Shown: piece by piece, positions 1 through 64,000 of the stretch | Layout: every line of letters begins with the position of its first letter | Numbering within the stretch: the stretch's first letter is position 1 | Origin: Octopus bimaculoides | Lineage: Eukaryota | DNA: 64,000 bases | Reading direction: 5' to 3' | NCBI RefSeq assembly: GCF_001194135.2 | Contig: NC_068982.1 | Location: forward strand, 136,282,147 to 136,346,146 | Notes under the pieces: model-generated | Seen by the model: only the letters and a program-made list of their open reading frames with translations | Told to the model about the DNA's origin: nothing | Database searches by the model: none | Made by a program: the position numbers and the translations under genes

Positions 1-202
1 TTCGGTGAAGTTATTTCTCTTTTTCGTATCATCATTGTAATATACCCTCAACCGGCTAAAATTTCGCTACACAGCTCTAATCGGAATACCCACGCCTCGT
101 TCAATGGCAGTAAGTGACGTCGCTAACTGGTATCATTAATTAGCCAAAATACCTACCAATACCCACGTGACCTGATAAATCTAATGAAGATTCAGATATT
201 CT

Positions 203-414
203 TTTCTACTCTAGACACAAGGCCCGAAATTTTGGGGGAGGAGGCCAGTCGATTAGATCGACCACAGTACGCAATTAGTACTCAATTTATCGGCCCCGAA
301 AGGGTGAAAGGCAAACTCGACCTTGGCGGAATTTGAACTCAGAACGTAAAAACAGACGAAATACCGCTAAGCATTTCCCCCGGCCTGCTAACATTTCTGC
401 CAGCTCGCCGTCTT
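203..414 (-). mobile_element. tRNA-derived SINE, family A (tail A1), full length with TSD
   Basis: The reverse complement starts GGCGAGCTGGCAGAAATGTTAGC (A-box-like), has GAGTTCAAATTCC (B-box) and the central GTCGA.TTTGCCTTTCA.CCTTTCGGGG domain, and ends CCTTGTGTCTAGAGTAGAAAAG. A direct repeat ATGAAGATTCAGATATTCT flanks it at 184-202 and 415-433. Confidence 0.9.
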
Positions 415-450
415 ATGAAGATTCAGATATTCTCATCTTTAAATTCCCTT

Positions 451-492
451 TATTCTTTTCTACCCTAGGCACAAGGCTCGAATTTTTTTTTT
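451..492 (-). mobile_element. SINE A 3'-tail fragment (heavily 5'-truncated)
   Basis: TATTCTTTTCTACCCTAGGCACAAGGCTCGAATTTT matches the tail of the copy at 203-414. Confidence 0.7.
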
Positions 493-1826
493 AATTCTCT
501 TTATTCTGTCTCAATTATATGTGAAAACGAATACGTGTAGCTGTGTCTGCCAATTTCTATATAATATGGTACAGAGTCAATCTGTTATTAAATACTTACA
601 ACTTCAAATAACTGTGATAACTGCTACTGTACATCATTAGTACACCTACTTATATGCTTTTCGAAATATCGTGAGCTAATTACGTCGTGAGCTAATTATA
701 AATGAAGCGATAATATTGTCTCGTCTTCATTAAACAGCTTCAGAAGAAAGTACGAGGAAGGTTAGGTTGTATGAATAAATTATATGAGGTATTTTCAATA
801 TTCAAATCTAAAACAAAGCAAATGTACAAGCTCGGAGTAGAATGTGTTTCAACTAGTTTATATACAAGAGTTTAGATTTTAAGACGGTTGACTATGTTAG
901 CTCTGTAAAGCTACTTTTTAGAGATGATCAGGGAATTTAGGTTTTTAATGAAATTATCTAGAGTTTTTCTGATCTTGTACATGAGATATGTGTTGAAATT
1001 GTAAACTTGTCTGTATAAGCCTCCGCAGTTATATCTTGCAGCTACTGCGTAAGACATTAAGGATCTATAATACGATTACGTCGCTCATCTTGTCTGAATT
1101 CTTCGAATCTCTGCTTCCTTAGACAAGCTTGAACTTACTTTTATTGATCCAATTAGTGTTACTGAGAAAAAAATTCACTGCCTGTGTGATTCTTCTAAAC
1201 ACACACATACATGGGTCTATACATGATACATACATACGTACGTACATAAATACATTGACACACACACACACATGATTTGTTTTAGTCGTGGGGAAGATAT
1301 CATTGGTACGTTGGTTCCATATATTTTCAGTAGAATGATCGTTCGATTGATAATATTGAACCATGAACGCACCCAAACACGTATCTGAAACAGCCATACA
1401 CCCATAATGATAAATAAATGTATGTAGTCCATTATTTCAGCCTATCTTATATCTTCACAGACACACGCACACACATACAAACACACACATACATATGTAT
1501 GTACATAAATTATATGTATATGCGTATGTGTGTGTATATTTGGTACAATTCAGGAAAAAATCTCGTAACGTGCATTTAAAAGCTCTTATATCGATATCTG
1601 GCTATTACATGTTAACTCATAGTCAGGCATGTTCCAGTGTGGTAAATAACAATGCTAATAGAAATCTGGGAGAAAGCAATCACATCCAACACTCTGGATA
1701 CTATCAGTTCTCTGAAAAAGGGTTAAATTTATTAGAAATGATACATTTCTAAATCTCTCAGAGAGACGTAAGCAGTAGTGATACGATAAAGTAGTTGTAT
1801 GCTGTCAACTTAACGTGACAGTCCCA

Positions 1827-2122
1827 AGAAGGGAATCATACTACTGCTATTTAGCCCTAGGAAGCTGCACCACTTCTTGCCGGCCTTGACACATTTCCTG
1901 TGTCCTTGTTTATGAGGGGGAGACAAGCACCTTCACCCAGCCAAGTCTGCATCCAGGGACATGTTTCTGAGTTTTTTCTCGTCATCAGCCTGGAGTAGCG
2001 TGACTTGCTGGCTGAAGATGCCTGTTAAGTTCTCGTAAACATACAATCAGCCAGCAAGTCATGCTACGACAGGAAGCGGTGCAGCTTCCTAGGGCTAAAT
2101 AGCACTAGTATGATTCCCTTCT
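1827..2122 (-). mobile_element. 296-bp self-complementary element containing a hammerhead motif (Penelope pLTR-derived or retrozyme-like)
   Basis: 1827-1876 and 2073-2122 form a 50-bp inverted repeat (2 mismatches). 1995-2015 and 2047-2067 form a 21-bp inverted repeat (1 mismatch). A hammerhead core lies at 1952-1994. Confidence 0.7.
1952..1994 (-). ncRNA. Type I minimal hammerhead ribozyme motif
   Basis: The minus strand reads UCCAGG-CUGAUGA-C-GAG-AAAAAA-CUC-A-GAAAC-AU-GUC-CCUGGA. It has a 6-bp stem I, an intact CUGAUGA/GAAA core, a GUC cleavage triplet and a very short palindromic stem III (ACAUGU). Stem II closes with a C/A mismatch. Confidence 0.7.
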
Positions 2123-2395
2123 GGATTTAAATTTATTTATCTTTTGAAACAAAATTTAAAATGTAAGGAGTATTCGTTATAAAATATGATCGATCGATGA
2201 AATGTATAGTTAAACAATTATAATAATTCTGTGGTAGACCGAAATGATGCAATAGTGATAATAGCTACAGAGGGGCATATTAACTAGTAACGGTCGTAAA
2301 ATATGAAATATAAAATATACTTATGGGAAATATATATATTAAAAACTATATAACATTCAAGCGAATATAATTTGATAGTTATTATATCGTAATGT

Positions 2396-2734
2396 GAAGG
2401 CGAATGTCTCAGTGGTTAGAGCGTCGATCTTACGATCGTGAGGTTGTGAGCTCGATTCCCGGACCGGAATGCATGTTGCGTTCTTGAGCAAGTCATTTTA
2501 TTTCACGTTGCTCCAGTTCACTCAGCTGTAGAAATGAGTTGCCATATCACTGGTGGCAAGATGTATCGGCCCCTTTGCCTTTCCCTTGGGTAATATCAGT
2601 GGTGTGGAGAGGGGAGGCCGGTATGCATGGGCGATTGCTGGTCTTCCATAAACAACCTTGCCCGGACTTGTGCCTGAGAGGGTAACTTTCTAGGCGCAAT
2701 CCCATAGTCATTCATGACCGAAGGGGGTCTCCTC
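2396..2734 (+). mobile_element. tRNA-derived SINE, family D (CORE-like central domain), full length with TSD
   Basis: Head GTCTCAGTGGTTAGAGCG...AGCTCGATTCCC, central TTCTTGAGCAAGTCATTTTATTTCACGTTGCTCCAGTTCACTCAGCTGTAGAAATGAG, tail ...CATGACCGAAGGGGGTCT. ATATCGTAATGT is repeated at 2384-2395 and 2735-2746. Confidence 0.85.
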
Positions 2735-2788
2735 ATATCGTAATGTAAGGCAATGAGCTAGGAGAATTGTTAGCGGTATTGCATCTGA

Positions 2789-2936
2789 TGTTATCCAAAG
2801 GAGAAACAAAGGCCGATACAACATGGCACCAGTGACGTCGCAACTCATTTCTACAACTGAGTTAACAGGGGCAACGTGAAATGGAGTATCTTGATCAAGA
2901 ACACAACCTGCAGCCCGGTCACAACCTCACGATCGT
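2789..2936 (-). mobile_element. SINE D internal fragment, inverted
   Basis: Its reverse complement resembles roughly 2435-2595 (ACGATCGTGAGGTTGTG...GTTCTTGATCAAG...CAGTTGTAGAAATGAGTTG). Confidence 0.7.
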
Positions 2937-3084
2937 CTGTCTTTACGTTCTGATTTCAAATTCCACCAAGGTTGACTTAGCCTTTCATCCTTTTGGGATC
3001 GCTAAATTAAGCATCAGTTGCCTTTTGAGGTTGATCTAATCGACTGGCATCCTTTCGGGCCTTGTGCCTAGAGTAGAAAAGAAT
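2937..3084 (+). mobile_element. SINE A, 5'-truncated (tail A1)
   Basis: CTTTACGTTCTGATTTCAAATTCC...GTTGACTTAGCCTTTCATCC...CCTTGTGCCTAGAGTAGAAAAGAAT. Confidence 0.8.
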
Positions 3085-3088
3085 GTAA

Positions 3089-3309
3089 AACGGCGAGCTG
3101 GCAGAATCGTTAGCACGCTTGACGAAATGCTTAGCGGTATTTTGTGTCTTCACGTTCTGAGTTCAAATGCCGCCGTGGTGCCGGGGTCGACTTTGCCTTT
3201 CATCCTTCGGAGTCGATAAATTAAGTACCAGTTATGCACTTGAGTCGATGTTATCGACTAGCCCCCCCCCCTCTAAAATTTCAGACCTTATGTCTATAGT
3301 AAAAAGGTT
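3089..3309 (+). mobile_element. SINE A, full length
   Basis: GGCGAGCTGGCAGAATCGTTAGC head, GAGTTCAAATGCC B-box, central domain and tail ...CCTTATGTCTATAGTAAAAAGG. It is followed by ATTATATCGTAAT, the same target as at 2381. Confidence 0.85.
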
Positions 3310-3914
3310 ATTATATCGTAATTTGGCATTAAGAAAAACTTTAGCATTTGCTAGAATGTGCAGCTAAAGCTTTTTGGAAGTGGGTAACTATCAATATATA
3401 TAGAGGTAGTTGGGATGGAGTAGACTACACATTAATTAGTGCTGGGCGAATAGAAGTTAATGTATATATACATGGGTGAAGAATTGCTAATTTGCAATGG
3501 TATAAGATAAGTGTATTTAAAAATCTAAAGAAAAACTAGTAAATTAAACAAGCATGAAATATATGAAAGAAAGCCGGCTTGTTACTTAAAGATTAATAAC
3601 CAGTAGAGATCATAAGGGTATCAGGAAAACCATAGTGGCCGGAGAACTAATAAACAATGGAGACAAGAGATAATTTTAAGAAACTAGCCATGGTCGTAAA
3701 TAGATAACAGTGTATTTCTGTCTCTCGCAAATTTATTATTTTTATTTTTATGTTATTTTATTTCCCTTGGCTCACTTAAATCCACTACTTCGTAAGGTAG
3801 TTTTCAGTTTTTTTTTTTCTTATTTATATATTGTTTCTTTTTTATTTGACTACCACCATCACACAAGAATAATTTTGTTATATTTTTTCCTTTTTTCTTA
3901 ATGCTATCAACACT

Positions 3915-6900
3915 TCATTTTCTTTGTTTACCATATAGGCTAAGAGGAGGCGCAATGATCTAGTAGTTAGGGCAGCGGACTCGCGATCATAGGATCGCGG
4001 TTTCGATTCCCAGACCGGGCATTGTGAGTGTTTATTGAGCGAAAACACCTAAAGCTCCACGAGGCTCTGGCAGGGGATGGTGGCGAACCCTGCTGTACTC
4101 TTTCTCTCACTCTTTCTTCCTGTTTCTGTTGTGCCTGCAATTCAAAGGGTCAGCCGTGTCACGCTGAATATCCCCGAAAACTACCTTAAGGGTACACGTG
4201 TCTGTGGAGTGCTCAGCCACTTGCACGTTAATTTCATGAGCAGGCTGTTCCGTCGATCGGATCAACTGGAACCCTGGACGTCGTAAACGACGGAGTGCCA
4301 ACAACAACATATAGGCTAAAGAAAGAGGGTACGATACAAAAACAGACAAACAAATAATGGGTCGAATATGATTAACAGTATGAATGAGCAATTTGAAACA
4401 TACAAAATAAAATAGAAATGTATGATTAGCAAAATGAAGCGGAGGACGTGGTTGAACCCGCAAACCATATTCTCACTTAATGTCACAATCTTCAGTTTGA
4501 ATTTTCCTTTTCATTCTCTTGCTTAATCAGGTCGTTTCACTCGCAACATACTCGCCACAGACTTCCATCTTTTACGAAACACACTTTGCAATAGGCATTT
4601 CTTCTCCAAACTTATTTTTCTTTTCATGTGGAAAACGAAAAAGTTAACTAACCCAAGGCTAGAGATAAACATTGCCTGTCACAATCCCTTTCACTCTCGT
4701 CTTCAATACTACCTCCTTCGCAACAGCAACTACTGAGAGAAAACAAGCCTGCTCTTCCATATTTAGGGAGGAACAATCTAGATTCGCTCGACAGTTGTAC
4801 TCTTCTCGAATGTGACAGCAGGTGTTCGACATAAGCCCAGAGTTCGGGCATTGCAGAATCGCGTGCAGAACAGTTTTACTGCCCCGCCCGCATCTTGGAC
4901 AAGCCGTCGAAGGCGCAGACCCAAGTTTAAAAAGCTTATCTCGGAAAGGTAAGGTGCCTCTGTAACATTGCCATGCTAGGGGCTTGTGGTAATTATCCAT
5001 AGGACCTGACCCGAATGTTCTTCGGTATAGGCTGGCGAGTTGACCTTTATCGGAGCCCAGGGTTTATCCCAGGACGTCATCACACTTGAACTCTACTAAC
5101 CCTCTAAAGAAGGACGAAGTAGAACCCTCACCACCGGTGTTGCCCGACTGGCAACACTCTGCATGCCACGTGCCCAACCTCGGTCTACGCTTAATCCATG
5201 GGTCCAGTTCAGTAAAGAGTATGAGCCGTGGAAATAACAGCTTGACAAACGGAGAAAACACCTGTTCACCGTTCAGGTAAAGCCAAAAGTGCCTAAGCCT
5301 CAGCGCATGTCTGCGCATTTTTAGCCCGGCATCCCTAGGCCATCCTTCATCGGTTTTTGGTAGCAGATAGAGCGCCTTACAAGAGATCCCCTGCCCCTCC
5401 ACGCAAAATGGAAGAGTATGCCTTCCAACTTGTTCGGCCACGAATCGGGACAAGGGACGACGGTCAGGCGCTAGATAATCACAAATGCGATACACACCTC
5501 TGCGACCTCCGCCCTCCCTTTCAGGGACAGCTTCCGCTCAGACCAGGTCTGAGTTTTGGGAGCAACTCTGCCTGCCTCCTCGCTCCAATTATTCTCTATT
5601 TGGAGATCCGGACCTAACCAGGTTCCAAGAATTTTCACCGGTCGTCCGTCCAACGTCGCACGACACTCTCGGACAGCATTGACGTGTCCCTCCAGGTGCC
5701 GAATAGCAAGCCGATCGATTCATCCTGGTTAATGTTTGATTCCCCCACAGCTTCCTAATCACTTATGACCTCACTTACCCGACGTATATGCTCGACCCGG
5801 GATACGATGACGGTGATGTCATCTGCGTACGTCGAAGCCGACCTTCCGCACCCTAGATCTTGCGGAGTGCCCCTCATAGATTCCAACTTCCTCTGCAATG
5901 GCTTGAAGGCCAAAACGTACAGAAGCGGAGAGAGAGGGCACCCTTGATGCACCGATCGTTCAATGCAGAACGGCTCCGCATCCGAATAATCGATTCGATG
6001 TCGCTGTATAAAGCAGTAATCCAACCACGAAGGCCGGGCCGAAACCAGCCGCCGAAATGGACCATAGCCCCATCCTTTCCAGAAATTCTATTTACCCTCT
6101 CTAAGGTATAGTGGAGAAAGAGGAGATTGTCCTGAACGGATCTGCCAGGGATCGCACGTGTTTGACCTATCCCAACAAGTCTACTCACGACTCGCAACAA
6201 CCTTTTTGCTAAAACCTTGGCCAAAATCTTCAGCTCTGCGTTAAACAGAGTGATGGGCCAAAAATTATCAATTAGGTCCACCTTGTTTGGGTCATTTCTT
6301 AGCAGCGCCACAACCCCCCGGCACACAAATTTTCCCATTCTGTTGCTAGTTGGTGTACGCGCATGTAAGTAGGTGCCCAAACAAGTCTTTCATACTAGAA
6401 TACAGTTCATAAGGCAGACCATCAAGTCCAGGCGATTCGTCCCCACCGCAATCTGCTAACGCTTCCTCGACCGCCATAGCTGTGATCGGCCCTTCACAAG
6501 ATTCCGCATCCTATCCCGAGAAACGCGGCGAACTGGCCAGGAAGTCTGCGAGTACCCTACGTTCCGGTACGCCCCACTCCCGAAAAGCTGGGTAAAATAC
6601 TTGTGAAACACCTTGCACATCTCGGGTTCGTTTACTGAACGACAAAGTGGGTCCGTAAAAGACCGTATGGTTGAGCTATTGCTGCATAGGCTCTCTACCA
6701 CCTGGACCCATCCAGTCGCGTTGATTCCTTCTTGTCACATTGCACGTAACTTAGCCCTGACAATGCACCCTTCATGTTTAGCTTTGAAATGTTGGTCGAG
6801 TGCCAACCTCGCCGCAAATACTTTGGATGCAGAGCCTGACCTCATTGCCTCTTTTACTGCTTTAACTAGCATCCTTTCTACTCTATTTCTAGCACTAGCT

Positions 6901-7727
6901 AATTCTTTACTAAACCTAATTGACTCAAATGTTATGGCTCTCTGGAAGGCGAACCACCATTTATTATTTATAATGGATCCGATTAATACCCTTATAACTA
7001 ACTGTCTAATCCTGTTCCTGTATGTTTCACAGCTCAATAGCGACTTGTTTATCTTCCGGTAACCGGAACCCTGTCTACACATGATTTCTAAGTCGAGCGT
7101 ACAGGTAAAAAATTTGTGATCAATATAGCTGACAATACGGTGTTGTGGAGAACTAACTATTCTCTTATCCTTACTTCTTACAATAATTCTATCTCAGTAA
7201 GATCTGGACGACCCATTGTTATTTGCCAATGTCCACGATGGAACGTCTGGGTGGTTCAGTCTGAATTGGTCTGCCAGCTCAAAACGACTTAGCAGACCGC
7301 TGAGGCAAGAGTATCCCCCCTTATCCGATCTTGAGCCAACATAATTTACGCGTGCATCGTGGATTGTGTTAAAGTCACCTAGCAAAAATAACGTATTTGA
7401 CGTACCTAGAAAATTCTCTAGGTTTCTGAAGTAGTCACACTGTCCGGCTTTTCCTTCACAGGGAGCATAGACAGCTTCCAGCCTAAACACTTTACCACTG
7501 CTGTGCGTCACATCCAAAACGACCAACCTCCATTAAGGATTTACTAAGACAGTTCTTATCTCTAAATCCACATTTTTCATGAATAGCACAACACCTCCCC
7601 ACCTCCAGGTTGGCTTGGAGAAATAAATTTCTTTTAATCGCTTAGGAGGCGTGAAAACGATTCCAACCATAAGATATGAAAATGGATTTAGGGGAGAGAT
7701 TCCAGCTTCCCCAGATTCTCCATACAA
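3915..7727 (-). mobile_element. L1/Tx1-clade LINE, ORF2 pseudogene (APE endonuclease, RT and C-terminal Zn motif), 5'-truncated and frameshifted
   Basis: Endonuclease motifs AVYAP and LLGDFN...W..N...SY (7194-7526). RT motifs WPITLFNAELKILAKVLAKRL, SVHQGCPLSPLLYVL and YADDITV (5755-6380). C-terminal LAWQCYRGTLP...CPRCG...TVLHAILQCP (4659-5000). The 3' UTR continues across the nested SINE C to TTAGCCTATATGGTAAACAAAGAAA near 3915-3945. Confidence 0.9.
3946..4307 (+). mobile_element. tRNA-derived SINE, family C, nested in the LINE 3' tail
   Basis: GGAGGCGCAATG..CTAGTAGTTAGGGCAGCGGACTCGCG...GGTTTCGATTCCC head and a (CAA)n tail. TSD CATATAGGCTAA at 3932-3943 and 4308-4319. It is highly similar to 59165-59540. 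Confidence 0.9.
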
Positions 7728-7729
7728 CC

Positions 7730-8100
7730 CTAGGTCCAGGTGTGTTCCTCTTGTCTGAAAAGGCCAAAAAAAAAACTTATCGTAATTGAATTAACAGTCC
7801 TGTGGGAAGAGGGAAGTCCATTAACGGAAGCGTGCCAGATATGACAGCCTTCTGCGGGATTACAGGATGACAGCATGCGTAAGGCAATTGGTATGAGAGG
7901 TAAGGAGAGAAGGGTGTGCAGAATGGGAGAGCCTCTTGTTGAGATGTGTTAAGTGAAAGCCAGGAGGAGATGAAGAGCAGTGACTTGGCCATCTCTGCTG
8001 ACCCACCAATGGGAGAGTCACAACTTTGTGTAGACTTTGTGGAGAAAGGATGAACGGTGGATACCGTCTGACGACAACAGTTCCTCCTGGCCATGGCTTC
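7730..8100 (+). mobile_element. HERO-like RLE non-LTR retrotransposon, C-terminal/3' fragment
   Basis: Broken translation (R)P.VFLLSEKAKKKLIVIELTVLWEE...RKRARYDSLL...AIGMRGKERR..RMGE. This resembles the PD-(D/E)xK restriction-like endonuclease C-terminus of HERO elements. Confidence 0.55.
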
Positions 8101-8624
8101 ATTAACTTACAGGTGTTATTAACAGAGAGAGAGACAGAGAAAGAAAGAGAGAGGCAGAGAGTGATTCATATAGGCTTCTCAAGCGATCGTGACTCGATCT
8201 TACACTGAATGCTGAAACTGAACCGAATATGTCGCGAAAGAGTACTGTAAACCAATTACAAACACACTACATAATGTAATATATTCCTTATTTGAATTCT
8301 TACAAGAAATTGCCAAAACATTCTTTCGCAGTTCCCCGACCGCATGGAAAGTGTTTTTAACATTTACATCTCAATATAGGTAAAACAGGTGAAAGATTCG
8401 ACAGGTATTGGAATAGTAAGACTAGAAATATTTCTTCACCTACAATTTACTATTATTCAGAAGGCAAACATTAGGACTCAACCAATAAAAGAAAGTGTGC
8501 GAACGATATTTACATAGGGCTATGTTGCAGAGCTAAGACAGGTTCAGGTTAAAATATTGCGTAGTTTTACACAAACATAGGTCGAGCTTAAGTTTGAATG
8601 TTACAACACCTATTTCCTCGTATA

Positions 8625-8626
<2 letters not shown>

Positions 8627-8712
<86 letters not shown>

Positions 8713-8760
8713 GCGTGTGCGTGCGCGCGCCTTTGTGTGTGTGTGTGTGTGTGTGTATAT
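8627..8760. repeat. Compound microsatellite (TA)n(TG)n(GCGT/GC)n
   Basis: Read directly from the sequence. Confidence 0.95.
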
Positions 8761-9665
8761 GTGAATGTGTGTGCCCGCGCATATTTTATGTGTATGTGTA
8801 TGTATGTGTATACATACAGATATAATCGTGTAGCTATGCATATATACATATATCATATACGCGCATATGAATCATGTACACACACAAACACACACACACT
8901 TATATATAAATACATATGTTGTCTATGTGTTTTTTTTTCTGTGTATACGTGAATATTCTCAACTCTGATGCAAGTTGACTTACGTCAGAGATAAGTTATT
9001 ACAGCTTAGAGCATTCATATGTTCTAATAAATTCAAGTTAATCAATTCATTTACTGTTTGCAACTCTAATAACTGCCCATCTCTGACGTAAGTCGAAATC
9101 GGTTTGTGATTGGGTGGAAATTGCGCACAAGATTATATACAGGATAAAAGTATTGCATCGGCTGTCTGCGTATCTAATGATTCTTGCAATAATTCCTTAC
9201 TTGGTGATTGTCCATATGACAGGAAGCAGATAGCCAAATATGTGTGGCATTATGTGTTGCACTTCCATTTCTAAAATAGTAAGACTTTGATGATATATAG
9301 ATGTATTTCCTTAATAATATTAATTCCAATGTATTAGTCGATAAAGAATTCAGTGCATCAGTTAATACACCATAGAGAATAGTCTATTCGTATTTCTACC
9401 TAGCACTCCACACACAGAAGCCGGTAATTCCTCACTAGCTGATAATTATTCATAGTACACATACACACACGTGCACACACATATTTATTTATTCATATAT
9501 GTATATATATCCATACACATGTATATATGTATATATGTATGTATATATACATACATGTGTAGATATATGTGTGTGTGTGAATGCATATATATGTATATGT
9601 AAGTGTGAATGCATATATATGTATATGTAAGTGTGAATGCATATATATGTGCGTGTGTTTGTGTA

Positions 9666-9706
<41 letters not shown>

Positions 9707-9729
9707 ATATAAATATAGTGCGAGATTAC

Positions 9730-9965
9730 AGCAAATAAAACACGAAGACAGGTGTGGGTAAATCAAGTAGGTACATTAGTTTGATGCTCTGGAAGAATGG
9801 AAAAGTCTTTGACGTTTCGAGCCTGCGCTCATCGACAGAAAGGACTGAGAGGTAAAGGACAGAGAGAACGAAAAAAGAAAACGGAGAGAAATAAAAATGT
9901 GTAGGCATTAACGGTTCAACATGGTGAAAAAGGGAAAGAGAGAGCAGGAGAGAGACACAGAGAGA
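9730..9965 (-). mobile_element. Penelope-like pseudo-LTR remnant between (CT/AG)n tracts
   Basis: Pyrimidine-rich minus strand carrying a minimal hammerhead at 9804-9846. A related copy lies near 37690-37750. Confidence 0.55.
9804..9846 (-). ncRNA. Minimal hammerhead-like motif (loopless stem III)
   Basis: The minus strand reads AGUC-CUUU-CUGUCGAU-GAGC-GCAG-GCUC-GAAAC-GUC-AAAG-ACU. Stem I is CUUU/AAAG, stem II is GAGC/GCUC, and GAAAC-GUC has a palindromic ACGU. The core deviates from CUGANGA (A6 to U). Confidence 0.55.
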
Positions 9966-10017
9966 CACAGAGAGAGAATAATAGCAAAATTAGGTGGTGA
10001 TATATTCTGAAAGTAAA

Positions 10018-11300
10018 TAAGGTTGTCAAGTATGAAATTTGTAGAAAAGAAAAAAAAGTTTGCTAATGTTTTATAAATACAAGGAATAGTTTTATTCATC
10101 AAAGTACGCACCCATATTGTCAATACACTTGTGCCATTTCAGCGGTAGCTTGTCCAGCCCGGAACTGTAAAAGCCTGGCAATCTAGAGTCAATAAAATCT
10201 TGGAAGGCCTGTTTTACAGCCTCGTCGGAATCAAATTTTTTCCTATCAAAATTTATTCAAATTCTAGAAGAAATGGTGGTCACTGGGGCAAGATCAGGTG
10301 AGTATGGTGGATGATGGAAAACTTCTATCTCCAACTCCTGTAGTTTCATCAATGTCATTTCTGTGATGTGTGGTCTGGCGTTGTCTTGCAATAAAATAGG
10401 AGTGGATCTGTTGACTAATCTAGGTTGTTTTGTTTGTAAGTTTCTGCATCATTTGGTCCAGTTGGCTGCAGTATACTTCGAGCGTGACTGATGAGCCAGG
10501 TGTAATGAAATCATAATGGATTACACCTGCGCCAGACCACCAAAACACACCATCAGCTTCTTTTGATGAATTTTGCTTTTTGGACTGTGTTTTGGTGACT
10601 CGTCTTTGTTCAGCAATTGTGCTGAACGTTTACGGTTGTTGTATTGGATCCATTTCTCATCACATATTACAATTCGATTCAAAAATGATTCATTTTTGTG
10701 ACGAGAAAGTAGCGTAATGCAGATTTCTAAACGTTGTTGTTTCTAATTTTCATTGGGTTCATGTGGAACGCACTTATCCAAATTTTTCACTTTACCGATT
10801 TGGATTAAGTGAGTCAATATTGTTTGCTTTCTAATACCAGACAACATTAATAATTCACGAGCACTTTGAGATGGATCTGACTTGCCAGTGGCTTTCAGTT
10901 CATCATTATGCCCCTTTGTTTCTGGTTTCCCGCGTTGCTCATTTGTGAAGTCAAATTTACCAGAACGAAATTTTGAAAACCAATTTGATACTGTCTGCTA
11001 TGTAATAACATTAGAATGAAATACTCCATTAATATTACGAGCTGTCAGTGATGCTTTATTTCCAAGAAAGAACTCATATTTCAAAACTGTACAAATTTCC
11101 ACCATATCCATCTCTAAACAAAAATAGCAAAACACGATTTAAAATACTTCATAAAGCGCAAAACGAGTTAGAATAAAGAAATAGATGTGTCAGCTTTCTA
11201 AGAAAAGATAAAGACTGTCAGAATAGGATAATAGTGCAAAATGAGCAGCTGTCAAATTTTACCATATACCTTACTACAAATTTCATACTTGATGACCTGA
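10018..11300 (-). mobile_element. Full-length mariner DNA transposon (about 1283 bp), transposase pseudogene
   Basis: Approximately 27-bp TIRs at 10018-10044 and 11274-11300 share a TCAAGTATGAAATTTGTAG core, with TA at 11301-11302. The minus-strand translation gives IVICDEKWIQYNN, LLQDNARPH and HPPYSPDLAP motifs and ends KLPLKWHKCIDNMGAYFDE*. Stops and frameshifts are present. Confidence 0.93.
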
Positions 11301-12489
11301 TAAAACGTGTTTCGAGTAGTTTTCTTAAAAAGAGTTCTTAATCTCCTACTCAGTAAAAACATTTCTTTATATGAAAGCATGAGCGTGGGCGAGCGCGCTC
11401 GTGAGCATATATGTGTGGAATGTGAATCTGTGTGTGCATCCATCTGTGTGTGAATTCCTCTCCGATGGTTAAGCTATTCTTGTTAAACTGTCCTTTGTAA
11501 CACCTCCATTAGGGGATATCTACCACAGTTGTTGTGAATCAACAAAGATTTCATAGAAATCTCTTACGACATGTCGTATATGAAATCAACTCTAATTGGT
11601 TTGTGCATTCAAGCAGAGAGTAAATAGTTTTGTACTATTAGTTATTTTTCAGAATTGGAATTGGTTTGTCAAAAGACGCTAAGTAGTTGTTAAATGCGTT
11701 CGGTTATACCTAATGGTTTCTATGTAAAAATTCCTTGGATTCAGACCCTGGAACTGGCAGCGTTGTGCAGCCTTTATACATCTTACTTATTTTAGCACTG
11801 CGGCAGTAATAATCGTATTTGAAAAGTTGTCAGAGACACGTTGTGTTTTTGAGCGTCATATCCATGGCGTTCTGAAGCTCTCTGGCTAAATATTTACACA
11901 CGTAGTTTAACACTGAAATTGTGGTTAATGTGGTTGCTATGGAATGAATATACATTTAATTGAAAGAGCTAATCAAACTAAGAGGAGTTTATGGCAATAA
12001 CCGACAGTCTGTCGATGTATTTACATTAATGTATTGAAATGTTATTTAGTACATTACCCTCAAGTAACATTTCGTGTCATATAAATGTCGTTCAGAATCA
12101 CCTAGCGGGATGCTTTGATATTTAATAGTATGTTCACTGAATTTCTAACAATGTTGACATGATACTGTAGTTGTGCTTGAGGATGTAAATGTTGCTCACT
12201 CTCTTGGACTCGCATTCATTCTCACAGCATTCAATTTCTTTCGGGAAGTGAATATGTTCCTAAAGGTCTGGTTTACTTTTAGTCTGGCTTCGCTATTTAT
12301 TTTCAATTTGTAATTGTTCAGTTTTGACGGTTTAATCATTTTCATATTGTAACGCCGCGCCACTTGTTATGCGTCTGTCTGTGTCTAAAATAGTTGCATC
12401 GCTTGAGACAGAATTAGAAGGAGCTCCAATCAAAGCATTGTTAGTATGTGGAAGTATGTTTCAAGATTTGGGAGTTGCCGATACACAGT

Positions 12490-12694
12490 ATTTAAGAGAT
12501 AGATAGATAGATAGATAGATACATACATACATACATACATACATACATACATACATACATGCATGCATACATACATACATACATACATACATACATACGT
12601 ACATACATACACACATACATACATACATACATACATACATACATACACATACACATACATAGAGAGCGGGTGAGAGAGGGTAAGGGAAGAGAGC

Positions 12695-12727
<33 letters not shown>

Positions 12728-12735
12728 CGAGAGAG
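12490..12735. repeat. Compound microsatellite (GATA)n(CATA)n(GA)n
   Basis: Read directly from the sequence. Confidence 0.95.
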
Positions 12736-12744
12736 AAAGAAAGA

Positions 12745-13680
12745 ACTCTGTAAAGATTGCTCTCTTCCCAGTTGCTATGTAGTCTTTCAAGTTTATTCTA
12801 TATCGGAATTCTATTATTATTTTCTGCAACTATGATTGAAAATGTACCATGCAAAGCCTCCTATTTCCAGTCAGATAATCTTGCTTCTTTTCTTTGGCTT
12901 TTAATTACATTTGGAGTTCTGGATTCTATATCTCCTACTGTTACACTAGCACCTCTACATAAAATTTCCGCACTGTTACCTATATAGAAATCTATATCTG
13001 CTCTAGCTAACTCCACACAATCTCCTACTGATTTTAAACCACCGCCACAATCTTTTCTCAGTAAATAATATCTTGCTACTCCTCCTCTAGGATGAAGTCC
13101 TCCATTTATATTAAACTTCTTATAAGTTCTTCAGTCTAGATTTACTAATTTAAATTTTATCCAATGTACGATATCTAAGTAACGACGCTGCCAAGTATTT
13201 ACAAACTTCGCTAGATTCGAACCATTCAGCTTTGACTATATTAACTTCTTTAACCGTACTACATCCCCATAATGATTAACTAGCTTTTCCCAAATATCAC
13301 TCCAATATTTTCTAGCTTTTTACGTATTAGGTTTCTCTCCTATAGTACAATCTTCTACACTGTTTATTGGGCGATGAAATCTCCTCTGATCTGTTTCAAA
13401 CAATCTGTTCTGTTGACACTGATGTATTCTTTTCTGATATCCGGAAAGCTTACTGATAGCTATTGCTAAGATACGCTGTTTCAGCTCTTCCATGGCTATC
13501 CCAAATGCTTTCTCTTTGGCTAAGTATTTTATTTGAAGGGAAAATCAAAATCTTGTTTTCTAGTTTGCCCTGTTTCCACGCCTCTATTTTATTAAGCTTT
13601 TTTCTCAAAGTTTTCACTTTATTTTCTAATATCCTTTTCTACGACATGGCGACGTGGTGATCTTATTAACATACAAAACA
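12745..13680 (-). mobile_element. R4/Dong-type RLE LINE remnant (internally deleted)
   Basis: Broken translation EELKQRIL..KLSGYQKRIHQCQQNRLFETDQRRFH...YWSDIWEK, then GGLHPRGGVARYYLLRKDCGGGLKSV and WK*EALHG. These are typical R4/Dong segments before and after the RT. Confidence 0.7.
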
Positions 13681-13869
13681 CAAGATCTTCTATGTAGTAT
13701 CTAGTTAGAATTGTCTTCATGTCGAGTTCCCCAGTCAAATAGTCTCTGCACTGTGAATATTCATATGCAATCTTCATGTCGCGCAAGTATGCTTGTGCCT
13801 GAATGCATGTGCCTGGCGTACTCTTATCAGACGAGTATTCATGATGAGCATATTGGACTTCAAAATTTT

Positions 13870-15810
13870 GCTTATTATTATTTAGATCAGTCTAAAGCCT
13901 TCGATAGGGTCGACCATCGATACCTGGCAGCTGTTCTCAAGGCAGCTGGCTTCGGTCCGGTCTTCCGCGGGTGGATAGCTGCTTTATACAGCGGCATCTG
14001 CTCGGTCATACGGGTGAACGGCCATCTATCGGAACCGTTCAACATCTCGCGTTCGGTTCGCCAAGGGTGTCCTCTCTCCTCCCTTCTGTATTTATTGACT
14101 CTCGAGCCATTACTGCGGAAGTTGGAGGTTTTGAGGGGCGTCCCGCACGATCTGGGATGTGGAAGGAGCGTGTCTGCCTANNNNNNNNNNNNNNNNNNNN
14201 NNNNNNNNNNNNNNNNNNNNNNNNNNNNNNNNNNNNNNNNNNNNNNNNNNNNNNNNNNNNNNNNNNNNNNNNNNNNNNNNNNNNNNNNNNNNNNNNNNNN
14301 NNNNNNNNNNNNNNNNNNNNNNNNNNNNNNNNNNNNNNNNNNNNNNNNNNNNNNNNNNNNNNNNNNNNNNNNNNNNNNNNNNNNNNNNNNNNNNNNNNNN
14401 NNNNNNNNNNNNNNNNNNNNNNNNNNNNNNNNNNNNNNNNNNNNNNNNNNNNNNNNNNNNNNNNNNNNNNNNNNNNNNNNNNNNNNNNNNNNNNNNNNNN
14501 NNNNNNNNNNNNNNNNNNNNNNNNNNNNNNNNNNNNNNNNNNNNNNNNNTTCCTGGACGGTAAACAGGTGTGGTCGCCTTTCGTCAGACGCGATTTTCAG
14601 CAGCTCGTTTCTTTAACAGAGCTGCAATCCTGGATCAAACGTAGACCGAGAAAGGGCGCTTGGCACCTTGAGTGCCGCCAAGCTCTCACCGCCCTCAGTC
14701 AGGCGGGCAGTGCGATCGGTAGTAGCTCCACTCTAGCGTTCTATAGAGGGTTAGTGGGAGAAAAGTGCGACGACGTTCTCGGGGAAACTCTAGGCGTCGA
14801 AGATAATCTGCTAAACAGTCTGTTCAGGAGAACTTTCGGGCCGGGTAATTTCGGGCCGGATAATTTCCAAAGGTCCCTCGCCTGGCAGTGCTACCGAGGT
14901 GCGCTACCTGTTCGAGATAAACTCTACCGACACGGAAGTACCGTCAACCGAGCCTGCCCGAGGTGCGCTCAGGACGACGAAACCGTTCTGCACGCACTCG
15001 TCCAGTGCCCGAGCATTGCTGACCTGTGGGTCTATATCGAACAGCTACTGTCACGTGTAAGAGGGATCCGGCTATCAGCTGAATCCATCGTGAGAATTGA
15101 CCCGCCGACCTCCTTTAACCAGGAGGGCAAGGCAATTTTCCTATGCCTAGTGGCTTTAGCGAAAGAAGTGATATGGTGGACCCGTTTGAAAGGGCTAAAG
15201 ACAGACACTTTCCNNNNNNNNNNNNNNNNNNNNNNNNNNNNNNNNNNNNNNNNNNNNNNNNNNNNNNNNNNNNNNNNNNNNNNNNNNNNNNNNNNNNNNN
15301 NNNNNNNNNNNNNNNNNNNNNNNNNNNNNNNNNNNNNNNNNNNNNNNNNNNNNNNNNNNNNNNNNNNNNNNNNNNNNNNNNNNNNNNNNNNNNNNNNNNN
15401 NNNNNNNNNNNNNNNNNNNNNNNNNNNNNNNNNNNNNNNNNNNNNNNNNNNNNNNNNNNNNNNNNNNNNNNNNNNNNNNNNNNNNNNNNNNNNNNNNNNN
15501 NNNNNNNNNNNNNNNNNNNNNNNNNNNNNNNNNNNNNNNNNNNNNNNNNNNNNNNNNNNNNNNNNNNNNNNNNNNNNNNNNNNNNNNNNNNNNNNNNNNN
15601 NNNNNNNNNNNNNNNNNNNNNNNNNNNNNNNNNNNNNNNNAGTTCTACTTATTTATTTATCTATTTATTTATTATATCTTTCTCCGTTTTCTTCCTCTGT
15701 TTAGACGAACTTTCCTACCTTTTCGGACAAAACCTTTTGTAACCTTCGTCCTGTCTTTGTCCTTATATGTTTTTAATTGATATTAGCCCTTGTGGCCAAT
15801 AAAACGAATT
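13870..15810 (+). mobile_element. L1/Tx1-clade LINE, second copy, 5'-truncated (two assembly gaps inside)
   Basis: LDQSKAFDRVDH and SVRQGCPLSSLLYLL motifs, then an open 14550-15213 stretch with LAWQCYRGALP...CPRC...ETVLHALVQCP. The 3' UTR has AATAAA at 15798-15803 followed by (ATT)n. It is homologous to 3915-7727 but less decayed. Confidence 0.9.
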
Positions 15811-15811
15811 A

Positions 15812-15862
<51 letters not shown>

Positions 15863-15880
15863 GTTGTTGTTGTTGTTGTT

Positions 15881-15914
<34 letters not shown>

Positions 15915-15937
15915 TCATCATCATCATCATCATCATC
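15811..15937. repeat. Compound trinucleotide ladder (ATT)n(GTT)n(GTC)n(ATC)n
   Basis: Read directly from the sequence. Confidence 0.95.
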
Positions 15938-15944
15938 CGTCTGA

Positions 15945-16610
15945 TAAGTTTCTTCTGGCTTAAAATCAGAAACAACAGGGTTTATCATAGCGGCCCAAGA
16001 TCAATGTCTACCTACATGAAGCTCCCACGCCAACATCGTAAACAATGGCAGTAGCTCATGTCGTGCATGTAAATAATAAAATGAAACCATTGATCATGCT
16101 GTCACTATGTGTATCCTTCTTGCTCTACAGAGTATCTCAAGAGGTATGACAGAGCATCACAGTATATTCACTGGGTAATTTGCAAAGACGTGAGCCTGTT
16201 CCATTATAAAATCTAGTGAAAACACAACCCACTTCTAATGCTAGAAAATGATCGCATCGCACTACTTTTAAACCTTACTGTTCAAACTCACAGAAAGGCA
16301 TATGAAAATAGGCCAGACATTCATTATATTGAAGAACTTCAGACAAAAGATATTATTGTCTCAGTCGACATAAATGTATCTGTCAAGACTTACAAACATT
16401 TGAGCAAGTATAAACATCTTGAAATAGAAATTGGCAAAGTTTAAAACCTCATGACTAAAAGATTACTTGTCATAGGTGCCCAAAGAATGATAGCAAAAGA
16501 GGTTGATTGCTACCTATCTCAGATACCAGGGAAACTTATAATGGTAGAAATTCAAAATATCGTGCGCGTGAGAACTCCTCATATCCTGAAAAACAAATTG
16601 TCAAATCCCC
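15945..16610 (+). mobile_element. R4/Dong-type RLE LINE 3' fragment
   Basis: SSGLKSETTGFIIAAQDQCLP, CRAC..NETIDH (CCHC remnant), RPDI, KYKHLEIEI and LVIGA...IQNIVRVRTPHILK motifs. Confidence 0.8.
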
Positions 16611-18157
16611 AAATATTTAAATCTGTAAACAGTGTCAAAATACTTTTAAATGTACGTAATAACAAAAATATTTTACTGTCATATGTTGTTTATCTTTCTA
16701 TAGGATCACCATATCGCGCGCGTATGGTTGCCACCCACGTATTAATTGCTCTAATCTTATAGCGGCAATTTAGTTTCGATTGGAGTACAAAGAGGTATCT
16801 CTCATGGTGCCATTTATATTTTGCCAAATGATAATGACACAATGCTTCAAATAATGAACCTTTACATAATAATTGTGATTAACTTTGACATAAAGGTGAA
16901 CAGTTTTGACTGCAAAAGTATGTAGAATCTATATAGAGTATTAATAGTACCAGCTCTTGATTCAATTATAACGAGGTTCGTGGTAGTAAAAGCAAATTGA
17001 AACTAGCTAGGGTTTTAATTGAAAACATGGATGTTACGTATTCTTGTCTTGTATCTTTTGTTCAGGTCTCTATTGGCTTTGTCTTCTTCCATTTGAATAA
17101 AACGCTTATCAGTCAAATAACTCACAAAAAATTCTCGCTAGATATTAAGTTAACTGAAACACAATCAATGTATGCAGCAGTAATATGCTTAAAAAGGGAA
17201 TTACACCTTTGATCATAGTTTTCTTTGACGCGGATTGCTCTGAGGTTAATGAATATCAACTACATGAAGTTAGGTGCCATGTATACAGGGAAGCAAGATA
17301 ATTGCGCAACATATTATAAGAAATGACAGTCATATACCAGCATAGATTATACTGGCAATTTCGACAAAACTAATAGCAGCTGTTTTAGTCGTTTTTGCTT
17401 TCGTAGTTTCTAGTTTCCATATCGAAAACGTCCGTCATGTTAGAGATGTTTCGTTTAGAGTCGCATTGATATAACGATAATTCTCTTAGTATAACTATTA
17501 TCATAATAGCCTCTAGTATATGTTGTCTTGTAAATGTTATTAAATACCTACTATGACGTAAATGTAAACTTTGTTTTGTTTGTTTCCCATTTATGTAAGA
17601 TGGTTCTACTGAAATTTCTTAAATGTCATATTTTACTTGATGACTGCGTCATTAGATTCAGGATTCAATACCACCATATTACTAGCAGCATGGTTGTTGT
17701 TCATATTTTCATTTATCCGTGTTCGAGAATGTATCGAATCAAAGGCATTTCATTTGAAACAATTCAATACTTTACATAAAGTACTACATTCAGATCAGTG
17801 TTAGCAAATGTATTCATTTTTAAGGTGATACGACGTGATTTGAGGGATATTGGTTTACTATTTCTAACAAATAAAGCAACAAGATACATTTGTTGTCTCG
17901 TCTTGTATAACTCTTTATTAAGTTATATGACGTGAAACATTGTTAAGAAATCCTCTTTTGTTTGTGTGTGTTGAAAAAAGCAGTTCAATATATCACTAGT
18001 TACAACAGTAGAGGCAACGCTCGATAAATTACATTATACTACATTATCATTCTTTCAAAACAAATTTTGTATTCAGGTTTGATTAGCAAAAAGTCATTTA
18101 TGGGAACAGTGTTGTTTTTCATAACTTCGTATTTCTATTTCAATGCACCATGCGCGT

Positions 18158-18513
18158 TTACTCTTTGACTCTTTTACTTGTTTGAGTCATTCGACGGCAG
18201 CCATGCTGGGGCACTGCCTTTAGTCGTAGAAATCGAGCCCAGGACTTATTCTTTGTAAGCCTAGTACTTATTCTATCGGTCACGCTAGGTGACGGAGACG
18301 TAAACACACCAGCATCGGTTGTCAAGCGATGTTGGAGGACAAAGACACACAAACATATACACGCATACATATATATACATACATATATACGACGGGATTC
18401 ATTCAGTTTCCGCCTACGAAATCCACTCACAAGGCTTTGGTCGGCCCGAATTTATAGAAAAAGACACTTGTCTAAGGTGCCACGCTACTTACCACACAGC
18501 CACTCTTGCACCT
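18158..18513 (-). mobile_element. tRNA-derived SINE, family B (head partly deleted)
   Basis: Reverse complement: GAGTGGCTGTGTGGTAAGTAGC head, internal (TA/TG) tract, GACAACCGATGCTGGTGTGTTTACGTC and tail GGCAGTGCCCCAGCATGGCTGCCG...GTAAAAGAG. Confidence 0.85.
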
Positions 18514-19159
18514 ATTTGCTGACAAATATATAATATCTTTCTTCAAGCTTTTATATTTGCCAGTCTAACATTAGTAGGTATCTTTATAGACATCTGGCAA
18601 TGAATTTCGGTGTTGATTGCAGCAAAAAAAATGGTTTAATAAAATCGAAAGCTCTGTGCTATTTGCTTAGTTCCTTGCAGTTAAGTATAGAATAGAATCC
18701 TAGAATCCTAGAAAAGGGAAAGTGGTTGGTTTACATTGAAATGCTTGCCTAAATGTTTCTCTTGGCAAGACTTCATTCACATAGTTGTTTTCATTTCCTT
18801 CTCCAAGGAAGGTTTCATGTCTAAGAATTCTCTCCTTGGCTGCACTGCTTCCCAAAATGGAAATAAAGTAAGATTCGTAGTGCTAAATATATTATACCGG
18901 AATGCATCGTCATAATCATCACTTTCTTTATATTTAATAAGGAATTTATATATTCCATCTAGTTTTAATCAGTTACAAGCTAACATCGATTGCGTGACGT
19001 AATTCGAAAAGGTTACTGTTTTAAGCGATGTCATTTAAAACTAGTATTATCTAATAAAAATATACATATTATAATTGAAACATTTTATATAAACTTATTT
19101 TCTAGTCTGGAAATGAAATAATGATTACAGTTTATTTATTAATAATATACAAGCAAGGA

Positions 19160-20050
19160 AACGCAAATCCTAAGTGGCGTCTTCCAGGAAACTACCCTGG
19201 GGTGCTTACTGTTCATAATAGCCCTCTTAGACATGCCTACCGTCATTCAGACAGACGATGTAACTAGCTATGCCGATGATATAAAGTTATCACAAGCAAT
19301 AAAAAACCAAGTTGATGTCGTAAGCTGACAGCGGGACCTGAATACGATATACAACTGGGCCGAAATAAGCATCATCCAGTTTAATGCTGGGAAATTTGAA
19401 GCACTGAACTATCAAATCACGAATGTGCTACACCCTGCATATAGAGGACACGGAGGCTTGCAATCCCAGAGTCACAGGCAATGAAAGACTTGGGGATCAG
19501 TATTTGCAAAGGCGCATCATTTTTTTTTTCATGAACATTACCAAGATGGCAGCAAAGTGCAGACAACTGGCAACATGGATACTGAGGTCCCTCAGAACAA
19601 TAGACCAAGAAAGTATGTTGACCATGTGAAGAACCTTTGTTCTCAGCTGCCTGGACTACTACTCCCACTTATGGTCACCACATAGTGCCAGACTAACAGC
19701 GGAGTTTGAAGCAGTCCAACGCCAGTAATCTATAGAGTTTGAAACAGTGCAGTAGATGAGCTACAGGGATAGGCTGAGAAAACTGTTGCTCTTCAATATC
19801 CTGCTAAAAAAATTAAGAAATCTGCATAAGGTAGAGGGCTTCAAAAAGGAACAACACATCTTCCTCATCACAATACCGAATGAAACAACAGCCGGACATG
19901 AGGTACAGACAAGAGCAGCGGAATCAAACTCTCTTATACGTTAAATGGGCCAGAATCTGGGACAAAAGTACATACAGGAGTGGTGATGTGAAACACCCCG
20001 GACTGAGGAGATCAGAAAGACCACGGCTGAAACGAGGAAAAGAATAAAAG
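19160..20050 (+). mobile_element. CR1/L2-group LINE, RT C-terminal half, decayed
   Basis: SGVFQETTLG.LLFII, YADDIKL, QRDLNTIYNW...FNAGKF, LDY.SHLWSP and FEAVQR...MSYRDRLRKL motifs. It ends GGCTGAAACGAGGAAAAGAATAAAAGAG. Confidence 0.85.
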
Positions 20051-20095
20051 AGAATATATATCTATATCTATACATAGACACACACACACATATAA

Positions 20096-20129
<34 letters not shown>

Positions 20130-20958
20130 TTGTATATATATATATATATATATATANNNNNNNNNNNNNNNNNNNNNNNNNNNNNNNNNNNNNNNNNNNN
20201 NNNNNNNNNNNNNNNNNNNNNNNNNNNNNNNNNNNNNNNNNNNNNNNNNNNNNNNNNNNNNNNNNNNNNNNNNNNNNNNNNNNNNNNNNNNNNNNNNNNN
20301 NNNNNNNNNNNNNNNNNNNNNNNNNNNNNNNNNNNNNNNNNNNNNNNNNNNNNNNNNNNNNNNNNNNNNNNNNNNNNNNNNNNNNNNNNNNNNNNNNNNN
20401 NNNNNNNNNNNNNNNNNNNNNNNNNNNNNNNNNNNNNNNNNNNNNNNNNNNNNNNNNNNNNNNNNNNNNNNNNNNNNNNNNNNNNNNNNNNNNNNNNNNN
20501 NNNNNNNNNNNNNNNNNNNNNNNNNNNNNNNNNNNNNNNNNNNNNNNNNNNNNNNNNNNNNNNNNNNNNNNNNNNNNNNNNNNNNNNNNNNNNNNNNNNN
20601 NNNNNNNNNNNNNNNNNNNNNNNNNNNNNNNNNNNNNNNNNNNNNNNNNNNNNNNNNNNNNNNNNNNNNNNNNNNNNNNNNNNNNNNNNNNNNNNNNNNN
20701 NNNNNNNNNNNNNNNNNNNNNNNNNNNNNNNNNNNNNNNNNNNNNNNNNNNNNNNNNNNNNNNNNNNNNNNNNNNNNNNNNNNNNNNNNNNNNNNNNNNN
20801 NNNNNNNNNNNNNNNNNNNNNNNNNNNNNNNNNNNNNNNNNNNNNNNNNNNNNNNNNNNNNNNNNNNNNNNNNNNNNNNNNNNNNNNNNNNNNNNNNNNN
20901 NNNNNNNNNNNNNNNNNNNNNNNNNNNNNNNNNNNNNNNNNNNNNNNNNNNNNNNNNN

Positions 20959-20989
<31 letters not shown>

Positions 20990-21663
20990 AATACCATTCA
21001 ATATACACATGATTTAGATACGAGCTACTATTAATTTCATGGAGTGAAACCACAATAGACTGGCAAATTCATATATCAAGCCTGGTGTTTCCAACCAATA
21101 TTTCAAACTCAAATATGGAACATAGACGCTCTCTTCAGAAACGAAAAAGAATAATAAATAAACAAAGAAAATACAACGGATAAAATGCTGGTCTCTCAAA
21201 AAACACCACGAAAAAGGACAAAAGGAAGATAAAGGTGAAAAGTGGGAAAATAGCAAAACAGTTGAAGAGGTAAAAGGAAAAAAAATAAGATAATGATAAT
21301 AATATATATGTATGTATGTATATATACATGTGTGTGTGTGTGTGTGCAAGTGTGTGTGCTTGCGTATATATATNNNNNNNNNNNNNNNNNNNNNNNNNNN
21401 NNNNNNNNNNNNNNNNNNNNNNNNNNNNNNNNNNNNNNNNNNNNNNNNNNNNNNNNNNNNNNNNNNNNNNNNNNNNNNNNNNNNNNNNNNNNNNNNNNNN
21501 NNNNNNNNNNNNNNNNNNNNNNNNNNNNNNNNNNNNNNNNNNNNNNNNNNNNNNNNNNNNNNNNNNNNNNNNNNNNNNTATATATATATATATATATATG
21601 TGTTTACATTAAAACAGACACGAACAATTATATTTCTTAAATTTGACAGAAATGACGAGGTTG

Positions 21664-21735
21664 TTTAGCTGGTGTAAAGGTAACACACTTAGTCACGTTA
21701 ACAAAGGAATATGGATTCGATTCCCACGCGGAGAG
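21664..21735 (+). pseudogene. Degenerate tRNA-like or SINE-head relic
   Basis: A-box-like TGGTGTAAAGG and B-box-like GGATTCGATTCC at tRNA-like spacing. The acceptor stem does not pair. Confidence 0.3.
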
Positions 21736-21949
21736 GAAATCCTTCTTTTTCTCTGTCGAGAGCTTATATGCCCCTTTATTACAATATTTTCCTTAGTCAT
21801 TGTACGGTAATCGCCATAAACTTTAAGCTGATATAAAAATACCATTATTATTGTTTACAAGATTGTAAACTCGGCGCTGTATAAATACAAACCATTCGCA
21901 CAGAAATATATATATATGATATTTTGAATTTATTTCACAGACCCCAAAC

Positions 21950-22012
21950 ACTACCATTGCGGACAACCAGGGGACCGCGGATCCCAGGCTGGGAGTCACT
22001 GATATAGAACAA
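21950..22012 (+). mobile_element. hAT (Charlie-like) MITE terminus
   Basis: GGGGACCGCGGATCCCAGGCTGGGAGTCACTG. Its reverse complement CAGTGACTCCCAGCCTGGGATCCGCGG resembles CAGTGGTTCCCAACC-type hAT ends. No partner end is seen. Confidence 0.4.
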
Positions 22013-22884
22013 CTTGTTCGTAGGCGACGAGTTTTCTGTAAAATAAAATATTGTTTTCAAGACGGATCAATTTCTAATTAATATCGAATAAATAATATCC
22101 ACCAACGGGAGAAAATATTGCAAACATCTTGATTTAAAGGCTTCAATGTCTATTAATATTACTATTTTAGGAGTAATTCTCAATTGGTTATATTCATACC
22201 AATATAGATTATTATGTCTAGTCTCTATACATATTAATGTTAAATCACATTTCTTAAGACTTCGATGTAACTCAACCAGGCTAGTAGCTGATTTCGCCAC
22301 AGCCACATAACAGTATTGAACAAACTAAAAAACCCGAGCGTCTGGACAATGCCTGGAAGGCAATGGAATTCTCCTGACAAAACATGTATTTACACCGATA
22401 GGAAATACATTGGCCTATTAGAGTATCATTCAGCAAGAAAGTATATTATATACCTTGAATGGAACATTGTAATTTCTTTAGCATATTGACATTTTTCAAA
22501 TGTCTTGGTGAAACTGATCTAAGACTTGAAAAAGCTTCATATGTCAACAAGATTTAGAAAATATAATTGTGCACAGTTTTTGATAAAATGTAAGCATGAA
22601 CATAATGTTCAAATTCTGAAGCATATATAGATCATATACCTACCTACCTACCTACCTACCTACATGCATGCATACATACATAATGTATATACAATTAGAC
22701 ACATGCAACAAACACACACATATATAGATATTTGCCAATTCGTAGAGGTACGAAAAACTAAATTATTTCATATGCAGCGCTTTTCCTTTCTTATATGTGC
22801 ATGTATCCATATGCATAGGCTCATACACAGACATGTATGCAAGTATAGTTGTATATATACACGTATATATATACATATATACAT

Positions 22885-22931
<47 letters not shown>

Positions 22932-24185
22932 AGTCGTGCCTACATACACACATATGCATATGAAAGCGGACGGTGAGGAAGTAGAGAGCAGGAGAAATAG
23001 AATAAAGAAAATTACTGAAAAAAATTTACATGCGATTAAATAAACGCTCTATCGTGCAAGATTATAACGTGCAAATATAAATGGATTTTATAATACTATT
23101 TACATATTCGTCATATGTGGATACCACCAACTGACACAATTCAATATTGTTCATGAAATTACAACATTCCATCATATATAGCGATGTTTTATTAAAGTTA
23201 CGGATTTTATCTTCAGTATTCCGTATATTGCTACCGTCGGATGTAATACTTAACTAAACTCATTCTTTTATTTGCTGTGTCTCTGCCTTTAAGAAATGTA
23301 TTCTTTAGAATGATAATATTCAATAAAAATAATTTGAGCAATGTAAAAAGAAACAGGGAAATGATAATTCTCAACCAGCACTAATTCATCGGCAGTTTTC
23401 ATTTTCTTTTAGGTATATCAAGTGAAAAAAGCTGTGTTCTAAGGTCGAAGTGACTTGTTACTGTATGAAAATCTGCATGATGCTAACGTCTGTTGTTGGA
23501 TACATGCATACGCTATGATTATTTTCGTTCGTATAATTTCCTTACGTGAAAACTAAATTAAAAGGTAACATTGATAAATGAGATAAATACAAAGTAAAGT
23601 AGTATCTTCTACGTTTCGAAAATTCGTTTCACATGCCACTGATGTATTACGTCATAGAAAAGTGTCTCTGCAATAAGAATATGCAAATAATATTCTGCTT
23701 AGAAAGGAAACGTTTTCTAATAAACTATTCAACATGAACGTATATGGAATCACACTCGCACACCCATAGAAACGCAGAGGTTCATACAAACAAATCACAT
23801 ACATACGCTCAAACAGACACGCACATGCACGCACATACACATACGCATATCACATATATATAAAGACACACATATGTTTATCTATACACACACACATACA
23901 TTATATATATACTTACATATATATGTATGTATATATANNNNNNNNNNNNNNNNNNNNNNNNNNNNNNNNNNNNNNNNNNNNNNNNNNNNNNNNNNNNNNN
24001 NNNNNNNNNNNNNNNNNNNNNNNNNNNNNNNNNNNNNNNNNNNNNNNNNNNNNNNNNNNNNNNNNNNNNNNNNNNNNNNNNNNNNNNNNNNNNNNNNNNN
24101 NNNNNNNNNNNNNNNNNNNNNNNNNNNNNNNNNNNNNNNNNNNNNNNNNNNNNNNNNNNNNNNNNNNNNNNNNNNNNNNNNNNNN

Positions 24186-25440
24186 TCCCTTCATCGGAGA
24201 CAGAAAAAATAAAGTTATCTATTATTATATCCATAGGCGGATATTTTTAGTATGAAGTGGTAAAGAGTATGATGTGCTGAAAAAAGAGAGAACAGTACTT
24301 GAAGAGTAGTTTCATTCCCGTGGTAAATATCCGTGTAGAAATTCGTGCAGATTAATCCTTGTGTGAATAATCCGGAAATTTATGTTGGAACGAAAGTTTA
24401 TATAGCTTAGGTGGCAGAGGTATATATATTCCATCTTGCAATAGATTTTTGCTTGTTTACTTGAAGGATGTCCAAGCCAAGTGAAAAGTTAGTGGTAATT
24501 AGGTCAAGTCAAGACGATAGAATTTGGAAGGGGATAGAGAAGATATAGAGGCGGAGGATGGAAGCGATATATTTATGGTCAGTTAGTCTTAACAGGGTAG
24601 AGGGGAAGAGCATATATAGTGAAGGAGGAATAGGGGGATGAGGTTAAAAGGTCGAATGAGTAGGAAAGAATGCGTGTGTGTAGTATACAGGTGGTGGGGG
24701 TATGAGTGATAAACGAAGGACAGATATAAAGGAGAGGGATGGGTGGGAAAGATAGTAGTATCATATTTTTGGATGCTGCCAAGCCTATTTATAGACGGTG
24801 GAAAGGGATAGAAAGAGGTGACGTAGTCTGTTTGTGTAGGTAGTGTTCTTGTTAAATTGAGAATATGAGAATTAGATTTGGTGGTATATGTGTGGTGAAA
24901 TGATCGAAAGGAAATAATCCTATTTCAAAAAGATGGTGAAAGATGGATGTTTTTGCCAGGTTGAATATGTTGCCTATGGGGGGTTGTATTATTATGTTGC
25001 GTGATCATTTGCGCAATTTTGTTTGTGATAGAACCTGAATGTGGTTGCAGTTGCTAAACGCTTCATTATATCGATTAAGTGGGAGAATTGTATTTTAAAA
25101 TATGGAACGCCTCCGTTAGGCAAAGCTTGCAATTGGAGCGCTGGCCCTGGTATAGAGTTCCAGAGTCTAGGATGGACCATTTTAAGGTGTATTGGGTATT
25201 TTTGTTTTTGAGGTGATGAATATGATTGGCTAATGTTGTAGATTTACTATGTTTGTCGTATCTAAAAGAGTGCATGTGGGCTGCGTAGCGATGTTTAAAG
25301 TTAATAGTTGCACCAATGTACGTGGCAGTAGAGTTATGTAATAGATTTTTGACGGTGCATTTATATATTACATTGTATCTTACGCAATGTGTTTGAAGCG
25401 GGCAGATAGTCCCGGAGCGACAGTTACAAGTGTAGGAGGC
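24186..25440 (-). mobile_element. Penelope-like element 3' part: GIY-YIG endonuclease plus pLTR-like tail
   Basis: CNCRSGTICPL..C..NVIYKCTV...TYIGAT.NFKHRY..H..SF...STTLANHI...W.IL...CKLCLTEAFHIL (25075-25440). A partial hammerhead-like CCGAUGAAGGGA at 24186-24197 is cut by the gap. Confidence 0.85.
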
Positions 25441-26730
25441 NNNNNNNNNNNNNNNNNNNNNNNNNNNNNNNNNNNNNNNNNNNNNNNNNNNNNNNNNNNN
25501 NNNNNNNNNNNNNNNNNNNNNNNNNNNNNNNNNNNNNNNNNNNNNNNNNNNNNNNNNNNNNNNNNNNNNNNNNNNNNNNNNNNNNNNNNNNNNNNNNNNN
25601 NNNNNNNNNNNNNNNNNNNNNNNNNNNNNNNNNNNNNNNNNNNNNNNNNNNNNNNNNNNNNNNNNNNNNNNNNNNNNNNNNNNNNNNNNNNNNNNNNNNN
25701 NNNNNNNNNNNNNNNNNNNNNNNNNNNNNNNNNNNNNNNNNNNNNNNNNNNNNNNNNNNNNNNNNNNNNNNNNNNNNNNNNNNNNNNNNNNNNNNNNNNN
25801 NNNNNNNNNNNNNNNNNNNNNNNNNNNNNNNNNNNNNNNNNNNNNNNNNNNNNNNNNNNNNNNNNNNNNNNNNNNNNNNNNNNNNNNNNNNNNNNNNNNN
25901 NNNNNNNNNNNNNNNNNNNNNNNNNNNNNNNNNNNNNNNNNNNNNNNNNNNNNNNNNNNNNNNNNNNNNNNNNNNNNNNNNNNNNNNNNNNNNNNNNNTA
26001 TATATGTATGTATAATAAACAATAGACTGCAGAATTATAATGTTTCGCCCAAGATGAGATGATAATTTCACAAATAGTTGTTAATTATTCCCGAGGAGAT
26101 CATGTCGATTGTATCAAGTTTATAAGAGTGTAAACATTTAAATATGAATACATGCCATTATATATTTCTTCAAGTACCGAGCAACGAACAGTCTCCATTT
26201 AACACAATGAACATGCCCTCCACCCATTTTCTCATTTGCAGTCGGTTACAGTGTTTACCAGGTATTTGCTTAGCTTTTCTTGCAGCTAAAATAATGTCAA
26301 TAAATCTAGAATTTATCTTGTAAATTATTTCATATAATTTGATTTGTTCTTCTTGATTAAGTAAATGACAATGACTCGTTTGAGTTACATATCATCTTGA
26401 TTTAATTTTCTATAAATGTTATCGACTTCTTCTTTATGTGTACTAATCGTGTGCCTAGTTGAAATTAAAATACTTGGAAACATGCGCGTATATGTATACG
26501 TGTATATGCTATGCAGAAAAAAAATATTCATCACTTATTTTAATTACGCAATATATAAATAAATATAAAAGAAAATGTTGAAGCATTTGGAACTTTTTCT
26601 CAAAATTTTCGTATACACTCCCACATGTACGTACATACATACACACACACACACATACACACATGCATTCATACATACATACATACATACATACATACAT
26701 ACATACATACATACATACATACATACATAC

Positions 26731-27152
<422 letters not shown>

Positions 27153-27162
27153 TATGTTTTAT

Positions 27163-27550
27163 ATTTTACTTGCTTCAGTCATTAAACTGCGGCCATGATG
27201 AGGCACTACGCTGAAGAATTTTTAGTAGCCCCTACCACTTATTTTGTAAAACCCTGGTACTTATTCAGCATCTGTTTTGCCAAACATCTTGTTTACGGGG
27301 CATGCAATTACCCCACTAATTGTTGTCAATGGGAATGCAGGACAAACAGACACAACGACACACATACATCGATGTAAATATAAGATGGACTTCTTTCAGC
27401 TTTCGTCTACGAAATGCACTCACAAGGCTTCGGTTGCCCCGAAGCTATAGCAGAAGACACTGAACCAAATTGCTACACGGTGAGACTGAACTCGGAACCA
27501 TGTAGTTGGGAGGGAAGCAAATTTCTTACCACACAACCACAGCAGCGGCT
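27163..27550 (-). mobile_element. SINE B, older diverged copy
   Basis: The head, AAATGCACTCACAAGGCTT core and TTTTACTTGCTTCAGTCATT tail are recognisable. Confidence 0.75.
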
Positions 27551-30500
27551 ATGTATATATATGTGTGTGTGTAGGGTTTGAAGTAATTTTCGATAACTAG
27601 TTATGTAACGCTTTCAACCCGTTTCAGAGAACAATGAAGAATGATATTTTCACTGAATATTTATGTTTTTTATATGTTTGACTTCGTTGAAAAAGATCTA
27701 GAGTTTAATTTGGATGAAAAATGTTCTTTGCTATTTTGTATCTACTTGTGTGTATGTGTGTGCTTATATGTGCGTGTATGTATATGTGTCTATGAGCGTG
27801 CATGTGTTTGGTGAATCTTTGGAACCTACATTTTTTTTTTCAACTAACTCATATAAAAACTCATAGATGTTCTGTGAATAATATCACTCCTGAAACGATA
27901 TAGATAGATAGATACACACACACAAACACACACACATGCGCACGCATATTAGAAAGACCAAAACAATACAATTGTGTATTGGAAATAGTGAGTAATGCAA
28001 GCATAATTTTTTTTACGAGAGAGTATCAAGTGAATAACCGTTACCATTGAGTTAACATTAATATAGGCCAAAATATCATTAACCTTTACGCTACGGCTTC
28101 TATCGACGGAAAGTGAATTTACATTTATGTCTATGGTTGTTGCCTTCGCAACTTGCTTTACCTCCGTCTTGGCCAATCTAGGTTGAAAAGTAGTACAGCT
28201 TTGGCTCAAAGTTTCTTGTTTACTTTTTTTGAAAACTAAATAACCCACAAGTACCCTGTCTCGTGTGTTCTTTTATTAAGAAATATGTAGGGCATGTTTT
28301 AAGCGCCTTTGGTCGCTAGTTCTTACGTAAAAGTGTGAAGCTTTATTGCATCTTAACACTAACTTAATTGACAATGTGATATGTACTGTATTTATATTTA
28401 TGAGAATGCACCAGCAACTGTATTTATGACGTGCTTTTGTATTTGGTGATAATAAGTGTTGTAAACTTACTACGATGAAAGGTAAACGACAAAACGTGGA
28501 TGGGATGCGACTATTAAAAGCACTTACGTGCAGAATGTCTTATCTTAATGTACAGTTTGTAGCCGGTTGAGTCAATATTGTTGGTAGTATAACTTCATGT
28601 CAAATAAAATGTGTGCAGTTGGCTATTCTTATAACCGAATTTAGATTCTTTGTGTCATTGGTATCGCTAAAAATACTTATTTCGCAATACATAGATATTA
28701 TGCATGCATATATGCATTTATGAATGTGCATGTGCATTTTTATGTGAATACATATGTGAATATATATTAAGAATGGATCGATGGATGCATTATAAGCATA
28801 TAGGTGTGTTGTTTGAGTGTATAAATATGTTTCGCAATACGTGGTTTTACATTATATCCGTTATATTTATGCATGAATACTTACATGCAAGTAGAGAACA
28901 AGGCCCGTTTCTCTGTAATAGTTGAATGCTTCCAAAGTCAACACCCTTTACATCAATGGATTCTTGAATCTATCCTGTTCCAATGAATGCTACAAAATCT
29001 GTGATATTCCTGAAAATGTAATGCAAAGACGTTGCAACCAAAAACGTAACGAAAGAATATTATACAAATTACATCAGGCTTAACAAGTAATATGGTAATC
29101 ATATCTTTTCTCTCACGAGACAGTGATATTTGAGATACATAACTGGAAATTGAGTAAATGATTATTACAAACAACATTTCCAGAGATAAACTGGAAGCTT
29201 CTGAGAAATATCCACAGGGAAATCTACGCTAGGAAAGAAATGACTGTGCATGAAACTCTTGTTCAGTTCACATAGCCTTTAAATGATGTTTGCTTGATAA
29301 AAGCATCGGTAATATATACAATAGACATATGCGTTGAAATGAAAAGAAAACATCTGACTGTAGAACCCTTAAGATATAGAGTTCTCTTGAATGTTTGACA
29401 TAGCAGATTATTGCAGTAAGTTGCAGTAAGTGGGACAAGTTACAGTTCCGTCAGAAAAGAATGGTCCGATTAGTCCTTGTGATAAGCCGCATGAAGTCTT
29501 TCCGTAATATGCGGCTTCTCTGATTTCTTTACTACAATATGTTACATATGTTTAGTTTGGATCAATATATTTGTTATGTTTAATGAGATTTTTAAAATTT
29601 TACGAACTCTTCAGCCGAATAAAATTATGTTGAAGATATACTGACGGATCGTTTTGCTGTAGGTAGCACAGGATCATAAAATTCACATATAACAGATAAA
29701 TTCGTCCTTATCGTTTTGGTAACTGTTTAAGTCCACCTCAACCTGCTGCGTAGTTTATTTTCGATTATTGTATTTGCGTAGCATTTTTAAATGTTCTATT
29801 AATGAGTTTTCCATTGTTAAAGCTGTGTGTAATTTGGAATTTTATAAGTGTTGTTACTGCTTTAAGCAAATGTATTTTTATACCTACATCAAAGAAATTA
29901 GATTAGAATCATTAGTTGATATCATTACCATCTACCATTGTATTTCACAAAAAATAATAATTCCAATCTGGAAATAAGATTAATGACCGAGCACTACAAT
30001 AAATAAATAAATAAATGAACTTGCATATATTGCATGCGTAATAGTATATTTTTTTAACAAATGTTATACATCAGCTATGTTTCCCAATTAAAATTTTGAT
30101 AAGGTATATAAATTTTTTTTATGGCATATGGAGTTGATAAAATGTATTCTGCTACTGAGTTTTCTACAACGGTACGCAATATCTAAGAAATCTTCCATGC
30201 ATTAGCAGGTTCATGTATATATATNNNNNNNNNNNNNNNNNNNNNNNNNNNNNNNNNNNNNNNNNNNNNNNNNNNNNNNNNNNNNNNNNNNNNNNNNNNN
30301 NNNNNATATATACAGTAGTTATATTGGATAACATACGTTTAACTACATTCTAATGGAACGTATATCTAAACAACGGTGTGTGCATCTAAGCAGTAAACAC
30401 ACACACAAGTAGGCACCATCACGCAAATGTAGGAACAGTTTCTTCATGAGCATCTATTACCTTACCTTGTTCAATGAAATGTCATGGATCACCTCTCTCC

Positions 30501-31100
30501 GTTTTTGCGGTGTGTACATTACATGATGCGAAGTTATTTTTACGCATGTAAAGCATTTACAATTTTATGGCTTAAACGTAAAAACAAACTTTTCAATATA
30601 TTAAAACATGCCGCAGAGTGATTTATGCAATATAGATTTCTACTGCAGGAAAATTACTTATGCTTACACACTATTTCCCCTAGTCACCTCGTAACGTTTA
30701 ATGGAACAAATCTTATCACTATTATATTAAATAATTTCACTTGGTTTGAAGATTTCTGAAGCATTCTGTCACCTATATTACGTCACTAGTTTATTTTATT
30801 ACTCTATATTATATGTATAATCTGTATCTGTACAATAATGCAATTTAAGTTCAAACATCTCTTGCTTTCGCACTTCTACATACGTCATCAACTGTTTCAT
30901 AGAGATAAACATACTTCATTTTCATGAATCAACCTAAGCTCAAAATGATGAAAATGCGTTTGTGGAGTAAAACCTGTTTGAATAACTCATTCAACGATTT
31001 CAATACAATTACAAAAGTGTTAACATGTCCATGTAAGAATATAAAAATATATGCTACAAAGAAAGCACTAAGAATGGAGGAAAGAAAGACTAAATGAATG

Positions 31101-31133
<33 letters not shown>

Positions 31134-31174
31134 TAGATAGATAGATATATATATATATATATATTATATATATA

Positions 31175-31221
<47 letters not shown>

Positions 31222-31746
31222 TAAGAAAGGGAGAGAAATATTTGTTCAACACAATGAAAGTTTTATCAGAAACATCGGGTACAACTAAAATTTACTTTAA
31301 AATTATTCAACACTACAAGGTGTCTAATAGCGTACGTGACTTATTACTGCACGGCTGGTAATCGAATATCCAAGTTAGTATAGTGTGTTGGTGAGGTAAT
31401 ATGGAGATAACTACACAGGACAGACTCCAGTGAGTTCCATTTATTACACATACAACACTAATATATTTGAAAAATATATGGGCATTGCAGTTCCCAATCG
31501 ATTCCTTATTTTTTTAAATTTTTTATCAGCAGCACTAAAGTTAGGAATTTAGCTGACTCTAGATGATTGAAATTAGAAACGCAATTACAACCTGTTTTTG
31601 CACCTGGATATGTGTTTAAAGTAGACAGAAACTTAACGAACAAATGTTCTTTTAATCGCTGCCGTCGAGAGATTCTACATTTATTCGGAAATCATGGAAA
31701 ATAATAATGGAAGAAAAGCAGTATAATCTGTCTTTATGTATGTATG

Positions 31747-31777
<31 letters not shown>

Positions 31778-32533
31778 GTATGTATATATATCAAATGGAT
31801 GTCTTATAACACTATTACGTACATACAATAACAGCCATACCAACAATCCAACACACATCCATCATCAGCTGCCCCACGGATATCACTATGGTTTTGACAT
31901 CTGGGCAGTATTATTCAATCCGGTGTTGTCAACAACACTAAAATAAGCGTTGTTTGGGAACAAACATACTTTAGATAATACCATATTCATTCAATCTAAA
32001 TTCTAAGATGGATTAAACGACAAACATTATAAATTAAACTAGAAACCACATTTACCCCATGTACAAAAGCAATATCAATAAATTAATAATTCAATAAGTA
32101 AACCTATAACTAACTCCTAAATTATATAACTAAATAGCAACTTAGCCCTTGGAGTTCATAAAAATAATATTCCCACCGGTTTTCCATATTTATCAATATA
32201 AAAGTGAAAGCTTTTATATTGTAATCTTTCCAAAGAAAAACAAACTCGATTGAACTTTACTAATGATATAATTAATTGTAAGTGAATTACATCATTTAAC
32301 CCGGAAGTTAATAATTAAAACAATCCATATGTATTAGATATTCGTCATAATTACATGATTTAATGTTAAACTTTTACCAGGAATTTAATAGATAATACTA
32401 AAATATCCTTAATAATATATATAAAATCCTAAAGATGACCTGAAGCAATTCAGAACCCAGAAGGAAATAATTCAGCGTCACTAAAAGTCACCAAACGGTC
32501 CAATGAGCTAGAAATAGGAGTCAGTGGCTCCTC

Positions 32534-32599
<66 letters not shown>

Positions 32600-32819
32600 T
32601 TAAATGTATATGTATATATATGTGTATATATGTCTATACATATATTTGTGTGAGTGTGTGTGCATGATACCCATGTAGCTGAAATCGAAAGAATGAAAAC
32701 TGTAGACATACTGAGAGATTCGATTTGAGAATACAGAAATAAAGTTTTGGGATCAGTGCTCCACCAATTCTCGCATTTCATTGTTCTATGCAGGAAGCAG
32801 TAAATTTGGCATAAACGCA

Positions 32820-32970
32820 ACAATCAATTCAGGTGATTCCAGTAATTGATTGGTACATTATTTTCGCAGCACTGAAAACACACAAGAGAAAGTCAGCCTC
32901 GGAGAAATTCGAACTCATAATATAAGGGGAGTTAATTAGAAATTGCTAGACGTTTATTCTTCTGCGTTCC
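32820..32970 (-). mobile_element. SINE A, highly diverged
   Basis: GAAAGTCAGCCTCGGAGAAATTCGAACTCA and TTGGTAC motifs match family A. Confidence 0.45.
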
Positions 32971-33806
32971 AACTATTATGGCATCGATTAACTACAAGGC
33001 TAAAGATGACAGTTTCTAGTTTAATGATTAAACATGCTAGACATCCGTGTTTTGCAGATATTCATAAACGTCGCCTTTTGTTGAAGATCAGGACACCAAA
33101 ATCTACGTACCAAAGATAGCACAAACGTATTAAATAAATCTGGAACTACAGATATATAGAACTCACTGAAGTGTTAAACTGACAATCCGTGCGCTATTTA
33201 ATTGCTTCCTGAGTCGTGAGCTTGGGTTTTTTTTTTTAGATCTGCCACGAGTCTATGAAATGGCTTACTGCTCTGAACAGATACATTACTGTAAAACAGA
33301 TGGCTACTTTTAATAACAGTTATAAACTGAATTTAAAAGAACAACTGGGTTAAAGCAGTCTCGCGTGTGAAGTATAGAAATTGAACAGCAGATGATTATA
33401 GATTTCAATATGTAAAGTTAAATCATTGATTTCATTGACTGCAAGTGTATATACCATCAGTTTGTGTTATGGAATGAAGAACTAAGTTTTCCCATATTTC
33501 ACTGGTCTGTTTTTATAATCTGTATATTTTGTTCTAATTGAAATCTTTCCGATGTTGACGCATTCTTTATTAAATATATAAATATAAAAGCGTATATTAA
33601 ATTTAAATTTCTAACAGCAACATACATGTTTATTACTTGACTGTTATGTAACCATACATAAGTCTACGACGACTAACGTCGGCGAAGGGAAAAAACAGGT
33701 AATGTAAACTACTAATGTTTACAACGCTTGATCTGTGTTCTCGAGAGGAACCAACTATATGTCTGTTTGAACGTTGGGACTGCGTTTATTGAAATTCTCG
33801 AGCAAA

Positions 33807-34024
33807 TATTCTATTCTACTCTAGGCACAAGGCTCCGAAATTTTGGGGGAGTGTGCAAGTCGATTAGATCAACCCCTGCACGCAACTGGTACTTAATTTA
33901 TGGACTCCAGAAGGATGAAAGGCAAAGTCGACCTCGGCGGAATTTGAACTCAGAACGTAAAGACAGACGAAATACCGCTAAGCATTTCGTCCGGCATGCT
34001 AACGTTTCTGCCAGCTTGCTGCCT
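33807..34024 (-). mobile_element. SINE A, tail A1
   Basis: Full head and central domain with tail CCTTGTGCCTAGAGTAGAATAG. Flanked by AGCAAATATT at about 33795 and at 34031. Confidence 0.9.
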
Positions 34025-34040
34025 TTCCCTAGCAAATATT

Positions 34041-34270
34041 TATTTCCTTATTGACCACAAGGGGCTAAACATACAGGGGACAAAGAAGGACAAACAAGAG
34101 GATTATGTCGGTTACATCGACTCCAGCGCATAACTGGTACTTATTTAATCGACCCCGAAAGGATGAAAGCAAAGTCGACCTAGGCGGAATTTGAACTCAG
34201 AACGTAACGGCAGACGACATACCGCTAAGCATTTCGCCCGGCATGCTAACGATTCTACCAGCTCCCCGCC
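34041..34270 (-). mobile_element. SINE A, tail A3 (Tx1-LINE-like tail)
   Basis: Same head and central domain, but the tail is GTCCTTCTTTGTCCCCTGTATGTTTAGCCCCTTGTGGTCAATAA. TSD CCTTTCC(C/T)TAGCAAATATT at 34022-34040 and 34270-34288. Confidence 0.9.
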
Positions 34271-35079
34271 CTTTCCTTAGCAAATATTGTATCCATACTG
34301 CATTTGATAGGTCACCAATCTTCAATATTTGCTATACTTAGTTTCACATTGCCAGCACATTAATAAATGCCCAAGTGAAAAATGTAAACTCTATATGCTC
34401 ATTTCTTCCAGAAATAGCAGGTAAAATCATATTACACACCGACTTAAAACGGGACTTATTGGAGAGAGTGACCCTGAGATTCTTGCATATAGGGAGAATA
34501 TGAAGATGGCTCCGGTTCATATGGGCGATCTTGGGTTATACACTAACAACCATCAAACAGCTTACATTTTATTATTATACTATTCTGTGGTCTTATCATG
34601 ATGAAGACAGACTTAGTAAAATATTTAAAACATACGAACAAATAGACAGGTACATATACATATATATCACAAGACATCATCATACACATATCTTTTAAAT
34701 CCCATAGTACCTTGTTAGGACGATTAGATATTATAGTCCATTATATCGCTTCAAAAATATAAATGGTCCCACAAGGAATACATTCGTTCATAGTTTTGAT
34801 AGAATAGCAATGCCATTAAGAAACGATTTACAAGAAATTGACCGTCTGTTCCTATGAATTTTTGAATAATTCACCAATTAAACTGATCCTTTAGAGAAAA
34901 CGCTGGCTTGTTGAATTCATATATAAATATGTATAAAAATACATATGTGTGTGTGTGTTTGCGTGCGTGCGTGCGTGTCTGTGTGTGCATCCGTGTATGT
35001 CTGCGTGCGTATGTACATACACATACATACAAACACATTAGAAAAGAAAACGGTTAGATTCTTTTCGCTTAATCACATT

Positions 35080-35400
35080 ACATCGCCATCTAGAAGACAT
35101 CTCAAGTAATTCAACATTTTTATCACTGCACAGGAGGTTATGGCATCTAAAATACGTATCTCGAGTTGTATTTCATGGAAAAGTCTAGCAACAGTCTGGT
35201 ATAACTTCCCTTCTCTAGCACACAACACAGAGGGAAGCACATAAGGACCACTGTACTAAATCACCTTATTGCATGAACTGGGACCTAGCTTAGGTTTCTC
35301 AGCATATTTCCAATGCCTATAATATCACCAGGAATTTTTTTTACATTTCAACTTCTCACCGGTAATTTTCCTACATCTCACCCTCTTTTCCTTCTTTTCC
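35080..35400 (-). mobile_element. RTE-type LINE fragment, decayed
   Basis: Broken translation ...CARE.GKLYQTVAR... resembles the RTE post-RT segment. Confidence 0.4.
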
Positions 35401-35574
35401 ACTTTCTGTGTAACCCGGTGCATTTGTATTACTTCTTCATCACGCTCTTCTCTGTTCTCTAACACGTTTTCAATTTTCTGTTTCAACCGATTGATATGTC
35501 CAAGTATTGGCTAGTGAAATTCGTAAAACGTGTTAAATATATGAAATTTCATGAGAAACTGTCTAATATGTTTG

Positions 35575-35690
<116 letters not shown>

Positions 35691-35784
35691 CACGTGCAGA
35701 TTTGTATGTCTTGCTTTATGTATGTCTTGCTTTATGTATGTCTTCTCATTCATATACTTGCATATCTAGACATGCTCATATCTA

Positions 35785-36315
35785 TTTAAATGATGAAATT
35801 CTGAAAAAGTTTATGGAGTTTTACAGTTCCAGTGATGGACTGGGTCTGTATTCTTCCAATTAGCTTTCTCTTTTCTGTTTTGAGAAGCCTAATTTCTCAA
35901 GATTGATATTAGGCAGTGGGTTACATATCCCAGTTCCCCCATGATTACAGGTATAGTCCTGAACTTGTAATACGGATAGAGTAACTTCAGATTTCTCAGC
36001 ATAGGTATTCCCTATTTTACTGATCTTCAGCTTTATGTTAACATGAGCTGGGCAGCTAATTTCAACAACTGTACACCTTTTCTCTTCTCTATTAGGTCTA
36101 TCGTGCTTACGTTTTTATTGAGGTCTTCATTGCGATATTCCACCACCAAATGCTGTGGGTTCTCATTTCTCGGGGTTATCTTTTCGATGGATCTCCTTAT
36201 ACAGTGTCCTAGCTACAACACCATGTCACATCGATATGATATTATCAGGCAACTGTTTATGATGTGGGCAATATCTTTGGTGTTACCTCCACAAAGTTAG
36301 CATCGTGTTGGAGAA
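35785..36315 (-). mobile_element. R4-like RLE LINE 3' fragment (second subfamily)
   Basis: C*LCGGNTKDIAHIINSC (CCHC), WWNIAMKTSIKRKHDRP, TVVEISCPAHVNI and QTQSITGTVKL.KLF motifs. Confidence 0.75.
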
Positions 36316-36364
36316 TGCTGTTATCATCGATTAATTGGTTGATTATTTTATGAAGTCGTTTGAG

Positions 36365-36580
36365 TGTGTGTGATTGTGTGTCTGTGTTTGTCCCCCCAAC
36401 ATCGCTTGACAACCGATGCTGGTGTGTTTATATCCCCGTAACATCGCGATTCGGCAAAAGAGACATATAGAATAAGTACTAGGCTTACAAAGAATAAGTT
36501 CTGGGGTCGATTTGCTCGACTAAAGGCGGTGCTACAGCATGGCCACAGTCAAAAGACTGAAACAAGTAAAAGAGAAAAGG
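36365..36580 (+). mobile_element. SINE B, 3' half
   Basis: GTCCCCCCAACATCGCTTGACAACCGATGCTGG...GGCGGTGCTACAGCATGGCCACAGTCAAAAGACTGAAACAAGTAAAAGAG. Confidence 0.85.
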
Positions 36581-37617
36581 AGTATATATATANNNNNNNN
36601 NNNNNNNNNNNNNNNNNNNNNNNNNNNNNNNNNNNNNNNNNNNNNNNNNNNNNNNNNNNNNNNNNNNNNNNNNNNNNNNNNNNNNNNNNNNNNNNNNNNN
36701 NNNNNNNNNNNNNNNNNNNNNNNNNNNNNNNNNNNNNNNNNNNNNNNNNNNNNNNNNNNNNNNNNNNNNNNNNNNNNNNNNNNNNNNNNNNNNNNNNATA
36801 TATATATATATATATACAGATACACATTTATAATATGTGTATGTATACGTACAATCATCCACCTGCATTTGCCGAATTCGCCGTAAGTCTTTAGGATATT
36901 GTATATTTGCTGTATCATAGAGTTTTATCTGATACCAATGATATAAGAAGGCAGAATTGTATTGTACTCTTTCAACGGCTAATAAGTGTAACGCTACAGG
37001 TCATGTTGAAAGCATTGTTATGCAACCTTTTCATCTATATGCAACATGAGATCAATCTTTTACGAAAAGAGCACCGAACATCAAATCAAATTTCTTTCGC
37101 TGCTAACATCATATGGCTATCGATCTACTCATTTAACGTTCAACGTTACAGAATTATATTCCCGTCGATTAATATCGTTCAAAGGGATGATGTTATCGAT
37201 AATTTTGTTGAAATGCATTTGATACTTTTCGATGTTGTTTTTTGATGTATTTCATAATATTGATTCCATATATATATATATTTGCATTTAGCTTTCTTTG
37301 ATGTTGTAACTTAAAAATATTACTACACATTTTATTTATTGTTATTATTGTTATTTAGGTAACATTTTTTTTTGCTGTTTTTACTTTCACATATTTAAAA
37401 AGAAATGATATTTTAGGTATCATGGAAAGCTAATCAGTTTCTACTAAATTTCTAATCTTCTAACCTGCGTTTAGAGCAATATGCAGAAACAAATTGTGAG
37501 TAAATTATTTCCATATATGTACGTGTACATATATTGTATGTATGCACGTATGTATATATGTATGTATGTATGTATGTATTCATGCGTGCATGTATGTTTG
37601 TATGCATGCATTGATGG

Positions 37618-37660
<43 letters not shown>

Positions 37661-37699
37661 CCACTACACACATTTGTTTCTCTCCTTGTTTCTTTCAGT

Positions 37700-37747
37700 G
37701 TTCACTTTTGTGGAAGAGCGTAGGCTCGAAACATTACAGACTTTTTC
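37700..37747 (+). ncRNA. Degenerate hammerhead-like motif, same family as 9804-9846
   Basis: CTTTTGTGGAA-GAGC-GTAG-GCTC-GAAAC-ATT-ACAGACT. Stem II and GAAAC are intact; the core and cleavage site are mutated. Confidence 0.4.
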
Positions 37748-37754
37748 ATATACA

Positions 37755-37813
37755 TAGGCGTAGGAGTGGCTGTGAGGTAAGTAGCTTGCTTCTTACGAAC
37801 CGCATGGTTCCTT
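37755..37813 (+). mobile_element. SINE B head (runs into gap)
   Basis: AGGCGTAGGAGTGGCTGTGAGGTAAGTAGCTTGCTT...GCATGGTTCC. Confidence 0.8.
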
Positions 37814-38119
37814 GNNNNNNNNNNNNNNNNNNNNNNNNNNNNNNNNNNNNNNNNNNNNNNNNNNNNNNNNNNNNNNNNNNNNNNNNNNNNNNNNNNNNNN
37901 NNNNNNNNNNNNNNNNNNNNNNNNNNNNNNNNNNNNNNNNNNNNNNNNNNNNNNNNNNNNNNNNNNNNNNNNNNNNNNNNNNNNNNNNNNNNNNNNNNNN
38001 NNNNNNNNNNNNNNNNNNNNNNNNNNNNNNNNNTACGCATCCATACATATACATACGCACACACATATATGTGGTAGCATTAGACTGACTACGGTGTATA
38101 ACCATCTCCACTGACTTCT

Positions 38120-38420
38120 CCACTATGAAGGTTCTCTTGGTGAGACTTCAACCCTTTGCATATCATATCGGTGACTGAAACCTGCGAAAGTGAAAGTGTC
38201 AAAAGACGATTGAATCGCACCTGTTCTTCTCTTAACAATATATCTGTTTCGTTGTGATTGATGCGATCGACCACCAGATTGCTTCATCGATGAGTCTGTT
38301 GGGTCTGGAATCGTCTTGTGATTGCAAAGATGCACTGGGTATGTGCTATCAAAACATCTTGACACCAAAGCTCAGTGCAGCAAGAATACCACCTCCAGAA
38401 TGTTTCAAACCCTGAAACGG
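38120..38420 (-). mobile_element. RTE-type LINE RT fragment, decayed
   Basis: VVDRI...ETDILLREEQVRF resembles the RTE RT N-terminal LLNRI...LR.EQAGFR. Confidence 0.4.
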
Positions 38421-39732
38421 GTAACAAGGCATAATAATAAACCAGATGAGATAAACAGATGTTAAACACACTAATGGCTTCATGCAAGAGTATAAACATA
38501 TATGGTCATGCGGTAAACTAACACGCACATAACACATGTATATACAAACGGTATGGGTCGATTCTCGAGGTTTTGTCTGCAACTTGATCAAACACCTTTC
38601 TCACAAAAATAACCCCTGCCTTCATATGCGTGCACATAGTTATATGGTGTATAAAGTGTATATAAAACAATGCACTTACATAAACACATATAAGTATAAC
38701 ACTATATATACAGACATTAAGACATATATGCATATATGCATGTGTGTGCTTGTGCATACTTTTACACCCGTATAGTTTTGTCGTATGCTTATATTATTTG
38801 CATATAATTGTGGCAAATTGTATACACATACACTCGAAATATTATTGTACAGAATGTCATACATCTAGGAACCCTTGAATGCGTCATCGCAAAAATTTTT
38901 AAAAAAAGACAAAAAAAGTATGGAAATAATGATGTCGCTCACCTCAATAAAAATAGGTTTGTTGTAGGAAACAATTACACGTAGATATAATATATATCAG
39001 AAAATGTTTCAGTGGTAGTAGAAAGCTATATGTAAAATCACAAATAGGAAAAAACAATTTGGAATTGCATTATAACAATGCTACTAAGAAATGTTTCTCT
39101 GTACCCGTATTGAATAATAACTATGACATTGGATTGAAGCAGGGCAAGAGGCAGTCTAATTATATGTCACGTCAACGTAAAGCAGCATTATTTCACCTTA
39201 ATCATAGAGTCGATATCCACTAGCAATGACTCTTTGTGTTAAGCGCTGTACTACTATGTCTAATTATCTTAGCTATGGTGTTGACCTATCGATTAACTTG
39301 ATATATGAAGTCAGAAGTATAACGTAGGTTTCAAAACAGCCATAATTTTGGTTATTCAAAATAGCGGCTAATATACTCATTTGAGATATCTTCTCATGTT
39401 GACTTAATTTAAATGATTTGATGTTCATAAACCGTTCAGACGGTCGGTTATCGTTTCAAGTTCAGCGCTTCCTGTAGCACAAACTATATATGAATCATCT
39501 GATGGAAAAATCAACTTGGAATTATAAGAGTTAACCCTATATAATTTTAGATGTAAGAGGAAATATGATAAACACATTTTTTATATATATATAATTTGTT
39601 CTCTACGCACGTTATTACTATTGTGTATATTTTCATCCTCTACATGTGATGTTCCTAGTACAATTGGATAATGAAACACAAAATGTCGTTTGGGAACCAC
39701 ATTTTTAGGAAACACATTATTGTGTTATGTTA

Positions 39733-40128
39733 CTCTCTCTTTTACTCTTTTACTTGTTTCAGTCATCTGACTGCGGCCATGCTGGGACAAATCGCCCCCA
39801 GGACTTATTCTTTGTAAGCCTAATACTTATTCTATCGGTCTCTTAGGCCGAACCACTAAGTTATGTGGACGTAAAGACACCAGCATCGGTTTCCAAGTGA
39901 TGGTGGGGGGGGGGGCAAACACAGACACACAAACATATACACACACATACATATATATATATACATATATACGACGAGCTTCTTTCAGTTTCCGTCTACC
40001 AAATCCACTCAGAAGTATTTGGTCGGCCCGAGGCTATAGTAGAAGACACTTGCCCAAGGTGCCACACGGTGGGACTGTACCCGGAACCATGTGGTTGGTG
40101 GGCAAGCACTTACCACGCAGCCACTGCC
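39733..40128 (-). mobile_element. SINE B, near full length
   Basis: Head, core, internal (TA/TG) tract and (AAAAGAGT)n tail are all present. Confidence 0.9.
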
Positions 40129-41050
40129 GTTACGGAAATTAAATGCCTCTAACTGTACACACAGTTTATACTATAATTTAGATGCGCATTTTATATTCGT
40201 ATTCCGTTCAAGACCATTGCGGAATGGCCAGTCAATGATGTGCGCCCTTGTTCTCTACTGAGAGAACATAGATCACTATATTCATAGTAAAATGTTCGCG
40301 TATCGAGTAGCTTTCTTAATCAAAGGAACTTTATAACTTGAATTAATGAATTAAGATATATTATCCGAATAACCGCGAACCTGTCTTTCAACCATATTAA
40401 CACATATTTTGTCACGACAGAAGTTACTTAGGTACAGCTTGGAGTATACATGAGTATGTGTATTTAAAATACTAAGAAATTTAAAGTCGCGTTAGCTGTT
40501 CTCGTTTAGAACATCCCTAATTTGAGCCAAACTACGAAAATCTGTTCGTGACAATACGTTCTTTTTGGAGGACACGTAAAATTGTATTGTGTAATGCGTT
40601 CTGTGTAAATTCTAAGATTGAAGATTCCCTTCTGATAGCTTTTGCTTCTTTTACTTTTCCAACAGAGAAGTTGTCACAGATTTTAGAGGATTACTATAAA
40701 ATATTCAATCTTATCCACATCAGTTAACTTGCTCGTCATTATATTCTATTTCTGGAATTGCAATAACTGTTATTCTAATTAGCTAGCGCTAATTACGAGT
40801 ATTTTCAGCAATCTCATAATAACAGTAGCGAGTATTACAGTGAAATGTTTAACTTATACAAAACGTTCTGAAAGAACAACTTTGTTCATGATTATGCACC
40901 AAAAACAACAGTTTTAATCCGTTCCACAACGGATTAATTATCTTGTACCATCCTACTACTAAATCGGTATCGTTCTCCGAATAAATCTAAAGATATTTCA
41001 ATTATGATTGACAATCGATTGTCAAACATAATCACACGCACATACATATA

Positions 41051-41463
41051 CTCTTTTACTCTTTTACTTGTTTCAGTATTTTTGACTGTGGCCATGCTGG
41101 AGCACCGCCTTTAGTCAAGCAAATCGACCCCAGGACTTATTCTTTGGAAACCTAGTACTTATTCTATCAGTCTCTTTTGCCGAACCGCTAAGTTACGGGG
41201 ACGTAAACACTCCAGCATCGATTGTCAAGCGATGTTGGGGGGACAACCACAGACACACAAACACATACACACATACATATACATACATATACATATATAC
41301 GACGGGCTTCTTTCAGTTTCCGTCTACCAAATCCACTCACAAGGCTTTGGTCGGCCCGAAGCTATAGTAGAAAACACTTGCCCAAGATGCCACGCAGTGG
41401 GACTGAACCCGGAACCATGTGGTTGGTAAGCAATCTATTTGCCACACAGCCACTCCTACGCCT
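41051..41463 (-). mobile_element. SINE B, full length
   Basis: GGCGTAGGAGTGGCTGTGTGG head, GGGTTCAGTCCC B-box-like motif and complete body and tail. Confidence 0.92.
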
Positions 41464-42247
41464 ATCCATATAATGTAATGTTCGTTTGTTGATAGGATAA
41501 GCAAGAAAGCACACAACGAGCTGAAAATATTAAGTGATGGAATCAAGTGTTATAACGGAGCTGGTTCAACTTTTATTCATGAAAATTGCAATACTTGGAG
41601 GCGTAACATACACAATTTGACACTTAGGGGTTTGAACCCGAAAATGTCTCAAAGATATTCCTGAATTAAAGCGCACCTTTTGAAAAGTAACTTGTTATTC
41701 ATATTGGTGCAAAATTTAATGATAACAACAAAATTATTTTACTGTTATATTTAATAAATATTGTTGCGTACAGTTATTAAATTTTAGGCGGTGATATAAT
41801 ATTCAAGTACAATGTCTTTCAAGCTACGCCACCAAATAATTAATTCTGCTCAACGCCTCATGTATAATATAAATTGAATAAAGGTAGGAGATGGGGCTTT
41901 ACTATTGTGTCTGTACTAATGTTGAGTAGGACCCGAAAGCACTCTCATTCTCATTCTCATTCTCCATTCTTATGTCTCTATGTATCCTACTATATGTATG
42001 TGTGTATCGACATACATACACAAACAGACGCGGACATACACATACGCACACACATATATACATATATATGTTTGTGTGTGTGTTTGCGTACGTGCGAATG
42101 TGTGAGTGAGTGTTTGTGTGCGCGTGTGTTTGGGTACCTGTATGCGTTAGAGTGCGTGGGTGAGCGTGCGTGTCGTACAGAGAGAAAATAATAGTATCTT
42201 CTTAAATTATTATCTTAACTGTTACGTATCATTCGTTTAATAAATAC

Positions 42248-42679
<432 letters not shown>

Positions 42680-42680
<1 letters not shown>

Positions 42681-43870
42681 CTTTTACACAGCTCCTAACG
42701 CTGGAGATGTACTACAGTGTCAGCTGTTCACTATCAGTGAACTAAGGTGACACCTCATATTTTTCGGGCACCCTCCGGAGTATTCGAACGGTTCCAAGCA
42801 GTGCTGTTTTCTGCAAGTGCTCCATCCTTATTGCAGCCCCTATTTGTTCCACTTACTTCTCGAGATTTCTGCTCAATGTACTCCGGGCTCCGACAATTAT
42901 TGGTGCTACTGCTCCCTTTTTCATCGACCACAACTGCTTAACTTCCCAAGCTAACCTGTCATTTCTCTCGACTTTTCTTTCTTCCTTATCGCATACCTTG
43001 TTGTCAGCTGCTGATGCTATATCTTTGATCGAGCATAGCTTGTTTTCTTTCTCAATTTAGACTATGTCCGGTTTTCTATTTGCTCTGTCAAGTCCAATAC
43101 ACAGGCCTGGCTATATTGTCGTGGAGTCTCTTAAATTCCTTGTGGGCTAGTGGCGTACATTGCTTGGTAATATGCCATACGGTTTCAACATTTTGTCAAC
43201 AGATTCTGCACTTATCACTTTCTGCAGTATTGTCTATCCTGTACATTTTATGTAATTTCTTCTTAGTGCTTGCTCTTAGGCAGCAGAGATTAGACCCTCC
43301 GATTCTGGTTTTAAATCACTTTTAGTCATCCACAACTGTATATTTTCTCTGTCTGTCTTATCTTCAACATCCCTATGAAATTGTCCATGCATTCTTTTCT
43401 TTACCCACTTATTTTCAGTTTCATTCGTTTCAATTCCTTGTATAGTGCTTTATCTTTGCAATTGTTCATCCTACACAAGCCTGGCCTTCTTACTTCTAAT
43501 AATATCGGTTCTGTGGGATTTTTTACATACCATGCTATGCTGTTTTCTTCTCCTCTAAAACTGTGTTCGCATCCAATAAGTCCACTTCCCCTCCCTTTCT
43601 TGGTACATACAGCCTGTCCGTGTCACGTTTTGGGTGGAGTGACCCATATCTAGTTAGCAACTTCCTTGTGTTTCTGTCTAAGCTGTTTAGTTTGTCTACT
43701 GTCCATGCGTTTACTCCTGCTCCATTTCTAAGAAATGAAACCGCTCAGGTGTTGATAACTTCGATCTTATTCAGTCCATTTAATTTCGACTTAAGATTCA
43801 GCCTCAGTTAGCTAGTTTATTAGAGTTCATTGCTGTATCCAAGTCTTTATTTAGGTTATTTTTCTTCCAT
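42680..43870 (-). mobile_element. R4/Dong-type RLE LINE 3' portion ending in (AAT)n
   Basis: Frameshifted motifs: HPK..TDRLYV.RKGG-like segment, a CRIC..NVETVWHI...C zinc knuckle, HDNIAR, and KPDIV. The 3' UTR runs into (AAT)n. Confidence 0.8.
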
Positions 43871-44563
43871 ATTTTATATGTATATGTTGTTGTGTTTTCG
43901 TTCTTTGGGTAGAGCACTGCTGTAAAATAAGAATGTAGGATTGAAGTATATTCCAACGTGTCCTTTTATGCATTTTTGGCTTTATTTGCGGGACATGACG
44001 AACAACGTCCGTCCTTTATCTTGACGGTCATCATTTTCGTATGGTACCGGGGCGTTCATTTGTGTTGTTAAAATATTTTGCACGTGTAGGTTTTCGTACT
44101 TTTTGTGTAACAAGGTTAAAGTACGCACTTCTCGATTGTTATTCTTGGATTTGATCTTCTTCTTCTTCTTCTTCTTCTTCTTCTTCTTCTTCTTCTNNNN
44201 NNNNNNNNNNNNNNNNNNNNNNNNNNNNNNNNNNNNNNNNNNNNNNNNNNNNNNNNNNNNNNNNNNNNNNNNNNNNNNNNNNNNNNNNNNNNNNNNNNNN
44301 NNNNNNNNNNNNNNNNNNNNNNNNNNNNNNNNNNNNNNNNNNNNNNNNNNNNNNNNNNNNNNNNNNNNNNNNNNNNNNNNNNNNNNNNNNNNNNNNNNNN
44401 NNNNNNNNNNNNNNNNNNNNNNNNNNNNNNNNNNNNNNNNNNNNNNNNNNNNNNNNNNNNNNNNNNNNNNNNNNNNNNNNNNNNNNNNNNNNNNNNNNNN
44501 NNNNNNNNNNNNNNNNNNNNNNNNNNNNNNNNNNNNNNNNNNNNNNNNNNNNNNNNNNNNNNN

Positions 44564-45236
44564 GAATATGGAATATATAATATATAATATATAAATAGAT
44601 GGTAAAATGAAATGAAGTATTGAATGTCTTATTGAATATTTGAAATATGTCTTATTGAATATATTAAATATTGAGTATTCAATATAGAGAATTAGATATA
44701 TGAAGGCGTTTCTCTTTCTGGTATCTCCTGCTCATTAGTATTGATATCAATGTTATACCATGACAGGGTATTGTTGGATGATAAACACACAATATTTAGG
44801 ATATTTTATTCCAAGAAACAGTCAAAACTATGTCCTTTTTGAGTTATTTTAAAGCTGCTAATTTTCATGAAGATATCTTTTAAAGCTATTAAAGGTTCTC
44901 TTTCTTTGTTTTTACGTTTTTTTAGCCTTCGCTTCTCTAATTTCTCAACTCTTCATCAGTTGCCATTAAATAAATATCTAGACTACTATCATTGTTCAGA
45001 CATACAAGAACTCTATTTGAAGGATTGGTTTTCATGGCAAGTAATCTTTCTTTTGTTTGACGCATCAATGAACCAATTTTGACACATTTGATTGGATAAA
45101 TAAATTCCTCTTCTCGCTGACTTTCAGTTGAATTTGTTTGGTCTGTTTTCACTTCAATTCGAGCTTTTCTCAATGGAGCTTCTTAGTCATCTTGTTTGTT
45201 AGAATTTTTATATTATATATTATATATTCCATATTC
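44564..45236. repeat. Approximately 28-bp AT-rich inverted repeats flanking the WDR3 fragment
   Basis: GAATATGGAATATATAATATATAATATA at 44564-44591 and its reverse complement TATATTATATATTATATATTCCATATTC at about 45209-45236. The left copy abuts an N-gap. Confidence 0.75.
44690..45200 (-). pseudogene. WDR3: Intronless fragment of WDR3/Dip2/Utp12 (U3 snoRNP WD40 protein); 2 in-frame TAA and 1 frameshift
   Basis: Translation D*EAPLRKARIEVKTDQTNSTESQREEEFIYPIKCVKIGSLMRQTKERLLAMKTNPSNRVLVCLNNDSSLDIYLMATDEE(fs)EKLEKRRLKKRKNKEREPLIALKDIFMKISSFKITQKGHSFDCFLE*NILNIVCLSSNNTLSWYNID. By eye and from recall, this aligns over about 130 aa with human WDR3 LSCRKAGSIMREGRDRVVNLAVDKTGRILACHGTDSVLELF...EIQKKMDKKMKKARKK...SLQDEIQRVTNIKTSAKIKSFDL...LKAVFLLQNNLVELYSLN. 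Confidence 0.8.
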
Positions 45237-45429
45237 TATATCCCACATTAATTTTACAAGACTATAAATAAAACATAAAAAACATATATGTACTCATATA
45301 TGCTTGTATACATACAAGCATATATGGGTACAGGACATCACACAAAAAAACGTTAAACACAATGAGAAACGAAAACATAAAGACGAAGACAGAAAACGAA
45401 ATTTTTTTCGAACAACGAAAAAAACAGAG

Positions 45430-45745
45430 AAATGAGACATGCAAGAAGACCTGAGAATTGAAATCGCTAAGATGTAGCATCTACGAGAGTCAAACATAAA
45501 AGTTGTCCCGTCATCGTCGGAGCACTGGGTTCAATACCATTCATCCTGAGAAAACATCTGGATACTTTAGAAATATCATACAATCTAGGTGTATTGAAAA
45601 CCTTGGCACTACTTGGAACTGCACACATATTGCGGAAAGTACTGTTTGAGTTCCTTGTTGTGACTTGACAGGCAGTACAAACCCCCGGTAGACATAATAT
45701 CTTCAGTCAACAACATCACGATATTGGATACTGTGCGTCGCCTTG
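45430..45745 (+). mobile_element. R4/Dong-type RLE LINE 3' end followed by (AAT)n
   Basis: DLRIEIAKM*...KVVP/VIVGALGSIP...LLGTAHILRKVL, then a short 3' UTR and an (AAT)n array at 45748-45850. Confidence 0.8.
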
Positions 45746-45852
<107 letters not shown>

Positions 45853-45889
45853 TCATGATGATCATGATGATGATGGTTTCAAATGTTGT

Positions 45890-46084
45890 CACAAAGGCAA
45901 CATTTTGGTGGGAGGGAATATGTCGATTACATCGACTGCAGGGCTTCGCCTGTCCTTAATTTATCGACCTGAAATGATGAAAGGCAAAGTCAACCTCGGT
46001 AGATTTGCAGTCAGAACGTAGCGACAGGCGAAATACCGCTAGTCATTTCGTCCAGCGTGCTAACCATTCTGCGAGTTCGCCGTC

Positions 46085-46085
<1 letters not shown>
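45890..46085 (-). mobile_element. SINE A, tail A2, inside (AAT)n/(GAT)n
   Basis: Full head and central domain with tail CCTTTGTGACAACATTTGAAACC. Confidence 0.8.
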
Positions 46086-46138
<53 letters not shown>

Positions 46139-46433
46139 GTAATAATAATTATAATAATGACCACGATGATGATGATGATGATTAGGATGACGATGTTGAA
46201 AATATTATAAGTAGATTATGTTACTATGTCTCTAGATTGTTTTCTAATTGCGAGGAACTTGGAAATATCTTTAATGATGTATAATGGACTTCGGACAGTG
46301 TTATGGTCTCATTATAACTATAGGCATAAATAATGTTTTCGGTGATTGAAACCATAACAACGTCAGGTATGCCTTATTAGTCTTCAAAGTTATTTACTAT
46401 TATGATGCAATCTCTAGCTGACGCGATCTCTGT

Positions 46434-46488
<55 letters not shown>

Positions 46489-46489
46489 G

Positions 46490-46528
<39 letters not shown>

Positions 46529-47113
46529 GAGATTGCGTCATAATAGCAAATAACTTCGAAGACTAATGACTTTCGCCTGACATTTTTATGTGTCACCCGT
46601 TGAAACGCTGTTCATCCCGACGAAGTCGTCATTGCTTCAGATGCGCATAACGTGCCTCGAGGCAACGGCAATGTACTCTCGAAATGGCCATGGATGTTGG
46701 ATGTTAAATTGTAATGATTCGCGGCTGTATTGACTTTTACATTTTTTATACAATTTTCATTGTTGGGTATAATTTTAATTTATATTCTTTTCTCTTTAAA
46801 TTTTTAGTCGATTAACTTAGTGTAATAATCTATTTTAGATAATTTTTAGTCGGTTTTTATATACGTTTTCTGGGCAGGTCCAGTGTATTTTATACATTTT
46901 TATATATGATTTTTACCTGGCATTTGGTTTTTCGACATTGGAAAGCCATAGTATGATTTATATGTAATAAATGGTAGAAACGTGGATATATACAGTTCGT
47001 TAACTTGAATTTAATGTTTGTTCTTAAATTATATTACTGATTTGTGTCTCTGTCCCAATATCATTTGAGCACTTCTCTCCTGCAGTTCTATGTATATTCG
47101 TCTGTTTTAATCG

Positions 47114-47178
<65 letters not shown>

Positions 47179-47582
47179 TGTCTGTATGTATGTATATATG
47201 CATTATAGTTATAAGCATAACAATTATTATTAATTTTAATGAAACATGTATATAACGTAACTGAATAATTCACGGAATGACGTTCATATTTTGTTTTCCA
47301 AAATACATTCTGTGATGTTTATGACTGAAAGCTTGTGAAATGAAACTTAATTACAACGAGCTATTTTGTCGCTGCATTTTCAGTTGAAGTGTAATAATGC
47401 ACTTGGATTTCTAAATACTAGTTATACATCATACAATTAAAAATTTTAATTGGAGTATTTAATTATATAATGTCTATAAATGTAATCTGTTCTCACACTC
47501 GTACATACGTTTGTATGTATGTATGTATCTATGTAAGTATGTATGTACGCATGTATGCATGCTTCTATGTATGTATGAAGGC

Positions 47583-47638
<56 letters not shown>

Positions 47639-47984
47639 ATGTGTGTTTGTGTGTATACGTGGGTACATGCGCGTGTGTGTGTGCACGTGTGTACATGTGT
47701 ATGTGTTTGTGTGCAAGCATGTGTTTGTGTGTCGTGTGTCCGTGTGTGTCATGTGTTCGCGTGTGTCTGTGTGTGTATGTATCCGGAATATGCCACTCAT
47801 AGATCAGGCAAAATCGTTGTTCAAATCTGCCAAAAGAAAAATGGCAGAAAACATTATGTGCATAAAGCATCATTATTTTATTAGTATCAAGTGATACCTT
47901 ACATGTGGTAGTAATGACATTAATACACATACATACATACATACATACATACATACATACATACATGCAAACATATATACAATG

Positions 47985-48870
47985 TCCTACCTGACGGTAG
48001 CAAGCTCCCCAGGAAGAACTACTTTGCTGATGATCTCCGATACAACCCCAAATCAACCGTATTAACATACTTCAAAGAAGACCTGGATGCGAAACTCTCA
48101 GCATACCATAAAAAGGCTATGCATTGGTATGCTTCTAGAAGACTTAATGAACATAGAAATATCGACACGAAGCGAAACTTATATTGGACTCGTGACCGCT
48201 ACTTCCCATCGCACTTCGAGGGTTACGCATTTTCAATTCAAGTACTGGAGATTGCTACTAAATACCTAATAAACAAAAGTGACAGTGACGATCTTGTAGA
48301 TCCAAGATGCAACCAAAACTGAAGATTATGTAATATTTCTGTTGAAGACACCACGCGTGATTATCAGCTGCTCAAGTATTTAATCAAGGTACTACATCCG
48401 TACGCGACACGACGGTGTCAAAACAAAAACAAAAACTATACAATGCCATTAGGCAAAAACACTGTCCTGGAATAAATATAGAGAATCCCCCTGTTATTGA
48501 ATATATACTATCATCAACACAAGAAAACTAAGCCGGGTATTGTTGTTTGGGGCAGATAAGAAAATGCATAGACCGTAATAGAGGTCAGCCGCCAGGCTGA
48601 TGTGAATATCTGCTTGAAAATCAAAAACAAAGAGGATTACTAGGAACAACTGTTTCGAGACCTCCTGCTTCTATATCATGATTATAAATTCATATCTATA
48701 CCAAAAATGAGTGCGCTTCGTTTTGCAAATAAATATCTAAGTGGCAATCTGGCTAAGCTATGGTTTTAAGATATAGGGAAATCAACCAACAAACTCGCAC
48801 ATTACAAATGGAGTCTGTAAGTAAAAGAGTAAAAATATGCAAGACTTTCTGAGTTTAAAATGTGACAATG
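47985..48870 (+). mobile_element. R4-like RLE LINE 3' fragment (second subfamily, like 35785-36315)
   Basis: KKAMHWY...SHFEGYAFSIQ..EIATKYL, *RLC.ISVEDTT, RHDGV, KPGIVVW..IEVS..ADVNI and QMESVSKRVKICKTFLSL motifs. Confidence 0.75.
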
Positions 48871-48974
48871 TCTTTGTTACATTCCAGCGATGCATCTTTG
48901 TATCTTTGTTACAAACTTGCCCCAAACCGAGAGGAAGACGTTAAATAATTAAACTCAGAACAGAACCTATACAT

Positions 48975-48985
48975 ATATATCTATA

Positions 48986-49021
<36 letters not shown>

Positions 49022-49022
49022 C

Positions 49023-49070
<48 letters not shown>
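48975..49070. repeat. (TATC)n microsatellite
   Basis: Read directly from the sequence. Confidence 0.95.
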
Positions 49071-49071
<1 letters not shown>

Positions 49072-49072
<1 letters not shown>

Positions 49073-49222
49073 TGGGTTGTATGGAAAGTTCGTGCCGATT
49101 TATAGTAGCTTACTTTTCGAATTATTTGCCAAGAAACCACCTCAATTCTGGGAAGAGTGTATTTTTAAGTTAAAGGAAAGATGGAGACGCATTGCATTGT
49201 GCAACAAAATGGTTCATATGTG
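49072..49222 (+). mobile_element. Mariner-derived deletion element: left TIR joined to transposase C-terminal coding end
   Basis: TA plus TTGGGTTGTATGGAAAGTTCGTGCCGATTT is followed within about 25 bp by FAKKPPQFWEECIFKLKERWRRI..QQNG.Y. No right TIR is seen. Confidence 0.6.
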
Positions 49223-49229
49223 TGTGTGT

Positions 49230-50340
49230 TATTGTGGTGTGTGTGTTTTATTGTGGTGTGTGTGTTTTATTTTGGTATATGTTTGGTTTTATAGTAATGT
49301 TTGGCGTTTGTGTGTTACTGTGGTTTGTGTGTGTGAGGGCGTTGCATGTGACACGGTAGGTGTTTCGATATCTAGTTGTGGTTTATATTTGTAGATAAAT
49401 TGTTTTTCCTTGATTAATCTCTGTTGATGGGTAAAAGAGTCTGAGAATGCGTAGCATGGAGAGATTTTGAAATTGAACAAGGTCATTTCCCCATAGTTTG
49501 CAATGTGACCACTTTGGGGAATCTTCCTTATGCTGTCATCCCAGATCTGTTGGCGGTGTATCGTCATTCTTATGCGTAATGAACCACCCGTCTGTCCTAT
49601 GTAGTTTTGTCGGCACCCACCACATGTTATTGTGTAAATTAAGTTACAGGTGGAGTTTACTTTTACTTTAAGGGTTTGTCCTTTAAATTTGAATTTTGAT
49701 CCTTCCATCAGGAAGAAGCAGGTTCTGCAATTTATTCTTCAGTTTTTTTAAAAATTTTTTATTTTCAAGTAGAATGGGCATGTTTCTGTAAATGAGGTCA
49801 AATATTTCAGAGTTCCTGGGATTGGATGTTGACACATATGGTAAAATATTTTTCTTTATTTTGATTTTCGTCTTCCTTAGTTCCTAGGTATCAACATGTT
49901 TTAGCTCTGTCCATTCCCACTAGGCGATTAAGACTAGTGGGAATCCCCTTTGAATGTGCTTGTTTTTAAGTTCATCTCGTCTTTGTTCATGTTTAGAAGG
50001 GTTTGACACTATTGAACAAATTCGTTTTACCAGGAAAAGAGAAATATTCAGCTTGGTGTGTTTAGGATGATATGATGTGAATAGAAGGTACTGTTTGGTG
50101 TCCGTGCGTTTATAAACTACACACTCCATATACAAGTCAAAAATAACTGGAAGAGGTACCTAGATGATTGCATTACCTTCTGGCAGGGAAACCTGGATAC
50201 AATCACACGATTGAAAAATTTGCTGAACAACTTAAACAACAACGTCCAATTTACAATGGTGTTTAACACCAAGAAACTTGCCTTCCTGGATATTTTAATC
50301 ACCAACAAGGATGGGAAAATAGAAATGGACATATTTTATC
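49230..50340 (-). mobile_element. Penelope-like element (RT thumb, linker and GIY-YIG) with an inverted 5' RT segment
   Basis: Minus strand: YKRTDTKQYLLFTSYHPKHTK...RGFP, ILPYVST.NPRN and TCNLIYTITCGGC.QNYIGQTGGSLRIRMTIH...EKQFIYKYKPQLD. Plus strand 50140-50340: WKRYLDDCITFW...QFTM...LAFLDILI...MDIFY. Confidence 0.9.
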
Positions 50341-50484
50341 TTCCGGCAGCTGGGGTTAAACAAGTAGTAAAATGAAACAGCCACATTGATGTGGCGATTA
50401 TCTTTACTTTTTAGTGTAGTTACTACTCTCATCTCTTATTGAGATTTTAAAAGTAGTTATTTTGCTTGCTGCAAATCAGTGACT

Positions 50485-50544
50485 GATGGTCGGTTCGCGA
50501 CTGAGAATGAGCAACTAGCTCGAAACCGAATCGGTCTCGCTATC
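50485..50544 (+). ncRNA. Type I hammerhead-like motif with bulged stem I
   Basis: GAUG-gucgguuc-GCGA-CUGAGAAU-GAGC-AACUA-GCUC-GAAAC-CG-AAU-CG-GUC-UCGC-UAUC. All three stems pair; the core reads CUGAGAAU rather than CUGANGA(N). Confidence 0.6.
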
Positions 50545-51224
50545 TTGTTGTCTGCTGGAACATTGTAGGGGTTCGCTCCCTTGCAAGCAGTATATATGCA
50601 CAAGATTCAGCGCTGCAGAGTTAACTAACTGGCGGAAGATTTACTTGGATTTAAACTAGTAGTAACATTGAACAGCCACATTGATGTGGCGATGATGATT
50701 AATGGCCGAATCACCATTGTGTAGACTCGAAAGTAAGGTCTCGAGACCGTGAGGTAGAGTAGAATAATATTTATAGAAAGCAATCTTGTATCTGTCGATT
50801 CACTGACTGTTTTTCTGTCACAAAACACCGGTGATTGACCTGATGGTACCCGCGCTTTTGTTATATATACAGCGAATTAGTCCGTTTATGAAAATACCGA
50901 AGAAAACCTGATGAGAATAATGTGATACTGAACGTGAGGATTTGTGTAAATATGAGCATTATGAATAATTATAAAACAAATTTATTAAAATTCAACCTAT
51001 AAAAATTGAAATGAATTATTAAAATTTCTATTGAAAAACATCTGTAGAGAAGATGAATTTCTATTGAAATCATCGCTGATAAAGCTTTTATATCAAAATG
51101 CTGAGAGAAATTTCTATGAAATTTCCCTGTGGTAAATTTACTAATGCAGACAGGTGTGCAAATATGTCAATGTTGAATGGAAGGATGTGTGAAGAATCTG
51201 TGATTTGATGTTATTATAATTATT

Positions 51225-51257
51225 ATTGTTGCTAATATTACTCTTGTTGGTGTTGTC

Positions 51258-51316
<59 letters not shown>

Positions 51317-51391
51317 CATTATTATTGTTATTGTTGTTATTGTTATTGTTGTTATTGTTATTGTTGTTGTTGTTATTATTATTATTATTAC

Positions 51392-51434
<43 letters not shown>

Positions 51435-51435
51435 T
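51225..51435. repeat. (TTA)n/(TTG)n array
   Basis: Read directly from the sequence. Confidence 0.95.
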
Positions 51436-51690
51436 CCTCATTATTTCATAGCTTGAGGCAAATTTCCATTGCGTCTTGTGGCACGCCTCCTTGTTCCTGA
51501 GGTGCGTGCAGCATTGTTCTTGTGTTGGTGTCGAGTGAATACAGACACTTCTTGTTTCTATATTGCATCAGTTTGATTTGTTTTGGGGTTTGGATTGGAA
51601 ATTGTCTTGTATTAGTGTTTGTATTGTGTGTTGCAAATTGAATTATTCACTTCGGTATCCATCGTGTAGAGTACACGTTGTAGAAGTTGT
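51436..51690 (-). mobile_element. Probable LINE 3' UTR ending in (AAT)n
   Basis: An A/C-rich minus strand ends ...GGAAATAATAAT in the same manner as the R4/Dong copies. It has no coding motif. Confidence 0.3.
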
Positions 51691-51704
51691 TTATTTTAGT
51701 AGTC

Positions 51705-52010
51705 TCGAGTCAATCAAAGGATTGTGAGTGGATGTGTCAACAGAAACTGAAGGAAGCCCATAGTATATATATGTATGCATGTATTTATGTTTGTACTTTT
51801 GCTGTATTTGTTCTACGAATGCTTGACATTCGGTGCAGGTTTGTTTACTTTCGTCTACGATATTAGCTAGCCAAAATAACCGACATGATACGCACCAAGC
51901 TTTAAAAAGTTAATAATGATGTTCGTGTTTTTCGACTAAACATTTCAAGGCAGTGCCCCAGCATGGTCGCAGTCCAATGACCGAAATATGTAAACAATTA
52001 AGTAAATAAA
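51705..52010 (+). mobile_element. SINE B, old 5'-truncated copy
   Basis: TTGTGAGTGGAT...GAAACTGAAGGAAGCCC core and GGCAGTGCCCCAGCATGG tail. Confidence 0.7.
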
Positions 52011-52694
52011 AGACAGATTTGTTTACTGCTTCGAATCTCAGTGTTAAAAACAAGTATATATATATATATATGTATATGTATATACATATATATACATACA
52101 TATGAAGAGAAAGAGAGAAAAATGTGAAAGACAGTTAATACTTATACGCCATTATCTTCACGTATCGATACACTTGATGCATTTAAGCTTTTCCACAATT
52201 TTCAGAACAACCATATATTTTAACCTCTGTATATTATGTTTTTAGACCGTTTTAACTTTGTAAGTCTCCATTTTTGTACATTTTTGCTCTCCAGGTATTG
52301 GTGCACAGATACAAATGTATACGTACATTCGTGTACACAAGCACTCGTTCGCATTTATTTACATTCAATTGTATTCATCTATTAACATATTTATGTACGC
52401 GCATGTGACCATGCATGAAGCCCTGTGAGTGCATGTTAATATGGATGTTTACATACACTTTACCATAAAGAGCGAGGCGATGCAAGTCTATACAAGTATT
52501 GGGTATTTATTTGACTATGGACGAATATGTGGTTGTATATTGCGTGTATGTGTAGGTATACTTATAGAAATATTATACGTTTGTTTGCACATGTGTGTTT
52601 ACGAATGTTAGGATGTGTATAAGTGCCAGTGTGGATGTGTGGATGTGTATCTATGACTATGTATATATGTACATGCATCTAAACACACACATAC

Positions 52695-52757
52695 ATGAAC
52701 CCGGAACCATGTGGTTGGAAAGGAAGCTATTTACGATACAGCCACTCCTGCGCCTAT
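52695..52757 (-). mobile_element. SINE B head fragment
   Basis: TGAACCCGGAACCATGTGGTTGG...CAGCCACTCCTGCGCCT. Confidence 0.75.
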
Positions 52758-53360
52758 ATATATATATATATATATATATATNNNNNNNNNNNNNNNNNNN
52801 NNNNNNNNNNNNNNNNNNNNNNNNNNNNNNNNNNNNNNNNNNNNNNNNNNNNNNNNNNNNNNNNNNNNNNNNNNNNNNNNNNNNNNNNNNNNNNNGTGTT
52901 GGTGAACAACTCTCTTTAAAAGCAAAAAATAATTACCTGACGATTAAATTTTACTTTATGTATTTTATGAAAATTTAAATATTGTTCAAATATTTTACTC
53001 CATTCCACATTCCAAATTATTCTTTTAAAATAAATGGAGAAATTGGATGATATTACTGTGAACTTTGGTTTCTCCCAAATAACTGAGAAAAACTTAGGTG
53101 ACTGTATTATTTTGAATGAAGTAGAAGATAACCACTCCAAAATACATGAATCCAACTCTCAGAGTTGCGAGCTGACAGTCTGCTTACACTATTTATCTAT
53201 AGAAAGAAATTTCCTCCACGACAAAGTAAAGTGGATGGCTTTTGTACGGGTTGGAATATGCCTCAAGCATATTTGACAACTTTGAGCTATTGATATATTA
53301 GTCTACATTGGCTTCAAAGAAGATATGATATTAAATATCGTAAAACTAGCAAAAGTAGTA

Positions 53361-53598
53361 CAGTAATCCCCCGACTATTGCGGGTGTTAGGTTCCTCCCC
53401 CACTGTGATAGGTGAAAATCCGCGAAGTAGAAACAGTACTGTACTGTATATGTTTATTATTATTATTTTAATAATTTGTATACATTTATTTTATTATAAA
53501 TGCAAAACAACACCACAAAGGAATCGATGTAAGCTTAAATAATAAACCGCGATAGGTGAACCGCGATAAGTGAACCGCTATATGGCAAGGGTTTACAG
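53361..53598. mobile_element. pogo/Tigger-type MITE (238 bp)
   Basis: TA-CAGTAATCCCCCGACTATTGCGG ... CCGCTATATGGCAAGGGTTTACAG-TA. Imperfect TIRs with TA TSDs, and a subterminal repeated AACCGCGATA. Confidence 0.8.
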
Positions 53599-55042
53599 TA
53601 TTATAAGGTGCAACCCTTCGTATAATTTAAAAGTTCTTGATAAATTAGCCACAATTTTTCTTACCTGTACAAATAATTGACACCACGTATATCATTTATA
53701 CTGTCAGATATTTCATAGAATCAGAGTTCTAAAAAATTCTGCTGCTTCTTTAACCAGTGTGAATTGAAGAAAACCTCCAGATGGAAAGACGCTTAATCCT
53801 TTTCTCCATTTACTCGTAAAAAAAGTTACATACCTATTCTTCTTTCCAAGTCGTGTTGTACTTTTCTAAAATATTATTTTCTCTTGCAGATAAAAAAGAA
53901 ACAAAATGCTATTTTCAAATCTGAGACATAGCTCGAATGGTTTCAAGAAACTGGATCACCCAGTTACCAATCATTTAATTTAAACTCGGTAGCGAATTAA
54001 ATCTATATATCAATATATGACAATAATGGACCCTTCGACAGGCTTCAGCGCAGTTTCTGTCTAGTAAACTTCAATCGTCAAGCATAGATCAATTCAAGGC
54101 TCTAGATGTCCTTTATTGATGTGGGATGTGGGATGGAACATGAATCCACACAGTTACCAGGTAAATCCCTAGTCGTGTTTATGCTAGAGATACATATTTC
54201 AAACAAGTGTTGAATAATCTTTACGTATCCGTATTTATTGAGGCACATATTTATTGTCTGTATTAGTTTCATTAAGAATATAGTCTATAATATATAATAT
54301 ATAAAGAGAAAAATTACAATGAAATTCACTTGATTTAAAAATTAGGATGCGCGGTATATATTTTCTGTCAAGCCAAAGTGTGTTTTTTGTTAATTCTCAA
54401 TTACTTCCTTAACACTCCTTCATTTAATAGGGTTTAAATTTAACTTTCTCCCTTCCTATTTCAAACAATACGCTGTAATTAACCAACAGGTTCATCCACG
54501 TAATTCGCAATCTTGTACAAATGTTATAAAATCAATATTACATGAACTCATTTAAACCGAATAATTTAAAATAAACATCCATTAACACGCTGACTTTATG
54601 ATAGATAATTGCATATGTACAACTTAATTTGTGAGAATTTGATTTATTAACAACATTCTCAGAAGCACTGGATGAATCGGAGAATTGAGAATGATATTAG
54701 GAATTGCGACAGAGTAGTATATTGATTTATTTATGTAAATTGAATCCCATAAAGCAACATGAGTTGTTAATATATTGCTTGTTCTACGAAACATGATAAC
54801 TGTTACTGACCAATTTTGCCTCACATAGCGCGGAATATCTCCTGCTGGGTAATTATTATTAGGAAATTTCCATGACATCTCCACTAGAAATAAATGATTT
54901 CATAACATTTTATTTTAATAAATACTATTTTAATGCTCTCGAGAAGATGCATTAATAGGTTCCCCACTTACAACTTTTGGCAGTGAAAGAATTAAATTTG
55001 TTTCGTTTTTCAAATTCTTGTTCGGTGTCTTTCTCCTAATAG

Positions 55043-55199
55043 CTTCTATAAGATTTTGAGTGTCTTAATGTACCACTCGCTGTTCACAGCAGAGCTGCGT
55101 GTCAGAAAGTTAAGAAGGACGCCATTGACATCTCCCACAAACATTGATCTTTACTTTCTGCGACCAATGGCACTTGAGATACAACTTTATGCAGAAAAG
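55043..55199 (+). CDS. Candidate internal coding exon, product unknown
   Basis: Pyrimidine-rich acceptor TTCTTGTTCGGTGTCTTTCTCCTAATAG and strong donor AAG/GTGAGA. One frame is open: FYKILSVLMYHSLFTAELRVRKLRRTPLTSPTNIDLYFLRPMALEIQLYAEK. No homology recognised. Confidence 0.25.
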
Positions 55200-55289
55200 G
55201 TGAGACACAAATCCATAGACTGGGCAGTGGTTTCTCATAATAAAGATAAATTTCTGACACTTATATATTTCGGCCAAAATATTGAAACA

Positions 55290-55703
55290 GCGCAGGAGTG
55301 GCTGTGTGGTAAGTAGCTTGCTTACCAACCACATGGTTCCAGGTTCAGTCCCACTGCGTGGCACCTTAGGCAAGTGTCTTCTACTATAGCCTCGGGCCTT
55401 GTGAGTGGATTTGGTAGACGGAAACTGAAAGAAGATTGTCGTATATATGTATGTATATATGTCTGTGTGTCTGTGTGTGTGTATGTTTGTGTGCCTGCTT
55501 GTCCCCCCAACATCGCTTGACAACCGATGACGGTGTGTTTACGTTCCCGTAACTTAGCGGTTCGGCAAAAGAGACCGAGAGAATAAGTACTAGGCTTCCA
55601 AAGAATAAATCCTGGGGTCGATTTGCTCGACTAAAGGCGTTGCTCCAGTATGTGGCCGCAGTCAAATGACTGAAACAAGTAAAAAAGTAAAAGAGAGAAA
55701 GAG
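55290..55703 (+). mobile_element. SINE B, full length
   Basis: Complete head, core, internal microsatellite and tail. Confidence 0.92.
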
Positions 55704-56607
55704 TATGTAACAACATTCATGCGTTCTATTTTGTTGTATTAGAATGAATAAAATTAAACGCATTATATATTAAACTGGCGAGTAAGAACGGTTTATTATA
55801 TGTGTGCATGCACATGTATGAGTGGATGGATATGCTTGTGTACGCACACGGATGTAAGGATGTATCTATATCTGGTATATACAGATATGTGCTAAACTCG
55901 ACCCTTTCCTGGTTTCCTGAATATTAAAATCCCTTCATTCAAATGAATCGTTCATGTATATATATATATATNNNNNNNNNNNNNNNNNNNNNNNNNNNNN
56001 NNNNNNNNNNNNNNNNNNNNNNNNNNNNNNNNNNNNNNNNNNNNNNNNNNNNNNNNNNNNNNNNNNNNNNNNNNNNNNNNNNNNNNNNNNNNNNNNNNNN
56101 NNNNNNNNNNNNNNNNNNNNNNNNNNNNNNNNNNNNNNNNNNNNNNNNNNNNNNNNNNNNNNNNNNNNNNNNNNNNNNNNNNNNNNNNNNNNNNNNNNNN
56201 NNNNNNNNNNNNNNNNNNNNNNNNNNNNNNNNNNNNNNNNNNNNNNNNNNNNNNNNNNNNNNNNNNNNNNNNNNNNNNNNNNNNNNNNNNNNNNNNNNNN
56301 NNNNNNNNNNNNNNNNNNNNNNNNNNNNNNNNNNNNNNNNNNNNNNNNNNNNNNNNNNNNNNNNNNNNNNNNNNNNNNNNNNNNNNNNNNNNNNNNNNNN
56401 NNNNNNNNNNNNNNNNNNNNNNNNNNNNNNNNNNNNNNNNNNNNNNNNNNNNNNNNNNNNNNNNNNNNNNNNNNNNNNNNNNNNNNNNNNNNNNNNNNNN
56501 NNNNNNNNNNNNNNNNNNNNNNNNNNNNNNNNNNNNNNNNNNNNNNNNNNNNNNNNNNNNNNNNNNNNNNNNNNNNNNNNNNNNNNNNNNNNNNNNNNNN
56601 NNNNNNN

Positions 56608-56657
<50 letters not shown>

Positions 56658-56814
56658 CATACATACATACACTCACACACGCACAAACACACAAATCCAA
56701 ACACACTCACGCGCACGCACACACACACACACACACACACACAACACACATAAATTATACATCCATATAAAAGTGATGAATAAAATAGGGATTATATATC
56801 ATTAAGGGTTGCCG

Positions 56815-57050
56815 AATCATAAGCGCTTCGGACAAATTGCGTAGAAACATTTCTTTCAGCACCCAGTGTGCCGAGTTCAATTCCCATGTAGTCAACTTTG
56901 CCTTCCATCTATTCAAGAACGTACCAGTTGTGCATTCGGATAGATGTAAGCGATATTCTCCCAGTAAAAGTCTTGTAGTAAAATTTGAAACCATTATTTC
57001 TCTTTACTCTACACTTCGTTTTGATTTCTCAACATTATCATTACAATAAT
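56815..57050 (+). mobile_element. SINE A, old diverged copy, tail A2
   Basis: GAGTTCAATTCCC B-box, GTCAACTTTGCCTTCCATC core and AAAATTTGAAACCATT tail. Confidence 0.55.
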
Positions 57051-57060
57051 ATTAATTTCC

Positions 57061-57425
57061 ATGGCCTTGTGGTAAGAAGCTCGCTTCCAAACCTTTGGCA
57101 AGTGTCTTCTACAATAGCCTCGGCTGACCAAGGCCCAGTAAGTAGATTTGGTAGACAGAAACTAAAAGCCGGTTTTATATAAATATGTGTGTGTGTGTCT
57201 TTGTGTCTGTGATGTCCCCTCTCCATTTTTGACAACCAGTGCTGGTGTGTTTTTATTCCCGTAACTTAGCAGTTTGGCAAAAGAAACCAATAGAATATTA
57301 CCAGGCTTTAAAAATAAGTACTGGGGTCCATATATTTGATAAAAAATTGTTCAAGGCGGTGCCCCAGCATGGACGCGATCAAAATAACTGGCTCAAGTAA
57401 TAGATAAAAGGAAAAAGATAAAAAG
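57061..57425 (+). mobile_element. SINE B, diverged
   Basis: Head partly deleted; core and GGCGGTGCCCCAGCATGG tail present. Confidence 0.75.
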
Positions 57426-58627
57426 TTGCTTTTGAGTATTTGCACGAAATCCAATGTTTCACTTCAACTGTCTTGTGTCCTTACTGTTTTCTTCCCTTTA
57501 TTCATGTAATCATTCAATAAGACTATTCGTTGAGCTGTATATGGTGCCATGGGGCAGGTACAAACTGGTTCAGTACAGATTACCCGATACACTTCGATAT
57601 CTATCAATACCAGTTCAATCACCTGCACGTTGACAGTATATCATATTCTGGATTTTCATTTGACTTTTGTTATTTCTTTTTCATGGATGCAATTATTTTC
57701 TATTCCACTCTGTATTGACATATTTATTTCATATTTCCATTTCTTCTGAAAAAACTCTATAAACTCAAGACAAAATGAAAATAAAATATTACAGAATGAT
57801 TCATTACATATGATTGTAAGAGGATATAGGAGGCATTTGGATGACTTCTGTAAAAGATTTACATTATTTTTACACGTTCTTCTAGAAAAACAAAAAAACT
57901 TGTGTGCCAAATGTATTTTTCATATTTTCGTACAAATAAATATATGAAGCCTCAAAAACGAAAATTTCTCTGGAGACAAATATGAAGAAACAGAGATCAA
58001 CAAATCTTTATTAGTATGATAGAAAGAAAACTTTCAAAATGTAAGGAGTCAGAAAATACAGAATTGATATGCATAAATACCTGTATGAATTTGTATGCAT
58101 ATGTGTATATAGATAATTACACACGTATAACACATATGTGTGCAAATATGAATATGTGCGCGCGAGCGTACATGTATATATATATGTGTATATAATATAA
58201 ATATATATATATGCATGCATATGGACATGTATATGTATGTATAATATATGTGTATATATACATATATATATATATACATCCAATATATGTGTATGACTGT
58301 GTGTGCATTAGACTTATCAAATAAATAAAATTTGAAACAGGTAATGATAGAAATGCATCATACATTTTGTAAGGACGAATTTGCTTTATGTATGTGTTGA
58401 CAGTAACATCAGATTTTTCCTCTCCACTCTTCTTGCAATACCAAGAAATAGATCGAGTTTGTAGTGATTTATAAAACCAATATTCTGTAAATCCCATAGA
58501 GGTATGGAGACTTCCCTATGTGCGTTTCCCTAAGCAATTGTTTGGTATGGCATCGGTTTGTGAAAACAAATTTTGTTTTCCTTAAATTGCAAATACAATT
58601 TGTAGTGCACATGTATACTGTATAGTT

Positions 58628-59115
58628 GCATGTGTGGCTGTGTAGTATGAGCTTGATTCCGAACCATATGGTCCAGGGTTCAGTCCCACTACGTGGCATC
58701 TTAGGCAAGTGTTTACTACTATATATATATATATCTCACTGCGTGGTACCTTGGGCAAGTGTCTACTACTATAACCTCAGATCGACCAAAGCCTCGTGAA
58801 TAGATTTTGTAGACGGAATCTGAAAGAAGCCCGTCGTATATACGTATATGTATATGTGAGTGTATGTGTGTGTGATTGTATTTGTGTTTGCCCCCACCCC
58901 CCCANNNNNNNNNNNNNNNNNNNNNNNNNNNNNNNNNNNNNNNNNNNNNNNNGCGCTGATGTGTTTATGTTCTCCTAACGTAGCGGTTCGGCATAAGATA
59001 ACAATAGAATAAGTACCAGGCTTTTAAAAATAAGTACTGAAGGCGATATATTCTTCAACGTGATGCTCCAGTATGGCCGATGTCAAATGGCTAAAACAAG
59101 TAAATGATAAAAGAT
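58628..59115 (+). mobile_element. SINE B with duplicated head segment (head at 58628-58722, restart at about 58736), gap inside
   Basis: CACTACGTGGCATCTTAGGCAAGTGT is followed after a (TA)n by CACTGCGTGGTACCTTGGGCAAGTGT and a complete body. Confidence 0.75.
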
Positions 59116-59138
59116 AGCTTCGTTAATTTATTGTGTGC

Positions 59139-59620
59139 AAAGTATGATTTAGACTATGATTTGTGGAGGCGCAATGGCCCAGTGGTTAGTGCAGCGGACT
59201 CGCGATCATAGGATCGCGGTTTCGATTCCCAGACCGGGAGTTGTGAGTGTTTATTGAGCGAAAACACCTAAAAACTCCACGAAGCTCCGGCAGGGGATGG
59301 TGGCGAACCTTGCTGTACTCTTTCACCACAACTTTCTCTCACTCTTTCTTCCTGTTTCTATTGTGCCCGTAACTCAAAGGGTCAGCCTTGTCACGCTGAA
59401 TATCCCCGAGAACAACGTTCAGGGTACACGTGTTTGTGGAGTGCTCAGCCACTTGCACGTTAATTTCACGAGCAGGCTGTTCCGTTGATCGGATCAGCTG
59501 GGACCCTCGACATCGTAAGCGACGGAGTGCCAACAACAACAGACTATGATTTAGAATATGATTTAGACTGTGATTTAGTCTACGATTTAGACTACAGTTT
59601 AGACTATGATTTAGACTATG
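59139..59620. repeat. 12-bp minisatellite (AGACTATGATTT)n interrupted by SINE C
   Basis: About 2 units at 59139-59162 and about 7 variant units at 59541-59620. Confidence 0.85.
59165..59540 (+). mobile_element. SINE C, full length
   Basis: GGAGGCGCAATGGCCCAGTGGTTAG head and (CAA)n tail. AGACTATGATTT flanks both sides. Confidence 0.92.
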
Positions 59621-60067
59621 AATCATATTCATAAACATGATCTTAAAGCTTAGTATAGTTGAAACAAAATATTTAGTAAATTTGGAAACTGTGAAATGAT
59701 ATCTGTGTTGGAGGATGATATGGAGATTTAAGTGCGTGCAAGTGTGAAAGCTCTTGTTTCTATATGACGATGTATGTACCACACGTGCTTGTTAATTCCT
59801 CCATAATCAAATCTGGAAATGTGCCATTGAATTCATATTATAGTGATTCAACAATGTACTTAAGTCTGGGATGAATCTACAAACGTTTATGAATATATAA
59901 AAGGAATGCATAAATTAAACAGAATAGGAGAGCTTAGAGTAAATAAAATTTTGAGATTAAAATTCCTGATAACGGGGAGTGTAAATGAATAAATATAAAT
60001 CAAATGCAATTAAATACTCCAATGCTTAATTAAACATACAGAAGCGTGCGTGGTTTTATTTATATAC

Positions 60068-60119
<52 letters not shown>

Positions 60120-60249
60120 TTATACATACAAACATATGCATGCATGTAGGTATGAGTGTGTGTGTGTATGTGTTTGTGCGAGTGCATGTATGTGTATAGA
60201 TTGGTTGTGTTGAATATGCATCGGATTTTAGCCACATCAATACGGGGGC

Positions 60250-61050
60250 AAAATATTTTACAGTATCTGATCCAATAATATTAAGACTATTGGGGTATTA
60301 ACAATACCAGCAGCATTATTGAAACTCATTAAGTTGCACATTGATTCGCTGAATATAAGGTAATCTTTGAGAAATTTACCCGCAACAAATTAGAGAGAGC
60401 AGAATGGGGCATTATAGCAACTACGCAATATTCGTGGCCCCTCTTCCAGAATTCACGAGCCCACTGCTAAGGAGTGGGGGAAATGGCCGAAAGCACCAAA
60501 TGCCAACGACGATACAAGGCGTCCATTTTACAGAACATTCATGGATGATATAACGTTTAGTACACCACCATTCGAATGAGAAAAAAAAAACAGAAACATA
60601 CTGGAAGCACCAGGAGGTTTTTGGAGTAGATTTTCAAGGATTGCTATTAATTAGTAACTAAAACACCAAGAAAAATACGAATGCCATGTGCAAAAAATAT
60701 CTAATAGTGTTAAGGACGCAAAGATCCGCGATTCAACAACAAAGTAAAGTCATCGTGTAAAACCAGTAGGAATTGCCAATCAGGAACGAGGGATATATTG
60801 AGAGCAGCTGGCACATGAGCGCCTACTGCCCTTGAAGGAATACTGGTGCACTAAACAGGGAAAATTATGATTCTACCTGTGTGCCATCGATGACATCTTG
60901 CGCACCTCAAATAAAATAAAATTATGGGGCAAAGGGCGGCAACTACATTTTGGCCGGATGATCTCGGGAACCGAGGAGACGGCGGTAGAAGTAGATGCGT
61001 GATAAGGGTTTTACAGAAATGGTCAAATGGACGGAGATGTAGAGAGATGG
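60250..61050 (+). mobile_element. HERO-like LINE RT remnant, very decayed
   Basis: RTFMDDITFST resembles the HERO-type FMDD catalytic motif. Surrounding frames are broken. Confidence 0.4.
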
Positions 61051-61363
61051 TGAAATTAACTGATACTTGGTTCAATTAAAATTACCGATGTCACAGAATA
61101 GAAATATTCGTTCGATTGTTATAAATTCTTATTTGTTCATTACAGCAATAGTTTGCACTGGTTCCGTAATGTAACATAACTGAAGACGTAATGTAACATA
61201 ACTGAAGACTGCCTCAGTAACAAAGGACTTGTCAGAGGAGCAGTGCTTATTTAATTAATATATTTTGTTATTGACATTTTTCTAAGAGGTTAAATAGAAG
61301 AGAAATTATCCCATTTAAAATCGTTATTTTTTGAAGATTATTTGATATTTAACCATTGATGTT

Positions 61364-61505
61364 AAAGACCCTCTTCGATCATGAATGACCACGAGATTGC
61401 ACCTGGGCAGTTACCTTCTAAGGCACAAGTCCAGGTGAGATTGTTTATGGAAGACCAGTAGTTGCCCATGCATACTAGCCTCCCTGCTCCACGTCACCGA
61501 TGTTC
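61364..61505 (-). mobile_element. SINE D 3' fragment
   Basis: Its reverse complement matches roughly 2595-2730 (GGTCTTCCATAAACAA...GACTTGTGCC...GTCATTCATGA.CGAAG). Confidence 0.75.
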
Positions 61506-61544
61506 TTATTAAGTTGATTATACTTAGAAATACAATGCGTCACA

Positions 61545-61745
61545 AGTCATCACCCAAAACCATCCTGACAGCAAGTGCGGGGGGGGGAGGGGAGTAAGAG
61601 ACCACCAAAGACGTTTGTGAATGGATGACATCAATGAATGGGCAGGAAGGAAGAACCTAGCAGATTGTATACATGTAGTAGAACTCAGAGGAAACTGGAA
61701 AATCTTGGAAAGCCAACCACTGGACATAGAGAAAACACCTGGTTG
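61545..61745 (+). mobile_element. RTE LINE C-terminal fragment
   Basis: KTIL...G.R..RP..R.WMDDINEWAG...R..W resembles the RTE ORF2 end. Confidence 0.55.
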
Positions 61746-62219
61746 GTGATTATGAAGTGCGAAATCTGCTTTTGCGTACTTTCGTCATCACAATTATTCT
61801 ATCATGGAATCCTTTCTTTCGTAAAGCATATATTACAATGGTTTAAATCCCCTTTGCTTGCTAACTCATTGAGGTATGTGGATTAAACGTAACCAATAAG
61901 AAGCAAACTCGCTCAGGAGACGCAGAAGGATTAGTAGAATTAATTCCTTTATTAGAATAATGGAGAAGAAAAACAATTGTTTCATGAGAATACATGACAA
62001 AGATTGCACCAAGAACGCAGAAAATCCGATGGTGTAAAGAGTATAAAGTATGTTTATCTCGATTCTAAAGTGTAGAACTGCAGAGTTTAGAAGACAAAAG
62101 TTGGTGCACAAATATGTTACATTTTTAGTATAATTAAGCAAGAATAGGACAAGTATATATTGTCATACGTTTTAATATATCTTACATACATATTATATAC
62201 ATTTTCGTTAGGTTTGTGT

Positions 62220-62385
62220 AAGCAAAACCGGTGCTGTGATATTTACGCCCCAGTAACGTAAGAGCTTTGGTTGAAAAAAAAAACACCGATAAGATAAGTA
62301 CCAAGATCGATTCGTTTAATAAAAATTCTTCGCATGGCCGCAGTCCAATGAATGAAACAAGTTAAAGTAGAATAAAACATTTATC
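62220..62385 (+). mobile_element. SINE B 3' relic
   Basis: GATAAGATAAGTACCA...GCATGGCCGCAGTCCAATGAATGAAACAAG. Confidence 0.55.
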
Positions 62386-63169
62386 GACGGAATATGCTGT
62401 GAGAATATCTTCAATTTACGTGAATAGAGTCTGCGTATGAAATAACACAATCATTATATTGCATCTTGTAACAGTAGACAACTTATTCGACCTTGCTGCG
62501 AATAGATTTGTACTTTTCTTTCGTATGTTTATAAATACATCCATTCTGCTATCTCGAATATATCGACTCAGACTTATCGATATATGTAATAACTTCCGTG
62601 ATTGCAGGCTTCTTCTTCTCAAGAATGTTTTACAGCAGTGAACGTTTTTATCCAAACAACAAGCATCACTTATTACCCTGCATCAAAAGCATTAATAAGC
62701 AATAGCTACCATAGAAATAATATACCAGTTTCTTTAAGCTAAATATCAAGATGTAAAGAGCAGTAACTCTCTAATTCCTAGTTTCCAATTCTTGGGACAT
62801 CATGTTTCTTAAGAGTCCAGTTCAGAAATTTGGTATTAGCCATAATCAATATTTGAGTATATTAACTTTCCAGGTTAAAGGAAAACTTGCCACTGCATAC
62901 GTTATTGTTTGAATGTAATGTTGTGGCATAATCTAAACTTAGAAATTGCACTGTCAGTTAATGGAATTTGAAATATACCAACAGCATAGGAATTCATCTA
63001 ATTGCATTGTGCAAACGTTCGCTAAATGAATACAAAATAGCACTTTTGTTTCCAGTGTCGCCTACGCGGCAATATTCTGGATATTATTGGAACAGAATTA
63101 ATCAAGTGTACAAAGAAATATACACAAATAATCAATCTATATAGACACATGTACAGTATAGAATATTAT

Positions 63170-63228
63170 CATCATGATCATCATCAACATCATCGTCGTC
63201 GTCGTCGTCGTAGTCATTGTCGTTATCG

Positions 63229-63264
<36 letters not shown>

Positions 63265-63295
63265 CTGTCGTCATTATTATTATTGCTATTATTAA
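63170..63295. repeat. Compound (ATC)/(GTC)/(ATT) array
   Basis: Read directly from the sequence. Confidence 0.9.
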
Positions 63296-63299
63296 TATG

Positions 63300-63636
63300 A
63301 TTGTTTGTTACAATCACTTGCCGAGATACAACCAGCGTCCTGGGGCGAGTGAAGGATAAGAGATGTTACAGTATGACTGAAAGCTTGCGGAGGCGTGGTA
63401 GCGAAATGTCTCCATGTAATACAGCATGGATATTTAAATGGATAGGGTTATTTTCTAACGATGTGGACTGTACATGTCATACAATCTTTTGGATTTCTCT
63501 GAGACATGCTTCCCGTGGGATCTTATCGAGATATTTCCGACATCCCTTTCTTTTTATCATACCTAGGGATCCTACAATAACAGGAACCTTTCTCCTTTTA
63601 AGATCCCACATCTTTTGTATTTCAATTTGCAACTTA
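63300..63636 (-). mobile_element. R4/Dong-type LINE 3' end
   Basis: LQIEIQKMWDLK...VPVIVGSLGMIK...LREIQKIV...HIVRK, with a 3' UTR running into (AAT)n. Confidence 0.8.
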
Positions 63637-63639
63637 TTA

Positions 63640-64000
63640 TTATTATTATTATGTTGTTTTTTTTCTTTTTTCTTCAAATTTTCTTCCATTTCTCGCCGAG
63701 TGTTTTCCGTACACCTAGGGCAGAGAAACTCGTTGTATGCATTCCCAGTTTACACACGCAAATTCACAGGTAAAATATGTGTATTTAAGAAAAAAAAAAT
63801 ATTCATGAATGGATGTTGTTTTCACAGCGATAATGCTCTTCTCAGTACATGAGTCGTTCCAGTTAGCACGATTTTTTGCACTTCCTGTAGGGATGGTAAG
63901 CCTGGTATCATTTTCAAATAGGTTTCAGTAACTTTTTTTTATCATTCCTAGAGATCCTACAATCACCGGTATGGTAGTCGCCTTGAGGTGCCACATTTTT
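63640..64000 (-). mobile_element. R4/Dong-type LINE 3' end (second, tandem)
   Basis: KMWHLKATTIPVIVGSLGMIKK...LQEVQKIVLTGTTHVLRRALSL*. The 3' UTR ends in (AAT)n at about 63637-63650. Confidence 0.8.

Follow-up and report, generated by a model that had tools for sequence, protein, structure and literature searches.

The 499-nt stretch of WDR3 homology on the minus strand of this Octopus bimaculoides sequence (44709-45207 of the window, by which we mean the whole 64-kb stretch of DNA that was analysed) is an ordinary partial processed pseudogene, and its sole oddity is a 33-nt inverted repeat that brackets it and whose left arm is cut by an assembly gap. We put the probability at about 0.9 that the fragment is a dead, partial, host-derived retrocopy of WDR3, that is, a processed-pseudogene fragment without function. 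For the element as a whole, the most likely function is none.

The identity of the fragment rests on its peptide as well as its nucleotides. When its two reading frames were joined, the minus-strand conceptual peptide matched human WDR3 (PDB 7mq8 chain LQ, residues 266-395) with an E value of 2.7e-8. An exhaustive search of 1.8 billion representative proteins returned Octopus WDR3 (P0001) as the top match at E=9e-77, in a cluster made up of WDR3 proteins from Octopus sinensis, O. bimaculoides, and O. vulgaris; the runner-up outside Octopus in the same search was a pycnogonid (sea spider) protein that was 34% identical. A word-indexed protein search with the peptide gave no match, nor did a Pfam run. 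By tblastn, residues 222 to 310 were 92% identical to O. bimaculoides WDR3 and 86.5% identical to the O. sinensis and O. vulgaris proteins, and overall the peptide was about 88 to 92% identical to the host protein. Exact look-ups of four open reading frames from the fragment and its flank, meant to find the same locus in other assemblies, returned no recorded match.

The parent reference was the 32-kb O. bimaculoides WDR3 locus (L001; GCA_001194135.2, CM046602.1) with its protein P0038, which by tblastn has at least 23 coding exons there. Using this locus to define splice sites, we aligned the fragment to the spliced host mRNA and located its extent, its matching blocks, and its junctions as follows.

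44709 to 45207, minus strand: partial processed pseudogene (retrocopy fragment) of host WDR3, from blastn against the WDR3 locus and the spliced-mRNA alignment
10726-10834, 12910-13014, 14958-15050, 15389-15500, and 16605-16689 of L001: parental blocks matched by the fragment (blastn)
45201/45200, 45102/45101, 44997/44996, 44906/44905, and 44794/44793, minus strand: exon junctions in the copy, from the spliced-mRNA alignment

The alignment to spliced O. bimaculoides WDR3 mRNA had 95.1% nucleotide identity (481 of 506 columns). The fragment holds the last 7 nt of exon 5, all of exons 6 to 9, and the first 85 of the 191 nt of exon 10, corresponding to approximately residues 222 to 388 of the 900-amino-acid protein. 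Blastn against the parental locus broke this sequence into five exon blocks, each 92.7 to 99.0% identical, which are contiguous in the window. All five junctions (exons 5/6, 6/7, 7/8, 8/9, and 9/10) are seamless in the copy, whereas the parental gene carries introns of about 2.6, 2.1, 1.9, 0.3, and 1.1 kb at those positions. The 5' end of the copy reads AAATTCT/AACAAAC, the sequence in which the mRNA joins exon 5 to exon 6, so a fifth intron (about 2.6 kb) has also been removed. A first blastn impression had taken the 7 nt before 45201/45200 for intron (L001 8180/10733); they are the end of exon 5, and that reading was rejected. No WDR3 intron bases were found in the copy in the spliced-mRNA alignment, and the template was therefore a spliced WDR3 transcript.

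The copy is also disabled. Alignment to the parent located the following lesions, all on the minus strand.

45183 to 45185, minus strand: in-frame stop TAA, where the parent has TCA (Ser229)
44806 to 44808, minus strand: in-frame stop TAA, where the parent has AAA (Lys357)
44945 to 44946, minus strand: 1-nt frameshifting deletion (parent GAAGAA, copy G-AGAA)
After 45156 and at about 44900, minus strand: two 3-nt deletions

Both stop codons lie one base change away from the parental serine and lysine codons. The copy differs from its parent by 19 substitutions, 13 of them nonsynonymous and 6 synonymous, a ratio of roughly unconstrained change; the copy has drifted neutrally since it was made.

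Much of the initial annotation, which was made from the letters of this stretch, agrees with these results. It had named the fragment WDR3, which both the human and the Octopus matches bear out, and had described it as intronless, as the five exon-exon junctions confirm. Its two in-frame TAA codons and 1-nt frameshift are the ones listed above, although it did not mention the two 3-nt deletions. The start in mid-protein also holds, since the copy begins in the last 7 nt of exon 5. The length of about 510 bp was right in kind, a minus-strand stretch of WDR3, and slightly generous in extent. What did not survive was the description of the gene as divergent: at 95.1% nucleotide identity to host mRNA, and with a peptide close to the host protein, it is not, and the string LVCLNNDS, which had been offered as a sign of divergence, is native octopus WDR3 sequence. 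The same 95.1% identity decides among the three origins that had been offered. A processed pseudogene was one of them, and it is the one that the identity to spliced host mRNA and the five precise junctions uphold; such identity had itself been named beforehand as the result that would reduce the locus to an ordinary processed pseudogene.

We then turn to the sequence around the copy, which contains the following features.

45204 to 45236, plus strand: inverted-repeat right arm, built as a degenerate array of heptamers (TATATTA TATATTA TATATTC CATATTC)
44564 to 44596, plus strand: left arm of the inverted repeat, its outer end being the contig end at the N gap
44597 to 44708, no strand: AT-rich spacer of 112 nt, from the left arm to the 3' break of the WDR3 copy
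44197 to 44563, no strand: assembly gap of 367 N, which hides the sequence beyond the left arm

The assembly does contain the inverted repeat, whose arms are 33 nt long and complementary at 32 of 33 positions (97%), with an exact core of 28 nt. None of 100 dinucleotide-preserving shuffles gave any matching pair of arms, and with plain microsatellites set aside, this pair is the window's longest inverted repeat within 3 kb. As had been noted, one arm abuts the coding sequence and the other abuts the gap: the right arm and the 5' end of the WDR3 homology share 4 nt (AAAT), and the first base of the contig, immediately after the N gap, is also the first base of the left arm. That gap is flanked by (TCT)14 at 44155-44196 on its left and by the heptamer array on its right, and the gap-free contig that holds the fragment spans 44564 to 52781. 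On the right, the heptamer-like array goes on for some 14 nt beyond the right arm (TATATCC CACATTA). The spacer contains 2.1 copies of a 23-bp tandem repeat (44624-44671) as well as TATTGAATAT motifs, and it has no homology to the WDR3 locus. We found no further copies of the arms or of the 23-bp subrepeat in the window, L001, and L002 (the O. sinensis WDR3 locus), about 142 kb of octopus DNA in all, a sample too small to exclude a low-copy arm family. A 28-nt match between the left arm and intronic WDR3 sequence (L001 28875-28903) was only (TA)n microsatellite and was set aside.

The arms are best read as two opposite-facing copies of a degenerate heptamer array in local AT-rich DNA. The contig end truncates the left copy, so their standing as termini of a mobile element is not established, and the description of the fragment as packaged between termini was overstated. 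The outer end of the left arm is an assembly boundary, and so a target site duplication (TSD) is not readable there. The window has 13 N gaps (e.g., 20157-20958, 21374-21578, 36593-36797, 52782-52895, and 55972-56607), and many of the contig ends that adjoin them consist of (TA)n, (AG)n, (TG)n, or (TCT)n. The assembly thus often breaks in simple repeats, which limits how any gap-touching structure can be read. A nearby inverted copy was found at this contig end alone and at no other gap-adjoining contig end in the window.

Other inverted structures occur in the window. Inverted (AAT)n and (ATT)n arrays lie within 300 bp of each other (42279-42331 and 42501-42674), so that inverted simple-repeat pairs are found in other places near the fragment. 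A near-perfect palindrome (45289-45332; 21-nt arms, 95% complementary, 2-nt loop) is found between the right arm and the nearest LINE remnant. Far from the copy, about 200 bp lie between the arms of a high-complexity inverted repeat (1827-1871 and 2078-2122), in which stretches of 17 and 27 nt match exactly; this pair is a better candidate for a small terminal inverted repeat (TIR) element or a hairpin than the arms that bracket WDR3.

The copy sits among retroelement remnants, the nearest of which are as follows.

45418 to 45647, plus strand: decayed non-LTR (LINE) ORF2 C-terminal remnant, about 180 nt past the right arm, identified by tblastn with the ORF2-tail proteins P0054-P0098
42742 to 43807, minus strand: decayed 5'-truncated LINE ORF2 remnant, oriented like the WDR3 copy (tblastn with P0042-P0050)

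The minus-strand remnant lies about 0.9 kb downstream of the copy, with the gap included. LINE reverse transcriptase or ORF2 remnants are thus found on both sides of the copy as well as elsewhere in the window, a setting that we count in favor of a retrocopy. Decayed non-LTR retrotransposon ORF2 fragments were identified at 4107-7526 (minus) and 13711-15704 (plus), the latter split by two N gaps, with RVT_1 at E=8.8e-11 and sub-threshold zf-RVT (7.5e-6) and Exo_endo_phos (0.0056) matches. Two further repeat families were recovered, and their copies are as follows.

36358-36591, 39734-40125, 41042-41476, 18159-18485, and 27157-27564: copies of a repeat of about 400 bp
51715-51994, 55290-55698, 57091-57412, and 58734-59117: the remaining copies of the same repeat
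45902-46087, 33840-34268, 229-415, 3086-3258, and 42330-42436: copies of a repeat of about 190 bp

The longer repeat, with at least nine copies in both orientations at 70 to 90% identity, is probably a SINE-like element; ARAGORN detected no tRNA-like gene in the window. The shorter one lies beside long (AAT)n/(ATT)n arrays (e.g., 45746-45850 and 42339-42678), and two of its copies, 198-411 and 3033-3168, are inverted relative to each other and make up a large pair with a spacing of about 2.7 kb. A putative GIY-YIG-like motif (YIG…R…H) was seen by eye in the open reading frames at 25075-25440 and 49289-49708 (both minus); a Pfam search of these two frames gave no match for a GIY-YIG (Penelope-like) reading. 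Self-blast of 36-54 kb against the window revealed neither LTR-type direct repeats nor extra copies of the flanks.

How the copy came to be inserted is less plain than what it is. One of the many retroelements in this region probably supplied the reverse transcriptase that copied the WDR3 mRNA. With the 3' half of the mRNA and the poly(A) tail absent and a TSD not readable, the cDNA would have been incomplete at integration, or its 3' part would have been lost afterwards through a later deletion. An incomplete cDNA could have been inserted through template switching, or a chromosome break could have captured it, and the 4-nt AAAT microhomology at the 5' junction may be the trace of that integration.

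The copy has several features of processed pseudogenes: homology to a multi-exon parent at a different locus in the genome, no introns and exact exon-exon junctions, disabling stops and a frameshift, and neutral substitutions. It differs from them in that only an internal 499 nt of the approximately 2.7-kb coding sequence is present, without the 3' end or poly(A). No poly(A) remnant was found at the 3' end of the copy, which breaks off 85 nt into exon 10 and continues as CGCCTTCATATATC... without an A run, and the copy contains no 3' UTR. A classical L1 product keeps its 3' end and is truncated at its 5' end (PMC5470649). Against a classical 5'-truncated, poly(A)-tailed LINE product, the copy here breaks off midway through exon 10 and begins 7 nt upstream of a junction. 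Template switching yields partial, poly(A)-less retrocopies, according to the same review (PMC5470649), which also summarizes LTR-mediated retroposition (Derr 1991 and Tan 2016). Like those template-switch retrocopies, the copy is an internal, incomplete coding sequence without poly(A), joined at a short similarity (here AAAT, 4 nt). Unlike them, it does not lie between directly oriented stretches of retroelement sequence; its flanks are AT-rich, noncoding, and inverted, and the nearest LINE remnants are 0.2 to 0.9 kb away. A LINE template-switch or twin-priming chimera was considered and rejected, as there is no direct junction, the LINE limits being at about 43807 and about 45418, 0.9 and 0.2 kb from the copy. 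The retrocopy reading also leaves the 28-nt exact inverted repeat around the copy unexplained, and such a repeat is not expected by chance.

The alternative that survives best, which we still consider unlikely, is that the fragment is secondary: a longer WDR3 processed pseudogene lies, or once lay, elsewhere, and a piece of it was moved here by DNA-level rearrangement (segmental duplication, inversion, or deletion), with the inverted repeat as the scar. Truncation at both ends, the absent poly(A), and the inverted repeat around the piece would fit this account, as would a region that is a patchwork of decayed repeats. However, no other WDR3 homology exists across the 64-kb window, where tblastn homology is confined to 45206-44641, and the protein databases give only bona fide Octopus WDR3 isoforms (a cluster of six).

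An origin in a TIR or foldback DNA transposon of the Pack-TIR or Pack-MULE type, the first explanation offered by the initial annotation, is very unlikely in our estimate. The arms would be the TIRs and the 112-nt AT-rich stretch a subterminal region, and the interior would have been replaced by WDR3 cDNA through break repair or template switching. In its favor, the inverted repeat is real and is the window's longest once microsatellites are set aside, the captured sequence directly adjoins one arm and shares 4 nt with it, and subrepeats lie beside the left arm. A gene fragment of a few hundred base pairs between inverted repeats, with one arm abutted at a microhomology, is also what Pack-TIR and Pack-MULE elements contain. 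Those elements carry a DNA-level copy of the parental locus, however, and this insert is fully spliced, so genomic DNA was not its source. The criteria of Tan et al. 2021 (PMC8277862, Methods) call for flanking termini of one annotated TIR family and exclude intronless copies of multi-exon parents as retroduplicates, the class to which this copy belongs. No TIR family has been assigned to the arms, and they recur nowhere in the roughly 142 kb made up of the window, L001, and L002. The boundary of an element would be undefined as well, since the left arm ends at a contig end within a low-complexity array and the right array overruns its arm. In addition, a TSD is not readable at the gap-cut left arm, the subterminal repeats are one-sided, and transposase is absent nearby. 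The proposed Pack-MULE-like capture thus finds no support, given a spliced-RNA source, arms that are single in about 142 kb, and a left arm that is a contig end.

More broadly, it is decidedly unlikely that the inverted repeat is mechanistically tied to the insertion at all, whether through a TIR or foldback element or through RNA-templated, microhomology-mediated break repair with snap-back synthesis. If either were true, it would yield a poly(A)-less internal piece of mRNA between inverted local copies. Templated sequence insertions were reportedly described by Onozawa and colleagues in 2014, and a reverse-transcriptase activity of Pol theta is said to have been described by Chandramouly and colleagues in 2021. 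By analogy, the copy may be likened to such templated insertions or to RNA-templated break repair, which would likewise leave internal pieces of spliced transcripts without poly(A) or a TSD. Short inverted templated stretches near the junctions would be a further point of likeness, offered here as a resemblance only.

An artefact, in which either cDNA had contaminated the genomic library or the contig is chimeric, is highly improbable. The contig does begin exactly at the left arm beside the gap, and the 673 bp between the outer ends of the arms would be about the size of a short-insert library fragment. Contaminating cDNA would nevertheless be expected to be about 100% identical to the mRNA, and the copy carries 19 substitutions, three deletions, and two stops in a neutral pattern. 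It also lies inside one gap-free contig (44564 to 52781). With 26 differences from the mRNA in this neutral pattern, the copy is unlikely to be cDNA that contaminated the library.

The retrocopy can also be placed in time. Comparison with the same WDR3 exons of O. sinensis (locus L002) revealed 19 sites at which the copy agrees with O. bimaculoides and differs from O. sinensis (19 of the 24 species-separating sites), 5 at which it agrees with O. sinensis and differs from O. bimaculoides, and 14 at which its state is unique. Given the 19 sites against 5, the copy branched off the O. bimaculoides gene after the split; it arose on the O. bimaculoides lineage later than the separation from O. sinensis. 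These site patterns also make O. bimaculoides, or a species very close to it, the most likely source of the window.

Foreign DNA, acquired by horizontal transfer or as a co-assembled parasite or protist WDR3 that reads TAA as Gln, is refuted: the case had rested on an assumed divergence from molluscan WDR3, and nothing is left in its favor after testing, as the copy is 95.1% identical to host mRNA, agrees with O. bimaculoides at 19 of 24 diagnostic sites, and carries a frameshift too, while its closest relative is Octopus WDR3 and the nearest non-Octopus protein is only 34% identical. The variant genetic code was rejected with it, as the two TAA codons align with TCA (Ser) and AAA (Lys) and neither stands at a Gln.

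Taken together, these results add one more decayed retrocopy to a repeat-rich cephalopod genome, which carries little weight by itself. The copy is usable as a negative result, in that the case for foreign DNA and a variant code vanishes once the host gene is the comparison. If the arms were to define a mobile family, the locus would be a cephalopod Pack-TIR-like element with a retro-derived insert. The internal, poly(A)-less form of the retrocopy hints that it did not arise by classical poly(A)-primed LINE retroposition, a hint that would be worth following only if many such fragments exist genome-wide. What the copy does document is reverse transcription of a host mRNA on the O. bimaculoides lineage after that lineage had parted from O. 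sinensis.
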